Source of the DNA: Candidatus Peribacter riflensis
GTDB lineage: Bacteria; Patescibacteriota; Gracilibacteria; Peribacterales; Peribacteraceae
Assembly: GCA_001430755.1 (NCBI GenBank)
Contig: CP013062.1
Location: 900,001 to 932,000, forward strand
Direction of reading: 5' to 3'
Length of the DNA stretch: 32,000 nucleotides
Below the pieces are notes generated by a model that saw nothing but the letters and a program-made list of their open reading frames with translations, was not told the origin of the DNA and searched no databases. Below, one piece after another: positions 1 through 32,000 of this stretch. A program made the position numbers and the translations under genes. Numbering within the stretch: position 1 is the stretch's first letter; the number at the start of each line of letters is the position of its first letter.

Positions 1-141
1 ATCGGCCGCACGCTCCTGCTCAGGGACAAAGGTGACGAGCGCGACTATCTGGCCGAAACGAAAGACGGGCCGAAACTCGTGCGCTTAAAGAAGGGTGAGA
101 AGCAGTGGTACGTGGAGGAAGTGCAGACACTGAGGGAATGA
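1..141 (+). CDS. 3' end of an upstream gene that starts outside the window (product unknown)
   Basis: Frame 1 is open from base 1 (IGRTLLLRDKGDERDYLAETKDGPKLVRLKKGEKQWYVEEVQTLRE*). Its TGA (139-141) overlaps the ATG (138-140) of the next gene as ATGA. It is missing from the ORF track because it has no start in the window. Confidence 0.4.
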   Translation: MGRTLLLRDKGDERDYLAETKDGPKLVRLKKGEKQWYVEEVQTLRE

Positions 142-881
142 GACCTCGTGTCTCCCTCCTCGGCGTACCTTTGGATCCCGTCACCCGGACGGAGGCTGTG
201 ATGATCATCCGGGGATTTCTGCGCGAGGGAATTCAGCGGCATGTGATGACGCCGAATAACGAAATGCTGGTGGAAGCGGTACACAATGTGCCATTTCAGG
301 AGCTCCTCAACCGCTCAGATCTGAACATCCCCGATTCCACCGGCCTCCTCAAGATGGCCCGGCTGACGGGACAGAGCTTGCCCGAGCGTGTGACGGGCGT
401 GGATACCGTCACCTCGCTCTGCAGGGAGCTCACCGAAGAAACTCCTGTTTTCCTCTTGGGGGCGAAACCGGGTGTCGCAGAGGCCGCAGCTGCAACGCTC
501 ATGAGGCAGAATGCTCGCTTGAAAATCGTCGGCTGCTTTGCGGGAAGCCCAAAGGAAGAAGATGCCCCCGGCATCGTGAACATGATCTGTGCCGCCGCAC
601 CGCACCTGCTCTTCGTCGCGTTCGGCGCCCCCGCGCAGGATCTGTGGATCGCGAAACACCTCAAAGACCTTCCCTCCGTGCACGTGGCAATGGGCGTCGG
701 CGGGACCTTCGACTTCCTCGCAGGCGTGCGCAAGCGCGCCCCGATTGGAATGCAGCGCCTCGGGCTGGAATGGCTCTGGCGCCTCCTCAAAGAGCCGAAG
801 AGAATCGGCAGAATCTGGGAAGCGGTCGTGGTGTTTCCGCTACTGGTACTGCGTTACGGCAAAGATGTTCCGCAGAAATGA
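138..881 (+). CDS. WecG/TagA/CpsF-family glycosyltransferase
   Basis: MRPRVSLLGVPLDPVT..., LLGAKPGVAE, FVAFGAPAQDLWI, GVGGTFDFLAG..KRAP and GLEWLWRLLKEPKR match the family pattern. ATG at 138 is preferred over GTG at 105 because of the ATGA junction. Confidence 0.85.
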   Translation: MRPRVSLLGVPLDPVTRTEAVMIIRGFLREGIQRHVMTPNNEMLVEAVHNVPFQELLNRSDLNIPDSTGLLKMARLTGQSLPERVTGVDTVTSLCRELTEETPVFLLGAKPGVAEAAAATLMRQNARLKIVGCFAGSPKEEDAPGIVNMICAAAPHLLFVAFGAPAQDLWIAKHLKDLPSVHVAMGVGGTFDFLAGVRKRAPIGMQRLGLEWLWRLLKEPKRIGRIWEAVVVFPLLVLRYGKDVPQK

Positions 882-944
882 AATCCAACAAAACAACCTA
901 CACAAACGGAACAGAAACAAACAGTACACAGCATACAGGTGGGG

Positions 945-1110
945 GCGCGACACGGGGGGTGAAGGGGAAGGCCCTGCCACGCGAAGCGTGGAATGCCGAC
1001 GAGACGAGCCGAAGCCTTGGAGGCAAGGCGAGGAGGAACAGGGCCGGGCGGAGCGGGGATTGGCGCGCACGCGTTTTGGCTCCACCTTTGTCGCTCGGAC
1101 AAAGGTGGAA
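945..1110. repeat. Copy A of a ~166-nt conserved structured intergenic element (candidate ncRNA, strand unresolved)
   Basis: Aligns nearly base for base with 8412-8577. Nested helices at 945-952/1061-1068 and 970-976/1039-1045, hairpin 977-991, and terminal hairpin 1081-1109. Confidence 0.6.
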
Positions 1111-1158
1111 AGAAATCCAATTCGCCTCACCAGCCTCACTTCGCTATAGTGACCCCCC

Positions 1159-1890
1159 ATGCGCAAAGCCACCCTCTTCACCTTGAGCTGCAGCCTGCTC
1201 CTCGCAGCCTGCACGCTCCCCACCCCCTCTCGGCAGCAACAGAACTCTCCCGCATCTTCGTCGAGCGCAAGCTCCGAAGAAGTACAACTCCAGGGGGAGG
1301 AAATCGGCGAGGGCATGCCCCTGACTGAGGAACTGACCGAGACCGGCGCTCTGGCCGAACGATTCCTCTCGACTGGCGTACTCGAGATCGGCAACCCACA
1401 GGCGCCTCTGACCCTCCTCATGTTCACCGAACACCACTGCAGCTACTGCCGGCAGGTTTTGCTCGAGCTCTTTCCGCGACTCAAGACAGACGCACTCGAC
1501 TTGGGCAGTGTGAAAGTACAGATCGCCATGCTCCCCCTGCAGAAATACCAGAAGAGCACCGAGGCCGCCCTGGGTTTCATCTGCAGCGCCGCACAGGGCA
1601 AAGGGCTCGCCATGCATGACACCCTCTTCCGCAACCCCAATAAATCCAAGGAGGCGATTCTCTCGTACGCGGTGGATCTGAAGCTCGACACCGCCTTGCT
1701 GCGCGACTGCATGAAGAGCGCACGGACGACCGCCATGCTCGAGGACCAGCAGGTCTGGGCGCAGAGCCTGGGAATAGATGTGGTGCCCACGTTCTTCCTC
1801 AACGGCGAAAAGTTCATCGGGCTCCCGTATTATCCAGATCTCAGGGGCAGAATCGAAGAGGCACTGCAAGCGCTCAAGGAGCAGCAGTGA
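1159..1890 (+). CDS. DsbA-family thioredoxin-fold thiol:disulfide oxidoreductase, lipoprotein
   Basis: Signal peptide with lipobox LLLAAC. CxxC active site (HHCSYC) in a Trx-like context, followed by VPTFFLNG. Confidence 0.8.
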   Translation: MRKATLFTLSCSLLLAACTLPTPSRQQQNSPASSSSASSEEVQLQGEEIGEGMPLTEELTETGALAERFLSTGVLEIGNPQAPLTLLMFTEHHCSYCRQVLLELFPRLKTDALDLGSVKVQIAMLPLQKYQKSTEAALGFICSAAQGKGLAMHDTLFRNPNKSKEAILSYAVDLKLDTALLRDCMKSARTTAMLEDQQVWAQSLGIDVVPTFFLNGEKFIGLPYYPDLRGRIEEALQALKEQQ

Positions 1891-2248
1891 TCCGTGCACG
1901 GATGCGCACCGCCTTCGTCCTGGATGTCTGACCTTTGAGTATTTCTACGTGCGATTTCGCCACGCCAAATTCCTTCGCGAGAAACTGGATGAGGGCGGCA
2001 TTGGCCTGGCCATCTTCCGGAGCCGCTGCAAGGTCGATTTTCAGTATGCCATCGGCCATGACACCTTTCGCGCCGGTGTGCTTCGCCCCGGGATGCACGC
2101 GGACGGTGAATGATACTTCGCCTTGGGAAACCAATCGGACACGGATTCGTTCGAACACACGAAGAGTATGCCACTCTCCTAACCCTAACCCTAGCCCTAC
2201 CCCTAACCCTAGCCCTCCCCCCTCCCCCCTACATTCGCCTTCCTCCAC
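1874..2248 (-). CDS. DUF167 (YggU-family) protein; start uncertain (GTG 2248 or GTG 2158)
   Basis: VRVHPGAK....ILKIDLAAAPEDGQANAALIQFLAKEFGVAKSHVEILKGQTSRTKAV is the DUF167 signature. The N-terminal GLGLGVGLGLGLG would be translated from the hexamer repeat, so the shorter start may be the real one. Confidence 0.75.
   Translation of the reverse strand: MEEGECRGEGGGLGLGVGLGLGLGEWHTLRVFERIRVRLVSQGEVSFTVRVHPGAKHTGAKGVMADGILKIDLAAAPEDGQANAALIQFLAKEFGVAKSHVEILKGQTSRTKAVRIRARITAAP
2178..2225. repeat. Eight tandem hexamers, CCTAAC/CCTAGC/CCTACC on + and (TTAGGG-like)n on the transcribed minus strand
   Basis: Direct reading: cctaac cctaac cctagc cctacc cctaac cctagc cctccc ccctcc. The trmD stop codon (2209-2211) lies inside one unit. 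Confidence 0.8.
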
Positions 2249-2916
2249 TTTTCGATCTCTTTGTGGTGCCCCGAGAGGAGCACATCCGGAACAGTGAGCC
2301 CCCGGAATTCCTCGGGCCGCGTGTAGTGGGGATACTCCTTCTTGCGATTGAGGGAAGCGGAGAAACTCTCTTCGGTCGCAGACTCATCCTTGCCGAGCAC
2401 GCCAGGAATCTGCCGGGCGATGGCATCCACGAGCACCATGGCAGGGAGCTCCCCGCCCGTGAGCACGTAGTCGCCGATGCTCACCTCCTCGTCGATCCAT
2501 CCCCCGTCGATGATGCGCTGATCGATGCCCTCATAATGCCCACAGAGCAGAATGAGCCAATCGCACTTGGCCAGACGCTCCACGTTGGTCTGCTTGAGCT
2601 TCTTTCCGCGCGGGGAAAAATAAATTCTCCAAGGACTTCCTTTCTTTCCTTTCATTCTTTTATTTCCTCTCTTTCCTTTCTCCCCCTCACTCACAACCGC
2701 TTCCAATGCCGGCACAATCACATCGGCCCTCATCACCATCCCCGCCCCGCCGCCGTACGGCGCGTCATCGACCTGATGATACTTACCGAGCCCGAATTCC
2801 CTCAAGTCATGGAACCGGATATCCAATAACTCCTTCTCTTGCGCACGTTGAAGGATGCTCTCGGTCAGAGGCCCCTGAAACATGCCGGGGAAGAGCGTGA
2901 GAATATCGATGCGCAT
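2209..2916 (-). CDS. trmD: tRNA (guanine37-N1)-methyltransferase TrmD
   Basis: MRIDILTLFPGMF, DDAPYGGGAGMVM, LLCGHYEGIDQR, SIGDYVLTGGELPAMVLVDA and HYTRPEEF..VPDVLLSGHH are all present. ATG at 2916 is preferred over TTG at 2940. Confidence 0.9.
   Translation of the reverse strand: MRIDILTLFPGMFQGPLTESILQRAQEKELLDIRFHDLREFGLGKYHQVDDAPYGGGAGMVMRADVIVPALEAVVSEGEKGKRGNKRMKGKKGSPWRIYFSPRGKKLKQTNVERLAKCDWLILLCGHYEGIDQRIIDGGWIDEEVSIGDYVLTGGELPAMVLVDAIARQIPGVLGKDESATEESFSASLNRKKEYPHYTRPEEFRGLTVPDVLLSGHHKEIEKWRKANVGGRGEG
2636..2690. repeat. Near-pure polypyrimidine (+) / polypurine (-) tract with ~9-nt periodicity inside trmD
   Basis: cttcctttctttcctttcattcttttatttcctctctttcctttctccccctc. It encodes the in-frame insert SEGEKGKRGNKRMKGKKGSP. 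Confidence 0.7.
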
Positions 2917-2957
2917 GGACAAAGAAGTGTAGCACTGCAACGGAGGATGGCGGCTCT

Positions 2958-3662
2958 CTAGTGCTTGCGATGGTAGAACATCGTGCCGCCGCGTGTCGTC
3001 TCGCCCATCTTAAGATTCCCGCGCTGCGAAAAGGACCGCCCGACTTCTTCTCTGCGCGGCACCTCACCCAGCGCCACCTTGAGCCGTTTGAACACCTCCG
3101 CATCCCCATCATCCCCTTCGTCGCCATCCGTGCCACGCTGCTCTGCCTCCCGACCGAGCACATCATTATAGGCGTCACGCAATCGATAGAGCCGATCTTT
3201 TTCTGAGAGAGAAAGCGCTCCGTTCTCCCTCACGGCAGATTCGGCATCAATGAGAAATGTCCTGCAGAGGGCAGCAAGCTCGAGAGATGAAAGGGAATAC
3301 CATTCTGATTCAGGGTGAGCTGTGGAAGGAGCTGCTCCCTCGACAGGGGAATCTGTAACTGCTGTTTCCGGACGCGATTCATCGAGGACGCGGGAAAATC
3401 GTCCGACGAGTGTGCCACGATCCCGCTCTCCATCCGAAGCATGGAGATAGGCCACCCGAAGCTCGCGGACCAGGATAAGGACGGACTCCGGCAAATTCTG
3501 CTTCTGTGCAAGCTCCACCTCCGCTTGCCCCAATACCTGTTCGCAGGTTTTCCGGACATAGCCGGCAAGCGTGGGGGCAGCGACCATACAGGTCTCTTGA
3601 ACGACTGCCACTCCGGGCGTTGTGCCGGCCAGAATCACGTGATGATTGGAATCCAGAGGCAT
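2958..3662 (-). CDS. Hypothetical protein with an acidic low-complexity segment
   Basis: 234-codon ATG-initiated ORF co-directional with the neighbouring genes. I recognise no family motif. Confidence 0.5.
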   Translation of the reverse strand: MPLDSNHHVILAGTTPGVAVVQETCMVAAPTLAGYVRKTCEQVLGQAEVELAQKQNLPESVLILVRELRVAYLHASDGERDRGTLVGRFSRVLDESRPETAVTDSPVEGAAPSTAHPESEWYSLSSLELAALCRTFLIDAESAVRENGALSLSEKDRLYRLRDAYNDVLGREAEQRGTDGDEGDDGDAEVFKRLKVALGEVPRREEVGRSFSQRGNLKMGETTRGGTMFYHRKH

Positions 3663-3725
3663 CGCAGACGCAGGAAAAGAGAGCAGCAGTCTAGGGCTGA
3701 AAACCGCTCCGTCAAGGCAAAAACC

Positions 3726-4613
3726 TCATGCAAATGCTTTCAGCCACCGGCTCGTATCCACGATCTTCACCTCCTCCACCGGCGTGGTCGTCACCCCCTC
3801 GCGCGGCTTGAGGCGCTCGTGGAAGGCGGGGACGTCTTCGGTCTGATACAGAATGCCCGTAGCCACGCGCTTCTGCGTGTCGACCGCGAGCGCACGCGCC
3901 TTTTCGAAGTCCTTGGGATCATGCCCTTTCGCATTCGCGTCGTAGCAGTGATTGAGCAGCCACTCATGCGTGGCAAATTTATTGTAGGTGGGGCACGCCT
4001 GCAGCATGTCGACGTACGCGAACCCGCGGTGCCGGATGGCCGCCGTGAGGATGCGCGTCATCTGCGGAATATCGCCGCTCCATCCGCGCGCGACGAACGT
4101 GGGCTGCAGCGAGAAAACGAAATCCATGCTGTTTAAAGTCGTTTCGGGAACGCCGTTGGGTGAGGAATTCATGGGCTGATCCTGCCATGTGAGTGCACTC
4201 GCCTGCCCCGTGGTGAGCCCGTAGTTCGCATTGTTGTGCATGATGAACGTCATGCGGTAATTGCTGCGCACGGCATGGACGAGGTGCCCCACGCCCTCCG
4301 AGAAACTGGCTCCGTCTCCACCGAAGGCCAGCACGGGAATGTGAGGGTTGGCCAGTGCCGCACCCGCAGCGAGCGGGAGCACGCGGCCGTGGAGTCCGTG
4401 GAAGCGGTAGCCGAGGAGCTTGTCGGACATGTTGCCGTGGCACCCCACATCGAAGCAGAGCAGCACCTGCCAGGGAGCCATGTTCAGATCGACGAGCGCA
4501 CGCTTCGCCGCCGTCCAGATGCCGTAATCCCCGCACCCGTCGCACCACGTGCAGAGCTGGTCGCACGCGTAGTCGTGCAATGAAGGGCCGGAAGATGAAG
4601 CAGATTTTTTCAT
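3726..4613 (-). CDS. 2-oxoacid:ferredoxin oxidoreductase, beta (TPP-binding) subunit
   Basis: CTWCDGCGDYG, FGGDGASFSEGVGHLVHAVRSN and IMHNNANYGLTTGQ. 4-nt overlap with the alpha subunit gene. Confidence 0.9.
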   Translation of the reverse strand: MKKSASSSGPSLHDYACDQLCTWCDGCGDYGIWTAAKRALVDLNMAPWQVLLCFDVGCHGNMSDKLLGYRFHGLHGRVLPLAAGAALANPHIPVLAFGGDGASFSEGVGHLVHAVRSNYRMTFIMHNNANYGLTTGQASALTWQDQPMNSSPNGVPETTLNSMDFVFSLQPTFVARGWSGDIPQMTRILTAAIRHRGFAYVDMLQACPTYNKFATHEWLLNHCYDANAKGHDPKDFEKARALAVDTQKRVATGILYQTEDVPAFHERLKPREGVTTTPVEEVKIVDTSRWLKAFA

Positions 4614-6367
4614 GACTGCAGAGCGGAAAGGAGTGCATCGCGGAGTTCCTCGTAGAAGAACGGCCGACCGTCGAACTTGAGGATGTGTTGCGTGGCGTCA
4701 CGCCCGGAAGCGAGCTTCAGAAGAGAGGCGAGCTGCGCGCCGTGATTGCACTCCACGAAAACCGTGCGCCTGGCCGTGCGCGAGAGCATCTCGAAACTCT
4801 CGGTCTTGAGCGGCCAGAGGTACTGGTAGTGCAGGTAGCCGATCGATTTCTTCTTCATGTCTTCAGTGCCCAGTACATCCAGGATGACACCGCGATTGCT
4901 CCCCCAGCTCACGAGCAGCGTTTCGGGATTTTTGGGCCCGACATACAGAGGCTCAGGCAGTGCGGCTTTGAGAGCAGCCATTTTCTTGAGACGCTTCTCC
5001 ATCTGCCGGCGCGCGTTCTCCGCGTCCTCGGTGACCGATCCATCCGGACCGTGCTCGTCCCCCTGCGCACAGAACGTGGGGGCTTCGCTCCCGGGGAGCC
5101 AGCGCTTCGAAACACCATCGGGTGCAGCAGGATCGTACCGGTCGGCGGATCGCAGCTGCGAAAGTGCGTTGGCATCCGTGACGAGCAGTCCGCGCTTGAG
5201 CTTGGCGACGGACTGATCGAAGGCAGGCTGCGTGAAGAGCGCCTCTGCCGTCTGCTTATCGGTGAGCACAATCACCGGAATCTGGAATTCCTCGGCATAG
5301 TTGAACGCCTCAGGCATGAGATCAAAACAATCCTGTGCATCGCTGACCGCGAGCACCAGCCGCGTAAACTCGCCGTGACCGGCTCCCACCGCGAGCGTCA
5401 GATCCCCCTGTGCCGTCCACGTGGGGAGTGCCGTGCCGGGACCCGGTCGCTGCGCGAGCACGAACACCGCCGGCGTCTCGGTGATACCTGTGAGCGACAA
5501 CGTCTCGGTCATGAGATCGAACCCGCCGCCGCTCGTCGCCGTCATGGCGCGCGTGCCCATGTGCATGGCTCCCACCATCATCTGCGCGGCGGTAATCTCG
5601 TCCTCCGCCTGCTTCACGAGCATCTTCGTCTCGTTCTGCATGTCGGCGATGTAGGTGAGGAGCGGCGAAGAGGGCGTCATGGGATACCCAACGTACACAC
5701 GGCATCCCGCATGGATGATCCCCAGCCCCATCGCCTGGCTTCCCGTGAGCAGCAGATAGTCTTTCCACTGCGGGTTGGCCCGGGGGAGCGTGAGAGACAG
5801 AGACGGCGCGATCTCGGTACGCACTTTGAATCCCTCTGCGATGCACGAAAAATTGAGCGCGAGCAGATCTTTCTTGTGACCGAACTGCTCGGTGACGAGT
5901 GCCTTGAGCTCATCTGCACTGCGCCCCAGCAGGGACCAGACCACGGCCGTGATCAGCACGTTACCGAGAATGGGCTTGGCTTTGAGGGCACGCAGCACCT
6001 CCTCCGTCGGCAGATACAGCACCTTGATGTCGTGTTCCTCAATGAACTTCTGGTCGGCGGCGTCTTTGAATTTCCACTGCGGCGTCTGGTGGAGCAGGAT
6101 GCCCCCTTTTTTGAGGTCCCGAAGGTTCTTGGTGATCCCGTGATGATTAAAGGTCACGACCACATCAACGGTCGTCGTCGAACTGCCGACCGACTCCGCA
6201 TCGATATCGAGCTGGTAACTCGAGTGCCCGCCCTTGATGAGCGACATGTACTCGCGGTACCCGAACACGCAGTACCCGGCACGCTTGAGGCCCTTGGCAC
6301 ACATCTCGCCCACAGAGTTCACTCCCTGACCCTGCGCGCCAACAATTTTCAGAGATAGTCTGGTCAT
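4610..6367 (-). CDS. 2-oxoacid:ferredoxin oxidoreductase, alpha subunit with fused N-terminal gamma-like domain
   Basis: MTRLSLKIVGAQGQGVNS...IKGGHSSY is the gamma-like part, then GSQAMGLGIIHAGCRVYVGYPMTPSS and TSGGGFDLM form the alpha part. ATG at 6367; the track start at 6580 adds an Arg/Ser-rich extension that overlaps the flavodoxin gene. Confidence 0.9.
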   Translation of the reverse strand: MTRLSLKIVGAQGQGVNSVGEMCAKGLKRAGYCVFGYREYMSLIKGGHSSYQLDIDAESVGSSTTTVDVVVTFNHHGITKNLRDLKKGGILLHQTPQWKFKDAADQKFIEEHDIKVLYLPTEEVLRALKAKPILGNVLITAVVWSLLGRSADELKALVTEQFGHKKDLLALNFSCIAEGFKVRTEIAPSLSLTLPRANPQWKDYLLLTGSQAMGLGIIHAGCRVYVGYPMTPSSPLLTYIADMQNETKMLVKQAEDEITAAQMMVGAMHMGTRAMTATSGGGFDLMTETLSLTGITETPAVFVLAQRPGPGTALPTWTAQGDLTLAVGAGHGEFTRLVLAVSDAQDCFDLMPEAFNYAEEFQIPVIVLTDKQTAEALFTQPAFDQSVAKLKRGLLVTDANALSQLRSADRYDPAAPDGVSKRWLPGSEAPTFCAQGDEHGPDGSVTEDAENARRQMEKRLKKMAALKAALPEPLYVGPKNPETLLVSWGSNRGVILDVLGTEDMKKKSIGYLHYQYLWPLKTESFEMLSRTARRTVFVECNHGAQLASLLKLASGRDATQHILKFDGRPFFYEELRDALLSALQS

Positions 6368-6479
6368 AAGAAAACGGTGTAAGAACTCAACACCATTGCC
6401 TCGGCGGAGCGACTTGCCACGGCATAGCGTAGCGAAGACGGGAGCGGAGACGGGCCGACGATTTTGATGGCGAGGCGCG

Positions 6480-6947
6480 TCATGATTGCTTGGGGGTAAC
6501 CTTCGCAAGGAGCTTCTGCCCCCATGCCGCAATTTTTTCCTCCTGACCGTACGGCTCCCCGATGAGGATGAGCGGATCAACGCACATCGTACCGTTATGT
6601 TCGCGTACGAATTTCATCAGGTGCTCGGTGGCACGGGCGGTGTAGTAGTAACGGCTGTCGCCCAGTGCGATGAGCGCACAGGGTTTCTTGTTTAAATCCA
6701 CCGCGCGCGCGCGGTCCGTGAGCAGGGCATGCATGTGCGGATGTAATTGCCCCTCGCTCCCGCCGGTGTTCCACGTGCCGCAGGCCAGCAGGAGGACATC
6801 GCCCTTGAGCAGATCCTCGGCACTCGCCGCTTCGGCGCGCTGTTTCTCGGCCGTCACATCCTTGCGTATCAGAACGGGGAGCAGTGTATCGACGACATGC
6901 TCCGTGTGGCCGGTGGAGGTGGAGTAGACAACGTGCAGCAACGCCAC
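6480..6947 (-). CDS. Flavodoxin (short-chain)
   Basis: VVYSTSTGHTE phosphate-binding loop, LLLACGTWNTG and ALGDSRYYY. GTG start. Confidence 0.85.
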   Translation of the reverse strand: MALLHVVYSTSTGHTEHVVDTLLPVLIRKDVTAEKQRAEAASAEDLLKGDVLLLACGTWNTGGSEGQLHPHMHALLTDRARAVDLNKKPCALIALGDSRYYYTARATEHLMKFVREHNGTMCVDPLILIGEPYGQEEKIAAWGQKLLAKVTPKQS

Positions 6948-7026
6948 AGATGCAGGGGAAACAGATATGCAGTGTAGCGGCTGTTCTGCCTTCAGAAAAC
7001 GGAAAGATCAGAGGTTTTGAAGCACG

Positions 7027-7054
7027 TTGACTTCTGTGGGAGTGCGGGGAAAAT
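7027..7054 (+). promoter_or_regulatory. Candidate sigma70-type promoter placing the TSS at the ATG of the 7061 ORF (leaderless)
   Basis: TTGACT (7027-7032), 16-nt spacer, GAAAAT (7049-7054). The A of the ATG sits 7 nt after the -10 box. Confidence 0.3.
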
Positions 7055-7060
7055 CGGGGT

Positions 7061-7294
7061 ATGGAAACTTCCACTTCCACAACACCGGCAGACATGTTCA
7101 TGGAAGGACTGCGCCAGGATCCCGCCCTCGTAGAGGCGCTCTCGAAGGAGGGCCTCGTCATTCAGGCGATAGAGGGGAAGAAGGTGACAGTGGATTACTG
7201 GAAGCACAATCAAGAGCGCGTCCGCCAGACACTGGCCTCGATCAGCCGGCAGCTGGGGATACAGATCGACTTCGACCTGCGGGCACGCGGGTGA
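7061..7294 (+). CDS. Small hypothetical protein (77 aa)
   Basis: ATG ORF in a divergent intergenic position with protein-like composition. No recognisable family. Confidence 0.45.
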   Translation: METSTSTTPADMFMEGLRQDPALVEALSKEGLVIQAIEGKKVTVDYWKHNQERVRQTLASISRQLGIQIDFDLRARG

Positions 7295-7395
7295 AACGAA
7301 TGACCGCTTCGGAGAATCAATAAGCAGGAATACGGGCTAAACGGGCCATTTCCTTGCCGGAAGAGCCTGTCTCCGATAGGCTCCCCCATACTCTT

Positions 7396-8358
7396 ATGAA
7401 GCTCAACAAACTCTTTCATTCGGCCGTGCAGCACGGCATCGACGCAGACCCCCGCGGCCGCAAAGCCGTGGAGAAGCTTTTGAAGAAGCAGAAGGAGCGC
7501 GCCGCGAAGCTGGAAGGGGCAGAGAAGGAATACTTCGACGAGGAACGCCTGTGGAACCCGTACTCCGACAGCCGCATCATCGCAGGCACCGGCGAGGAGG
7601 ATATCAAGACCGTCATGGTCGGCATCGACATTGAAACCGAGGAGGTGCTGCTGGCAGACAGGCTCCGCGAGCGCGGCATGAAGATCGACGCCCTCATGCT
7701 CCACCACCCGGAAGGGCGCGCCCTCGGCGATCTGGAGAAGGTCATGCCACTGCAGGTCGATATGCTGGCACTGGTGGGCGTTCCGGTGAACGTGAGTGAG
7801 AATTACCTGCGCCCGCGCATGGACCGCGTGGCGCGCGCCGTGCATGCCGACAACCTCTTCTCCACGGAACGCGTGGCCGAGCTTCTAGATTTCCCTGCCT
7901 TCAACACGCACACGCCGGCGGATAACCAGGTGTGGCGCTTCATCGAGAAGACAATCTGCAACAAGGAATACGACGACCTCGGTGAGATCCTCAATGCCCT
8001 GCTCGAGATTCCGGAGTATCAGTACTACGCCAAGAAGGGTGTTCCGCCGATCATCGTGAACGGCAGCAAGGGCGGCCGACCCGGCAAGGTTGCGGCAACG
8101 GAATTCACCGGCGGCACCAATGGCCCCGAGGAACTGCTCGAAGCGCAGGCTGCGGCAGGAGTCGGCACCATCCTCTCGATGCACGTGACCGAGAAATCGC
8201 TGGAGAAAGCCAAGGAGAAACACGTGAACATGATTCAGTGCAGTCACATGGCCTCCGACGCCATCGGCATGAATCTGCTTTTAGACCTCCTCTGCAAAGA
8301 AGAGAAGCACTTGAAGACCATCGACGTCGCCGGCTTCATCCGGGTGAAGCGGAAGTAA
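7396..8358 (+). CDS. NIF3-like (GTP cyclohydrolase 1 type 2 / YbgI family) dinuclear-metal protein
   Basis: IDALMLHHPEG, FNTHTPADN and a C-terminal MIQCSHMASD. ATG at 7396 is preferred; TTG at 7354 is possible. Confidence 0.8.
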   Translation: MKLNKLFHSAVQHGIDADPRGRKAVEKLLKKQKERAAKLEGAEKEYFDEERLWNPYSDSRIIAGTGEEDIKTVMVGIDIETEEVLLADRLRERGMKIDALMLHHPEGRALGDLEKVMPLQVDMLALVGVPVNVSENYLRPRMDRVARAVHADNLFSTERVAELLDFPAFNTHTPADNQVWRFIEKTICNKEYDDLGEILNALLEIPEYQYYAKKGVPPIIVNGSKGGRPGKVAATEFTGGTNGPEELLEAQAAAGVGTILSMHVTEKSLEKAKEKHVNMIQCSHMASDAIGMNLLLDLLCKEEKHLKTIDVAGFIRVKRK

Positions 8359-8411
8359 GGGAAATATCAGCGAGTTCCCACCTCAATACTGTTTTTGCGA
8401 ATCCTGGAGGA

Positions 8412-8577
8412 GCGCGCCATCGGGGGTGAAGGGGGAGGCCCTGTCCCGCAGTCGCGGGACATGCCGACGAGTCGGCTCCGAAACCTTGGAGGAGCCAGCG
8501 AGGAGGCACAGGGCCGAGTGGAGTGGGGATTGGCGCGCCGGCGTTTTGGCTCCACCTTTGTCACGACAAAGGTGGAA
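8412..8577. repeat. Copy B of the ~166-nt structured intergenic element
   Basis: Same helices as copy A (8412-8419/8531-8538, 8437-8443/8509-8515, hairpin 8444-8459, terminal hairpin 8552-8575). It lies in the convergent gap between the NIF3-like gene and rplT. Confidence 0.6.
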
Positions 8578-8643
8578 AACAATAAAAGCAAAAACGGCAC
8601 AAACTCCGTATGAATCGTAAACAACAAGCAATAAAACTACTCT

Positions 8644-8994
8644 TCAGGCCTTCGCGCCCGCCACTTTCAGCACCGCATCGAAGGCAGCCGGCTCATGAAT
8701 GGCGAGCTCCGAGAGCACCTTGCGGTCGATGGCGATCTTCTTCTTGAGAATCTGACCCATCACTGTGGAGTACTTGAGCCCCCTCTCACGCAGTGCGGCA
8801 CTGAGACGGATGATCCAGAGGGAACGGAAATCACGCTTCTTGCGACGGCGATCCTTGTACGCATGCTGCCCCGCCTTCATCACGGCCTGCTGCGCCATGA
8901 CGAACGTGGTGCGACGCATGCCGCGGTAGCCCTTGGCGAGCTTGCGGATCTTTGCGTGACGACGATGCCGGACGATGCCACGTTTTACGCGCAT
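8644..8994 (-). CDS. rplT: 50S ribosomal protein L20
   Basis: MRVKRGIVRHRRHAKIRKLAKGYRG...RRKKRDFRSLWIIRLSAA. Confidence 0.95.
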   Translation of the reverse strand: MRVKRGIVRHRRHAKIRKLAKGYRGMRRTTFVMAQQAVMKAGQHAYKDRRRKKRDFRSLWIIRLSAALRERGLKYSTVMGQILKKKIAIDRKVLSELAIHEPAAFDAVLKVAGAKA

Positions 8995-8997
8995 GGA

Positions 8998-9192
8998 TTA
9001 GGCGTAGGGAGCAAGAGAGGAAAGTACTTTCTGGTTGACCGAATGTGCCACGACTGTGCGCTGCAGACCCTTCTGCCGCTTGCTCTTCTGCTGGAGCAGG
9101 TGACCGCGACCACGGCGCTTGAAGGCAAGCTTGCCCGATCCGGTGCGGAAGATCCGCTTCTTGGCGCCGCTGTGTGACTTGAGCTTGGGCAT
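8998..9192 (-). CDS. rpmI: 50S ribosomal protein L35
   Basis: [36 protein letters not shown] at 9192; the upstream extension in the track is not L35-like. Confidence 0.9.
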
Positions 9193-9306
9193 TGATCCTG
9201 AGGAATTCGAAGTACGTGAAAACAGGAAAGACGGCGAAGTGTAGCAGGGTAAGGGGATCGCTTTCAAAGAGAAATGAACTATTTTCCAAAGAATCTCCTC
9301 TCACAA

Positions 9307-9346
9307 ACCCTACACCCTACGCCCTACCCCCCGCCCTTCCTCCCCC
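9307..9346. repeat. Three tandem heptamers (NCCCTAC) followed by a C-run; G-rich on the transcribed minus strand
   Basis: aaccctac accctac gccctac cccccgcccttcctccccc, located directly 3' of the infC stop codon (9355-9357). Confidence 0.6.
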
Positions 9347-9354
9347 TGCTCTCA

Positions 9355-9903
9355 TCATCCTGAGTGCTTGGCTCTGAGGATAACATGGAACATCGGCCCC
9401 TGCTGCTTCAAATCCTGTTCCACGTCCGCGCAGTCCTTCAGGCCTTCCACGATGGCCAAAAGCTTTGCCTTGGCATAATCCTTATTCCCCAGTTCCCGGC
9501 CCCGCAGCCGCACGACGAATTTCACCAGGTGCCGGTCCTGAAAGAACTCCTTCGCACGCTCCATGAGACGCTCGATATCGTGTTTATCCGTACGGAAGCC
9601 GAACCGCAGCATCTTCACCTCCGTCTGCTTGCTGTGCACGCGCTGCTTCCGCTCCTTCTTGCGCAGCTGGTAGAGGTACTGCCCAAAATCCCCGATCTTC
9701 ACCACCGGCGGATTGGCCTTGGGCGAGACCTCGATCACATCCAGATCCTGCGAGCGTGCTTCCTGCAAGACATCGGCAAACAACCGTTCCTGGGCACCAT
9801 CGTCCGAAACCAGGAGCACCTGGGTCGCGCGAATCTCGTCATTGATACGTGGGCGCTTCTCCTGACGGGGAGGAATGTACGGGCCACGGCGTCGTTTTTG
9901 CAA
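9355..9903 (-). CDS. infC: Translation initiation factor IF-3
   Basis: INDEIRATQVLLVSDDG, LDVIEVSPKANPPVVKIGDFGQYLY and VKMLRFGFRTDKHD. The start codon read from the sequence is TTG. Confidence 0.9.
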   Translation of the reverse strand: MQKRRRGPYIPPRQEKRPRINDEIRATQVLLVSDDGAQERLFADVLQEARSQDLDVIEVSPKANPPVVKIGDFGQYLYQLRKKERKQRVHSKQTEVKMLRFGFRTDKHDIERLMERAKEFFQDRHLVKFVVRLRGRELGNKDYAKAKLLAIVEGLKDCADVEQDLKQQGPMFHVILRAKHSG

Positions 9904-9988
9904 AGAGGAAGAAGGGAAAGGAGCGAGAGAAGCCTAAAACAAGCACAGAGATGCAGCAAGAGCATTGTCTACAATACCGATGGGCCCC

Positions 9989-10858
9989 CTAGGTCGTCCG
10001 CCGGAGGAGGGAGAGCGAGAGGGTGAGCCGGTACCAGTCGCCGAGCGAGCCCGGCGAGAGCTCCATGCGATCAATAGTGAGAAACTCCATGGGCCAGAGA
10101 CGGGAACGCTCCATGGCCTGGCCGATCGGTCCGCGGTAGAACTCCTTCGCCTCCCGCAGGAGGGATGCATCCGTCGCAGTCTGGAATGCAGAAAGAAATC
10201 CTTCACTCTGGAGCGAACGTTTGAGCATCTCCTCGAACGGGCGTGGCTCCTGCGCGTAGCGGAAGAGATCAGTCGAGAAGAACTGCTCCAGCGCAACGAT
10301 GCCCGCAGGATTCTCCTCTTCCGTCGCACGAATGAGAGCGTTCTTTTCTGCGGATGTCAGTGCATCGCCTACAGTGAGCAGCCCCGCCAGTCGTATGAAG
10401 GCAAGCACCCGCTGCACACCGGCACTCCGCACAGAGAGTTGTACGGTGAGAGGAGTCGCTGCCATGCCATCCTCCCGCACATGTTCCTTGCCCACTTCGA
10501 TTGGCGACAGCATTCCCATCACGCCCTGTTCCTCCAATCCGCTGCGCAGCACTTCGAGGGCCGCCAGTGCCCGCGATACATCTGTTTCTGCAGGGAGCAC
10601 CGAGACGCGGATGCGTTCGAGTTGCGATCCTGTTTTCAGTGCGGCATCGAGCTCGGCAACTTCCACCTGCTCTTTGAGCAACGAAAGACGCCGCTCAAGT
10701 GACGGAAGAGCCGCCAGCAGAGGGAGCGCCGTTTCGCGCACGGTCGCCACCTGTTGCACGTGCGCCATGAGCAGCAGAACCGTGAACGCCAGCGATACCA
10801 CTCCGACGAAGCCGAGCGTGATGGTAGAGCCGGCACATGCGCGCAGAAATCGCATCAT
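9989..10858 (-). CDS. Single-pass membrane protein, PilO-like architecture with an extra C-terminal domain
   Basis: N-terminal TM segment, a coiled-coil-like stretch, then VLPAETDVSRALAALEVL...PLTVQLSVRSAGVQRVLAFIRLAGL, which resembles the PilO core pattern. 4-nt overlap with the upstream gene. The family call is weak. Confidence 0.5.
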   Translation of the reverse strand: MMRFLRACAGSTITLGFVGVVSLAFTVLLLMAHVQQVATVRETALPLLAALPSLERRLSLLKEQVEVAELDAALKTGSQLERIRVSVLPAETDVSRALAALEVLRSGLEEQGVMGMLSPIEVGKEHVREDGMAATPLTVQLSVRSAGVQRVLAFIRLAGLLTVGDALTSAEKNALIRATEEENPAGIVALEQFFSTDLFRYAQEPRPFEEMLKRSLQSEGFLSAFQTATDASLLREAKEFYRGPIGQAMERSRLWPMEFLTIDRMELSPGSLGDWYRLTLSLSLLRRTT

Positions 10859-11475
10859 CGCATGATCACGCGAAGCATGAAGGGGGAATGGAATCCGATC
10901 GTCTCATCGCGCTCGCGGCTGAATGTGGGAAAGTCACTGCGTTCGACGCCGGGCATGGCCTGCACGGCTTTCGCAAACTGCGCGAGGACCGCCATGCTCT
11001 GCAGCCCCACATTCCGCACATCGCCCTTCAGGATAATCGCCCCCTTCTCCCACACCATAGACTGGATTACCACTGCCTGTGGCTGCTCCGGCAGGAAGGT
11101 GTGTGCGACGTTCCGGAACTGCTCGAACAGAGCGAAGAATTGCGGTTGTGACATTTTTTCCTGCACGAGTGCGCCGTAGGGGGAACGATCCAGCGGCAGG
11201 ATGAGGGCAAGCCGTTTGTCTTCCATGCCCCGCATGGCGGCGCGCACCTCCTGTGCGTATGCCTGCAGACGGCTGGGATCCTGGGGTACGCCGTGCAGAT
11301 CGACCCGCGTGAAGCGCGGCAGCAGCAGGTACCACGAAAGGAGCAGGAGCGAGAGGAGCACCACGCTGAAGAGCGCGAATGGAAAGAGCACCCTGCGAAG
11401 CACCTCCCGCGGACCCGGGGCGAGCGGCACCTCCGCCCTTAATTTCTCGGCGATTGCGGCAGGAATTTGTGTCAT
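10855..11475 (-). CDS. Single-pass membrane protein, PilN-like architecture
   Basis: One TM segment (FALFSVVLLSLLLLSWYLLL), then AIILKGDVRNVGLQSMAVLAQFAKAVQAMPGV, which resembles the PilN C-terminal pattern. ATG at 11475 is preferred because a TATAAT box lies between it and the GTG at 11517. Confidence 0.5.
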   Translation of the reverse strand: MTQIPAAIAEKLRAEVPLAPGPREVLRRVLFPFALFSVVLLSLLLLSWYLLLPRFTRVDLHGVPQDPSRLQAYAQEVRAAMRGMEDKRLALILPLDRSPYGALVQEKMSQPQFFALFEQFRNVAHTFLPEQPQAVVIQSMVWEKGAIILKGDVRNVGLQSMAVLAQFAKAVQAMPGVERSDFPTFSRERDETIGFHSPFMLRVIMR

Positions 11476-11487
11476 AGGTTTCCGTAT

Positions 11488-11493
11488 ATTATA
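11488..11493 (-). promoter_or_regulatory. -10 box (TATAAT on the minus strand) 12 nt upstream of the ATG at 11475
   Basis: The plus strand reads attata at 11488-11493. There is no convincing -35 box. Confidence 0.3.
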
Positions 11494-11641
11494 GCCAAAA
11501 TATGGAGTTTTAGCCACTGACGATGATTTGCGTAACTGAAGAGTTGTATTCTCGTATCATCCATAGGAAACAGGGTGCTTCCGCACCTGCCCTTCGCACC
11601 GAAACGGGCGTATACTGCTTCCGTACTTTCCTCCTTCTCCC

Positions 11642-12722
11642 GTGGAAGATCTGCTGACAAAGCTTCGTGATCTCAAATCCGCGATCGCAACGGGGAAGGA
11701 CTCTCTTTGAGGCAAAAGGCCTTCCCAAGCGCATTCAGGACCTGACGGCGCAGACAAGTGCCCCGGATATCTGGAACGACCAGAAGCGCGCACAGGCCCT
11801 CTTCACCGAACTCAAGGTTCTCAAGAAACAATGGGAGCCGATGCAGAACATTGCCGATGAGGTGCAGGCACTGCTCGAGATGACTGAAGCCGCCTCGACG
11901 GAGGAACAGATCGCGCTCACGGAAGATGTGGAGCGGCTGGAAAAGGAATGGGCCGCCCTCGAAACGCAGCTTTACCTGAGCGGAGAATTCGACGCCTTCA
12001 ACTGCTACCTCACCGTGAGCGGCGGGGCGGGCGGCACCGAGGCGCAGGACTGGGCCGCCATGCTCATGCGTATGTACCTGCGATACTGCGAACGACAGAG
12101 GTGGAAGACGACCATTGTCGAGAAAACCGACGGGCAGGAGGCAGGCATTAAATCCGCCACCATCCACGTCGAGGGCGAATTCGCGTACGGCAATCTGAAG
12201 TGTGAAAAGGGAACGCACCGCCTCGTGCGCCTCTCGCCGTTCAACGCCAAGAGTCTGCGGCAGACCAGCTTCGCGCTCGTAGAAGTACTGCCGGAACTCC
12301 CGGAATCGACGGGGGTGGAGATCAATCCCTCGGATCTGCGGATCGACACCTACCGCAGCGGTGGAGCGGGCGGGCAGAACGTGAACAAAGTCGAGAGCGC
12401 CATCCGCATCACGCATCTTCCCACCGGCATCGTCGTCGCCTGCCAGAACGAGCGCAGCCAGCTCCAGAACCGCGCCCAGGCCATGAATATGTTGCGCGCC
12501 AAGCTGCTCGAGAAGGAACGGCTCGAACGGCAGGAGACAAAAGCGGAACTCAAGGGCGCCAGGCAGAGCGCCGACTTCGGTCAGCAGATCCGCAGTTACG
12601 TCCTGCATCCCTACCAGATGGTAAAGGACCTGCGCACAGATACCGAGACCAGCAATACCACAGGAGTGCTGGACGGCGACATCCAGCAATTCATTGATGC
12701 GGAGCTGAGACGAGGGAATTAA
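11642..12722 (+). CDS. prfB: Peptide chain release factor 2 with programmed +1 frameshift (frame 0: 11642-11707; frame +1: 11709-12722)
   Basis: SPF tripeptide, GGQ motif ([25 protein letters not shown]) and the slip site tct CTT TGA g at 11705-11711 preceded by GGGGAAGGA. The frame-0 peptide [22 protein letters not shown] starts at a GTG. Confidence 0.9.
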
Positions 12723-12804
12723 GAATGATGAATAAAGAATTATGAATGAAGAATAAGAAAGGCAAGCCGTGCATAATTCTTAATTTTTACTTCATAATTC
12801 TTCG

Positions 12805-12832
12805 AAAAAGCGCCCCTTGCGGAGCGCTTTCG
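12805..12832 (-). terminator. Intrinsic terminator of the histone-fold gene
   Basis: The minus strand reads AAAGCGCUCC-GCAA-GGGGCGCUUUUU. The one non-Watson-Crick pair is G-U on the minus strand but C-A on the plus strand, and the U-run follows only on the minus strand. Confidence 0.65.
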
Positions 12833-12852
12833 ATTCGAAAGAAAAACAGGAT

Positions 12853-13023
12853 TTACAAGTCGCAGGCGCGGACCGTCTTGCGGCCGTTCTCCTGGGCACG
12901 CTTGGCGGCCTTCTTGAGAGCATCCTCGAGGTACTTGCTGGCGGCATCAGCGAGATCGCCGGCCGTCATCATGTCGGCAGCCTTGAGAAGCTCCTTGACC
13001 TTGGAAGCAACGACGTAGCTCAT
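12853..13023 (-). CDS. Bacterial histone-fold protein (DUF1931 / singlet histone, 56 aa)
   Basis: MSYVVASKVKELLKAADMMTAGDLADAASKYLEDALKKAAKRAQENGRKTVRACDL. The N-terminal VV.SKVKE and C-terminal NGRKTV...DL are the patterns I recall for DUF1931 and Bdellovibrio-type histones, and GRKT is shared with archaeal histones. It has its own terminator and a promoter-like upstream region. Confidence 0.7.
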   Translation of the reverse strand: MSYVVASKVKELLKAADMMTAGDLADAASKYLEDALKKAAKRAQENGRKTVRACDL

Positions 13024-13055
13024 GAAATAGGGGGGAAAAAATAAGGAACGGGAGG

Positions 13056-13085
13056 ATTCTACGCACCCCTGTTTCCCCGCTGCAA
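13056..13085 (-). promoter_or_regulatory. Candidate promoter of the histone-fold gene
   Basis: Minus strand: TTGCAG (13085-13080), 18-nt spacer, TAGAAT (13061-13056), then a ~30-nt pyrimidine-rich leader. Confidence 0.3.
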
Positions 13086-13268
13086 GTGCAAAAACACGTC
13101 TTTTGGGCAAATTCTCCTCAAAATTTCAATTGACCGGCATGGCCTTCCCCTGCGCAACATGTTCATGTTGATTGCGATAAACCTTGTCATATTGCCAAAT
13201 GGTACGCAAAATCGATGACCAACACACTTTTCCCTGTACCGGTCACTATCGCGGATAACCAAAGAATG

Positions 13269-14492
13269 TCACAGCACTCCCGCGACAGTCTCCCATAGAC
13301 GAAACCCGAGAAAGCTGACCACGAGGATGAATCCGAGGAGCGGGATGACAAGAGGAAACGTCGGAATCCCTTTCGGATGGGGCTCGCGGATCTTCACGCA
13401 CACACAGGCGGCATTCACGAATGCGTAGACAATGAGCACGGTGAAGCTGGTGAGCTCGGCCAGCGAAACCAGTGGAAGCCAGAGCGCGAAGACGATCCCG
13501 AGTATCGACACCAGCACAGTGGCGACGACGGGAGTGTGCCTGGTGGGATGTACCCGGCTGAGCAAGCCGGGAAGCCAGCGCTGTCTGCTCAGGCCGTAGA
13601 GAATGCGCGAGCCTAAAATGACCTGCACCAGAATACCATTCGCAATGGCAAAGAGACCGATGAACGTGATGATGATGGGCGGAGAACCGGTCGTCCGCTC
13701 ATAGAGGAGTGCCAGCGGTGCATCGGTTGCAGCGAGCTCCTGTGCGGGAAGGTTGAGCACCGCAACCACCGCGATGACGCAGTACAGCAGTGTGGAGGTG
13801 AAAACGGCCAGCAGGATCCCGAGCGGGAGATTGCGGTGGGGATCTTTCACCTCCTCCGCGATGTTCGCCATATCCTCGAAACCGATGAAAGCGTAGAACG
13901 CGATGAAGGCGCCCGCGAGAATAGGGGGCCAGACCGCCATGTCCGCCGGAGGAACGAGCTCGATCGCACGCATTGGGAACGTGAACAACCCTTCGCGCCC
14001 CACCCAGATGATGAGCAGGAGTCCGCCGATCTCAATGAGTGTGAAGAGGGAGGCCATAAAGGCAGATTCCCTGATGCCGTACAGGGCAATCGCCGTCGCA
14101 ATCAGAACCGTGACCGCAATGACCGGGCCGGGTGCAACCGGAATAAAAACCTGCAGATACCCGACGAAGGCATTCGTCAGGACACCCACAGACACAATGG
14201 CGGAGAAGGTGACGAGCAGGCCGATGATGGTGGAAAGCGCGGGGATGCCGAACGCACGGACGGTATAGACCGCTTCGCCGCCGCTCCTCGGGTAGCGCGC
14301 CGAGAGCTCCGCGTACGAAAATCCTGTCAGCGCGGCCAGGACAGCAGCGACGACGAATGCAGCCGGTGCGAAGAGCCCGGCCTCTCCTGCCACTTTGCCA
14401 ACGAGCGAGTAGATGCCCGCTCCGAGAATGGAACCCAGCCCATAGAACGTGAAGAGCGAGAGCGAGAGCCGGCGCTGGAGCTGAGGGGACAT
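13269..14492 (-). CDS. APC-superfamily amino acid permease
   Basis: About 12 hydrophobic segments, including LGSILGAGIYSLVG and FSYAELSARYPRSGGEAVY. ATG at 14492; the longer track ORF reads through the tRNA gene on the opposite strand. Confidence 0.85.
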   Translation of the reverse strand: MSPQLQRRLSLSLFTFYGLGSILGAGIYSLVGKVAGEAGLFAPAAFVVAAVLAALTGFSYAELSARYPRSGGEAVYTVRAFGIPALSTIIGLLVTFSAIVSVGVLTNAFVGYLQVFIPVAPGPVIAVTVLIATAIALYGIRESAFMASLFTLIEIGGLLLIIWVGREGLFTFPMRAIELVPPADMAVWPPILAGAFIAFYAFIGFEDMANIAEEVKDPHRNLPLGILLAVFTSTLLYCVIAVVAVLNLPAQELAATDAPLALLYERTTGSPPIIITFIGLFAIANGILVQVILGSRILYGLSRQRWLPGLLSRVHPTRHTPVVATVLVSILGIVFALWLPLVSLAELTSFTVLIVYAFVNAACVCVKIREPHPKGIPTFPLVIPLLGFILVVSFLGFRLWETVAGVL

Positions 14493-14610
14493 GAGAGAAA
14501 TTACATACAGAATAGAGGGTCTCCGAGCGAAAAAACATGGCAGGTCAGGGAGCGACTGAGCGGCTGACACAGAAACCGAAAAATCTTCCCTCGCTGCGAG
14601 GAACGTCCGG

Positions 14611-14616
14611 TACAAT
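14611..14616 (+). promoter_or_regulatory. -10 box (TACAAT) 10 nt upstream of the mature tRNA-Ser 5' end
   Basis: tacaatcggga is almost identical to tataatcggga at 14769-14779. Confidence 0.35.
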
Positions 14617-14626
14617 CGGGATGCGT

Positions 14627-14717
14627 GGAGGGATGGCCGAGTGGTTGAAGGCGCACGACTCGAAATCGTGTAGGCCCCCAAAGGGTCTCGAGGGTTCGAA
14701 TCCCTCTCCCTCCGCCA
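14627..14717 (+). tRNA. tRNA-Ser, anticodon CGA, long variable arm, CCA encoded
   Basis: GGAGGGA acceptor stem pairs with TCCCTCC. Anticodon stem CACGA/TCGTG with loop CT-CGA-AA. T-arm GGTTCGAATCC. The 3' end is GCCA. Confidence 0.95.
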
Positions 14718-14746
14718 GTCTGCACCCCGCCGTACGAGACGAACGC

Positions 14747-14774
14747 ATGACAGTGTGTCGATGCCCTGTATAAT
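14747..14774 (+). promoter_or_regulatory. Sigma70-type promoter of the SGNH-like / carbamoyltransferase operon
   Basis: ATGACA (14747-14752), 16-nt spacer, TATAAT (14769-14774). The ATG at 14785 is 10 nt downstream of the -10 box. Confidence 0.45.
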
Positions 14775-14784
14775 CGGGAGCAAC

Positions 14785-16491
14785 ATGCCCGAAGACCTTC
14801 CGATTCAACACAGACACCGCACTGCCCTTTTTCTGAACCGCGCACAGAACGCCGCGACCCGCGGGCCAGCCGTCACCGATCTCTCGGCGACACTCCTGCC
14901 AAGCGACATCTGCCTTGTCGAAACCACCTTTCGCATCACGCCACAGAAGAAGCCGGCTGCGCGCGCACCCCTTCCCCTGCGTTCCCGTGATCCCCAGAGC
15001 ATTCTGCAGTACATCGCCCGACGCGCGTGGGCGCACCCGCAAACGAAAAAATCCGTGCAGAACGTGGCGCCTGCCGCTGTGCAATCCCTCAAGCCGCCTG
15101 CCGCTCCCCCGTCGCTCCCCCGCACGTGGGTGCGGACCAGCATCGGCAAAGCAGAGACGAAACCCGCCACGCAGCCAGCCCGAAAGAAACCCGCCCCCCG
15201 ATCCTGGAAACGGCGCTGCGCCACTGGATGCACCATCGCGCTCCTCAGCGCCGTCACGCTGGAGGGCGGATCGTTCGCGGCCTACTGGGCACTCACCGGT
15301 AGCCCGCTCTCGTTTGGGCAGGCAGCCGAAGAGCAGCAACGTATAGCCGCCGAAGCCATGGTGACGGACCCCAACCTTCTCGCGAGCGGAGGGGATGGAA
15401 AATTATCACAGCTCATCGTCCATCCGTACATGGGCTACACGCGCAAGATCGACCACGTCAATAACGTCCCGGGGCAGGATTACCTCCTCGGCCTCAAGCC
15501 GCTCATCGCCGCCTCGCCCGGAACAGCGATCATCGGCATTTTCGGAGGTTCCGTCGCGGAACAATTCTCCCAGGCGGGGAGCGGCGTCCTGAAACACCTG
15601 CTCTCGCAGGATCCGCGCTTCGCCGGCAAAGACCTGGTGATCTTCACCGCGGCAATCGGCGGCTTCAAACAGCCGCAGCAACTCATGTCGCTCAACTACC
15701 TCCTCTCACTCGGCCAGCACTTCGATGCCATCGTCAACATCGACGGGTTCAATGAAGTTGCGGGGCCGTCCGTTTCAAACATCCCGAAGAATGTCTCACC
15801 TTACTACCCGAGCGGCTGGTACCACCTCGCGGGGCGGCTGCCCGATACGCGAGTGCTGGAACACATCGGTGCCGTGGCCTACAGCCGCAAGCGCCGCAAA
15901 GATGCCGCCAGCCTGATGCTCTCCTCCACGCCTCTCGGCCACAGCACAACGGCACAGTTCCTCTGGAAAGGATGGGACGGCATGCTCGCCTCCCGCGTGG
16001 CGGAATCTGAGCTGGCCCTGCTGGAGCAGCCGTCCGCCCAAGTGGATGACACGCTGCAGCGCGGTCTGCCCTACGACTACCGCGGCGACGAACAGCTGCT
16101 CGCCGATCTCGTGGAGCAGTGGAAGCGCAGCTCCCTCCTCATGCATGGGATTGCGAAGGCGGAGGGCATCCCCTACTTCCACTTCCTGCAACCCAATCAG
16201 TATGTTCCCGACACCAAGCTGTTCTCCGCCACCGAACGAAGGACCGCACTCAACGTCGAAAGCCCCTACCGTCGATGGGTCATGCAGGGGTATCCGATCC
16301 TCCGGGAAGCAGGAAAGGATCTGCAGAAACAGGGTGTGGATTTCCACGACCTGACCGGGCTCTATGCCCGGGTGCCCGAAACGATCTACAAGGACGATTG
16401 TTGCCACGTGAACACCCTGGGCAACGCCATCCTCGGCCAGATCGTCGTGGATGCCATCCTCGGTGATCGCAACCGTCTGGCACGTCTCTGA
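14785..16491 (+). CDS. Membrane-anchored SGNH/DltD-like putative esterase or acyltransferase with a basic, disordered N-terminus
   Basis: About 150 aa rich in Pro/Ala/Lys/Arg, one TM segment (CTIALLSAVTL), then a large domain ending in DDCCHVNTLGNAILG, which resembles SGNH block V (DxxH). ATG at 14785 is chosen because the promoter overlaps the GTG at 14755. Confidence 0.6.
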   Translation: MPEDLPIQHRHRTALFLNRAQNAATRGPAVTDLSATLLPSDICLVETTFRITPQKKPAARAPLPLRSRDPQSILQYIARRAWAHPQTKKSVQNVAPAAVQSLKPPAAPPSLPRTWVRTSIGKAETKPATQPARKKPAPRSWKRRCATGCTIALLSAVTLEGGSFAAYWALTGSPLSFGQAAEEQQRIAAEAMVTDPNLLASGGDGKLSQLIVHPYMGYTRKIDHVNNVPGQDYLLGLKPLIAASPGTAIIGIFGGSVAEQFSQAGSGVLKHLLSQDPRFAGKDLVIFTAAIGGFKQPQQLMSLNYLLSLGQHFDAIVNIDGFNEVAGPSVSNIPKNVSPYYPSGWYHLAGRLPDTRVLEHIGAVAYSRKRRKDAASLMLSSTPLGHSTTAQFLWKGWDGMLASRVAESELALLEQPSAQVDDTLQRGLPYDYRGDEQLLADLVEQWKRSSLLMHGIAKAEGIPYFHFLQPNQYVPDTKLFSATERRTALNVESPYRRWVMQGYPILREAGKDLQKQGVDFHDLTGLYARVPETIYKDDCCHVNTLGNAILGQIVVDAILGDRNRLARL

Positions 16492-16527
16492 AAAAGTCAC
16501 TCGTGCCGCATCTGCTAGACTGACGGC

Positions 16528-16686
16528 ATGTCGAAATTTTCGATTTTCGCGGAACTGTGGCATTTCATGCGCGCGCGCAAGAAGTGGTGGCTCTTTCCGA
16601 TGCTCCTCCTGTTGCTCCTCCTGGGCCTGTTGCTCGTCTTCGCACAGACATCACCGCTCGCCCCCTTCCTCTACACGATCATCTGA
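16528..16686 (+). CDS. DUF5989 / SxtK-like small membrane protein (52 aa); absent from the ORF track because it is under 60 aa
   Basis: MSKFSIFAELWHFMRARKKWWLFPMLLLLLLLGLLLVFAQTSPLAPFLYTII matches my recollection of the DUF5989 pattern (ELW.F.R.RKK.WL.P....L.L...L.......APFIYT.F). Confidence 0.7.
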   Translation: MSKFSIFAELWHFMRARKKWWLFPMLLLLLLLGLLLVFAQTSPLAPFLYTII

Positions 16687-16696
16687 TCGCCGTCTC

Positions 16697-16927
16697 ATGA
16701 CGATCCCCCGCCCCCTCGCATGGCTCTGGGAAGGCTGGAAACGTGTGAGTCATGCGATCGGACTCGCGGTGAGTGTCGTCGTACTCGCGCTGTTCTGGCT
16801 CGTCGTCATCGGATGCTATGCCATCGTCTTTCGGATCATCCGCCTCTTTCAGAAAACTGAAACGCCCGCATCCTACTGGAGGGATCTCGCGCCCGAGAAC
16901 AGTGAGAGTCTTCTGCATCCGTTCTGA
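16697..16927 (+). CDS. SxtJ-like small membrane protein (resembles the C-terminal half of the family)
   Basis: MTIPRPLAWLWEGWKRVSHAIGLAVSVVVLALFWLVVIG...ASYWRDL...F. The stop overlaps the carbamoyltransferase ATG (TGATG). Confidence 0.5.
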   Translation: MTIPRPLAWLWEGWKRVSHAIGLAVSVVVLALFWLVVIGCYAIVFRIIRLFQKTETPASYWRDLAPENSESLLHPF

Positions 16928-18720
16928 TGGCAAAGCCCATCTTCATCCTCGGCATTTCCTGTTACTACCATGACAGCGCGGCCGTCCTTTTGAAGGACGG
17001 GGCAGTGATCTTCGCTGCGCAGGAGGAGCGCTTCACAAGAAAAAAGCACGACGAGGGCTTCCCGCAGAACGCGATTGCCGCCGCATTGCACTCCGCCGGC
17101 ATCACTGCACAGGATCTCTCGGCAGTCGTCTTCTACGAAAAGCCGCTCCTCAAATTTTTCGACCGGATCATTCCCTGTGCCATCGATGTCTGGCCGCGCG
17201 GCCACGGAACCTTTCAGCGTGCCGCGCACGAGTGGCTGACGAAGAAACTCTGGATCCCGCAGCTCATCCGGAAAGAGCTGAACTACGCAGGACCGCTCTT
17301 CTTCACCCGGCATCACGAGGCGCACGCCGCCTCCGCCTTCTACCCCTCAGGGTTCCCCGATGCCGCCATCGTCACGGTGGACGGCGTGGGCGAGTGGGCA
17401 ACGGCGACCATCGGCTACGGCCGGGGCACGGATCTCACACTCCGGCAGGAAATCCGCTACCCACATTCTCTGGGGCTGCTCTACTCGGCCCTCACCTACT
17501 ACCTGGGATTTAAGGTGAACAGCGCCGAGTACAAGGTGATGGGATTGGCCCCGTACGGAGAGCCGAAATACATGGACCGGATGTGGAAGCTCATCGATCT
17601 CAAGAAAGACGGAAGCTTCGCGCTCAACCGCACATACTTCACCTACGAGTACGGCAATACGATGACCGGCAGGGCATTGGAAAAGTTGTTCGGGCAACCC
17701 ACGCGCAAGCCGGAAAGTCCCCTCACACAATTCCACAAAGACATCGCGCGCTCGCTGCAGGAGGTGACGAACGCAGTGATGCTCCGCATCGTCCGGCACG
17801 CCCAAGAGCTCTGCCCGAGCGAGAACCTGTGTCTGGCCGGTGGCGTTGCTTTAAACTGCGTAGCCAACGGCCTCATCCTGCGCTCCGGCATCTTCAAAAA
17901 CATCTTCATCCAGCCGGCTGCCGGGGACGCCGGCGGTGCGCTGGGTGCGGCACTGTTCGTGTGGCACCAACACTTCAGAGGAGCGCGGAGCGAACGGATG
18001 GAACATGTCTTCCTGGGTACGGAATACAGCAACGAGAACATCGCCTCATTCTTGCGATCCAGAGGCCTTCCCTCGGAACAACTGGATGACACGGCGCTCA
18101 TCGAACGCGTGGCGTCACTCCTGGAGGGGGAAAATGCCATCGGCTGGTTTCAGGGGAGAATGGAGTTCGGCCCCCGTGCGCTCGGCAACCGCTCGATCAT
18201 CGCCGACGCACGCAATAAGGAGAACTGGAAGAAGGTGAACCTGAAGATCAAATTCCGCGAGTCGTTCCGGCCCTTCGCCCCGACCGTACCCGTCGAGCGC
18301 GTAAGCGATTACTTCACACTCGACCAGCCTCCGCCCTTCGGGCTACGGCCGGCAAGTCGCGAGAGCCCATTTATGCTCCTCGTTGCCGATACGCGGACCG
18401 AGAAACGCAGCGAGATTCCCGCCGTGACACATGTGGATGGATCGGCGCGCATCCAGACGATCAGCAGAAAACAGAATGCGCGTTACTACGATCTCATCAA
18501 GGCATTCGAGCGACACACCGGCTGCCCTGTGATCATCAACACCTCCTTCAACGTGCGCGGCGAGCCGATCGTGGAATCGCCGGAAGACGCGGTGAACTGT
18601 TTTCTCAAAACACACATGGAGTATCTGGTGCTCGGCAATCACCTCCTGACGAAGACGCAGATGCCCGCTGCGCTGCTCGGAGGGACAGAGGAGTACATGC
18701 AGCGGTTTGTATTGGACTAG
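16927..18720 (+). CDS. Carbamoyltransferase (NodU/CmcH/SxtI family)
   Basis: ILGISCYYHDSAAVLLKDGAVIFAAQEERFTRKKHD, HHEAHAASAFYPSGF, LAGGVALNCVANG, EFGPRALGNRSI and PAVTHVDGSARIQT. Confidence 0.9.
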   Translation: MAKPIFILGISCYYHDSAAVLLKDGAVIFAAQEERFTRKKHDEGFPQNAIAAALHSAGITAQDLSAVVFYEKPLLKFFDRIIPCAIDVWPRGHGTFQRAAHEWLTKKLWIPQLIRKELNYAGPLFFTRHHEAHAASAFYPSGFPDAAIVTVDGVGEWATATIGYGRGTDLTLRQEIRYPHSLGLLYSALTYYLGFKVNSAEYKVMGLAPYGEPKYMDRMWKLIDLKKDGSFALNRTYFTYEYGNTMTGRALEKLFGQPTRKPESPLTQFHKDIARSLQEVTNAVMLRIVRHAQELCPSENLCLAGGVALNCVANGLILRSGIFKNIFIQPAAGDAGGALGAALFVWHQHFRGARSERMEHVFLGTEYSNENIASFLRSRGLPSEQLDDTALIERVASLLEGENAIGWFQGRMEFGPRALGNRSIIADARNKENWKKVNLKIKFRESFRPFAPTVPVERVSDYFTLDQPPPFGLRPASRESPFMLLVADTRTEKRSEIPAVTHVDGSARIQTISRKQNARYYDLIKAFERHTGCPVIINTSFNVRGEPIVESPEDAVNCFLKTHMEYLVLGNHLLTKTQMPAALLGGTEEYMQRFVLD

Positions 18721-18773
18721 AATGATGTGAACCGGAACCGACAATTGACAGCCAAAAAACCATACAGCCGTTG

Positions 18774-18920
18774 ATGGAGAAGCCCCTTCCAGATGACCCT
18801 ATTGGGAGGCCTGACGCAAAGTACGATTGGGCCCCCAGAGCCTTGATTTTCGGCATAAAAAGGGTAACCTGTACAAGTTTGGAATATGTGTCCTTGTGGA
18901 CTAAAACGGACGTGGTTTGA
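18774..18920 (+). CDS. Speculative 48-codon ORF (possible precursor peptide) upstream of the ATP-grasp gene
   Basis: MEKPLPDDPIGRPDAKYDWAPRALIFGIKRVTCTSLEYVSLWTKTDVV. Its TGA (18918-18920) overlaps the TTG (18917-18919) that opens the ATP-grasp ORF. No SD sequence or clear promoter, and the region has lower GC than its surroundings. Confidence 0.2.
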   Translation: MEKPLPDDPIGRPDAKYDWAPRALIFGIKRVTCTSLEYVSLWTKTDVV

Positions 18921-20350
18921 ACAGGACGCGTGCACCTTCCCCCACCTGCATGGAGCCTCCCCTGGCTGGCCCCCCGAAGCGCACAGCGCGAAGGTGGGCA
19001 CCATCCCTCTCCTCTCTCGTTCGCGTCTCCACCATCGCCCCTGCAGCCCGATTCCCGGCGCTCACGGATGTAAGCTTGTCGAGCTTTTTTCCTGTCGGAA
19101 CCCAGTATTTCTACGGCTATCCGTCCGGTGAGCACTCGGGGTTCTTCAACGCCGTGCCGCCGTTCATCGAAGAGATCGTCGCAGCACGTGCGCTCTCGTG
19201 CGCCGGAGCGTGGGTGACTCCCGTCGTCTTCGCCTCAAGTATCGACCCGCTGACGCAGGAAATCCTGCGGGAGGATCTCGGTATGGCGCCGGCACGCCGG
19301 CAGCCGATCGTTCTGCCAAGTACGATCAATGAAACTCTCTCCGGCCCTCAGCGTAACCGCTCCATCGTGCGCGCCCTCTCGGGCATCCTCGCGCCGAAGA
19401 AATTCGTCATGGCCCAGCCCTACATGGACACATGTCTGCAGACGCGCTTCGCCCTGCCCCCCGCCCTCACGTTGTGGCTCAATGATAAGGTGAATATGCC
19501 GCGCTACGTCCCGCCTGCATTCCTGCCCGAACGCTACGCGGAATGCGCCAACGGCCGCGCATTCGCCGCTTCTCCCTCCACGTTCCCCACTCCCTGTGTC
19601 GTGAAGGTCTCCTCTTCGAGCTCGGGCGACGGGGTGCGTATCTGTCGCACTGAAGAAGAATTGAGGAATGCGCAGAGGGAATTTGCGAAGGTGAAGACAG
19701 GAATCATCGTCGATGAGCACGTCGAAGCCGTGCGGAATTTCGGCATTCAATTCGGCATTCCTTCAGATCCCGCGCAGGAGATCGAGCTCATCGGCGTGAG
19801 TGAACAGCTCACCACGCCCGAAGGCGCCTTCATTGGAGGACTGGTGGACCCCGATAACCTCTTCGCACGGATTGATGGAGTCAATGACTTGTTGCTCCAC
19901 CACGTTCTCCCGGCCGTGCGCGAGATGGGATGGTACGGCATAGGAGGTTTCGACGTGCTCGTAGACAGCCGGAACCGCTTCTTCATCGTCGACCCGAATT
20001 TCCGCATGACAGGCATGACCGCGTTCCTCTGCACCGCCCGCAACGGGACAGTGCGCAAGTGCATGGCGAGCTTCGTCGGAACATTCGAGGGAAACCGCAC
20101 GGATTTCGTGCGGGCAATCGCCCCCCTAGCCCGGCCGGGTGCCCGTCAGCGTCTGCACATTGTCGCACTCACGCACCGCAATGGCACTTTCCGCATGAGC
20201 GCGGCTCTGCTCTTCGGCCGGGATGAGGAACACGAGGTGCCCCGCCTCGCCGGGGAATTTCTCGCACTCGGCCTCCAGTCGCGCGCTCTCGAGAGGCTCA
20301 AGCGCAACGGGCGCGAACACTATCCGGATCTGCCCGGGGCTTCGGTGTGA
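18917..20350 (+). CDS. ATP-grasp fold ligase; start uncertain (TTG 18917, ATG 18950, or a TTG near 19075)
   Basis: PCVVKVSSSSSGDGVRIC, IIVDEHVE and GIGGFDVLVDSRNRFFIVDPNFRMTG are ATP-grasp core motifs. The first ~50 residues are Pro/Arg/Ser-rich and may not be translated. Confidence 0.7.
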   Translation: MNRTRAPSPTCMEPPLAGPPKRTARRWAPSLSSLVRVSTIAPAARFPALTDVSLSSFFPVGTQYFYGYPSGEHSGFFNAVPPFIEEIVAARALSCAGAWVTPVVFASSIDPLTQEILREDLGMAPARRQPIVLPSTINETLSGPQRNRSIVRALSGILAPKKFVMAQPYMDTCLQTRFALPPALTLWLNDKVNMPRYVPPAFLPERYAECANGRAFAASPSTFPTPCVVKVSSSSSGDGVRICRTEEELRNAQREFAKVKTGIIVDEHVEAVRNFGIQFGIPSDPAQEIELIGVSEQLTTPEGAFIGGLVDPDNLFARIDGVNDLLLHHVLPAVREMGWYGIGGFDVLVDSRNRFFIVDPNFRMTGMTAFLCTARNGTVRKCMASFVGTFEGNRTDFVRAIAPLARPGARQRLHIVALTHRNGTFRMSAALLFGRDEEHEVPRLAGEFLALGLQSRALERLKRNGREHYPDLPGASV

Positions 20351-20517
20351 GAAGATACAACACATGTGTGCGGCTCTGCGCCCGGATCTTCACAAACATG
20401 TGGCATACAGAGCAGGACGTGGCGCACTGAAGACCCAAGAGGCCTACAATTTGGTCCTTTGCTTCTCTATGCCCTTTCCGACCGCCGCGCCCGGCAAAAG
20501 ACGGAAAGGTTTGCGAC

Positions 20518-20961
20518 ATGCGATACACTTCTCCCATGAACTTCCCCATCGAACTCCCGCCGCAAACGCTCGCCCTCGCCGTGGAATTGAAAATTCTGCC
20601 GGAGGATATTGACGAATTCTTCACGCGCGGAGGCGGACCCGGCGGCCAGAAGATCAACAAGACCGCGAGTTGCGTCGAACTCACCCACCGCCCCACGGGA
20701 ACCGTCGTCCGCGTGCAGCGCTTTCGGGAGCAGCACTTGAATCGCATCGCGGCCTACAAATTGCTCATCGAGAAACTGGAGGAGCACATCAAAGGGGCCG
20801 CCTCAAAGCGGCAGCAAGAGATCTTCAAGCTCCGCAAGCAGAAGCAGCGCCGCTCACGGCGATCCAAAGAGAAGATGCTGAAGCAGAAACATCACCGCAG
20901 CAGCGTCAAAGAGCAGCGTCAAAATGCCCTGCACCGGTCACTCGAGGAGCTGGGGCACTAA
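20518..20961 (+). CDS. arfB: ArfB-like peptidyl-tRNA hydrolase (RF-1 domain with GGQ plus a basic C-terminal tail)
   Basis: GGGPGGQKINKTASCVELTHRPTGTVV followed by a Lys/Arg-rich tail (KLRKQKQRRSRRSKEKMLKQKHHR). GGAAAGG lies 8 nt upstream of the ATG. Confidence 0.75.
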   Translation: MRYTSPMNFPIELPPQTLALAVELKILPEDIDEFFTRGGGPGGQKINKTASCVELTHRPTGTVVRVQRFREQHLNRIAAYKLLIEKLEEHIKGAASKRQQEIFKLRKQKQRRSRRSKEKMLKQKHHRSSVKEQRQNALHRSLEELGH

Positions 20962-21167
20962 ACGGCCTTCCCTGCCTGCAGTCTCTTCGCCAGCGTGCGC
21001 AGGTAACTCGCGGCAATCTTGATCGTGCGGTAATGACCCGTAGCGGGGTCGTACACGCGCTTCTTTTGGATGTTCGCCTTGAACGTTCGACGGGTGTGCC
21101 GCATGGAGTGGCTTCGGGTGTTCCCGAAGGTCGTCTGCTTGCCGGTTTTGACGCACCGTCGTGCCAT
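20958..21167 (-). CDS. rpmB: 50S ribosomal protein L28
   Basis: MARRCVKTGKQTTFGNTRSHSMRHTRRTFKANIQKKRVY. Its stop codon overlaps the stop of the convergent arfB-like gene (CTAA). Confidence 0.9.
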   Translation of the reverse strand: MARRCVKTGKQTTFGNTRSHSMRHTRRTFKANIQKKRVYDPATGHYRTIKIAASYLRTLAKRLQAGKAV

Positions 21168-21239
21168 TGCCGGCAAAGAGTACTGAAAGATGACAGCAGG
21201 CGCAAATGCTTTCCTCCTCTTTTCCGCTAGACTGGCCGC

Positions 21240-21923
21240 ATGCTCTCAAGCTTTTTAAGTCCGCCGTTTCTGATCTCCATCCTCATTGCCATTTCGGTGC
21301 ACGAAGCAGCCCATGGCTGGATGGCCGCCCGTCTGGGTGATCCCACGGCACACAATGCGGGGCGCCTCACGCTGAACCCCATTGCGCACATCGATCCGAT
21401 GGGCGCACTCATGTTCCTCATGGTGGGATTCGGCTGGGCGAAGCCAGTCCCCGTGAACCCTCTCTACTTCCACCGCCCCAAACGGGATACGGCGTTGGTC
21501 TCGCTTGCGGGACCCGTGAGCAATCTGCTCCTCGGCAGTCTCGCGTTCTTTGGGTTGGTCCTGATCCTTCGCGGCGAGATCGGAGGATCGGCCTTCGGCC
21601 TCCTGACCGTGGGTGCAAATAGGTCGGTGCTCGAACAACTGCTCCTGCAGATCCTCGGCAGCTCCGTCTTCATCAATTTGGGCCTTATGGCGTTCAACCT
21701 GCTGCCCATCGCACCGCTCGATGGATCGAAGGTCCTGCACATCTTCATCCCACTCCAGTATGAAGATCAGTACGAAACCTTCATGCAGCGGGGTCCCATG
21801 ATCCTGCTCTTCCTCATCCTCGCAGGCGTGTTCCTGAATGTCCCGCTGCTCTCGGGATGGGTGTTCGGCATCGTGAATGCGACCCTCAGGACGCTCCTCT
21901 TTCTCGCATCACCACTGCTCTAG
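21240..21923 (+). CDS. Site-2 protease family (M50) membrane metalloprotease
   Basis: HEAAH zinc motif, RLTLNPIAHIDPMG and NLLPIAPLDGSKV. Confidence 0.85.
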   Translation: MLSSFLSPPFLISILIAISVHEAAHGWMAARLGDPTAHNAGRLTLNPIAHIDPMGALMFLMVGFGWAKPVPVNPLYFHRPKRDTALVSLAGPVSNLLLGSLAFFGLVLILRGEIGGSAFGLLTVGANRSVLEQLLLQILGSSVFINLGLMAFNLLPIAPLDGSKVLHIFIPLQYEDQYETFMQRGPMILLFLILAGVFLNVPLLSGWVFGIVNATLRTLLFLASPLL

Positions 21924-22745
21924 CATCCAAGGCCGGGGATCTAAGGGCAGAGAAGCCGGACGCATCCGGGGAGCGATAGTTCCCGTCCGGCGCTTCAGGA
22001 GTGCGAGCACGCTCACGCCCTGACGGTACGGGCGGCCTCTTTTTTCCCATGCCCGCACGATGCGCCGTGCCTCACCGCCAAAAATCCATCGGAGGAGTGC
22101 ATTGACGGGAGCGGATGGGAGCGAGAGATCGGTTTGCCCGGGCCCGAGAGAGCGGCCGCGCAATCGGCTGAAGAGGCGCGAGAGTTTCGCGATGGGGTGC
22201 AAACGCGCGTTGAGAGCGGAGCACACGCATTCCTCCACCGAAAGACCCTCCCAGAGCATGCGAAAGCGCGGCAGGCTGTAGCGGCGCTCATGCTCGAAAC
22301 CCCGATCGTGCGGTCCCCAGAGCTCAGGATCACCGGGCGCCATCATGAGCAGGTAGGCACCGGGCTTCATGGCCGCAAGGAGCTGCGAGACTAAGGAAAA
22401 ATCATCCTGCACATGCTCCAGCACATCGAGAAAGAGCACGGCATCCGCGCGCTCCAGAAGGTCGCGGCAATCCTGCGGGGCGTATCCGTGACGGAATTCG
22501 ATGCCGGGAAAGCGCTGCCGGGCGAACGATACGGCATCGAGAGAAGGATCAATACCCACGCACGTGTACAGACGGTTGAATGCAGCCGTGTTCCCTCCTG
22601 TTCCGCACCCGACATCCAGAATGAGGCGCTCGCGGAAAGGCGGCAGCACCCGCGTGAGGAGAGCGCGAAAAATATCGCGGCGCCCCAGAAACCACCAGTG
22701 ACGCTCCTCGAGATCGGCATGAACCTGGAACTGCGGCAACTGCAT
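21909..22745 (-). CDS. Class I SAM-dependent methyltransferase
   Basis: ERHWWF, ILDVGCGTGGN (motif I) and VLFLDVLEHVQDD. ATG at 22745 overlaps the GT4 stop codon (TGATG). Confidence 0.8.
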   Translation of the reverse strand: MQLPQFQVHADLEERHWWFLGRRDIFRALLTRVLPPFRERLILDVGCGTGGNTAAFNRLYTCVGIDPSLDAVSFARQRFPGIEFRHGYAPQDCRDLLERADAVLFLDVLEHVQDDFSLVSQLLAAMKPGAYLLMMAPGDPELWGPHDRGFEHERRYSLPRFRMLWEGLSVEECVCSALNARLHPIAKLSRLFSRLRGRSLGPGQTDLSLPSAPVNALLRWIFGGEARRIVRAWEKRGRPYRQGVSVLALLKRRTGTIAPRMRPASLPLDPRPWMLEQW

Positions 22746-23953
22746 CACACAAGCCGGGAAGATTGCAAAATTCGCTCCATCCGCGCATCCCAGGCGACAT
22801 GGGCAATGAGGGTGCGGCGCTTCTCTTCGTTGATTCTGGGATGTGAGCATGCCTCTTCGATTGCCGCAGCCAGCGCAGGCGCATCGCCCGCCGGAAAGAA
22901 ATGGACGAGGGAGGGATCGATCACCCCCCGCAGCGGCGGCAGATCGGCACACACGGTCGGCTTGCCCGCAGCGAGGTACTCGAACACTTTTAAGGGAGAG
23001 GTGTCGCGCAGGAAGAACGGATGCAGCGAGGCGGGAGCGGGGTACACGCATACATCGGCAGCGGCGAGGATGGAAGGGACGCGGGCATTGGGGACCGGGC
23101 CCTCGAATCGCACATTCTCATCGCTCAGACCAAGTTGCCGGGCAATCGTCCGGTAGCGTTCCACCTGATCGCGCGGACCACCTATCACCCAGCAGAAGAT
23201 TCCCTCTCCTTCCTTACCTACCTTACCTACCTGACCTACCTTACCTTCCTTACTTCCCTCACCTCCCTTCAGAATCGCAACGGCTTCGAGCAATTCTCTC
23301 ACTCCTTTCTCAATCGTCCCCCGCGTGACGAGCGACCCCACGTACACCGCAATCCTACGATCGGGAGGCAGTTGCCATTCGCGACGCGCATCGGCCGATG
23401 ACAGAAGATGCGCAAAACGCTGCGGATCCACACCGTCGCCCTCTGTCACCACCTGCTCAGGATCGATCCCCCATGCGATGAGCGCATCGCGCATGGGAGT
23501 GGTGAGGCAGACAACGAGACGGCATTGACGGCATGTGCGAACGAATGCCGCAGTACGCAACGGAAGCGTGTGGAGCTCCAGAATCACAGGCATGCCGGTG
23601 GCGAGCAGAGAAGGCGCGAGCCGCGGCGAGCGCGTGTAGAGCAGATCCGCAGGATGCGAACGCAGAAATATGCGCAGAGCCCGCTCGTAGGAGCGCATCG
23701 TGAAGAAAAAAGCGAGCGGACCGGGGATCCACCGGGCGTTGAGTGCGTCGAACACGGGCAGGCGCGTCACGTCGAATGTTTGCTGCAGACCATAGTAGGA
23801 ACGCGGGTCTTTGCGCACCGTGCCGTGCACGTCAGGGGCCACGACCGTGACGGAGTGACCGAGCCGCGTCATCGCCGCACACACCTGCGCGATCTGGTGG
23901 CCGTGCGCTTTCTCGGTGGGGAAACGCGCCTGTGAAATATAGGTGATCCGCAT
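22745..23953 (-). CDS. GT4-family glycosyltransferase with an in-frame low-complexity linker insert
   Basis: MRITYISQARFPTEKAHGHQI at the N-terminus and the C-terminal SPLKVFEYLAAGKPTV (EX7E-like). ATG at 23953. Confidence 0.85.
   Translation of the reverse strand: MRITYISQARFPTEKAHGHQIAQVCAAMTRLGHSVTVVAPDVHGTVRKDPRSYYGLQQTFDVTRLPVFDALNARWIPGPLAFFFTMRSYERALRIFLRSHPADLLYTRSPRLAPSLLATGMPVILELHTLPLRTAAFVRTCRQCRLVVCLTTPMRDALIAWGIDPEQVVTEGDGVDPQRFAHLLSSADARREWQLPPDRRIAVYVGSLVTRGTIEKGVRELLEAVAILKGGEGSKEGKVGQVGKVGKEGEGIFCWVIGGPRDQVERYRTIARQLGLSDENVRFEGPVPNARVPSILAAADVCVYPAPASLHPFFLRDTSPLKVFEYLAAGKPTVCADLPPLRGVIDPSLVHFFPAGDAPALAAAIEEACSHPRINEEKRRTLIAHVAWDARMERILQSSRLV
23212..23265. repeat. Six tandem 9-bp repeats (consensus CCTTACCTA) inside the GT4 gene, in frame
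   Basis: ccttaccta ccttaccta cctgaccta ccttacctt ccttacttc cctcacctc. These encode EGKVGQVGKVGKEGEG. Confidence 0.75.
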
Positions 23954-23957
23954 GGAA

Positions 23958-24992
23958 TCAGAAGAGGTGCTCGACGGCATAGGCGAGAAAACGCGGGGCC
24001 GAGAGGAATTTTTCGAACGCGTAGCGCGCTGAAACCTGCATGGTGAACCAGCGCTGATCGGAACAGGTGGCCCAGAAATCCGCCACGATCTCGTCGATGC
24101 GCAGAAGATCGGCAATGTGAATCTGCAGAATAAAGGAGGAGTACTCGACGATGCCCTCGAGCGGCAGGCGCACATCGGTATTGAGTAGAATCGGCACGCG
24201 CCCGAGACTCAGCGCTTCGTAGAAGCGCAGCGAGTAGTTGCCGTCGCCCCGTATGCAGAGCACGAAATCGGAGGCCAGCATGTTTTCGATGTACTCGCGG
24301 CGCGCCAGAGCTGGATCGAGACGGATCGTCTTGGCATGTGCGGAGTGGCTGGAGCGCAGGAGGAAGTTTGTCTGGATGCACCTGCTCCGCGCGAGGGATG
24401 CGAGAGCGCGACGACGGAGCCAGAGCCCCTTGATGAAGGAGCGGCTCTGCGGGTAGCCGGAAAGAAGCGCCCAGGCCTCATGCGGCAGCGCCTGCAGAAA
24501 AGACCCGATGGCGTTCTTCGTATTCTTGTACTGCGCCCATCCGCAGAACCCGATGACGGGGGGCGCATCCGTCTTGTCACGAACAAAGAGGCCCTTCCCC
24601 TTCAGGTCCTCCGCATAGGCCGGCATGATGTGCTCGTCCTCGCGAAGCTTCGATTCGTACTGCGAGGTACGGAAGGCGATGGCATTGTCGAGTGCGACCG
24701 GACCCGTGCCGTCCCCGTGCCAGAAGGTGATGATGCGCTTGTTGTGCCGCGCGGCTGTCGTCTGGCACCGCTTCAGATACTCCGCGCGGTCCGCGACCGA
24801 CGGATAGTTGTGCGGAAGCAGGTGCACATCGGCACGCGCGGGATCCGTCTCGATCGCAATGAGAGGATCTTTGAGATCGCGGAACGCCTCTTTCTGGAAG
24901 AGTTGGCGTGTGGGCAGATCCTCTGGCAAGTTCGGCAGGAGGAGAGGAACCAAGGGGACCCCCGGCAGCCGCTCGAAGTAGACGCGCTTCAC
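23958..24992 (-). CDS. Exostosin-like (GT47-type) glycosyltransferase
   Basis: FVLCIRGDGNYSLRFYEALSLGRVPILLNTDVRLPLE matches the exostosin C-terminal pattern. GTG start. Confidence 0.7.
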   Translation of the reverse strand: MKRVYFERLPGVPLVPLLLPNLPEDLPTRQLFQKEAFRDLKDPLIAIETDPARADVHLLPHNYPSVADRAEYLKRCQTTAARHNKRIITFWHGDGTGPVALDNAIAFRTSQYESKLREDEHIMPAYAEDLKGKGLFVRDKTDAPPVIGFCGWAQYKNTKNAIGSFLQALPHEAWALLSGYPQSRSFIKGLWLRRRALASLARSRCIQTNFLLRSSHSAHAKTIRLDPALARREYIENMLASDFVLCIRGDGNYSLRFYEALSLGRVPILLNTDVRLPLEGIVEYSSFILQIHIADLLRIDEIVADFWATCSDQRWFTMQVSARYAFEKFLSAPRFLAYAVEHLF

Positions 24993-25049
24993 GTCGGCCA
25001 GTATAGGCTGGTGGAAAGCGGAAATCTCGCTTAGAAAGAGGAAATACCC

Positions 25050-25055
25050 TATGAT
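25050..25055 (+). promoter_or_regulatory. -10 box (TATGAT) 11 nt upstream of the ATG at 25067
   Basis: cccTATGATaaaactccatcATG, with no SD sequence in between. Confidence 0.3.
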
Positions 25056-25066
25056 AAAACTCCATC

Positions 25067-25702
25067 ATGAAAAGCTTCATCGACAAGTATTACCGCTACA
25101 TCCGGCCCCTGCGACCCCTCTACGGGTGGATCGTGGATACCAAAAGCAGACTGCACTGCTCGCAGAGAGCAGAGGAGTGGAAACAGAGAGGCTTTCGCGG
25201 CGCAAAACTGGATGTGTGCGGGGGGAGGAATCCCTACAACGAGCAGGAGTACCTCAATGTCGACATGGTCCCTTTTCCCAAAGTGGATTTGGCGTTCGAC
25301 ATCACGCAGCGTTTTCCCATCGAAGACGGGGTGATTGCAGAAGTGGTATCCGTCGCGACCTTGGAACACCTGCGCAGAGCCCAAGTGGATCACGTGCTCC
25401 GGGAATTTTTCCGCATCCTCGCACCGGGCGGGCTCCTCCAGGTCTCGACACCCGATGTCGAAGCGTTGGCCCGCGCCATTCTGGACCATGAAAATATCGA
25501 GCTCGTGAACCAGTACCTGTTCGGCAAGTTCAAATCTGATGCGACCGAACGTGAAGACCTGCACAAGTGGTTCTACCCCGCCGGCCAGATGATCGGGCTG
25601 CTGCAGAGCATCGGATTTGTTTCTGTGCGACAGGTTCCCATGACCATCTCCCTGCACGACCCGCGCCTGAATTACCTCATCGAGGCCGTGAAACCTTCGT
25701 AG
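25067..25702 (+). CDS. Class I SAM-dependent methyltransferase (Methyltransf_11-like)
   Basis: KLDVCGG (degenerate motif I), VVSVATLEHL and RILAPGGLLQVSTPD. Confidence 0.75.
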   Translation: MKSFIDKYYRYIRPLRPLYGWIVDTKSRLHCSQRAEEWKQRGFRGAKLDVCGGRNPYNEQEYLNVDMVPFPKVDLAFDITQRFPIEDGVIAEVVSVATLEHLRRAQVDHVLREFFRILAPGGLLQVSTPDVEALARAILDHENIELVNQYLFGKFKSDATEREDLHKWFYPAGQMIGLLQSIGFVSVRQVPMTISLHDPRLNYLIEAVKPS

Positions 25703-26015
25703 GCGTACAGCTTTCCCCTGCTTTCCCATCCCGCGCTCGTACGACCAGCTCCTCGGCCCCGCCTTCAAATGGAACAGCCTCCGCTTCGCTGTCCGGACCG
25801 CATTGCCAACTCTCTGGTACTACATAACTCGCCCTGCTCTGCCTCCATCTGGCGAACCGGTTCCAATCACTAAAATCCCTGCAATGGAACAACCGCGCGA
25901 AGCGCTGGGTGGCTCTGCCGGGACCCAGCGCTGGAGCGCAACCACTCAGGGAAAGGATGGTGCGTGGAAGGAAAACCGCAGGTTGTCCTTCCACGAAAAA
26001 CCGGCCCTGTGCACG

Positions 26016-26897
26016 ATGAATATTTTGCCGCCCATGATGACGGTGTGGTACCACTTTGCGAAGAAGAATATCGGTGACGGAGCGGACATCGCGATCTTTG
26101 ATTGCACAGGCAGGCTCGATCCGAAGGAATTTCCAGATGCGCGCGTACTGCCCTTTCTCAATTTTTACGCGGCAACGAAGGGGAATGAATTCATCCGGCA
26201 CATTGCGCGAAACCGCCGCATCGCCTGGATCTGCGATGACGACATGTTTCTGATGAGCGATACATGCCTGCACATCCTCCAACGGGAATTTGCCGTGTCC
26301 GGCACGGCCTCCGTGAGTTTTCGGCCGCGTGAGTGGTGGGAATTCGATTTTGACGGAAAGCGCGTCCAGCCAAGCAGCAGCTACTGCCTCGCCGTCGACC
26401 GCGAGATCTTCATGCATGAGAAACTATCGCTCTCACCGGCACCGGATAACCCGCATCCAGCCCTCCTCACCCGTCCCCCGCGCCGCTACGACACTTTCGA
26501 CAAAGCTAATGAAATTCTTCTCAAGAAAAACTACCGCTGCGCGATCGTATCCCCCAAGGAACGCCAAAAGTGCGTCGCGGAATTCAGCGGACTCAGCGGA
26601 GCCGTCATGCTCCTGTACCACTTCAGAAGCCCGCAACAAACACTGGGCTACTTCCGCTCGGCTCCGCCTGATCGCTGGAGCGGGAACCTGCTCTTCGGGC
26701 TCATGAGCGCCATGCTTTCGGTCTGCACGATTCAGGATCTGTACGCAAAACTGAAAGGCCGTCCCTATCCGCTCCCTTCTCTGCCAAAACGCAACGAGCT
26801 GCTGCAGATCGTGGAGGAGCGCCGTCCGTTCATCCGCCCTGACCAGACGCTGGAGGCAGTGGAAAAAACGAGTGCCCGGTTGCACGCGGCGTTATGA
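26016..26897 (+). CDS. Hypothetical protein, possibly a GT-A-like glycosyltransferase; start uncertain (26016 or 25884)
   Basis: DIAIFDCTG and WICDDDMF (DxD-like) in the N-terminal half. The context is a glycan cluster. The call is weak. Confidence 0.45.
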   Translation: MNILPPMMTVWYHFAKKNIGDGADIAIFDCTGRLDPKEFPDARVLPFLNFYAATKGNEFIRHIARNRRIAWICDDDMFLMSDTCLHILQREFAVSGTASVSFRPREWWEFDFDGKRVQPSSSYCLAVDREIFMHEKLSLSPAPDNPHPALLTRPPRRYDTFDKANEILLKKNYRCAIVSPKERQKCVAEFSGLSGAVMLLYHFRSPQQTLGYFRSAPPDRWSGNLLFGLMSAMLSVCTIQDLYAKLKGRPYPLPSLPKRNELLQIVEERRPFIRPDQTLEAVEKTSARLHAAL

Positions 26898-26932
26898 AAC
26901 GAACGACGCTGCGCACGCGATACTCCCGCATA

Positions 26933-27433
26933 TTATTTTACAGAGAGATCCATCCCCAAGAGTTTCCACGCGTCGCCTTCGCGCGCGTACTTCAAGTTGA
27001 AAAGCATCTTCGTCGCCTCGATACGGTAGAACCCCTGCAAAGTCAGAATGTTTTTCTCGTCGATGGAAGGCTGTGCATTGAACGTGGGCAAGCCGGATGT
27101 GATGGACTTCTGCACCTCGCGGCCGAAGGGCATGAACCCCGCGAAAGCCTGTGCGATTTTTTCGGGCGTGGTCTGCCTCTGCCAGATAGCGGAAATATTG
27201 CCGTAGAAGCCTGCGAAGTCTTTCTGGGTGAGCGCGCGGGCAAAATCCCCCATCGTCCTGTTGACGAGCGCCGTCTCTTCCTCGCGACTGGGAAGCGGCA
27301 GAGCGCCCTGCGCAGACGGGCTCTGCGCCTGCTGCCCTGAAAGGCTGAACCAGCCACTCCATACCGCAATACCAACACTCACGATTGCAACGAGGACAAC
27401 GACCGGCAGGATGATCTTCCAGTGGCGGAACAT
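26933..27433 (-). CDS. Membrane-anchored hypothetical protein (166 aa)
   Basis: N-terminal TM segment (IILPVVVLVAIVSVGIAVW) followed by a soluble domain. Last gene of the minus-strand glycan operon. Confidence 0.6.
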   Translation of the reverse strand: MFRHWKIILPVVVLVAIVSVGIAVWSGWFSLSGQQAQSPSAQGALPLPSREEETALVNRTMGDFARALTQKDFAGFYGNISAIWQRQTTPEKIAQAFAGFMPFGREVQKSITSGLPTFNAQPSIDEKNILTLQGFYRIEATKMLFNLKYAREGDAWKLLGMDLSVK

Positions 27434-27462
27434 TCAAGGGGAGAGGAAAAGCAGACCCAGAT

Positions 27463-28854
27463 TCACCGCGGGCACTCCCGCAAAAGCACCATAGTCCTCG
27501 GCATACTCTGTGTCACAAATAAGGGAACGAAATCCGTCTCGCCCTGCTCGATCTCGTAGGCGGGGCATCCCTCCGTAAGATCGCGCACAACGGTGAGATC
27601 CGGACGGAACACCGTAGTCTTCCAGGTGTGGTAATTCGGCTCCCTCACGAAAACGAAGGCTCCCTGCGGCGCGTGCGCATTGATGTAATCGCGTGCGACG
27701 GAAATGCCATAGAGACCTTCGGGGGAGAGGTGCAGATCCGCCGGAAAATGACCGATCGTCCGATCTGCCCAGGCGTTGCACGCCCCGTACGAATAGAGAC
27801 AGAGCGCACCGGCATTCAATACGACGATCAGAATCCCGATAATAACAAGCAGCACCCGTTCCCGGGTGCGGTGGCATCGAAACAAATCTATGACCCCCAT
27901 CGCCCCGAACCCGAGAAAGATGGGATACGCGGGGAACGCGAAGCGAATGCCTCGCACCCACCACAGGAGTGCGAGTGCGCCCACTGCCGTCATGCCAAGG
28001 AGAAGCAGCGGCTGCCGGCGGCCATGCCGGATCACGCCCCAGAGCCCCAGGAGGAACAGCACCGGAAGCACATTATGAAAAGGGCCGATGTAGTACAGCA
28101 CGTTGCGGAAAAGCAGGAACCAGATGGAACGGACTTCCGACCGGTACTCGATGCTGTACGCCGTGTGGAACGGGTTGCCGAAGACGAACGCATTGCGCAG
28201 GAACCACAGACCGAAGAGCGCTGCGGCGAACGTCATCCCCGCCCAGAACCACGAAGAGCGCAAATGCTGCGGACGCCTGAAGAATACGAACAGGGGGTAG
28301 AGAGCATAGAGCAGTACGCCGTTGTAACGCGTGAGGGAGGCCAGCCCCAGCAGGATCCCCGCGAGCACATACAGGCGCGGACGCTCCCCTGCAGCGATGA
28401 ATGCGGCCAGCGAGCCCAAGAAGAGAGACGTGAACAGCAGATCGGCGGATCCCATCTGCATCATGAGCACAAATCCGTGGTGAAAGAGGACGAAGACAAC
28501 CGCAAGGAGTGCTGTGCTGCGCGAGAACGCGCGCTTCAGGAGGATGTAGGTCGTGAGCAGAACCCCCATCGCGGCGAGCAGCGTCGAAATTTTCATGCCC
28601 ACCTGCGCAGAAGTGAGCCACACGAAGGGATATGAAACAAACGCGTGCAACGGCAGATGTTTGGCATACGGAACGCCGTCGAAGACATACGTCCCATGAC
28701 GCCATAAGCTTTCGCCGAGAAGCGCGTACATCGTCGTATCACTCATGATGGGGAGCTTCAGCCCCGGCAGCCAGAGAAGAACAAGCACAGCCGCAATGAC
28801 TGTGCCCATCGCCAGCCGCGCCATCGGCCATCGACAATCAGTCTTCATGATCAT
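27463..28854 (-). CDS. GT-C fold glycosyltransferase (family 39/83, ArnT/PMT-like)
   Basis: Polytopic protein with an N-terminal loop (IMSDTTMYALLGESL..GTY) and many TM segments. ATGA overlap with the upstream GT2 gene. Confidence 0.8.
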   Translation of the reverse strand: MIMKTDCRWPMARLAMGTVIAAVLVLLWLPGLKLPIMSDTTMYALLGESLWRHGTYVFDGVPYAKHLPLHAFVSYPFVWLTSAQVGMKISTLLAAMGVLLTTYILLKRAFSRSTALLAVVFVLFHHGFVLMMQMGSADLLFTSLFLGSLAAFIAAGERPRLYVLAGILLGLASLTRYNGVLLYALYPLFVFFRRPQHLRSSWFWAGMTFAAALFGLWFLRNAFVFGNPFHTAYSIEYRSEVRSIWFLLFRNVLYYIGPFHNVLPVLFLLGLWGVIRHGRRQPLLLLGMTAVGALALLWWVRGIRFAFPAYPIFLGFGAMGVIDLFRCHRTRERVLLVIIGILIVVLNAGALCLYSYGACNAWADRTIGHFPADLHLSPEGLYGISVARDYINAHAPQGAFVFVREPNYHTWKTTVFRPDLTVVRDLTEGCPAYEIEQGETDFVPLFVTQSMPRTMVLLRECPR

Positions 28855-29645
28855 GATGGTAACGCATCCCGATCTGCGATGGAGCCGCCAGCGAGATGCC
28901 TGATACGAAGCCCCCAGAGCCGCAGGATCATTGCAAGGTACTTAAGACCGCGCTTGAAGAGCACACGCAGGTTCGGTGCGGTCTTGGATTCCCCCGTCCT
29001 GCGCACCGCATTGATGTACGGAATCTCGACGAAGGAGAACCGGAGCCACATGGCCCGCATGATGAGATCCATGAAGTACTCGCCGTAGTCGCCCGTAAGC
29101 CGGATGGAGCGAAAGACTTCCCGCCGCACGGCAATGAAGCCGCTCGTGTAGTCGCGAAAGCGCGGCGTGAGCGCGATGCGGAGCACAAGATTGAGGCCCC
29201 GGCTGAGCACCGTGGCAAGAAAGGATTCGTTGGGGGAAGAGAGCGTTCCCTGTTTTGCGCTTCCGCCTGTGACGAAACGCGATCCCACTGCAATGTCGAA
29301 TCCCTCGCGGATCTTTTGCAGGAGCTCCGGGATCTTTGCGGGAGGCATCGAAAAATCACAATCCATCCAGACGATCGTGTCTCCGTGGGCGAGCTCGATG
29401 CCGCGCCACAGACTCTTCGTAAGCCCGCGATCCGCCATGCGCGTTTCGAGACGCACCCCGGGAAGGCGGCCGGAAGCGATGACCTCCTGAACCAGCTGCG
29501 ACGTGCCATCCGGGGAATGATCGTCCACCACGATGATCTCGTGCGGGAGGGTGATCGCACGATCAATCGCCTCGATGAGCGGAACGATATTTCCTGCTTC
29601 GTTGTAGGTGGGCAGGATGATGGAGACGAGGGCGATATCAGACAT
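28851..29645 (-). CDS. GT2 polyprenyl-phosphate glycosyltransferase (ArnC / DPM1-like); the alternative ATG at 29657 is equally possible
   Basis: VSIILPTYNEAGNI, IIVVDDHSPDGT, MDCDFSMPP, GSRF and a C-terminal amphipathic or TM region. Confidence 0.85.
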   Translation of the reverse strand: MSDIALVSIILPTYNEAGNIVPLIEAIDRAITLPHEIIVVDDHSPDGTSQLVQEVIASGRLPGVRLETRMADRGLTKSLWRGIELAHGDTIVWMDCDFSMPPAKIPELLQKIREGFDIAVGSRFVTGGSAKQGTLSSPNESFLATVLSRGLNLVLRIALTPRFRDYTSGFIAVRREVFRSIRLTGDYGEYFMDLIMRAMWLRFSFVEIPYINAVRRTGESKTAPNLRVLFKRGLKYLAMILRLWGLRIRHLAGGSIADRDALPS

Positions 29646-30750
29646 GAGCAATATCATGAATGGCGGAGATCACTGCAGCGATCTGCTCTTCGGTGAGCGC
29701 GAGCCCGGAGGGGAGGTAGAGCCCCCGCTCTGCGATATCTTCCGTCACGGGGAACGGACCCTGTTCAATCCCAAGAGCACGCATCGCCGGCTGCGCGGCG
29801 CAGGAGGTGAAAAAATCACGCGTGTCGATGCCGCGTTTTTTCAGTGCTGCCCTGAAGGCGTCGCGCGTCATGCCAAAGGAATCTTCCACGAGTACGGCGT
29901 ACATCCAGTACACGTTCTTCGCCCATTCCCGCGTGACGGGAAGACGCAAACCCGGAATATCCTTGAGCCCCTCTGCATAGCGCTCTGCCATCCACTGTTT
30001 CTTCTGTAGAAATTCGGCAATGTGCTGCATCTGCCCCAGACCCAAGGCCGCCTGCAGGTTCGTCATGCGGTAGTTGAATCCGACTGTCTCGTGCACGAAG
30101 CGTTTCTTCGGGGAATGGGCGAGGTCTTTGAGGGAGCGAACGCGCGCCGCAATGGCATCGTCATCGGTGACCACCATGCCCCCCTCCCCCGTCGTGATGA
30201 TCTTGTTACCATAGAAGCTGAAGGCATTCACCGTGCCCATCGTGCCGCAGAGCCGATTCTTGTACGCGGCACCGTGCGCTTCGGCGGCGTCTTCAACGAC
30301 GGCGATATTCCGCTCGCGCGCGAGGGCGAGGATCGGATCCATATCGGCGGGGTGCCCGTAGATATGCACGGGCATGATCGCCTTTGTGCGCGGCGTAATC
30401 AGGGCAACGAGCTTGAATGGATCGAGAGTGAACGTCTCGGGATCACAATCGACAAAGACCGGTCGCGCTCCGGTGTGGAGCACCGCGAATGCCGAGGCGA
30501 TCATGGTGAAATCCGGCACGATCACCTCGTCGCCCGGACCGATCTCCAGTGCCGCGAGAGAAAGATGGAGCGCCGCCGTGCCACTGGTCGCCGTGATCGC
30601 ATGTTTGACTCCTAAATAACGGGCGAATACCTCTTCGAACTCCTGAATGTACCTGCCTGCGGATGACACCCACCCCGTGTCGAGTGCATCGAGCACGTAC
30701 TGCTTGGCCTCGGCCGGGATGACCGGCTCATTCACGGGAACGGTCATCAT
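29638..30750 (-). CDS. DegT/DnrJ/EryC1/StrS-family sugar aminotransferase (ArnB-like)
   Basis: FEEVFARYLGVKHAITATSGTAALHL, VIVPDFTMIASA, AFSFYGNKIITTGEGGMV (PLP lysine context) and GFNYRMTNLQAALG. Confidence 0.9.
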   Translation of the reverse strand: MMTVPVNEPVIPAEAKQYVLDALDTGWVSSAGRYIQEFEEVFARYLGVKHAITATSGTAALHLSLAALEIGPGDEVIVPDFTMIASAFAVLHTGARPVFVDCDPETFTLDPFKLVALITPRTKAIMPVHIYGHPADMDPILALARERNIAVVEDAAEAHGAAYKNRLCGTMGTVNAFSFYGNKIITTGEGGMVVTDDDAIAARVRSLKDLAHSPKKRFVHETVGFNYRMTNLQAALGLGQMQHIAEFLQKKQWMAERYAEGLKDIPGLRLPVTREWAKNVYWMYAVLVEDSFGMTRDAFRAALKKRGIDTRDFFTSCAAQPAMRALGIEQGPFPVTEDIAERGLYLPSGLALTEEQIAAVISAIHDIAHV

Positions 30751-31160
30751 GAGACGTCACGGAAAACTTTTGCCTGCGCGTCACCGGGGTACGGACCCTG
30801 CTTCACCTCGATGAAGCGCGTCGGTTTGAGCATCGAAACGGTGTGACCGCCCGCGAGAAAGAGCATGCAATCACCGTCAGAGAACGCCTCTTCGGCGACG
30901 ACATTCCAAGCATCATCGAAGATGGTGACTTTCATCTCGCCACGCTCGATGTAGAGGAACTCCGCCGCCTGGCGGGATTCCACCGTGATGCCCGGGTGCC
31001 GATGGGGCCGGACACTGTGTCCGGCGGGGCGCTCGAACATGCCAAATTGAAAGGCATCGTTCTGCGAGGTGAAGAACTGCGAGGTATCGATACTAATGCC
31101 CTTGCGCACGAAGATGGCAAGCGTGCGTCCCTGGCTCTGGACAATGCGGAGCGGATCCAT
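30747..31160 (-). CDS. Cupin-fold protein (137 aa), possibly a sugar-nucleotide isomerase or WbuC-like
   Basis: Cupin motif 1 is GHSVRPHRH...E....G, and motif 2 is around GDCMLFLAGGH. ATG at 31160. The longer track ORF overlaps the divergent promoter region. Confidence 0.65.
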   Translation of the reverse strand: MDPLRIVQSQGRTLAIFVRKGISIDTSQFFTSQNDAFQFGMFERPAGHSVRPHRHPGITVESRQAAEFLYIERGEMKVTIFDDAWNVVAEEAFSDGDCMLFLAGGHTVSMLKPTRFIEVKQGPYPGDAQAKVFRDVS

Positions 31161-31263
31161 GCCCGCATTGTACTGCAAAGTATGCGAGGCAAGCGGAAAA
31201 AATCGGCTCCGGATTGCCGGATCCCGCCGGCTCTGACAAGCTAGGGCATACTCAATACTGCCC

Positions 31264-32000
31264 ATGAAATCCGCGAGGCTCAAGATGATGCGCTGGCTCC
31301 CGGAGGGACTGCTGCTCGCTGCGTTCCTGTACTTCGCGTTGCGAGAACTCGGCACGTTCCCGGCTGCATGGGCGGATGACAGCCTCTTCATGCTCGTGGC
31401 GAAGTCGGTCGCGCAGGGGCGCGGGTACGCGCTGCCCATCCTCGGATACGACTGGGCGCATCCCACCATCCTCGCCGTCGGGCCCACGCTCATCTACCCG
31501 GTCGCGCTTGCCATCAAGCTCTTCGGTTTCTCCGTCGCAGCAGCCAGAATTCCCATGACGCTGTTCCTGCTCGGCACAACGGTAGTGACCTACCTCTACG
31601 TTGTGCGCACGTTCAATCGCACTGCCGCCCGGTGGACTGCTGCCCTCTTCATCTCGTTCTCCGCATTCATCAACACAGGAAAACCTGTCCTCGGGGAAAT
31701 TCCGGGGTTCTTCTTCCTCATGCTGGGGCTCTTGCTCATGCAGCGCGGAAGCATGTCTCTGCGCTCCGCCGTGATGACTGGCATCGCATTCGGGCTCGCC
31801 GTGATGACGAAACTTCCCTTCGGGCTCATTCTGCCCGCTCTTGCTGTGGCATGGATTGTCGCCGCATTCAGACGCAATAGAGATGAAAAACGATTCCTCC
31901 TTGTAGCAACAGTGAGCACTGCAGGCGTCGCGCTCATCGGATCGTACTGGATGGGTATTCTCGAACCGGGATTCCTGGATGAGATACGCATCTTTCTCTT
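31264..32000 (+). CDS. Second GT-C fold (ArnT/GT39-like) membrane glycosyltransferase; 5' part only, continues past the window end
   Basis: Stop-free frame from the ATG at 31264 to base 32000 (over 245 codons): MKSARLKMMRWLPEGLLLAAFLYFALRELGTFPAAWADDSLFMLVAKSVAQGRGY...GPTLIYPVALAIKLFG...MTKLPFG. It is not in the ORF track because no stop falls inside the window. Confidence 0.75.
   Translation, partial: MKSARLKMMRWLPEGLLLAAFLYFALRELGTFPAAWADDSLFMLVAKSVAQGRGYALPILGYDWAHPTILAVGPTLIYPVALAIKLFGFSVAAARIPMTLFLLGTTVVTYLYVVRTFNRTAARWTAALFISFSAFINTGKPVLGEIPGFFFLMLGLLLMQRGSMSLRSAVMTGIAFGLAVMTKLPFGLILPALAVAWIVAAFRRNRDEKRFLLVATVSTAGVALIGSYWMGILEPGFLDEIRIFL

Follow-up and report, generated by a model that had tools for sequence, protein, structure and literature searches.

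We uncovered a previously undescribed family of non-coding interspersed repeats, about 160-180 nt long and restricted to the Peribacteria, two copies of which lie on the + strand of the window (the whole 32,000-nucleotide stretch of Candidatus Peribacter riflensis DNA analyzed here). The unit consists of a short G-rich lead, a 125-nt core of nested helices (P1-P5) with two nearly invariant G-rich junctions, and a 3′ module composed of a pyrimidine linker followed by a pyrimidine/purine hairpin. Its fold is maintained by compensatory changes, it is dispersed in tens of copies per ~1.2-Mb genome, and its G-rich strand shows a strong bias relative to the direction of replication. With evenly balanced confidence, we propose that the family is a selfish mobile element, active or recently so, which multiplies via a folded single strand in a replication-coupled manner.

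Two Copies of a Structured Element

The window copies (A, 941-1110; B, 8408-8577) display ~82% identity over a ~170-nt non-coding element in a pairwise alignment and represent the longest direct repeats of the whole window; the 22-nt pieces of the element occur in it exactly twice, as against 0.00 times expected from shuffled sequences. The near-gapless alignment of 945-1110 with 8412-8577 noted in the initial annotation is borne out, with four small gaps (three of 1 nt and one of 3 nt). Its description of the element as two-copy is accurate for the 32-kb window but not genome-wide. The covariance model R1 scores 145.4 bits on copy A and 162.3 bits on copy B over the above segments. The parts of the two copies are as follows:

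937..1110, +: copy A in full, comprising the G-rich 5′ lead, the structured core, the linker and the terminal hairpin, by covariance model R1; a WecG-family glycosyltransferase gene (105-881, +) lies upstream and a DsbA-like gene (1159-1890, +) downstream
945..952, +: P1 5′ strand GCGCGACA, pairing with 1061-1068
953..969, +: junction J1/2 CGGGGGGTGAAGGGGAA, where conservation within the family is highest
970..976, +: P2 5′ strand GGCCCTG, pairing with 1039-1045
977..991, +: P3 variable hairpin
994..1003, +: P4 5′ strand TGCC, then GACGAG, opposite 1029-1038
1004..1028, +: P5 stem-loop with a conserved 11-nt loop GAAGCCTTGGA at 1011-1021 (covariation)
1029..1038, +: 3′ strand of the G.A helix and P4, CGAGGAGGAA (covariation)
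1039..1045, +: P2 3′ strand CAGGGCC (covariation)
1046..1060, +: junction J2/1 GGGCGGAGCGGGGAT, G-rich and largely conserved
1061..1068, +: P1 3′ strand TGGCGCGC
1069..1080, +: linker ACGCGTTTTGGC, candidate third strand for the purine arm of the hairpin
1081..1109, +: type-1 terminal hairpin, TCCACCTTTGTC / GACAAAGGTGGA (covariation)
8405..8577, +: copy B, whole element, by covariance model R1, between the convergent NIF3-like (7354/7396-8358, +) and rplT (8644-8994, -) genes
8412..8419, +: P1 5′ strand GCGCGCCA, pairing with 8531-8538
8420..8436, +: junction J1/2 TCGGGGGTGAAGGGGGA
8437..8515, +: P2-enclosed domain (minimum-free-energy fold and family covariation)
8437-8443/8509-8515, +: P2, with P3 at 8444-8459
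8462-8471/8499-8508, +: P4 and the G.A helix, with P5 at 8472-8498 and its loop at 8480-8490
8516-8530, +: junction J2/1, then the P1 3′ strand at 8531-8538
8539-8550, +: linker CGGCGTTTTGGC, then the type-1 terminal hairpin at 8551-8576

The helices initially proposed for these copies are all present: the outer GCGCG(A/C)CA/TGGCGCGC helix (945-952/1061-1068 and 8412-8419/8531-8538), the GGCCCTG/CAGGGCC helix within it (970-976/1039-1045 and 8437-8443/8509-8515), the inner hairpin, which reads CCACGC-GAA-GCGTGG (977-991) in copy A and TCCCGC-AGTC-GCGGGA (8444-8459) in copy B with two doubly changed pairs, and the terminal hairpin (1081-1109 and 8551-8576). In contrast, the stretch ATGCCGACGAG, originally taken to be invariant and unpaired, is paired in the family consensus, with its UGCC joined to GGCA to form P4 and its GACGAG lying opposite CGAGGA in an arrangement of two tandem G.A pairs with a C-G pair between them. 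In copy A, 994-1003 faces 1029-1038 (CGAGGA plus GGAA) as a continuous helix that contains the two tandem G.A pairs; here P4 has one mismatch and the P5 stem is degenerate. The minimum-free-energy fold of copy B recovers all of P1, P2, P3, P4 and P5. The predicted folds are more stable than those of shuffled sequences, with z-scores of -2.5 to -4.3.

Covariation Across the Family

About 200 homologues from genomes and metagenomes strongly support the nested-helix model of the initial annotation. The alignment was built from a hand-written structure and covariance-model alignment; RNAalifold on a MAFFT alignment missed P1 and P3 due to misregistration. In the genome sample, 94.9% of the cells are paired, versus 80.1% after shuffling (~81% in column shuffles overall) and about 45% when the partners are slid; 37 of the 42 pairs have changed on both sides, and the covariation score is 0.378 versus 0.137. 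An independently anchored metagenome sample gives nearly the same picture, with 95.0% paired, 34 of 42 pairs changed on both sides and a score of 0.352 versus 0.134.

P1 alternates between GGCGCGCC/GGCGCGCC and the compensatory CCGCCGCC/GGCGGCGG, with every one of its pairs having changed on both sides, and P2 occurs in compensatory variants such as GCCATG/CATGGC, GCTCTG/CAGAGC, GACCCAG/CTGGGTC and GCCCCG/CGGGGC. The hypervariable P3 takes 80 distinct forms among 96 copies, unlike in length as well as in sequence, and still folds better than shuffled sequences do. P4 covaries from GCC/GGC to GUC/GAC, as do the C-G and G-C pairs lying between the G.A pairs, while P5 is the strongest covarying helix of all (one exemplary pair is CG in 45 copies, UA in 38 and GC in 21). 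In the terminal hairpin all 12 of 12 pairs have changed on both sides across the family.

The two G-rich junctions are nearly invariant; in a sample picked independently of the J1/2 motif, every position of J1/2 is at least 80-90% conserved. The CCUU of the P5 loop and the AAGG of J1/2 are potential pseudoknot partners, which yield no covariation because both are nearly invariant. With respect to the idea of a G-quadruplex, variants of the form GAAGAGG, which interrupt a G-tract, are frequent in the G-rich junctions. Counts of G-U versus A-C mismatches in the helices (49:39 and 47:33 in the two samples) weakly favor + as the folding strand; a firm call of that strand from this measure, an early impression from five sequences, did not survive these larger counts.

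The 3′ Module and a Candidate Triple Helix

The 3′ modules come in two exchangeable types, with chimeras between them, and the window copies are of type 1. In the type-2 subfamily, the linker that precedes the terminal hairpin covaries with the pyrimidine arm and mirrors it. Each of 30 purine-run variants was compared with its own linker, read as a third strand parallel to that variant's purine arm. These matches add up to 206, as compared with 165.9 +/- 5.4 upon permuting the linkers, and none of 5000 permutations attained the sum of 206. Moreover, among the 17 asymmetric type-2 variants the parallel match exceeds the antiparallel one in 15 (15 versus 2). The linker covariation is hence probably the signature of a three-stranded helix of the pyrimidine motif, with T(U).A-T(U) and C.G-C triples, all three candidate strands of which lie on one DNA strand. 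For type 1, including the window copies, the equivalent match (UUUUGG opposite AAAGG) is weak and a third strand is only suggestive. A few stand-alone 3′ modules were also found, which we treat qualitatively since a perfect hairpin reads alike on both strands and thereby confounds their counts.

Distribution, Ends and Turnover

A scan with a 22-nt motif matched at least 120 stretches, all in Peribacteria/Peregrinibacteria assemblies, including about 25 copies in one ~1.15-Mb assembly and 22 blocks from the assembly UBA11694; an independent metagenome scan added about 90 further copies. The family is thus a dispersed repeat with dozens of genome-wide copies. Two scans of viral contigs recovered no copy, and a phage origin was accordingly set aside. 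A protein-coding role was likewise rejected: the minus-strand ORFs of 86-88 aa over the copies have unrelated translations, the + strand offers an ATG at 993, and 1-nt indels shift the frame.

While the family is small, non-coding and dispersed in many copies in the manner of a MITE, its ends do not conform to that class. They are unrelated to each other, the longest inverted match being 4-5 nt in most of 114 copies: the 3′ side is a simple hairpin and the 5′ side the G-rich lead plus P1, with TGGNGG loosely conserved in the lead. For the two flanks of a copy, the distribution of the longest common k-mer equals that for flanks taken from different copies. Lacking both terminal inverted repeats and target-site duplications, the element is therefore not a classical MITE.

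Comparisons of related loci point to turnover. The site of window copy B is empty in one relative (L006) and holds only the hairpin module in the closest relative fetched (L130); conversely, L130 carries a copy, at a 19.8-kb site, where the window has 35 nt. A further site is filled in L093 and empty in L104 and L213. Presence versus absence is confirmed in these comparisons (window B with L006 and L130, the 19.8-kb site of L130 with the window, and L093 with L104), with the exact insertion junctions being unreadable because the compared genomes and flanks are only ~75-84% identical. Copies may also be truncated at the 5′ end (as in L222), interrupted by smaller nested repeats or chimeric, and several compensatory changes separate copies that occupy a common site. 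The subfamilies are genome-specific: in 31 of 76 cases a copy is most closely related to another from its own genome, as opposed to 7.3 expected.

The neighborhoods of the copies betray no linked autonomous partner, and this candidate was dropped. Clustering of 829 neighboring ORFs revealed no recurrent protein family, the largest cluster being 9 proteins in 9 loci that look S-layer-homology-like by eye, and the Pfam lists for the fetched loci comprise housekeeping genes. No nuclease or recombinase gene adjoins the copies across about 230 loci, and no transposase or reverse transcriptase occurs in the window or recurs beside copies. Similarly, no RAYT (Y1 transposase) gene was found in the window or recurring in about 1.8 Mb of fetched loci.

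Orientation Relative to Replication

Measured on the strand of the element, the block GC skew takes a negative value at 90 of 110 copies (p about 1e-13); a second sample gives 53 of 65 (p = 3e-7). In other words, in about 82% of copies the G-rich strand of the element lies on the C-rich replication strand. Negative skew predominates in 22 genomes and positive skew in 5, and the sign is constant along contigs; the window, with both copies on +, has a skew of -0.029. As a negative control, which says nothing on which strand is leading, tRNA genes show no bias with respect to the skew (31:24).

The leading strand is usually G-rich. If that rule and its polarity are assumed for this lineage, the G-rich strand of the element would lie on the leading-strand template. 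Should + be the active strand, this polarity would be opposite to that expected for IS200/IS605 elements or group II introns, and would count against our preferred proposal of a mobile element. The bias could also have arisen by selection after insertion instead of from the insertion mechanism.

Alternative Explanations

The gene context of the copies, surveyed for 106 of them with crude greedy ORFs as gene calls, raises the alternative that they serve the host as RNA elements at gene 3′ ends, akin to REP/BIME, ERIC or BOX sequences. They would be co-transcribed with the upstream gene, and, in genomes lacking canonical terminators, their folded core and highly stable, perhaps triple-helical 3′ hairpin would end or insulate transcription and shield the mRNA 3′ end from exonucleases. 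We regard this as unlikely, even as several observations accord with it: the copies are intergenic, enriched between convergent genes (37/106), where the element nearly fills the gap, and rarer between divergent ones (15/106); 66/106 share the orientation of the upstream gene, with both window copies following + strand genes; and canonical terminators with a hairpin and U-tract are not enriched in the window (18 versus 17 expected). The hairpin, being symmetric, could serve transcripts from either side, and triple helices of the U.A-U type are known to stabilize RNA 3′ ends, as in the ENE elements of MALAT1 and PAN RNA. However, 40/106 copies are antisense to the upstream gene, 25 of the copies being antisense between co-directional genes, and for such copies a role as sense-strand RNA is impossible. 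Orientation tracks replication and not transcription, with the element showing no bias relative to neighboring genes (54:56), and the copies are dispensable at orthologous sites. Nor is the sequence 3′ of the hairpin U-rich: it is A-rich on + and reads GCCAAAAC on -, so that neither strand has a U-tract. With no terminator-like site called at either window copy, an intrinsic terminator was rejected. So too was a riboswitch or 5′ leader, given that copy B lies between convergent genes and the family occurs in all four gene contexts.

The fold itself invites a different reading, which we deem distinctly improbable: the copies would be genes of a multigene family of trans-acting structured RNAs (a protein sponge or a ribonucleoprotein scaffold) or of a new class of ribozymes, with the G-rich junctions and three GGAGG/GGA motifs binding a protein or the ribosomal anti-Shine-Dalgarno sequence. 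The covarying helices, variable hairpin, invariant purine-rich junctions, tandem G.A pairs and conserved 11-nt loop are what one would expect of such an RNA, as is the stability of the folds over shuffled sequences. It would also be new: Rfam 15 at the gathering threshold recovered only a tRNA (14627-14714) in the whole window, and a search with both copies, even at E<=10, retrieved only chance matches (6-15 bits), to models of eukaryotic miRNAs and lncRNAs, in agreement with the initial failure to match known RNA families. Against it, the 40 nt upstream show no conserved promoter across copies, with similarity starting about 8 nt before P1 and no promoter-like site called at either window copy, and there is no U-tract terminator. 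There are copies that are truncated or broken up by other repeats, and orthologous sites that have lost theirs. A-C mismatches are nearly as frequent as G-U, which suggests that single copies drift without RNA-level selection. The replication-strand bias has no obvious explanation under this reading, and small RNA genes so placed would be head-on to replication. Hence, the original suggestion that a two-copy gene encodes a discrete small RNA gives way to a dispersed repeat that is oriented independently of genes and polymorphic between genomes.

Finally, the repeat might act as structured DNA, a mirror and inverted repeat that forms H-DNA or a cruciform in the chromosome and acts in a replication-polar manner, for instance by pausing the fork, promoting recombination or orienting a translocase, or is simply tolerated in one orientation only. 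Bacterial intrastrand triplex motifs are abundant and linked to genome instability (Holder 2015, PMC4666352). The strong gene-independent replication-strand bias, the homopyrimidine mirror repeat adjoining the hairpin and the highly rearranged state of element-bearing loci between relatives would all fit, yet we consider this very unlikely since it leaves the covarying 125-nt core and the invariant single-stranded junctions unexplained. Known translocase-orienting motifs such as KOPS/SRS are G-rich, whereas here the G-rich motif is on the C-rich strand, the opposite arrangement; and three triplex strands on a single strand suit a single-stranded molecule rather than duplex H-DNA.

Relationship to Known Repeats and Structured RNAs

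A close parallel may be drawn with bcr1 of the Bacillus cereus group, a ~155-bp repeat (Okstad 2004; Klevan 2007; summarized in Delihas 2011, PMC3184786). Both are lineage-confined, non-coding interspersed repeats without a transposase of their own, whose distribution is not conserved among close relatives and whose multi-stem, RNA-level fold is kept by compensatory base-pair changes. Unlike bcr1, which is flanked by 5-bp direct repeats and known to be transcribed (PMC3184786), the present element has no direct repeats or target duplication; its invariant G-rich junctions, mirror-repeat 3′ module and replication-strand bias also set it apart from bcr1 as reported.

With REP/BIME and IS200/IS605-derived elements it shares a high copy number, intergenic placement at gene 3′ ends and the lack of terminal inverted repeats or target-site duplications; those elements have hairpins at or near an end that are recognized as single-stranded DNA. 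Ton-Hoang (2010) reportedly linked the transposition of IS200/IS605 to the replication fork, with a bias in strand orientation as its trace, and an orientation bias relative to the fork is seen here too (90/110 and 53/65 by local GC skew, the polarity of which is assumed). By the usual skew convention, however, the strand that serves as the lagging-strand template would be the C-rich complement and not the strand taken here as sense, and no Y1 transposase was found nearby. PMC3733652 describes REPs as simple G+C-rich palindromes of 20-40 nt with a GTAG or CGTC head; our element is instead 160-180 nt long, with a branched core and one simple terminal hairpin, whose stem is A/T-rich and which has neither the GTAG nor the CGTC head.

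MITE-type repeats (Correia/NEMIS, RUP, ERIC) and BOX elements are comparably small, non-autonomous, multicopy, intergenic and predicted to fold when transcribed, and the modular build of BOX recalls the core and exchangeable 3′ module. Beyond the difference in their ends, MITEs fold into long imperfect palindromes without multi-helix junctions or conserved loops. The 3′ module resembles the ENE plus A-rich tract of MALAT1, PAN RNA and plant and fungal transposon RNAs, as well as bacterial triplex DNA, in that two pyrimidine strands would clamp a purine-rich 3′ strand, with the third strand being the mirror of the Watson-Crick pyrimidine strand and, here, covarying with it. It differs from ENEs in its linker-arm-loop-arm order on one strand and in having C.G-C besides U.A-U triples; the likeness is one of arrangement, with no claim of sequence homology. 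Lastly, the omega RNAs of TnpB/IscB, HEARO and the IS110 bridge RNA are also structured and covarying, ~150-200 nt in length, located at transposon ends and able to outnumber their protein genes. As distinct from these, the present family has no Rfam HEARO match, no TnpB/IscB/IS110-type gene recurring beside its copies, and variable parts that are ordinary hairpin stems as opposed to guide-like loops.

Proposed Spread as a Folded Single Strand

Returning to the proposed selfish mobile element, we infer that it moves, as opposed to having spread by recombination only, and that its intermediate is single-stranded, be it DNA or RNA. An enzyme whose gene lies elsewhere in the genome would recognize the folded single-stranded form in trans, and the insertion or retention of the element would be coupled to the replication fork. 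Such folded-strand, fork-coupled spread would explain why structure and not sequence is conserved, why terminal inverted repeats and target-site duplications are absent, and why the copies share a direction along the replichore.

Against this proposal, the 125-nt multi-helix core and the invariant purine junctions far exceed the needs of known single-strand DNA transposases, which suggests instead an RNA that is functional in its own right. A more specific and decidedly improbable version of the proposal is that the element is a bacterial analogue of SINEs, a mobile structured RNA. Its core would be an RNA domain for a trans-encoded reverse transcriptase or nuclease, or else a ribozyme; the exchangeable 3′ modules would act as a recognition or stability tail, with a triple-helix cap protecting the RNA 3′ end; and the replication fork would be where new copies, the 5′-truncated ones included, enter the chromosome.

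Significance

Bacteria of the Candidate Phyla Radiation have tiny, streamlined genomes that are thought to be poor in mobile elements. A single structured repeat occupying dozens of intergenic regions of a ~1.2-Mb genome is thus an unexpected burden, and most of the differences between loci that are otherwise syntenic stem from it. At a practical level, the family gives rise to false ORF calls, such as an 87-aa "gene" called over the A-site copy in the relative L130 (1628-1891), and mimics a "novel sRNA" in window-sized scans. Its mix of covariation, absence of classical ends, mirror-repeat module and strand bias offers a testable handle on the structure-dependent spread of repeats, and also on a putative enzyme that acts in trans in these uncultured bacteria. 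An RNA triple helix in the 3′ module, if formed, would make it a bacterial counterpart of the eukaryotic and viral RNA stability elements. Were the SINE-like reading true, the family would represent both a kind of mobile element and a natural 3′-end triple helix not so far described in bacteria.

The element and its range

In the window, the stretches 945-1110 and 8412-8577 are genuine near-gapless look-alikes (~82% identity with four small gaps in a pairwise alignment), as the initial annotation had proposed, and all the helices that it named are present in both. Stretches of 22 nt from the element are each present in exactly two places against zero expected, and a repeat search of the whole window recovered no other repeat of comparable size. 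The peptides encoded by the long minus-strand ORFs across the two copies are unrelated, and the frame is shifted by single-base indels between the copies; hence, the element is non-coding and a protein-coding origin was rejected. The relevant features are:

941-1110 (+): copy A (site A); neighbors, a WecG-family glycosyltransferase gene (+) and a DsbA-like protein gene (+)
8408-8577 (+): copy B (site B); neighbors, a NIF3-like gene and rplT, convergent
881-936 and 8577-8640 (+): A/C-rich intergenic DNA adjoining both copies (AAACAAACA-type tracts)
14627-14714 (+): tRNA gene with a long variable arm, the sole Rfam match in the window; 98-99% identical in two related loci, L130 and L006, among flanking genes of only ~75% identity
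23203-23256: ~6 tandem copies of a CCTTACCTA-like 9-nt unit within ORF 22745-24175 (-), which has glycosyltransferase group 1/4 domains

The element had been taken to be a two-copy one, which was not borne out: when 185,579 species-representative genomes were scanned with GGGGGTGAAGGGGRARGCYMTG, at least 120 stretches matched, and the matches listed all fall in Peribacteria, Peregrinibacteria or Patescibacteria assemblies (~28 genomes), with at least 22 blocks in UBA11694, 16 in STD1_181 and 10 in STD1_115. An independent scan of metagenome contigs, keyed to another portion of the element, added at least about 90 copies, and two scans of viral contigs found none. A complete-genome paper on Peribacteria makes no mention of such a repeat (PMC4736985). 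It is near-certain that we are dealing with a lineage-specific, high-copy, structured interspersed repeat.

Conserved core and fold

Similarity between copies sets in ~8 nt ahead of the first helix, P1, where a TGGNGG lead is loosely conserved, and runs to the base of the terminal hairpin. From 5' to 3' the parts are:

P1: 8-12 bp, switching between GGCGCGCC and a compensatory CCGCCGCC form
J1/2: G-rich junction, consensus CGGGGGGUGAAGGGGAA, every position at least 80-90% conserved in a sample not selected on it
P2: GGCCCUG/CAGGGCC
P3: variable hairpin (80 distinct sequences in 96 copies)
P4: (U)GCC/GGC(A), extended into P5 by two tandem G.A pairs (GACGAG opposite CGAGGA)
P5: 7-bp stem capped by a conserved 11-nt loop, GAAWCCUUGKA
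J2/1: G-rich junction, GGGYGGAGGGGNUU
P1 3' strand, followed by the 3' module of linker and terminal hairpin

We wrote this structure by hand onto a 52-sequence alignment as a covariance model (R1; 170 positions, 42 pairs). With the alignments fitted to R1 and the copies akin, so that cell counts are non-independent events, 118 genome-scan copies show 94.9% standard-pair cells, against 80.1% after column shuffling and 38-48% with slid partners; both sides changed at 37 of the 42 pairs, and the covariation score (0.378 vs 0.137) was matched by none of 500 shuffles. Similarly, 104 metagenome copies, anchored elsewhere, are 95.0% paired with 34 of 42 pairs changed on both sides (0.352 vs 0.134). 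Especially telling is P5, where one pair occurs as CG (45), UA (38) and GC (21). Helix mismatches of the G-U and A-C kinds (49:39 and 47:33) point weakly to the + strand as the folding one, which we call sense mainly for its purine-rich junctions and G.A pairs. In Rfam 15, no family matched either copy at the gathering threshold or at E<=10. The initial annotation's structured, covarying and undescribed element is upheld; its reading as a two-copy small-RNA gene is not supported.

The 3' module

The terminal hairpin is of two types: type 1 (UCCACCUUUGUC/GACAAAGGUGGA), found in both window copies, and type 2 (CUUCUUUCUUUGUC/GACAAAGAAAGAAG). Type is mostly coupled to P1 form, with exceptions, and chimeras are present. 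The type-2 linker, directly upstream of the hairpin, is the mirror image of the pyrimidine arm. Set against the purine arm (A to U/T, G to C), it would thus be an exact third strand in parallel orientation, and the two covary: AAAGAAA is found with TTTCTTT, AGAGAAA with TCTCTTT, AAGAGAAA with TTCTCTTT, AAAAGAAA with TTTTCTTT, GAGAGAAA with CTCTCTTT, and AGAAAAGAAA with TCTTTTCTTT. Across 30 type-2 variants the summed match to the own linker is 206 against 165.9 +/- 5.4 when permuted, a value reached in 0 of 5000 permutations; 15 asymmetric variants match better in parallel than by antiparallel Watson-Crick pairing, against 2 with the opposite preference. Such three-strand covariation would be expected of an intramolecular pyrimidine-motif triple helix, the putative fold of the type-2 module. 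In type 1, the linker UUUUGG lies opposite AAAGG, and in one lineage both become GGG, which is thin evidence for a third strand here. Moreover, ~35 nt downstream of the element STD1_181 carries another pyrimidine/purine hairpin, TTGCCCTTTCTTTGCC..GGCAAAGAAAGGGCAA, complete with a separate CTTTCTTT linker (L026 3527-3564, L046, L079, L129 5930-5967); hence, the 3' module is also an independent unit.

Genomic context, turnover and replication strand

By crude ORF-based gene calls, copies lie in convergent (37), co-directional sense (29), co-directional antisense (25) and divergent (15) contexts; they favor gene 3' ends, without a fixed relation to transcription. Across copies we found neither target-site duplications nor terminal inverted repeats, and no recurrent protein family adjoins them; the window itself holds only housekeeping and envelope-glycosylation genes. 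In window 1-20000, canonical intrinsic terminators, a hairpin with a U-tract, show no enrichment (18 vs 17.0 +/- 4.5 shuffled) and sigma-70-like promoters hardly any (8 vs 5.0); the lineage may end transcripts by other means.

Among related contigs retrieved by synteny, presence is patchy. Site B is filled in the window and L001, which also has a site A copy, and is an empty 83-nt gap in L006; L002 lacks the element at both sites and has one copy upstream of prfA. L130, the closest relative fetched, has a bare type-2 hairpin module and other repeats at site B, and a copy at a point that spans 35 nt in the window. Elsewhere, a site occupied in L093 is vacant in L104 and L213. More distant relatives have no copy in 21 kb of synteny-guided contig. 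Site B of L007 (11730-11960) holds a partial variant scoring only 17.8 bits under R1: its P1-like GGCGCGCCAC, additional hairpin and GGGGGGTGAAGGGGAAGGCC motif give way to unrelated sequence. Decayed forms include a 5'-truncated copy (L222), stand-alone linker-plus-hairpin modules and copies broken by smaller repeats. Site A copies in four genomes show several compensatory differences (e.g., P5 GGAGCC/GGCUCC vs GGCUCC/GGAGCC), and one relative has a type-2-derived relic there, which implies that same-site copies probably arose by replacement or re-insertion rather than in-situ descent. For 31 of 76 copies (7.3 expected), the closest relative is another copy of the same genome, pointing to genome-specific subfamilies. 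A public 87-aa hypothetical ORF (L130 1628-1891) overlaps an element copy (1685-1855). Repeats of this family are probably annotated as proteins; a 119-aa call (L002 11057-11416) is instead a separate insertion.

Smaller repeats share these loci. A REP-like hairpin, (GTCA)YCCTGAGC-N3-5-GTCGAAGGR(TGAC), has 27 matches in ~1.07 Mb of fetched loci (e.g., L037 4080-4289, L031 323-509, L053 6432-6660, L001 6013-6040), free-standing or nested in the large element at several positions in both orientations. A related ~35-40-nt mini-insert, GCCTGCCGGCCGTAG..hairpin..CGAAGGCTGG, interrupts some large copies (L001 2282-2317 and, inverted, about 11010-11045; L084, L123, L086); L117 3438-3640 and L120 5561-5732 differ by it within 92-98% identical flanks, and hence it appears to have been recently mobile. 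A third type, C/T-rich versus G/A-rich hairpins CCCCTCTCCC..GGGAGAGGGG (L130 10990-11100, L030 1395-1500, L132 12766-12793), occupies intergenic positions where other genomes carry the large element.

With elements masked, and with the GC skew of the block around each copy taken in the orientation of that copy, we found 90 of 110 genome-scan copies (Wilcoxon p about 1e-13) and 53 of 65 metagenome copies (binomial p = 3e-7) on the C-rich strand; negative skew predominates in 22 genomes and positive in 5. In large UBA11694 contigs element strand and skew sign are jointly constant, and both window copies are + where the window has a GC skew of -0.029 (AT skew +0.077). The controls show no such bias: element versus local gene orientation (54:56), gene strand versus skew (rho = -0.12, not significant) and tRNA genes versus skew (31:24). 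Conventionally, the leading strand is the G-rich one; the G-rich structured strand would then serve as template for the leading strand, and its complement as template for the lagging strand. The skew plot of Peribacteria has been described as "of the expected form" (PMC4736985).

Nature of the element

We give about an even chance to a non-autonomous selfish element, whose folded single-stranded form would be the intermediate for copying or retention, recognized by a trans-acting factor and tied to the replication fork. IS200/IS605-type elements and REPs likewise lack inverted ends and duplications, and have an end hairpin and a fork-linked orientation. The ~155-bp bcr1 repeat of Bacillus also keeps an RNA-level fold through compensatory changes (PMC3184786); unlike it and MITEs, our element lacks direct repeats. 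The elaborate core, invariant purine junctions and triplex-type tail set it apart from all of IS200/IS605, REPs and bcr1. Among the rival readings, a host-serving REP- or ERIC-like 3'-end element is unlikely, a family of trans-acting RNAs or ribozymes somewhat more so, and a DNA-level structural signal is the least likely. No single one of these would account for antisense copies, polymorphism and replication bias together.

Structured interspersed repeats are a known kind in bacteria; what is unusual about the present one is its three-strand covariation, its replication polarity and its host, a streamlined genome of the Candidate Phyla Radiation (Peregrinibacteria).

Follow-up and report, generated by a model that had tools for sequence, protein, structure and literature searches.

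To our knowledge, Bdellovibrio and Leptospira are the only bacteria in which chromatin built on histones has been demonstrated. The CPR constitute a large, uncultured share of bacterial diversity with tiny genomes, and we know of no study of their nucleoid proteins. Among described histones, the alpha3-truncated group is defined by an alpha3 helix of 3-4 residues and an alpha2 helix shorter than that of nucleosomal histones, with an RxTxxxxD motif that structures loop L2 (Schwab et al. 2024). Face-to-face (FtF) histones are defined by a ring (torus-shaped) homotetramer, and some 50-60 bp of DNA is wrapped on it; in the Haloferax FtF histone D4GZE0 the conserved residues are R41, N45, R47, T49 and D54, of which R41 touches the C-terminal carboxylate and N45 touches R47 of the opposite dimer (Schwab et al. 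2024). Bacterial dimers of the HBb type are without the FtF Arg and Asn (logo positions R48 and N52), and an RKT motif with the lysine is typical of nucleosomal and HBb-type histones but not strongly conserved in FtF (Schwab et al. 2024). For HBb itself (Bd0055 of Bdellovibrio bacteriovorus; 8FVX, 8CMP, 9EZZ) no tetramer is predicted, and it bends or coats DNA. Crystal structures of the family with DNA exist for HLp of Leptospira perolatii (9QT0, 9QT1, 9QT2; Nat Commun 2025, PMC12701072), in which R49, N53 and R55 are the residues conserved in tetrameric bacterial FtF histones and for which the DNA-touching residues are given (PMC12701072).

The locus analysed here has a prior record. Supplementary Table 1 of Hocher et al. 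2023 (PMC10627809) lists an identical 56-aa singlet histone from Ca. Peribacter riflensis (ALM10226.1, GCA_001430755.1), the same sequence from Ca. Peribacter sp. UBA1555 and other Peregrinibacteria entries, and the bacterial alignment behind Fig. 1c of that paper also contains it. Because of this identical entry, the gene is already catalogued, although without discussion or characterisation, and no discovery is claimed for the gene as such. The CPR singlets of the same table include Peregrinibacteria CG22 (57 aa, RGT for RKT) and Patescibacteria group bacterium UBA6539 (64 aa; PMC10627809), hence CPR histone-fold genes extend beyond Peribacteria. The main texts of the key bacterial-histone papers mention neither CPR nor Patescibacteria nor Peregrinibacteria, and a literature search found no paper text that pairs Patescibacteria, CPR or Peribacteria with bacterial histones, only supplementary tables. 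New here are the assignment to FtF, the synteny, the conservation of the promoter and the fused doublets, and the value of the analysis lies in the subfamily assignment and its comparative context, namely a CPR host, a class-wide fixed locus and doublet derivatives.

The window, by which we mean the whole stretch of 32,000 nucleotides that was analysed in the genome of Ca. Peribacter riflensis, an uncultured bacterium from groundwater, contains the histone gene as follows:

12853..13023, minus strand: histone gene of 56 codons plus TAA, based on the ORF, 119 homologues, AF2 and third-position variation.

The ORF runs on the minus strand from 13023 to 12853, with ATG at 13023..13021 and the stop TAA at 12855..12853, and its product is MSYVVASKVKELLKAADMMTAGDLADAASKYLEDALKKAAKRAQENGRKTVRACDL; the first-pass annotation had read the same 56-aa sequence from the internal ATG at these positions. 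A search among 5.8 billion proteins found 119 homologues, most of them exactly 56 aa, and those with a name belong to Candidatus Peribacteraceae or Peregrinibacteria. The coding sequence varies in 33 columns between close relatives, and 24 of these are third codon positions. Identity to the related locus L007 is 92.7% for the histone gene together with ~135 nt upstream, against 83% for the neighbouring prfB. MSYVVAS is the N-terminus of all Peribacteria singlets except one (L036, MHFTVSS). Judged by this conservation, 12853-13023 is a genuine, strongly conserved gene rather than a chance ORF, and the data support a monocistronic gene under strong selection.

The signals around the gene, which the first-pass annotation had already credited with its own promoter and terminator, are:

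13080..13085, minus strand: -35 hexamer TTGCAG, from a pattern search and class-wide conservation.
13056..13061, minus strand: -10 hexamer TAGAAT, 18 nt past the -35 hexamer and invariant among close relatives.
13024..13049, minus strand: inferred 5' leader of ~26 nt, C/T-rich, with the start at G13049, 7 nt past the -10 hexamer.
13090..13104, minus strand: A-tract/T-tract AAAAGACGTGTTTTT, just upstream of the -35 hexamer and conserved in close relatives.
13125..13133, minus strand: palindromic CAATTG box TCAATTGAA, ~100 nt upstream of the ATG and ~45 nt upstream of the -35 hexamer.
12805..12830, minus strand: intrinsic terminator, a GCAA-loop hairpin with a 10-bp stem before a U run (inverted repeat I5).

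Both signals are borne out by comparison and folding. In 34 of 35 Peribacteria loci the upstream region carries cTTGCrN, a spacer of 16-18 nt and a -10 hexamer that reads TAGAAT or nearly so and ends 29-36 nt before the ATG, and the histone promoter is the sole match to TTGCRN-N16-18-TANAAT in the 32 kb window. The terminator hairpin, AAAGCGCUCC-GCAA-GGGGCGCUUU at 12830..12807 followed by the U run, has a folding energy of -24.4 kcal/mol (z = -3.66), which 0 of 200 shuffles equalled, and its stem shows compensatory changes from GCGC to GUGC/GCAC in four related genomes (L007-L010). A consensus promoter and terminator scanner detected neither signal; both emerged from alignments, folding and a pattern search. 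The A-tract/T-tract at 13090..13104 resembles an UP element. The CAATTG box, which may be a regulator binding site, occurs once in the window, and at least one match turned up in 41 of 100 shuffles, so its occurrence there is within chance; reading the upstream sequences by eye placed a CAATTG-like motif at the same distance in most Peribacteria loci. High expression of the gene is plausible.

The leader is nearly invariant among the six sequences compared and pyrimidine-rich in all loci of the class-wide comparison. It holds no Shine-Dalgarno sequence, and Rfam found nothing in it, the sole match in the window being a tRNA. The roughly 14 well-supported starts that were inspected in the window (for example 16927, 4613, 21240, 3662, 7161 and 11642) also are without a Shine-Dalgarno sequence, and many such starts are instead preceded, at a distance of 10-25 nt, by pyrimidine-rich TTTCC or CTCC blocks. 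The absence from the histone leader is therefore characteristic of the lineage rather than peculiar to this gene.

The position of the promoter bears on the length of the product, since a longer in-frame version of 85 aa opens at TTG 13110 and would add an N-terminal domain or tail. The first-pass annotation, which took the short form as the product, had named this longer form, with a different fold, as one outcome that would count against it. We give the 85-aa protein next to no chance of being the true product, even though its frame is open and some gene callers report extended forms (P0001 and P0004). In the 80 genome loci that were read, stops at anything from 3 to 179 codons away close the frame ahead of the ATG, and no N-terminal extension is conserved at the protein level across relatives; the likeness that the extension does have among close relatives is DNA-level conservation of promoter and leader. 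The TTG moreover lies upstream of the -35 hexamer and would fall outside the transcript, because the conserved -35/-10 pair (13085..13056) is downstream of it. These observations lead to a product of 56 aa, in line with the conserved length of the relatives, and the longer form is rejected.

An AF2 model built from a 99-sequence alignment (pLDDT 87) has a histone fold, with the elements placed as follows:

Residues of the 56-aa chain, predicted elements: alpha1 6-15; loop L1 16-23; alpha2 24-45; loop L2 46-52; truncated alpha3 53-55.

Helix alpha2 thus spans 22 residues and alpha3 only three, and the chain stops at residue 56. The best Foldseek matches to the model are all histones: HLp (9QT0) aligns at TM 0.96 and rmsd 0.7 Å over all 56 residues, HTkC of Thermococcus kodakarensis (9F2C) at TM 0.91 and HBb at TM 0.88. 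Searched against the PDB with phmmer, the sequence gave HLp at E 1.4e-6, HBb at 1.3e-5 and HTkC at 8.9e-5, and the family profile gave the same three at 2.4e-17, 2.7e-14 and 2e-13. Nucleosomal histones score against the family profile at E 1e-3 to 1e-6 only (HMfA 1e-3). The most similar solved structure, by structure and by profile, is therefore Leptospira HLp. The histone fold, which had been put forward for checking by structure prediction, is confirmed in so far as the AF2 prediction and the sequence and profile matches to HLp, HBb and HTkC agree.

The standard domain models recognise the protein poorly. As a single sequence it reaches 19.4 bits for Pfam CBFD_NFYB_HMF (cut-off 21.4), 15.7 bits for Pfam DUF1931 (PF09123; E 0.018, cut-off 21.8), where the match spans only profile positions 18-53 of 138, and 19 bits for NCBIfam archaea_histone (cut-off 50). 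No precomputed Pfam domain is present on any of the 119 homologues, and these scores are probably the reason for the 'hypothetical protein' labels at NCBI. The first-pass annotation had called the gene a 'DUF1931-type' bacterial histone: the histone part stands, by fold and profile, whereas the DUF1931 label is loose. The pseudodimers of that family (Aquifex Aq328, 1R4V; Thermus, 1WWI) share a distant histone-fold kinship with the protein, as the weak Pfam match reflects, but they have two folds per chain and are without DNA-binding residues, whereas the present protein is a 56-aa singlet that has them, and its score lies below the gathering threshold. The correct family is the alpha3-truncated histones, not the Aq328-like pseudodimers: the chain combines a histone fold, a 3-residue alpha3 and the RxTxxxxD motif (R48, T50, D55). 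Nucleosomal archaeal histones of the HMfB type differ from it in a full-length alpha3 of ~10 residues that can enter a four-helix bundle, and the corresponding scores are below cut-off.

Within the alpha3-truncated histones, FtF and DNA-contact positions were transferred through the phmmer alignment with HLp and the published residue numbers. Nine residues (V5, K10, R42, N46, G47, R48, K49, T50 and D55) are invariant in the 99 family members, among them the FtF Arg and Asn, R42 and N46, at whose positions HBb has Ser and Asp. A single residue follows D55 before the C-terminus, just as in HLp and D4GZE0. Eight of the nine HLp DNA-contact residues are kept (A6, S7, K8, K10, K14, T20, G22 and T50); at the ninth, Lys49 replaces Thr. 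With HLp the protein thus has in common the alpha3-truncated fold, the tetramer residues R, N and R, the RD clamp, the DNA-contact set and a C-terminus one residue past the Asp. Identity to HLp is only 39%, with Lys49 for Thr56, and the HLp interface residues S52 and T61 correspond to E45 and C54 here; the tetramer and the DNA wrapping belong to HLp, whereas the present protein is known from its sequence and a single-chain model. With the archaeal FtF histones (HTkC, Haloferax D4GZE0 and the DPANN proteins described below) it shares a tail-less chain of 55-59 aa and the R/N/R/T/D signature, and the absence of a tail sets it apart from most bacterial histones; unlike the archaeal proteins, it resides in a bacterium. 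Since R42, N46, R48, T50 and D55 are accompanied by an HLp-like C-terminus and DNA-contact set, and HBb has Ser and Asp at the first two positions, we file the protein, on the basis of its residues, as an alpha3 histone with an FtF signature. The signature is indicative but insufficient, because HTkC makes tetramers without the Asn.

An FtF rather than an HBb signature makes tetramer wrapping, not end-on coating or simple bending, the expected mode of DNA binding. We consider it probable that the protein is a histone of the FtF subfamily whose tetramers would wrap ~60 bp of DNA, and that it would be an abundant nucleoid protein. By analogy with HLp and HTkC, two chains would form a handshake dimer and two dimers would meet face to face in a ring-shaped tetramer, held by predicted contacts of R42 with the C-terminal carboxylate of L56 and of N46 with R48 of the opposite dimer. 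Some 60 bp of DNA would wrap around the ring along its positively charged rim, without sequence preference, as with Leptospira HLp. Transcription would cover this gene alone, running from a strong sigma-70-type promoter that is conserved class-wide to the gene's own terminator, and promoter and synteny suggest that the product is probably an abundant nucleoid protein of Peribacteria. A compact, tail-less FtF histone of 56 aa is directly expressible and testable.

A bacterial dimer histone of the HBb kind, which would act on DNA as a dimer, by bending or coating it, and would form no wrapping tetramer, would account for part of the same evidence. HBb is a close match in sequence, profile and fold and shares the RKT..D motif and the lysines on alpha1; Schwab et al. 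2024 list an RKT motif with the lysine (here Lys49) and alpha1 lysines (here K8, K10 and K14) for bacterial dimers. We nevertheless regard this alternative as unlikely, given that bacterial dimers are without the dimer-dimer Arg and Asn, both of which are present and invariant here, and that HLp, a proven tetramer, tops both the structure and the profile searches. Still less probable, in our estimate, is a histone-fold protein that serves not in general packaging but as a specific regulator or a protein-binding adaptor. Such a role has been proposed for the DUF1931 pseudodimers without DNA-binding residues, to which the protein has its weak match, and not every prokaryotic histone-fold protein need be a global organiser (Schwab et al. 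2024). The present protein is a singlet and not a pseudodimer, keeps nearly all of the HLp DNA contacts, is basic (pI 9.2, net charge ~+2.5, 6 kDa), scores below the DUF1931 threshold and is preceded by a strong and conserved promoter, all of which speaks against that role and leaves the wrapping FtF tetramer as the preferred reading.

The closest proteins outside Peribacteria are tail-less 58-aa histones of DPANN-type archaea (Iainarchaeum, Micrarchaeota) at 52-61% identity, followed in similarity by tailed versions in Kofleriaceae and Planctomycetota. A neighbour-joining (NJ) tree with 100 bootstraps groups the Peribacteria singlets with the halves of the Peribacteria doublets described below. 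The tree does not decide between archaeal and bacterial FtF histones as the sister of this clade (34% support), hence a transfer between domains is not established; transfer from or to DPANN has no support in this tree beyond raw similarity.

The locus is fixed across the class. In 28 of 35 species-level Peribacteria loci the histone gene is convergent with prfB directly downstream, in five further loci prfB lies within 3 kb (<=3 kb) of it, and two genes of unknown function adjoining prfB are also conserved across Peribacteria loci. The genes of the window include trmD, pyruvate:ferredoxin oxidoreductase, infC, prfB, an amino-acid permease, tRNA-Ser, a carbamoyltransferase and an M50 peptidase. 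The GC content of the window is ~59-60%; that published for Ca. Peribacter riflensis is 58.5%. Given these housekeeping neighbours, and with two distant relatives (47% and 38% identity) as the only ones on viral contigs, a phage origin was rejected. tblastn with E. coli HupA (HU) gave no match in 540 kb of loci, which cover only a small part of any one genome.

The fixed locus, the conserved strong promoter and the class-wide presence make the protein a good candidate for the main DNA-packaging protein. A wider proposal would be that the Peribacteria, ultra-small members of the CPR, package their 1.25 Mb genome mainly with an archaeal-style, tail-less FtF histone that has been passed down vertically at a single locus from the class ancestor onwards; we put this forward tentatively, as a possibility that we ourselves hold in some doubt. 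If true, the CPR would join Bdellovibrionota and Leptospirales as a third bacterial lineage with chromatin based on histones, and gene exchange with co-resident DPANN archaea would be raised as a question.

Six Peribacteria species have, in place of the 56-aa histone, an asymmetric doublet of ~119 aa with two alpha3 folds joined by a linker of ~7 residues (loci L033, L039, L040, L042, L057 and L058, with the match near 3001 in most; proteins P0120-P0124). Its first half has Ala for R42 and Asp for G47 (KAAQANDRKTV), and its second half retains KRAxANGRKTV. In the tree the two halves group with Peribacteria singlets of the L021/L029 type at 69% bootstrap, a placement that suggests tandem duplication and in-place fusion as the origin of the doublets. 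Pfam DUF1931 gives no match to the doublets as doublets, and P0120-type doublets appear to be a separate event. An AF2 model of the natural doublet P0122, made without an alignment, had pLDDT 53, too low to be of use. If the proposed fusion is true, the first half without R42 would be a natural experiment, within one subclade, in the control of histone oligomerisation.

A few further features of the window were recorded alongside the histone gene. The neighbouring prfB (release factor 2; 11642-12722, plus strand) has a classical programmed +1 frameshift with its site at 11705-11711: translation opens at GTG 11642, the last of the first 22 codons is CTT, the next triplet in frame is TGA at 11708, and after the shift GAG 11709 is read (CTT TGA G). 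The purine-rich GGGGAAGGA lies just upstream of the frameshift site, and the ORF list has only the downstream frame of 351 aa. Between the prfB stop and the histone terminator, 12716-12803 forms a spacer of 83 nt with 28% GC (against ~60% for the genome), built from direct and inverted AAGAATTATGAA-like units with 29-nt arms that are 79% complementary. The motif is absent elsewhere in the window, and nothing similar follows the terminator in the aligned part of L007-L010; the spacer could be a bidirectional extension of the terminator or a small inserted element. A tRNA-Ser(CGA) gene is located at 14627-14717 on the plus strand and is crossed on both strands by long spurious ORFs, for example ORF 14545..15339 and the 505-aa 'permease' ORF in its N-terminal part; the start of the permease is probably near the methionine of MSPQLQ.

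Follow-up and report, generated by a model that had tools for sequence, protein, structure and literature searches.

A saxitoxin-cluster-like gene quartet in Candidatus Peribacter riflensis and its possible role in cell-surface carbamoylation

Background

The closest described relatives of the genes considered here are found in saxitoxin clusters, in which sxtI, sxtJ, sxtK and sxtL are consecutive and fall into one phylogenetic class (PMC2684587, PMC3037375, PMC2885083), and in which sxtL, a GDSL-lipase gene, lies directly after sxtI-J-K (PMC2684587, PMC2679770). In Lyngbya wollei, sxtL has been lost along with functional sxtI (PMC2684587, PMC3037375, PMC2885083). SxtL is a GDSL/SGNH protein of roughly 425 aa predicted to be a decarbamoylase, and a description of SxtJ and SxtK from 2026 still goes no further than "hypothesised to work in conjunction".

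Candidatus Peribacter riflensis is a groundwater bacterium with a tiny genome. As a case study, we considered a window of this genome (the whole stretch of DNA that was analysed, 32 kb, to which all positions refer) that carries genes of the same four families. On balance, we favour the view that this locus is the P. riflensis copy of a widespread four-gene module, in which a carbamoyltransferase (CT) and SxtJ/K carbamoylate an exported surface glycan or glycolipid and an SGNH protein edits the product outside the membrane.

Gene organisation of the quartet

Four closely packed genes, all on the + strand, encode in this order an SGNH-fold protein, a DUF5989/SxtK peptide, an SxtJ-like protein and the CT, so that the four families of an sxtI-J-K-L-type quartet are adjacent on one strand. 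The SGNH gene stops at 16491 and is separated by 36 nt from the DUF5989/SxtK start at 16528; this gene stops at 16686, 10 nt before the SxtJ-like start at 16697, and the SxtJ-like stop codon (TGA, 16925-16927) has one base in common with the ATG of the CT at 16927 (TGATG overlap). The original prediction had described a 52-aa DUF5989 peptide directly upstream of a short SxtJ-like gene overlapping the CT start codon, and its ORFs and their coordinates, its family identities and its gene packing are all borne out.

A promoter-like site (ATGACA - 16 nt - TATAAT, 14747..14774, + strand, 11/12 matches) lies between tRNA-Ser and the SGNH gene, and a GGGAG Shine-Dalgarno-like motif is present at 14776-14780. 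No other sigma-70-like match occurs in 14400-20600, but a single match is not significant by itself, as shuffled sequences give 1.2. The tight spacing of the genes and the lone promoter-like site that precedes them nevertheless fit with the one transcription unit originally proposed, and such spacing suggests that the quartet is probably co-transcribed from a promoter just past tRNA-Ser.

The carbamoyltransferase and the two small proteins

The fourth gene (16927..18720, + strand) encodes an O-carbamoyltransferase of 597 aa, the assignment of which to the NodU/CmcH/SxtI (or TobZ) family is upheld by full-length matches to PF02543 (5.5e-83, 279.7 bits) and PF16861 (2.4e-71, 239.2 bits), with Carbam_trans_N and Carbam_trans_C both complete, and by matches to the solved structures of NovN (3e-104), GdmN (8e-100) and TobZ (4e-67). 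The GPRALGNRS motif, cited in bioRxiv 10.64898/2026.06.11.731795, is present; the NodU equivalog NF041651 is not reached (157 bits for a cut-off of 1000). The protein shares 46-58 % identity with DUF5989-linked carbamoyltransferases from other phyla, a level that points to a conserved class of substrate.

The DUF5989/SxtK-type membrane peptide (16528..16686, + strand, 52 aa) passes the family threshold of PF19451 (E = 7.6e-21, 74.4 bits for a cut-off of 27, residues 5-51 of 52 covered) and is 60-92 % identical to 30 homologues, in which R17, K18, W21, P24, G33 and A45-P-F..Y49 are invariant. Its short external C-terminal tail falls within the most conserved part of the family.

The SxtJ-like ORF (16697..16927, + strand) encodes only 76 aa and lacks the architecture of full-length SxtJ (about 130-145 aa, N-terminal membrane half included); there is no room or start codon for an extension on its 5' side, where the DUF5989 gene ends 10 nt ahead. 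Its PF19588 score of 18.9 bits is below the Pfam cut-off of 24.4 and concerns profile positions 47-93 of 99 only. By contrast, all seven Peribacteria orthologues match SxtJ (7/7, best 1.2e-5), the short and full-length forms have a YW...QF-type C-terminus in common, and hhalign places the profile of the seven orthologues on columns 61-140 of full-length SxtJ (98.2 %, E = 3e-14). Because the profile aligns in this way to the C-terminal half of SxtJ, we consider that the ORF, as judged by profile comparison, is a genuine SxtJ homologue of half size.

A divergent SGNH protein with a signal anchor

The first gene (PeribacterA2_0866; 14785..16491, + strand) encodes a signal-anchored protein of 568 aa composed of a putative basic tail (14785-15216), a hydrophobic anchor (15217-15294) and a catalytic domain (about 15421-16470) that contains the motifs GIFGGSVA (15535-15558, with Ser256), GGFKQPQQ (15658-15681) and DGFNEV (15742-15759, with Asn323) and, towards the C-terminus, HFLQPNQY (16180-16203) and DDCCHVN (16393-16413, with His541). 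Searches with Pfam and NCBIfam profiles, PF13472 and PF00657 included, returned no match to this protein. However, the AF2 model (pLDDT 92.5) retrieved with Foldseek, at probability 1.0, CgnD (8a2n, E = 7e-7) as best match, then GDSL esterases and PatB, and acetylxylan esterases too, and hhalign against GDSL_2-type neighbours put the S, G, N and H blocks in register (98.9 %, E = 1.5e-17). The modelled fold and the profile-profile comparison together confirm that the large protein is a member of the SGNH superfamily. In the family alignment, S108, N175 and H393 (core numbering) are invariant and G145 is near-invariant, and these residues fall on the GDS, G, ND and H blocks of the GDSL_2 family. 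With regard to the canonical DxxH spacing of the triad Asp, the invariant Asp is found four residues ahead of the His (D-x-C-C-H), and the P. riflensis protein has an Asp at -3 as well (DDCCH). Among 79 family members profiled, 16 have a weak PF13472 match and 17 an ALGX match.

Across the family, the median Kyte-Doolittle value of the N-terminal hydrophobic helix is 2.23, with a net charge of +3 before the helix and 0 after it, and some members carry Big_2 or LysM domains. These features are as expected if the N-terminus is cytoplasmic and the catalytic domain lies outside, and agree, together with the fold and the profile-profile alignment, with the one TM segment and extracytoplasmic SGNH-like domain originally described. 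The putative tail of ~145 aa is basic (26 K+R against 7 D+E, pI 11.7) and lacks conservation among homologues, most family members having none; the codon-position pattern GC3 > GC1 > GC2 persists weakly in it. The strains compared for the tail were highly similar. Alternative starts are found at 14755, 14761 and 15130, the last of which, a GTG, would shorten the protein to 453 aa, a size typical of the family.

The protein had also been called DltD-like. A DltD-type SGNH partner of an MBOAT protein is not supported: none of the 79 family members has a DltD match in Pfam, DltD does not figure among the 50 best fold matches, and the 32-kb window is devoid of MBOAT genes.

Distribution of the module across genomes

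The gene neighbourhood was studied in 80 DUF5989-anchored loci from many phyla. As predicted, SxtJ and DUF5989 recur beside carbamoyltransferases: a CT is present within 4 kb of DUF5989 in 66 of the 80 loci and SxtJ as well in 65 of those 66, giving the full trio in 65/80. DUF5989 is not strictly a carbamoylation factor, as 11/80 loci have it with neither CT nor SxtJ. A membrane-anchored SGNH protein accompanies DUF5989 in 30/80 loci, the other 50 having no SGNH neighbour, and the neighbourhood statistics support enrichment, since 36 of 40 such SGNH genes are no more than 4 kb away from DUF5989 when 46 % would be expected from the available sequence (p = 4.5e-9). Such neighbours are often on the strand of the trio. 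In other Peribacteria, a GDSL_2-type SGNH gene is found directly upstream of K-J-CT, in the slot held by the divergent SGNH gene in P. riflensis, and true members of the P. riflensis subfamily itself adjoin CT and DUF5989 in locus L007. Among 80 independent metagenome loci, 4-5 show the same association, and the sxtI-J-K-L order is found in some of these cases.

The same subfamily is mostly found away from carbamoyltransferases (about 75/80 metagenome loci without CT or DUF5989), and both close and distant homologues occur in unrelated contexts. The SGNH gene could then be a mere neighbour with no functional tie to the trio. Its product might have a different polymer of the envelope as its target and be, for instance, an O-acetyl esterase or transferase of glycans, and the weak ALGX and GDSL profile matches in family members are typical of polysaccharide O-acetyl enzymes. 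We regard this as unlikely, given the shared strand and the 36-nt gap, the enrichment of SGNH genes right beside the trio across phyla, the paralogous SGNH in the same slot of sister Peribacteria, the association of one subfamily with CT and DUF5989 in independent loci of differing gene order, and the precedent of sxtL.

Genomic context and proposed function

An LdmS-like ATP-grasp ligase gene (18917..20350, + strand; NF047900 at 1.9e-25, below its cut-off, and PDB 7r8p at 2.9e-16) is located 200-350 nt downstream of the CT stop, its true start being probably near 19020-19100. The ligase announced after the trio is therefore there, but it is not conserved with the module: no ATP-grasp homologue is found near the trio in the 87 loci compared, the 80 DUF5989-anchored ones among them. 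It is a neighbour, probably unrelated, and not a member of the conserved module.

The 32-kb window also contains glycan genes (GT4, GT47-like, GT-C, GT2 and DegT), of which the GT2 and GT4 types are met again close to the trio in other loci, and surface polysaccharides are a major investment of P. riflensis (PMC4736985). The richness of the window and of related loci in glycan genes fits the envelope target of the original prediction, and in this gene context the most likely role of the module is the carbamoylation of a sugar polymer or glycolipid that is exported to the cell surface. The cytoplasmic CT would convert carbamoyl phosphate and ATP to carbamoyl-AMP and transfer the carbamoyl group to a hydroxyl, as established for TobZ and NodU, and DUF5989/SxtK and the half-size SxtJ may hold or orient the CT at the membrane, within reach of a membrane-associated substrate. 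From the gene context, the likeliest substrate would be a surface glycan or glycolipid, lipid-linked or nascent, which is exported afterwards. On the outer side of the membrane, the signal-anchored SGNH protein would act on this product as a putative serine esterase that takes off or edits carbamoyl or O-acyl groups, in the way proposed for SxtL. As the CT is cytoplasmic and the hydrolase external, they have no simultaneous contact with the substrate and any coupling must be sequential.

The one pathway in which these four families have been given a role leads to an alkaloid, and by analogy with sxtI-J-K-L and saxitoxin the cassette might tailor a natural product that is small and secreted. 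The ATP-grasp ligase next to it, which is of an LdmS-like dipeptide type, could be the enzyme that builds this product. The solved structure closest to the SGNH domain, CgnD, comes from a pathway with a carbamoyltransferase of its own, and the closest solved carbamoyltransferases act on antibiotics. Such a small-molecule role is quite improbable, considering that no other biosynthetic-cluster genes are present in the 32-kb window, that an ATP-grasp gene is near the trio in 0/87 loci, that a CT identity of 46-58 % across phyla is unusual for product-specific tailoring enzymes, that the recurrent neighbours are glycosyltransferases and a flippase, and that the host genome is reduced (1.2 Mb, PMC4736985).

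In a trans-membrane carbamoyl relay, the CT would activate carbamate in the cytoplasm, SxtJ/K would pass it across and the external SGNH protein would be the final carbamoyl (acyl) transferase onto an exported polymer; if true, this would be a new kind of trans-membrane group transfer, an MBOAT-independent analogue of PatA/PatB or AlgI/AlgJ/AlgX O-acetylation, parallel with the MBOAT/AT3-SGNH O-acetylation systems, OatA included, and the external transferase would be distinguished by its vicinal Cys-Cys beside the catalytic His. The SGNH partner is indeed signal-anchored and resembles PatB and AlgX-type transferases, most trio-plus-SGNH loci are without MBOAT (only 4 loci have one) and the conserved part of DUF5989 includes the external tail, but such a relay is highly improbable, as SxtJ/K are tiny, no catalytic-looking residue is conserved between the short and long forms of SxtJ, carbamoylation of an enzyme's serine usually yields a stable dead-end adduct, enzymes of the TobZ type transfer straight to the final acceptor, and 50/80 loci have no SGNH partner.

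Comparison with known systems

The original prediction had described the cassette as fused into an operon with the SGNH-like protein and had missed sxtL. Because sxtL already follows sxtI-J-K in saxitoxin clusters (PMC2684587, PMC2679770), the SGNH link is no novel "fusion" and the quartet is an already known module of which P. riflensis carries its own version; the partnership of trio and SGNH protein and the glycan context of the original interpretation are retained, whereas the ATP-grasp membership and the DltD likeness are not. The sxtI-sxtJ-sxtK-sxtL genes (ABI75099-ABI75102) represent the same four adjacent families, SxtL being likened by published annotation, but the order is SGNH-K-J-CT in P. 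riflensis and I-J-K-L in saxitoxin clusters. Furthermore, P. riflensis has an SxtJ of half length, an SGNH protein of a divergent subfamily missed by Pfam, and no toxin pathway genes, the context being glycan biosynthesis.

TobZ, NodU, NovN and GdmN have the same two-domain Kae1-like and YrdC-like architecture as the P. riflensis CT, the chemistry of which is presumed by analogy to depend on carbamoyl phosphate and ATP; these enzymes are not known to need SxtJ/K-type partners. The crocagin hydrolase CgnD (PDB 8a2n) shares the SGNH fold and the Ser and His catalytic residues, and its pathway likewise includes a carbamoyltransferase, but sequence identity of the P. riflensis protein to CgnD and to PatB/Ape/AlgX-type SGNH enzymes is 13-14 %. 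CgnD is a soluble peptide hydrolase of 299 aa, whereas the P. riflensis protein is membrane-anchored with a helical insert of roughly 115 residues and, unlike the PatB/Ape/AlgX-type enzymes, has no MBOAT or AT3 partner.

In the cultured Ensifer canadensis, pT173d carries consecutive GDSL, SxtJ-like, DUF5989, CT and GT4 genes, followed further downstream by an oligosaccharide flippase gene; as in P. riflensis, the genes are on the same strand, the SGNH gene is first and glycosyltransferases are neighbours. The CTs of such GDSL - SxtJ-like - DUF5989 - CT loci (E. canadensis and Peribacteria L008-L013) are 50-71 % identical to that of P. riflensis. These loci have a classical GDSL_2 SGNH (PF13472) and mostly a full-length SxtJ, unlike P. 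riflensis, the SGNH protein of which belongs to the GGS...DGFNE...CCH subfamily, and cultivable carriers such as E. canadensis open the function of the module to testing.

Gene organisation of the locus

Candidatus Peribacter riflensis is a member of the Peregrinibacteria within the Candidate Phyla Radiation (CPR). On the forward strand, a tRNA-Ser(CGA) gene (14627-14717) is the first of a series and lies 5' of a large ORF without Pfam match (14755/14785-16491), which is followed by a DUF5989 (SxtK family) peptide of 52 aa (16528-16686; Pfam E = 7.6e-21), a 76-aa SxtJ-like protein with a weak, sub-threshold Pfam match to SxtJ (16697-16927), a 597-aa carbamoyltransferase in which Pfam finds both carbamoyltransferase domains (16927-18720) and an LdmS-like ORF with weak ATP-grasp matches (18917-20350). 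NCBIfam agrees with the Pfam calls. The large protein is 100 % identical to the P. riflensis hypothetical protein PeribacterA2_0866, and the 52-aa peptide to PeribacterA2_0867. The cassette located by the original prediction is real and its coordinates are right.

The first four protein genes, hereafter the quartet, are joined by a 36 nt spacer, a 10 nt spacer and a one-base TGATG overlap, and the terminator scan (7 sites against 5.2 expected) placed no terminator between them. The ATP-grasp reading frame starts 200-350 nt past the carbamoyltransferase stop, after a gap that folds no better than shuffled sequence (z = 0.16). A sigma-70-like site at 14747-14774, just 5' of the ATG at 14785, is the only one in the 14.4-20.6 kb interval, a count not above the shuffled-sequence expectation, and an Rfam scan of 14400-19300 returned the tRNA only, with no riboswitch in the possible leader, the tail or the gap before the ATP-grasp gene. 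Elsewhere in the window, prfB (release factor 2; 11644-12722, forward strand) shows the classical programmed +1 frameshift, with a GTG start at 11644 and a shift site CTT TGA G at 11704-11710 leading into the frame of ORF 11667-12722.

The SxtJ-like protein

A profile built from seven Peribacteria orthologues of the SxtJ-like protein aligns with full-length SxtJ proteins of other phyla over their C-terminal half (98.2 %, E = 3e-14). By this alignment the 76-aa protein is a true, half-size SxtJ homologue. At least two further lineages have short SxtJ forms as well. No SxtJ-SxtK fusion protein, which would have fixed the topology, was present in the 87 comparison loci.

The large protein is an SGNH enzyme

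An AlphaFold2 model of residues 149-568 (mean pLDDT 92.5) was compared with the PDB using Foldseek; the top match was the crocagin hydrolase CgnD (E = 7e-7), followed by GDSL esterases, acetylxylan esterases and the peptidoglycan O-acetyltransferase PatB, all with probability 1.0. CgnD is a Ser/His hydrolase (PMC10070186). In profile-profile comparison the family aligns with classical GDSL_2 proteins encoded beside DUF5989 genes (98.9 % probability, E = 1.5e-17), the Ser, Gly, Asn and His blocks matching each other. The fold match and the alignment of these blocks confirm the SGNH identity. The "DltD-like" part of the original prediction is not confirmed: family members never match DltD in Pfam, and the 32-kb window contains no MBOAT gene. 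A second SGNH gene is likewise absent from the window.

Homologues returned by the first search number more than 2,088, the majority lacking any Pfam domain, and about 2,961 family representatives at 50 % identity score E <= 1e-30; this is a large SGNH subfamily of about 3,000 clusters that Pfam and NCBIfam do not see. Weak matches of its members are to ALGX, GDSL_2 and the SGNH domain of AT3 proteins, and a few members carry Big_2 or LysM domains. Its invariant residues fall in three motifs, G-G-S, D-G-x-N and D-x-C-C-H. In the window the last of these reads DDCCHVN (16393-16413), with a vicinal Cys-Cys directly before the catalytic His that is invariant or near-invariant across the subfamily and absent from the classical GDSL_2 partners; the pair could be a vicinal disulfide or a redox feature of an external enzyme.

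A typical member has 420-460 aa, its N-terminus only a few residues ahead of a hydrophobic helix. Positive charge precedes this helix across the family, which by prediction puts the catalytic domain on the outer side of the membrane. The 145-aa basic segment of the P. riflensis protein (pI 11.7) is not conserved among homologues, most of which have no such tail, and shows only a weak coding-type GC3 signature. Members of the strain cluster are nearly identical and differ solely in where translation is called to begin (568 or 576 aa). Two long antisense ORFs (14545-15339 and 14805-15257, reverse strand), probably high-GC artefacts, overlap the tRNA and the tail region; ORFs thus extend easily here, which adds to the doubt about the tail. 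Either the tail is genuine or the protein begins further in, GTG 15130 being one candidate start.

Distribution of the trio across genomes

A DUF5989 scan over one genome per species gave at least 573 matching stretches, of which the best 80 loci were analysed. A carbamoyltransferase lies within 4 kb of DUF5989 in 66 of the 80, accompanied by SxtJ in 65 of these 66. The sxt order carbamoyltransferase-SxtJ-SxtK occurs in 51/80 loci, and DUF5989 precedes the carbamoyltransferase in 14/80, including all Peribacteria (SxtK, short SxtJ, carbamoyltransferase). Relative to the enzyme of the window, the linked carbamoyltransferases show 64-71 % identity within Peribacteria and 46-58 % in other phyla. 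One contig labelled "Methanobacteriota archaeon" (L009, NYYK01000002.1) gives the same E-values, scores and ORF lengths across the region as a Peribacter contig (L008) and is probably mis-binned; the odd labels Methanosarcinales (L085), Bifidobacteriales (L087) and Clostridia (L023) may have the same cause.

Eleven of the 80 loci have neither carbamoyltransferase nor SxtJ near DUF5989. In the ten inspected (L027, L034, L038, L042, L044, L053, L058, L069, L071 and L083; neither gene within 10 kb), DUF5989 has housekeeping neighbours (PRPP synthetase, APRT, cobalamin adenosyltransferase, SDR), the genomes being of Latescibacterota/Krumholzibacteriia type. The peptide cannot therefore be a factor for carbamoylation alone. 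An ATP-grasp gene was linked to the trio in 0/87 loci: the gene following the trio is present in P. riflensis, as predicted, and is not part of the conserved module.

The SGNH partner

Neighbour clustering gave a membrane-anchored GDSL_2 protein (PF13472, E = 3.8e-10) as the commonest partner of the trio; genes for GT2, GT4, asparagine-synthase-like and DegT proteins also recur nearby, as do a few for MBOAT. Counted with two profiles (the GDSL_2 partner and the window's SGNH family), an SGNH gene is present in 30/80 DUF5989 loci. Of 40 SGNH matches, 36 lie within 4 kb of DUF5989, a zone making up 46 % of the available sequence (p = 4.5e-9), which upholds SGNH proteins as partners of the trio; that the SGNH gene stands beside it by chance is unlikely. 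On the SGNH side, six loci with homologues have no carbamoyltransferase. A metagenome sample of 80 loci (48 with at least 3 kb of flank) contained 4-5 with carbamoyltransferase and DUF5989 adjacent on the same strand, two of them ordered carbamoyltransferase-(SxtJ)-SxtK-SGNH; where this otherwise solitary gene does have true neighbours, they are most often carbamoyltransferase and a GT2. One further locus (L007) has a 46 %-identical SGNH relative, in divergent orientation, next to SxtK, a 78-aa SxtJ and a carbamoyltransferase.

In the sister Peribacteria order the genes run arfB-like, M50 peptidase, GDSL_2 SGNH, SxtK, SxtJ, carbamoyltransferase, GDSL_2 SGNH, whereas the window has the divergent SGNH in the upstream slot and the arfB/L28/M50 block (20518-21923) downstream. 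This block (arfB-like RF-1-domain gene, L28 on the minus strand, M50 peptidase) is 5' of the trio in other Peribacteria (L008-L013, L031) and 3' in the window. Its change of side indicates a local rearrangement, which coincides with an exchange of the GDSL_2 SGNH genes for the divergent SGNH and the ATP-grasp gene.

Proposed function

Gene identities, tight linkage and conserved association are the direct findings on the module. Carbamoyl-AMP formation and O-carbamoyl transfer are established for the carbamoyltransferase family; SxtJ and SxtK would serve membrane recruitment, the substrate would, from gene context, be a glycan or glycolipid, and the SGNH enzyme may act as an external esterase or in editing. 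A run of glycan/glycolipid genes occupies 21909-31493 on the reverse strand (SAM methyltransferase, GT4, GT47/exostosin-like, PMT_2/GT-C, GT2 and DegT aminotransferase, the last three an ArnB/ArnC/ArnT-like trio); four ORFs at 25.0-27.9 kb, between the GT47-like and PMT_2/GT-C genes, and the last ORF (30747-31493) have no Pfam matches. These genes could make the substrate of the cassette. A glycan or glycolipid substrate is supported by the glycan genes of the window and related loci and by the investment of P. riflensis in surface polysaccharides (PMC4736985).

Tailoring of a small molecule, as in toxin biosynthesis, is improbable. That so small a CPR genome (1.2 Mb) has kept the cassette speaks for a basic cell-envelope role rather than toxin chemistry. 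A carbamoyl relay across the membrane, which would join the carbamoyltransferase to the SGNH domain predicted outside, is the least probable reading of all.

Cultured carriers

Quartet loci also occur in cultured bacteria (L168, L169). Ensifer canadensis pT173d (L168, 904624-908588) encodes in a row a "GDSL-type esterase/lipase", a 143-aa hypothetical protein that is SxtJ by profile (2e-31), a "DUF5989 family protein", a "carbamoyltransferase" and a GT4, with an oligosaccharide flippase further downstream. The quartet, genes J3R84_RS37570-37585, sits inside a GT4/flippase polysaccharide locus. Rhodobacteraceae SC52 has SxtJ, SxtK, carbamoyltransferase and then an SGNH protein (1.2e-28). Function could be tested in the cultivable, genetically tractable carriers Ensifer canadensis T173, Melioribacter and Magnetospirillum UT-4, the Ensifer quartet being a practical system for genetics. 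What gives the finding its value is that it shows the quartet to be spread widely, even into a reduced CPR genome, and open to experiment in cultured carriers.

Comparison with the saxitoxin clusters

The accessions of sxtI, sxtJ, sxtK and sxtL from saxitoxin clusters run consecutively, and the four genes share one phylogenetic class, sxtL being a 1281-bp GDSL-lipase gene proposed to act in toxin decarbamoylation; Lyngbya wollei lacks both sxtL and a functional sxtI (PMC2679770, PMC2885083, PMC2684587, PMC3037375). In 2026 SxtJ and SxtK are only hypothesised partners of the carbamoyltransferase, and a literature search for "DUF5989" gave no matches. As a module the trio is conserved across phyla, often with an SGNH protein beside it, and the P. 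riflensis quartet belongs to this known module of predicted function. The association of an SGNH gene with the cassette, first described as a "fusion", holds and is not novel, because sxtL already follows as a GDSL-lipase in the saxitoxin clusters. Compared with I-J-K-L, the P. riflensis locus has another gene order and a divergent SGNH, likened to sxtL by protein family.
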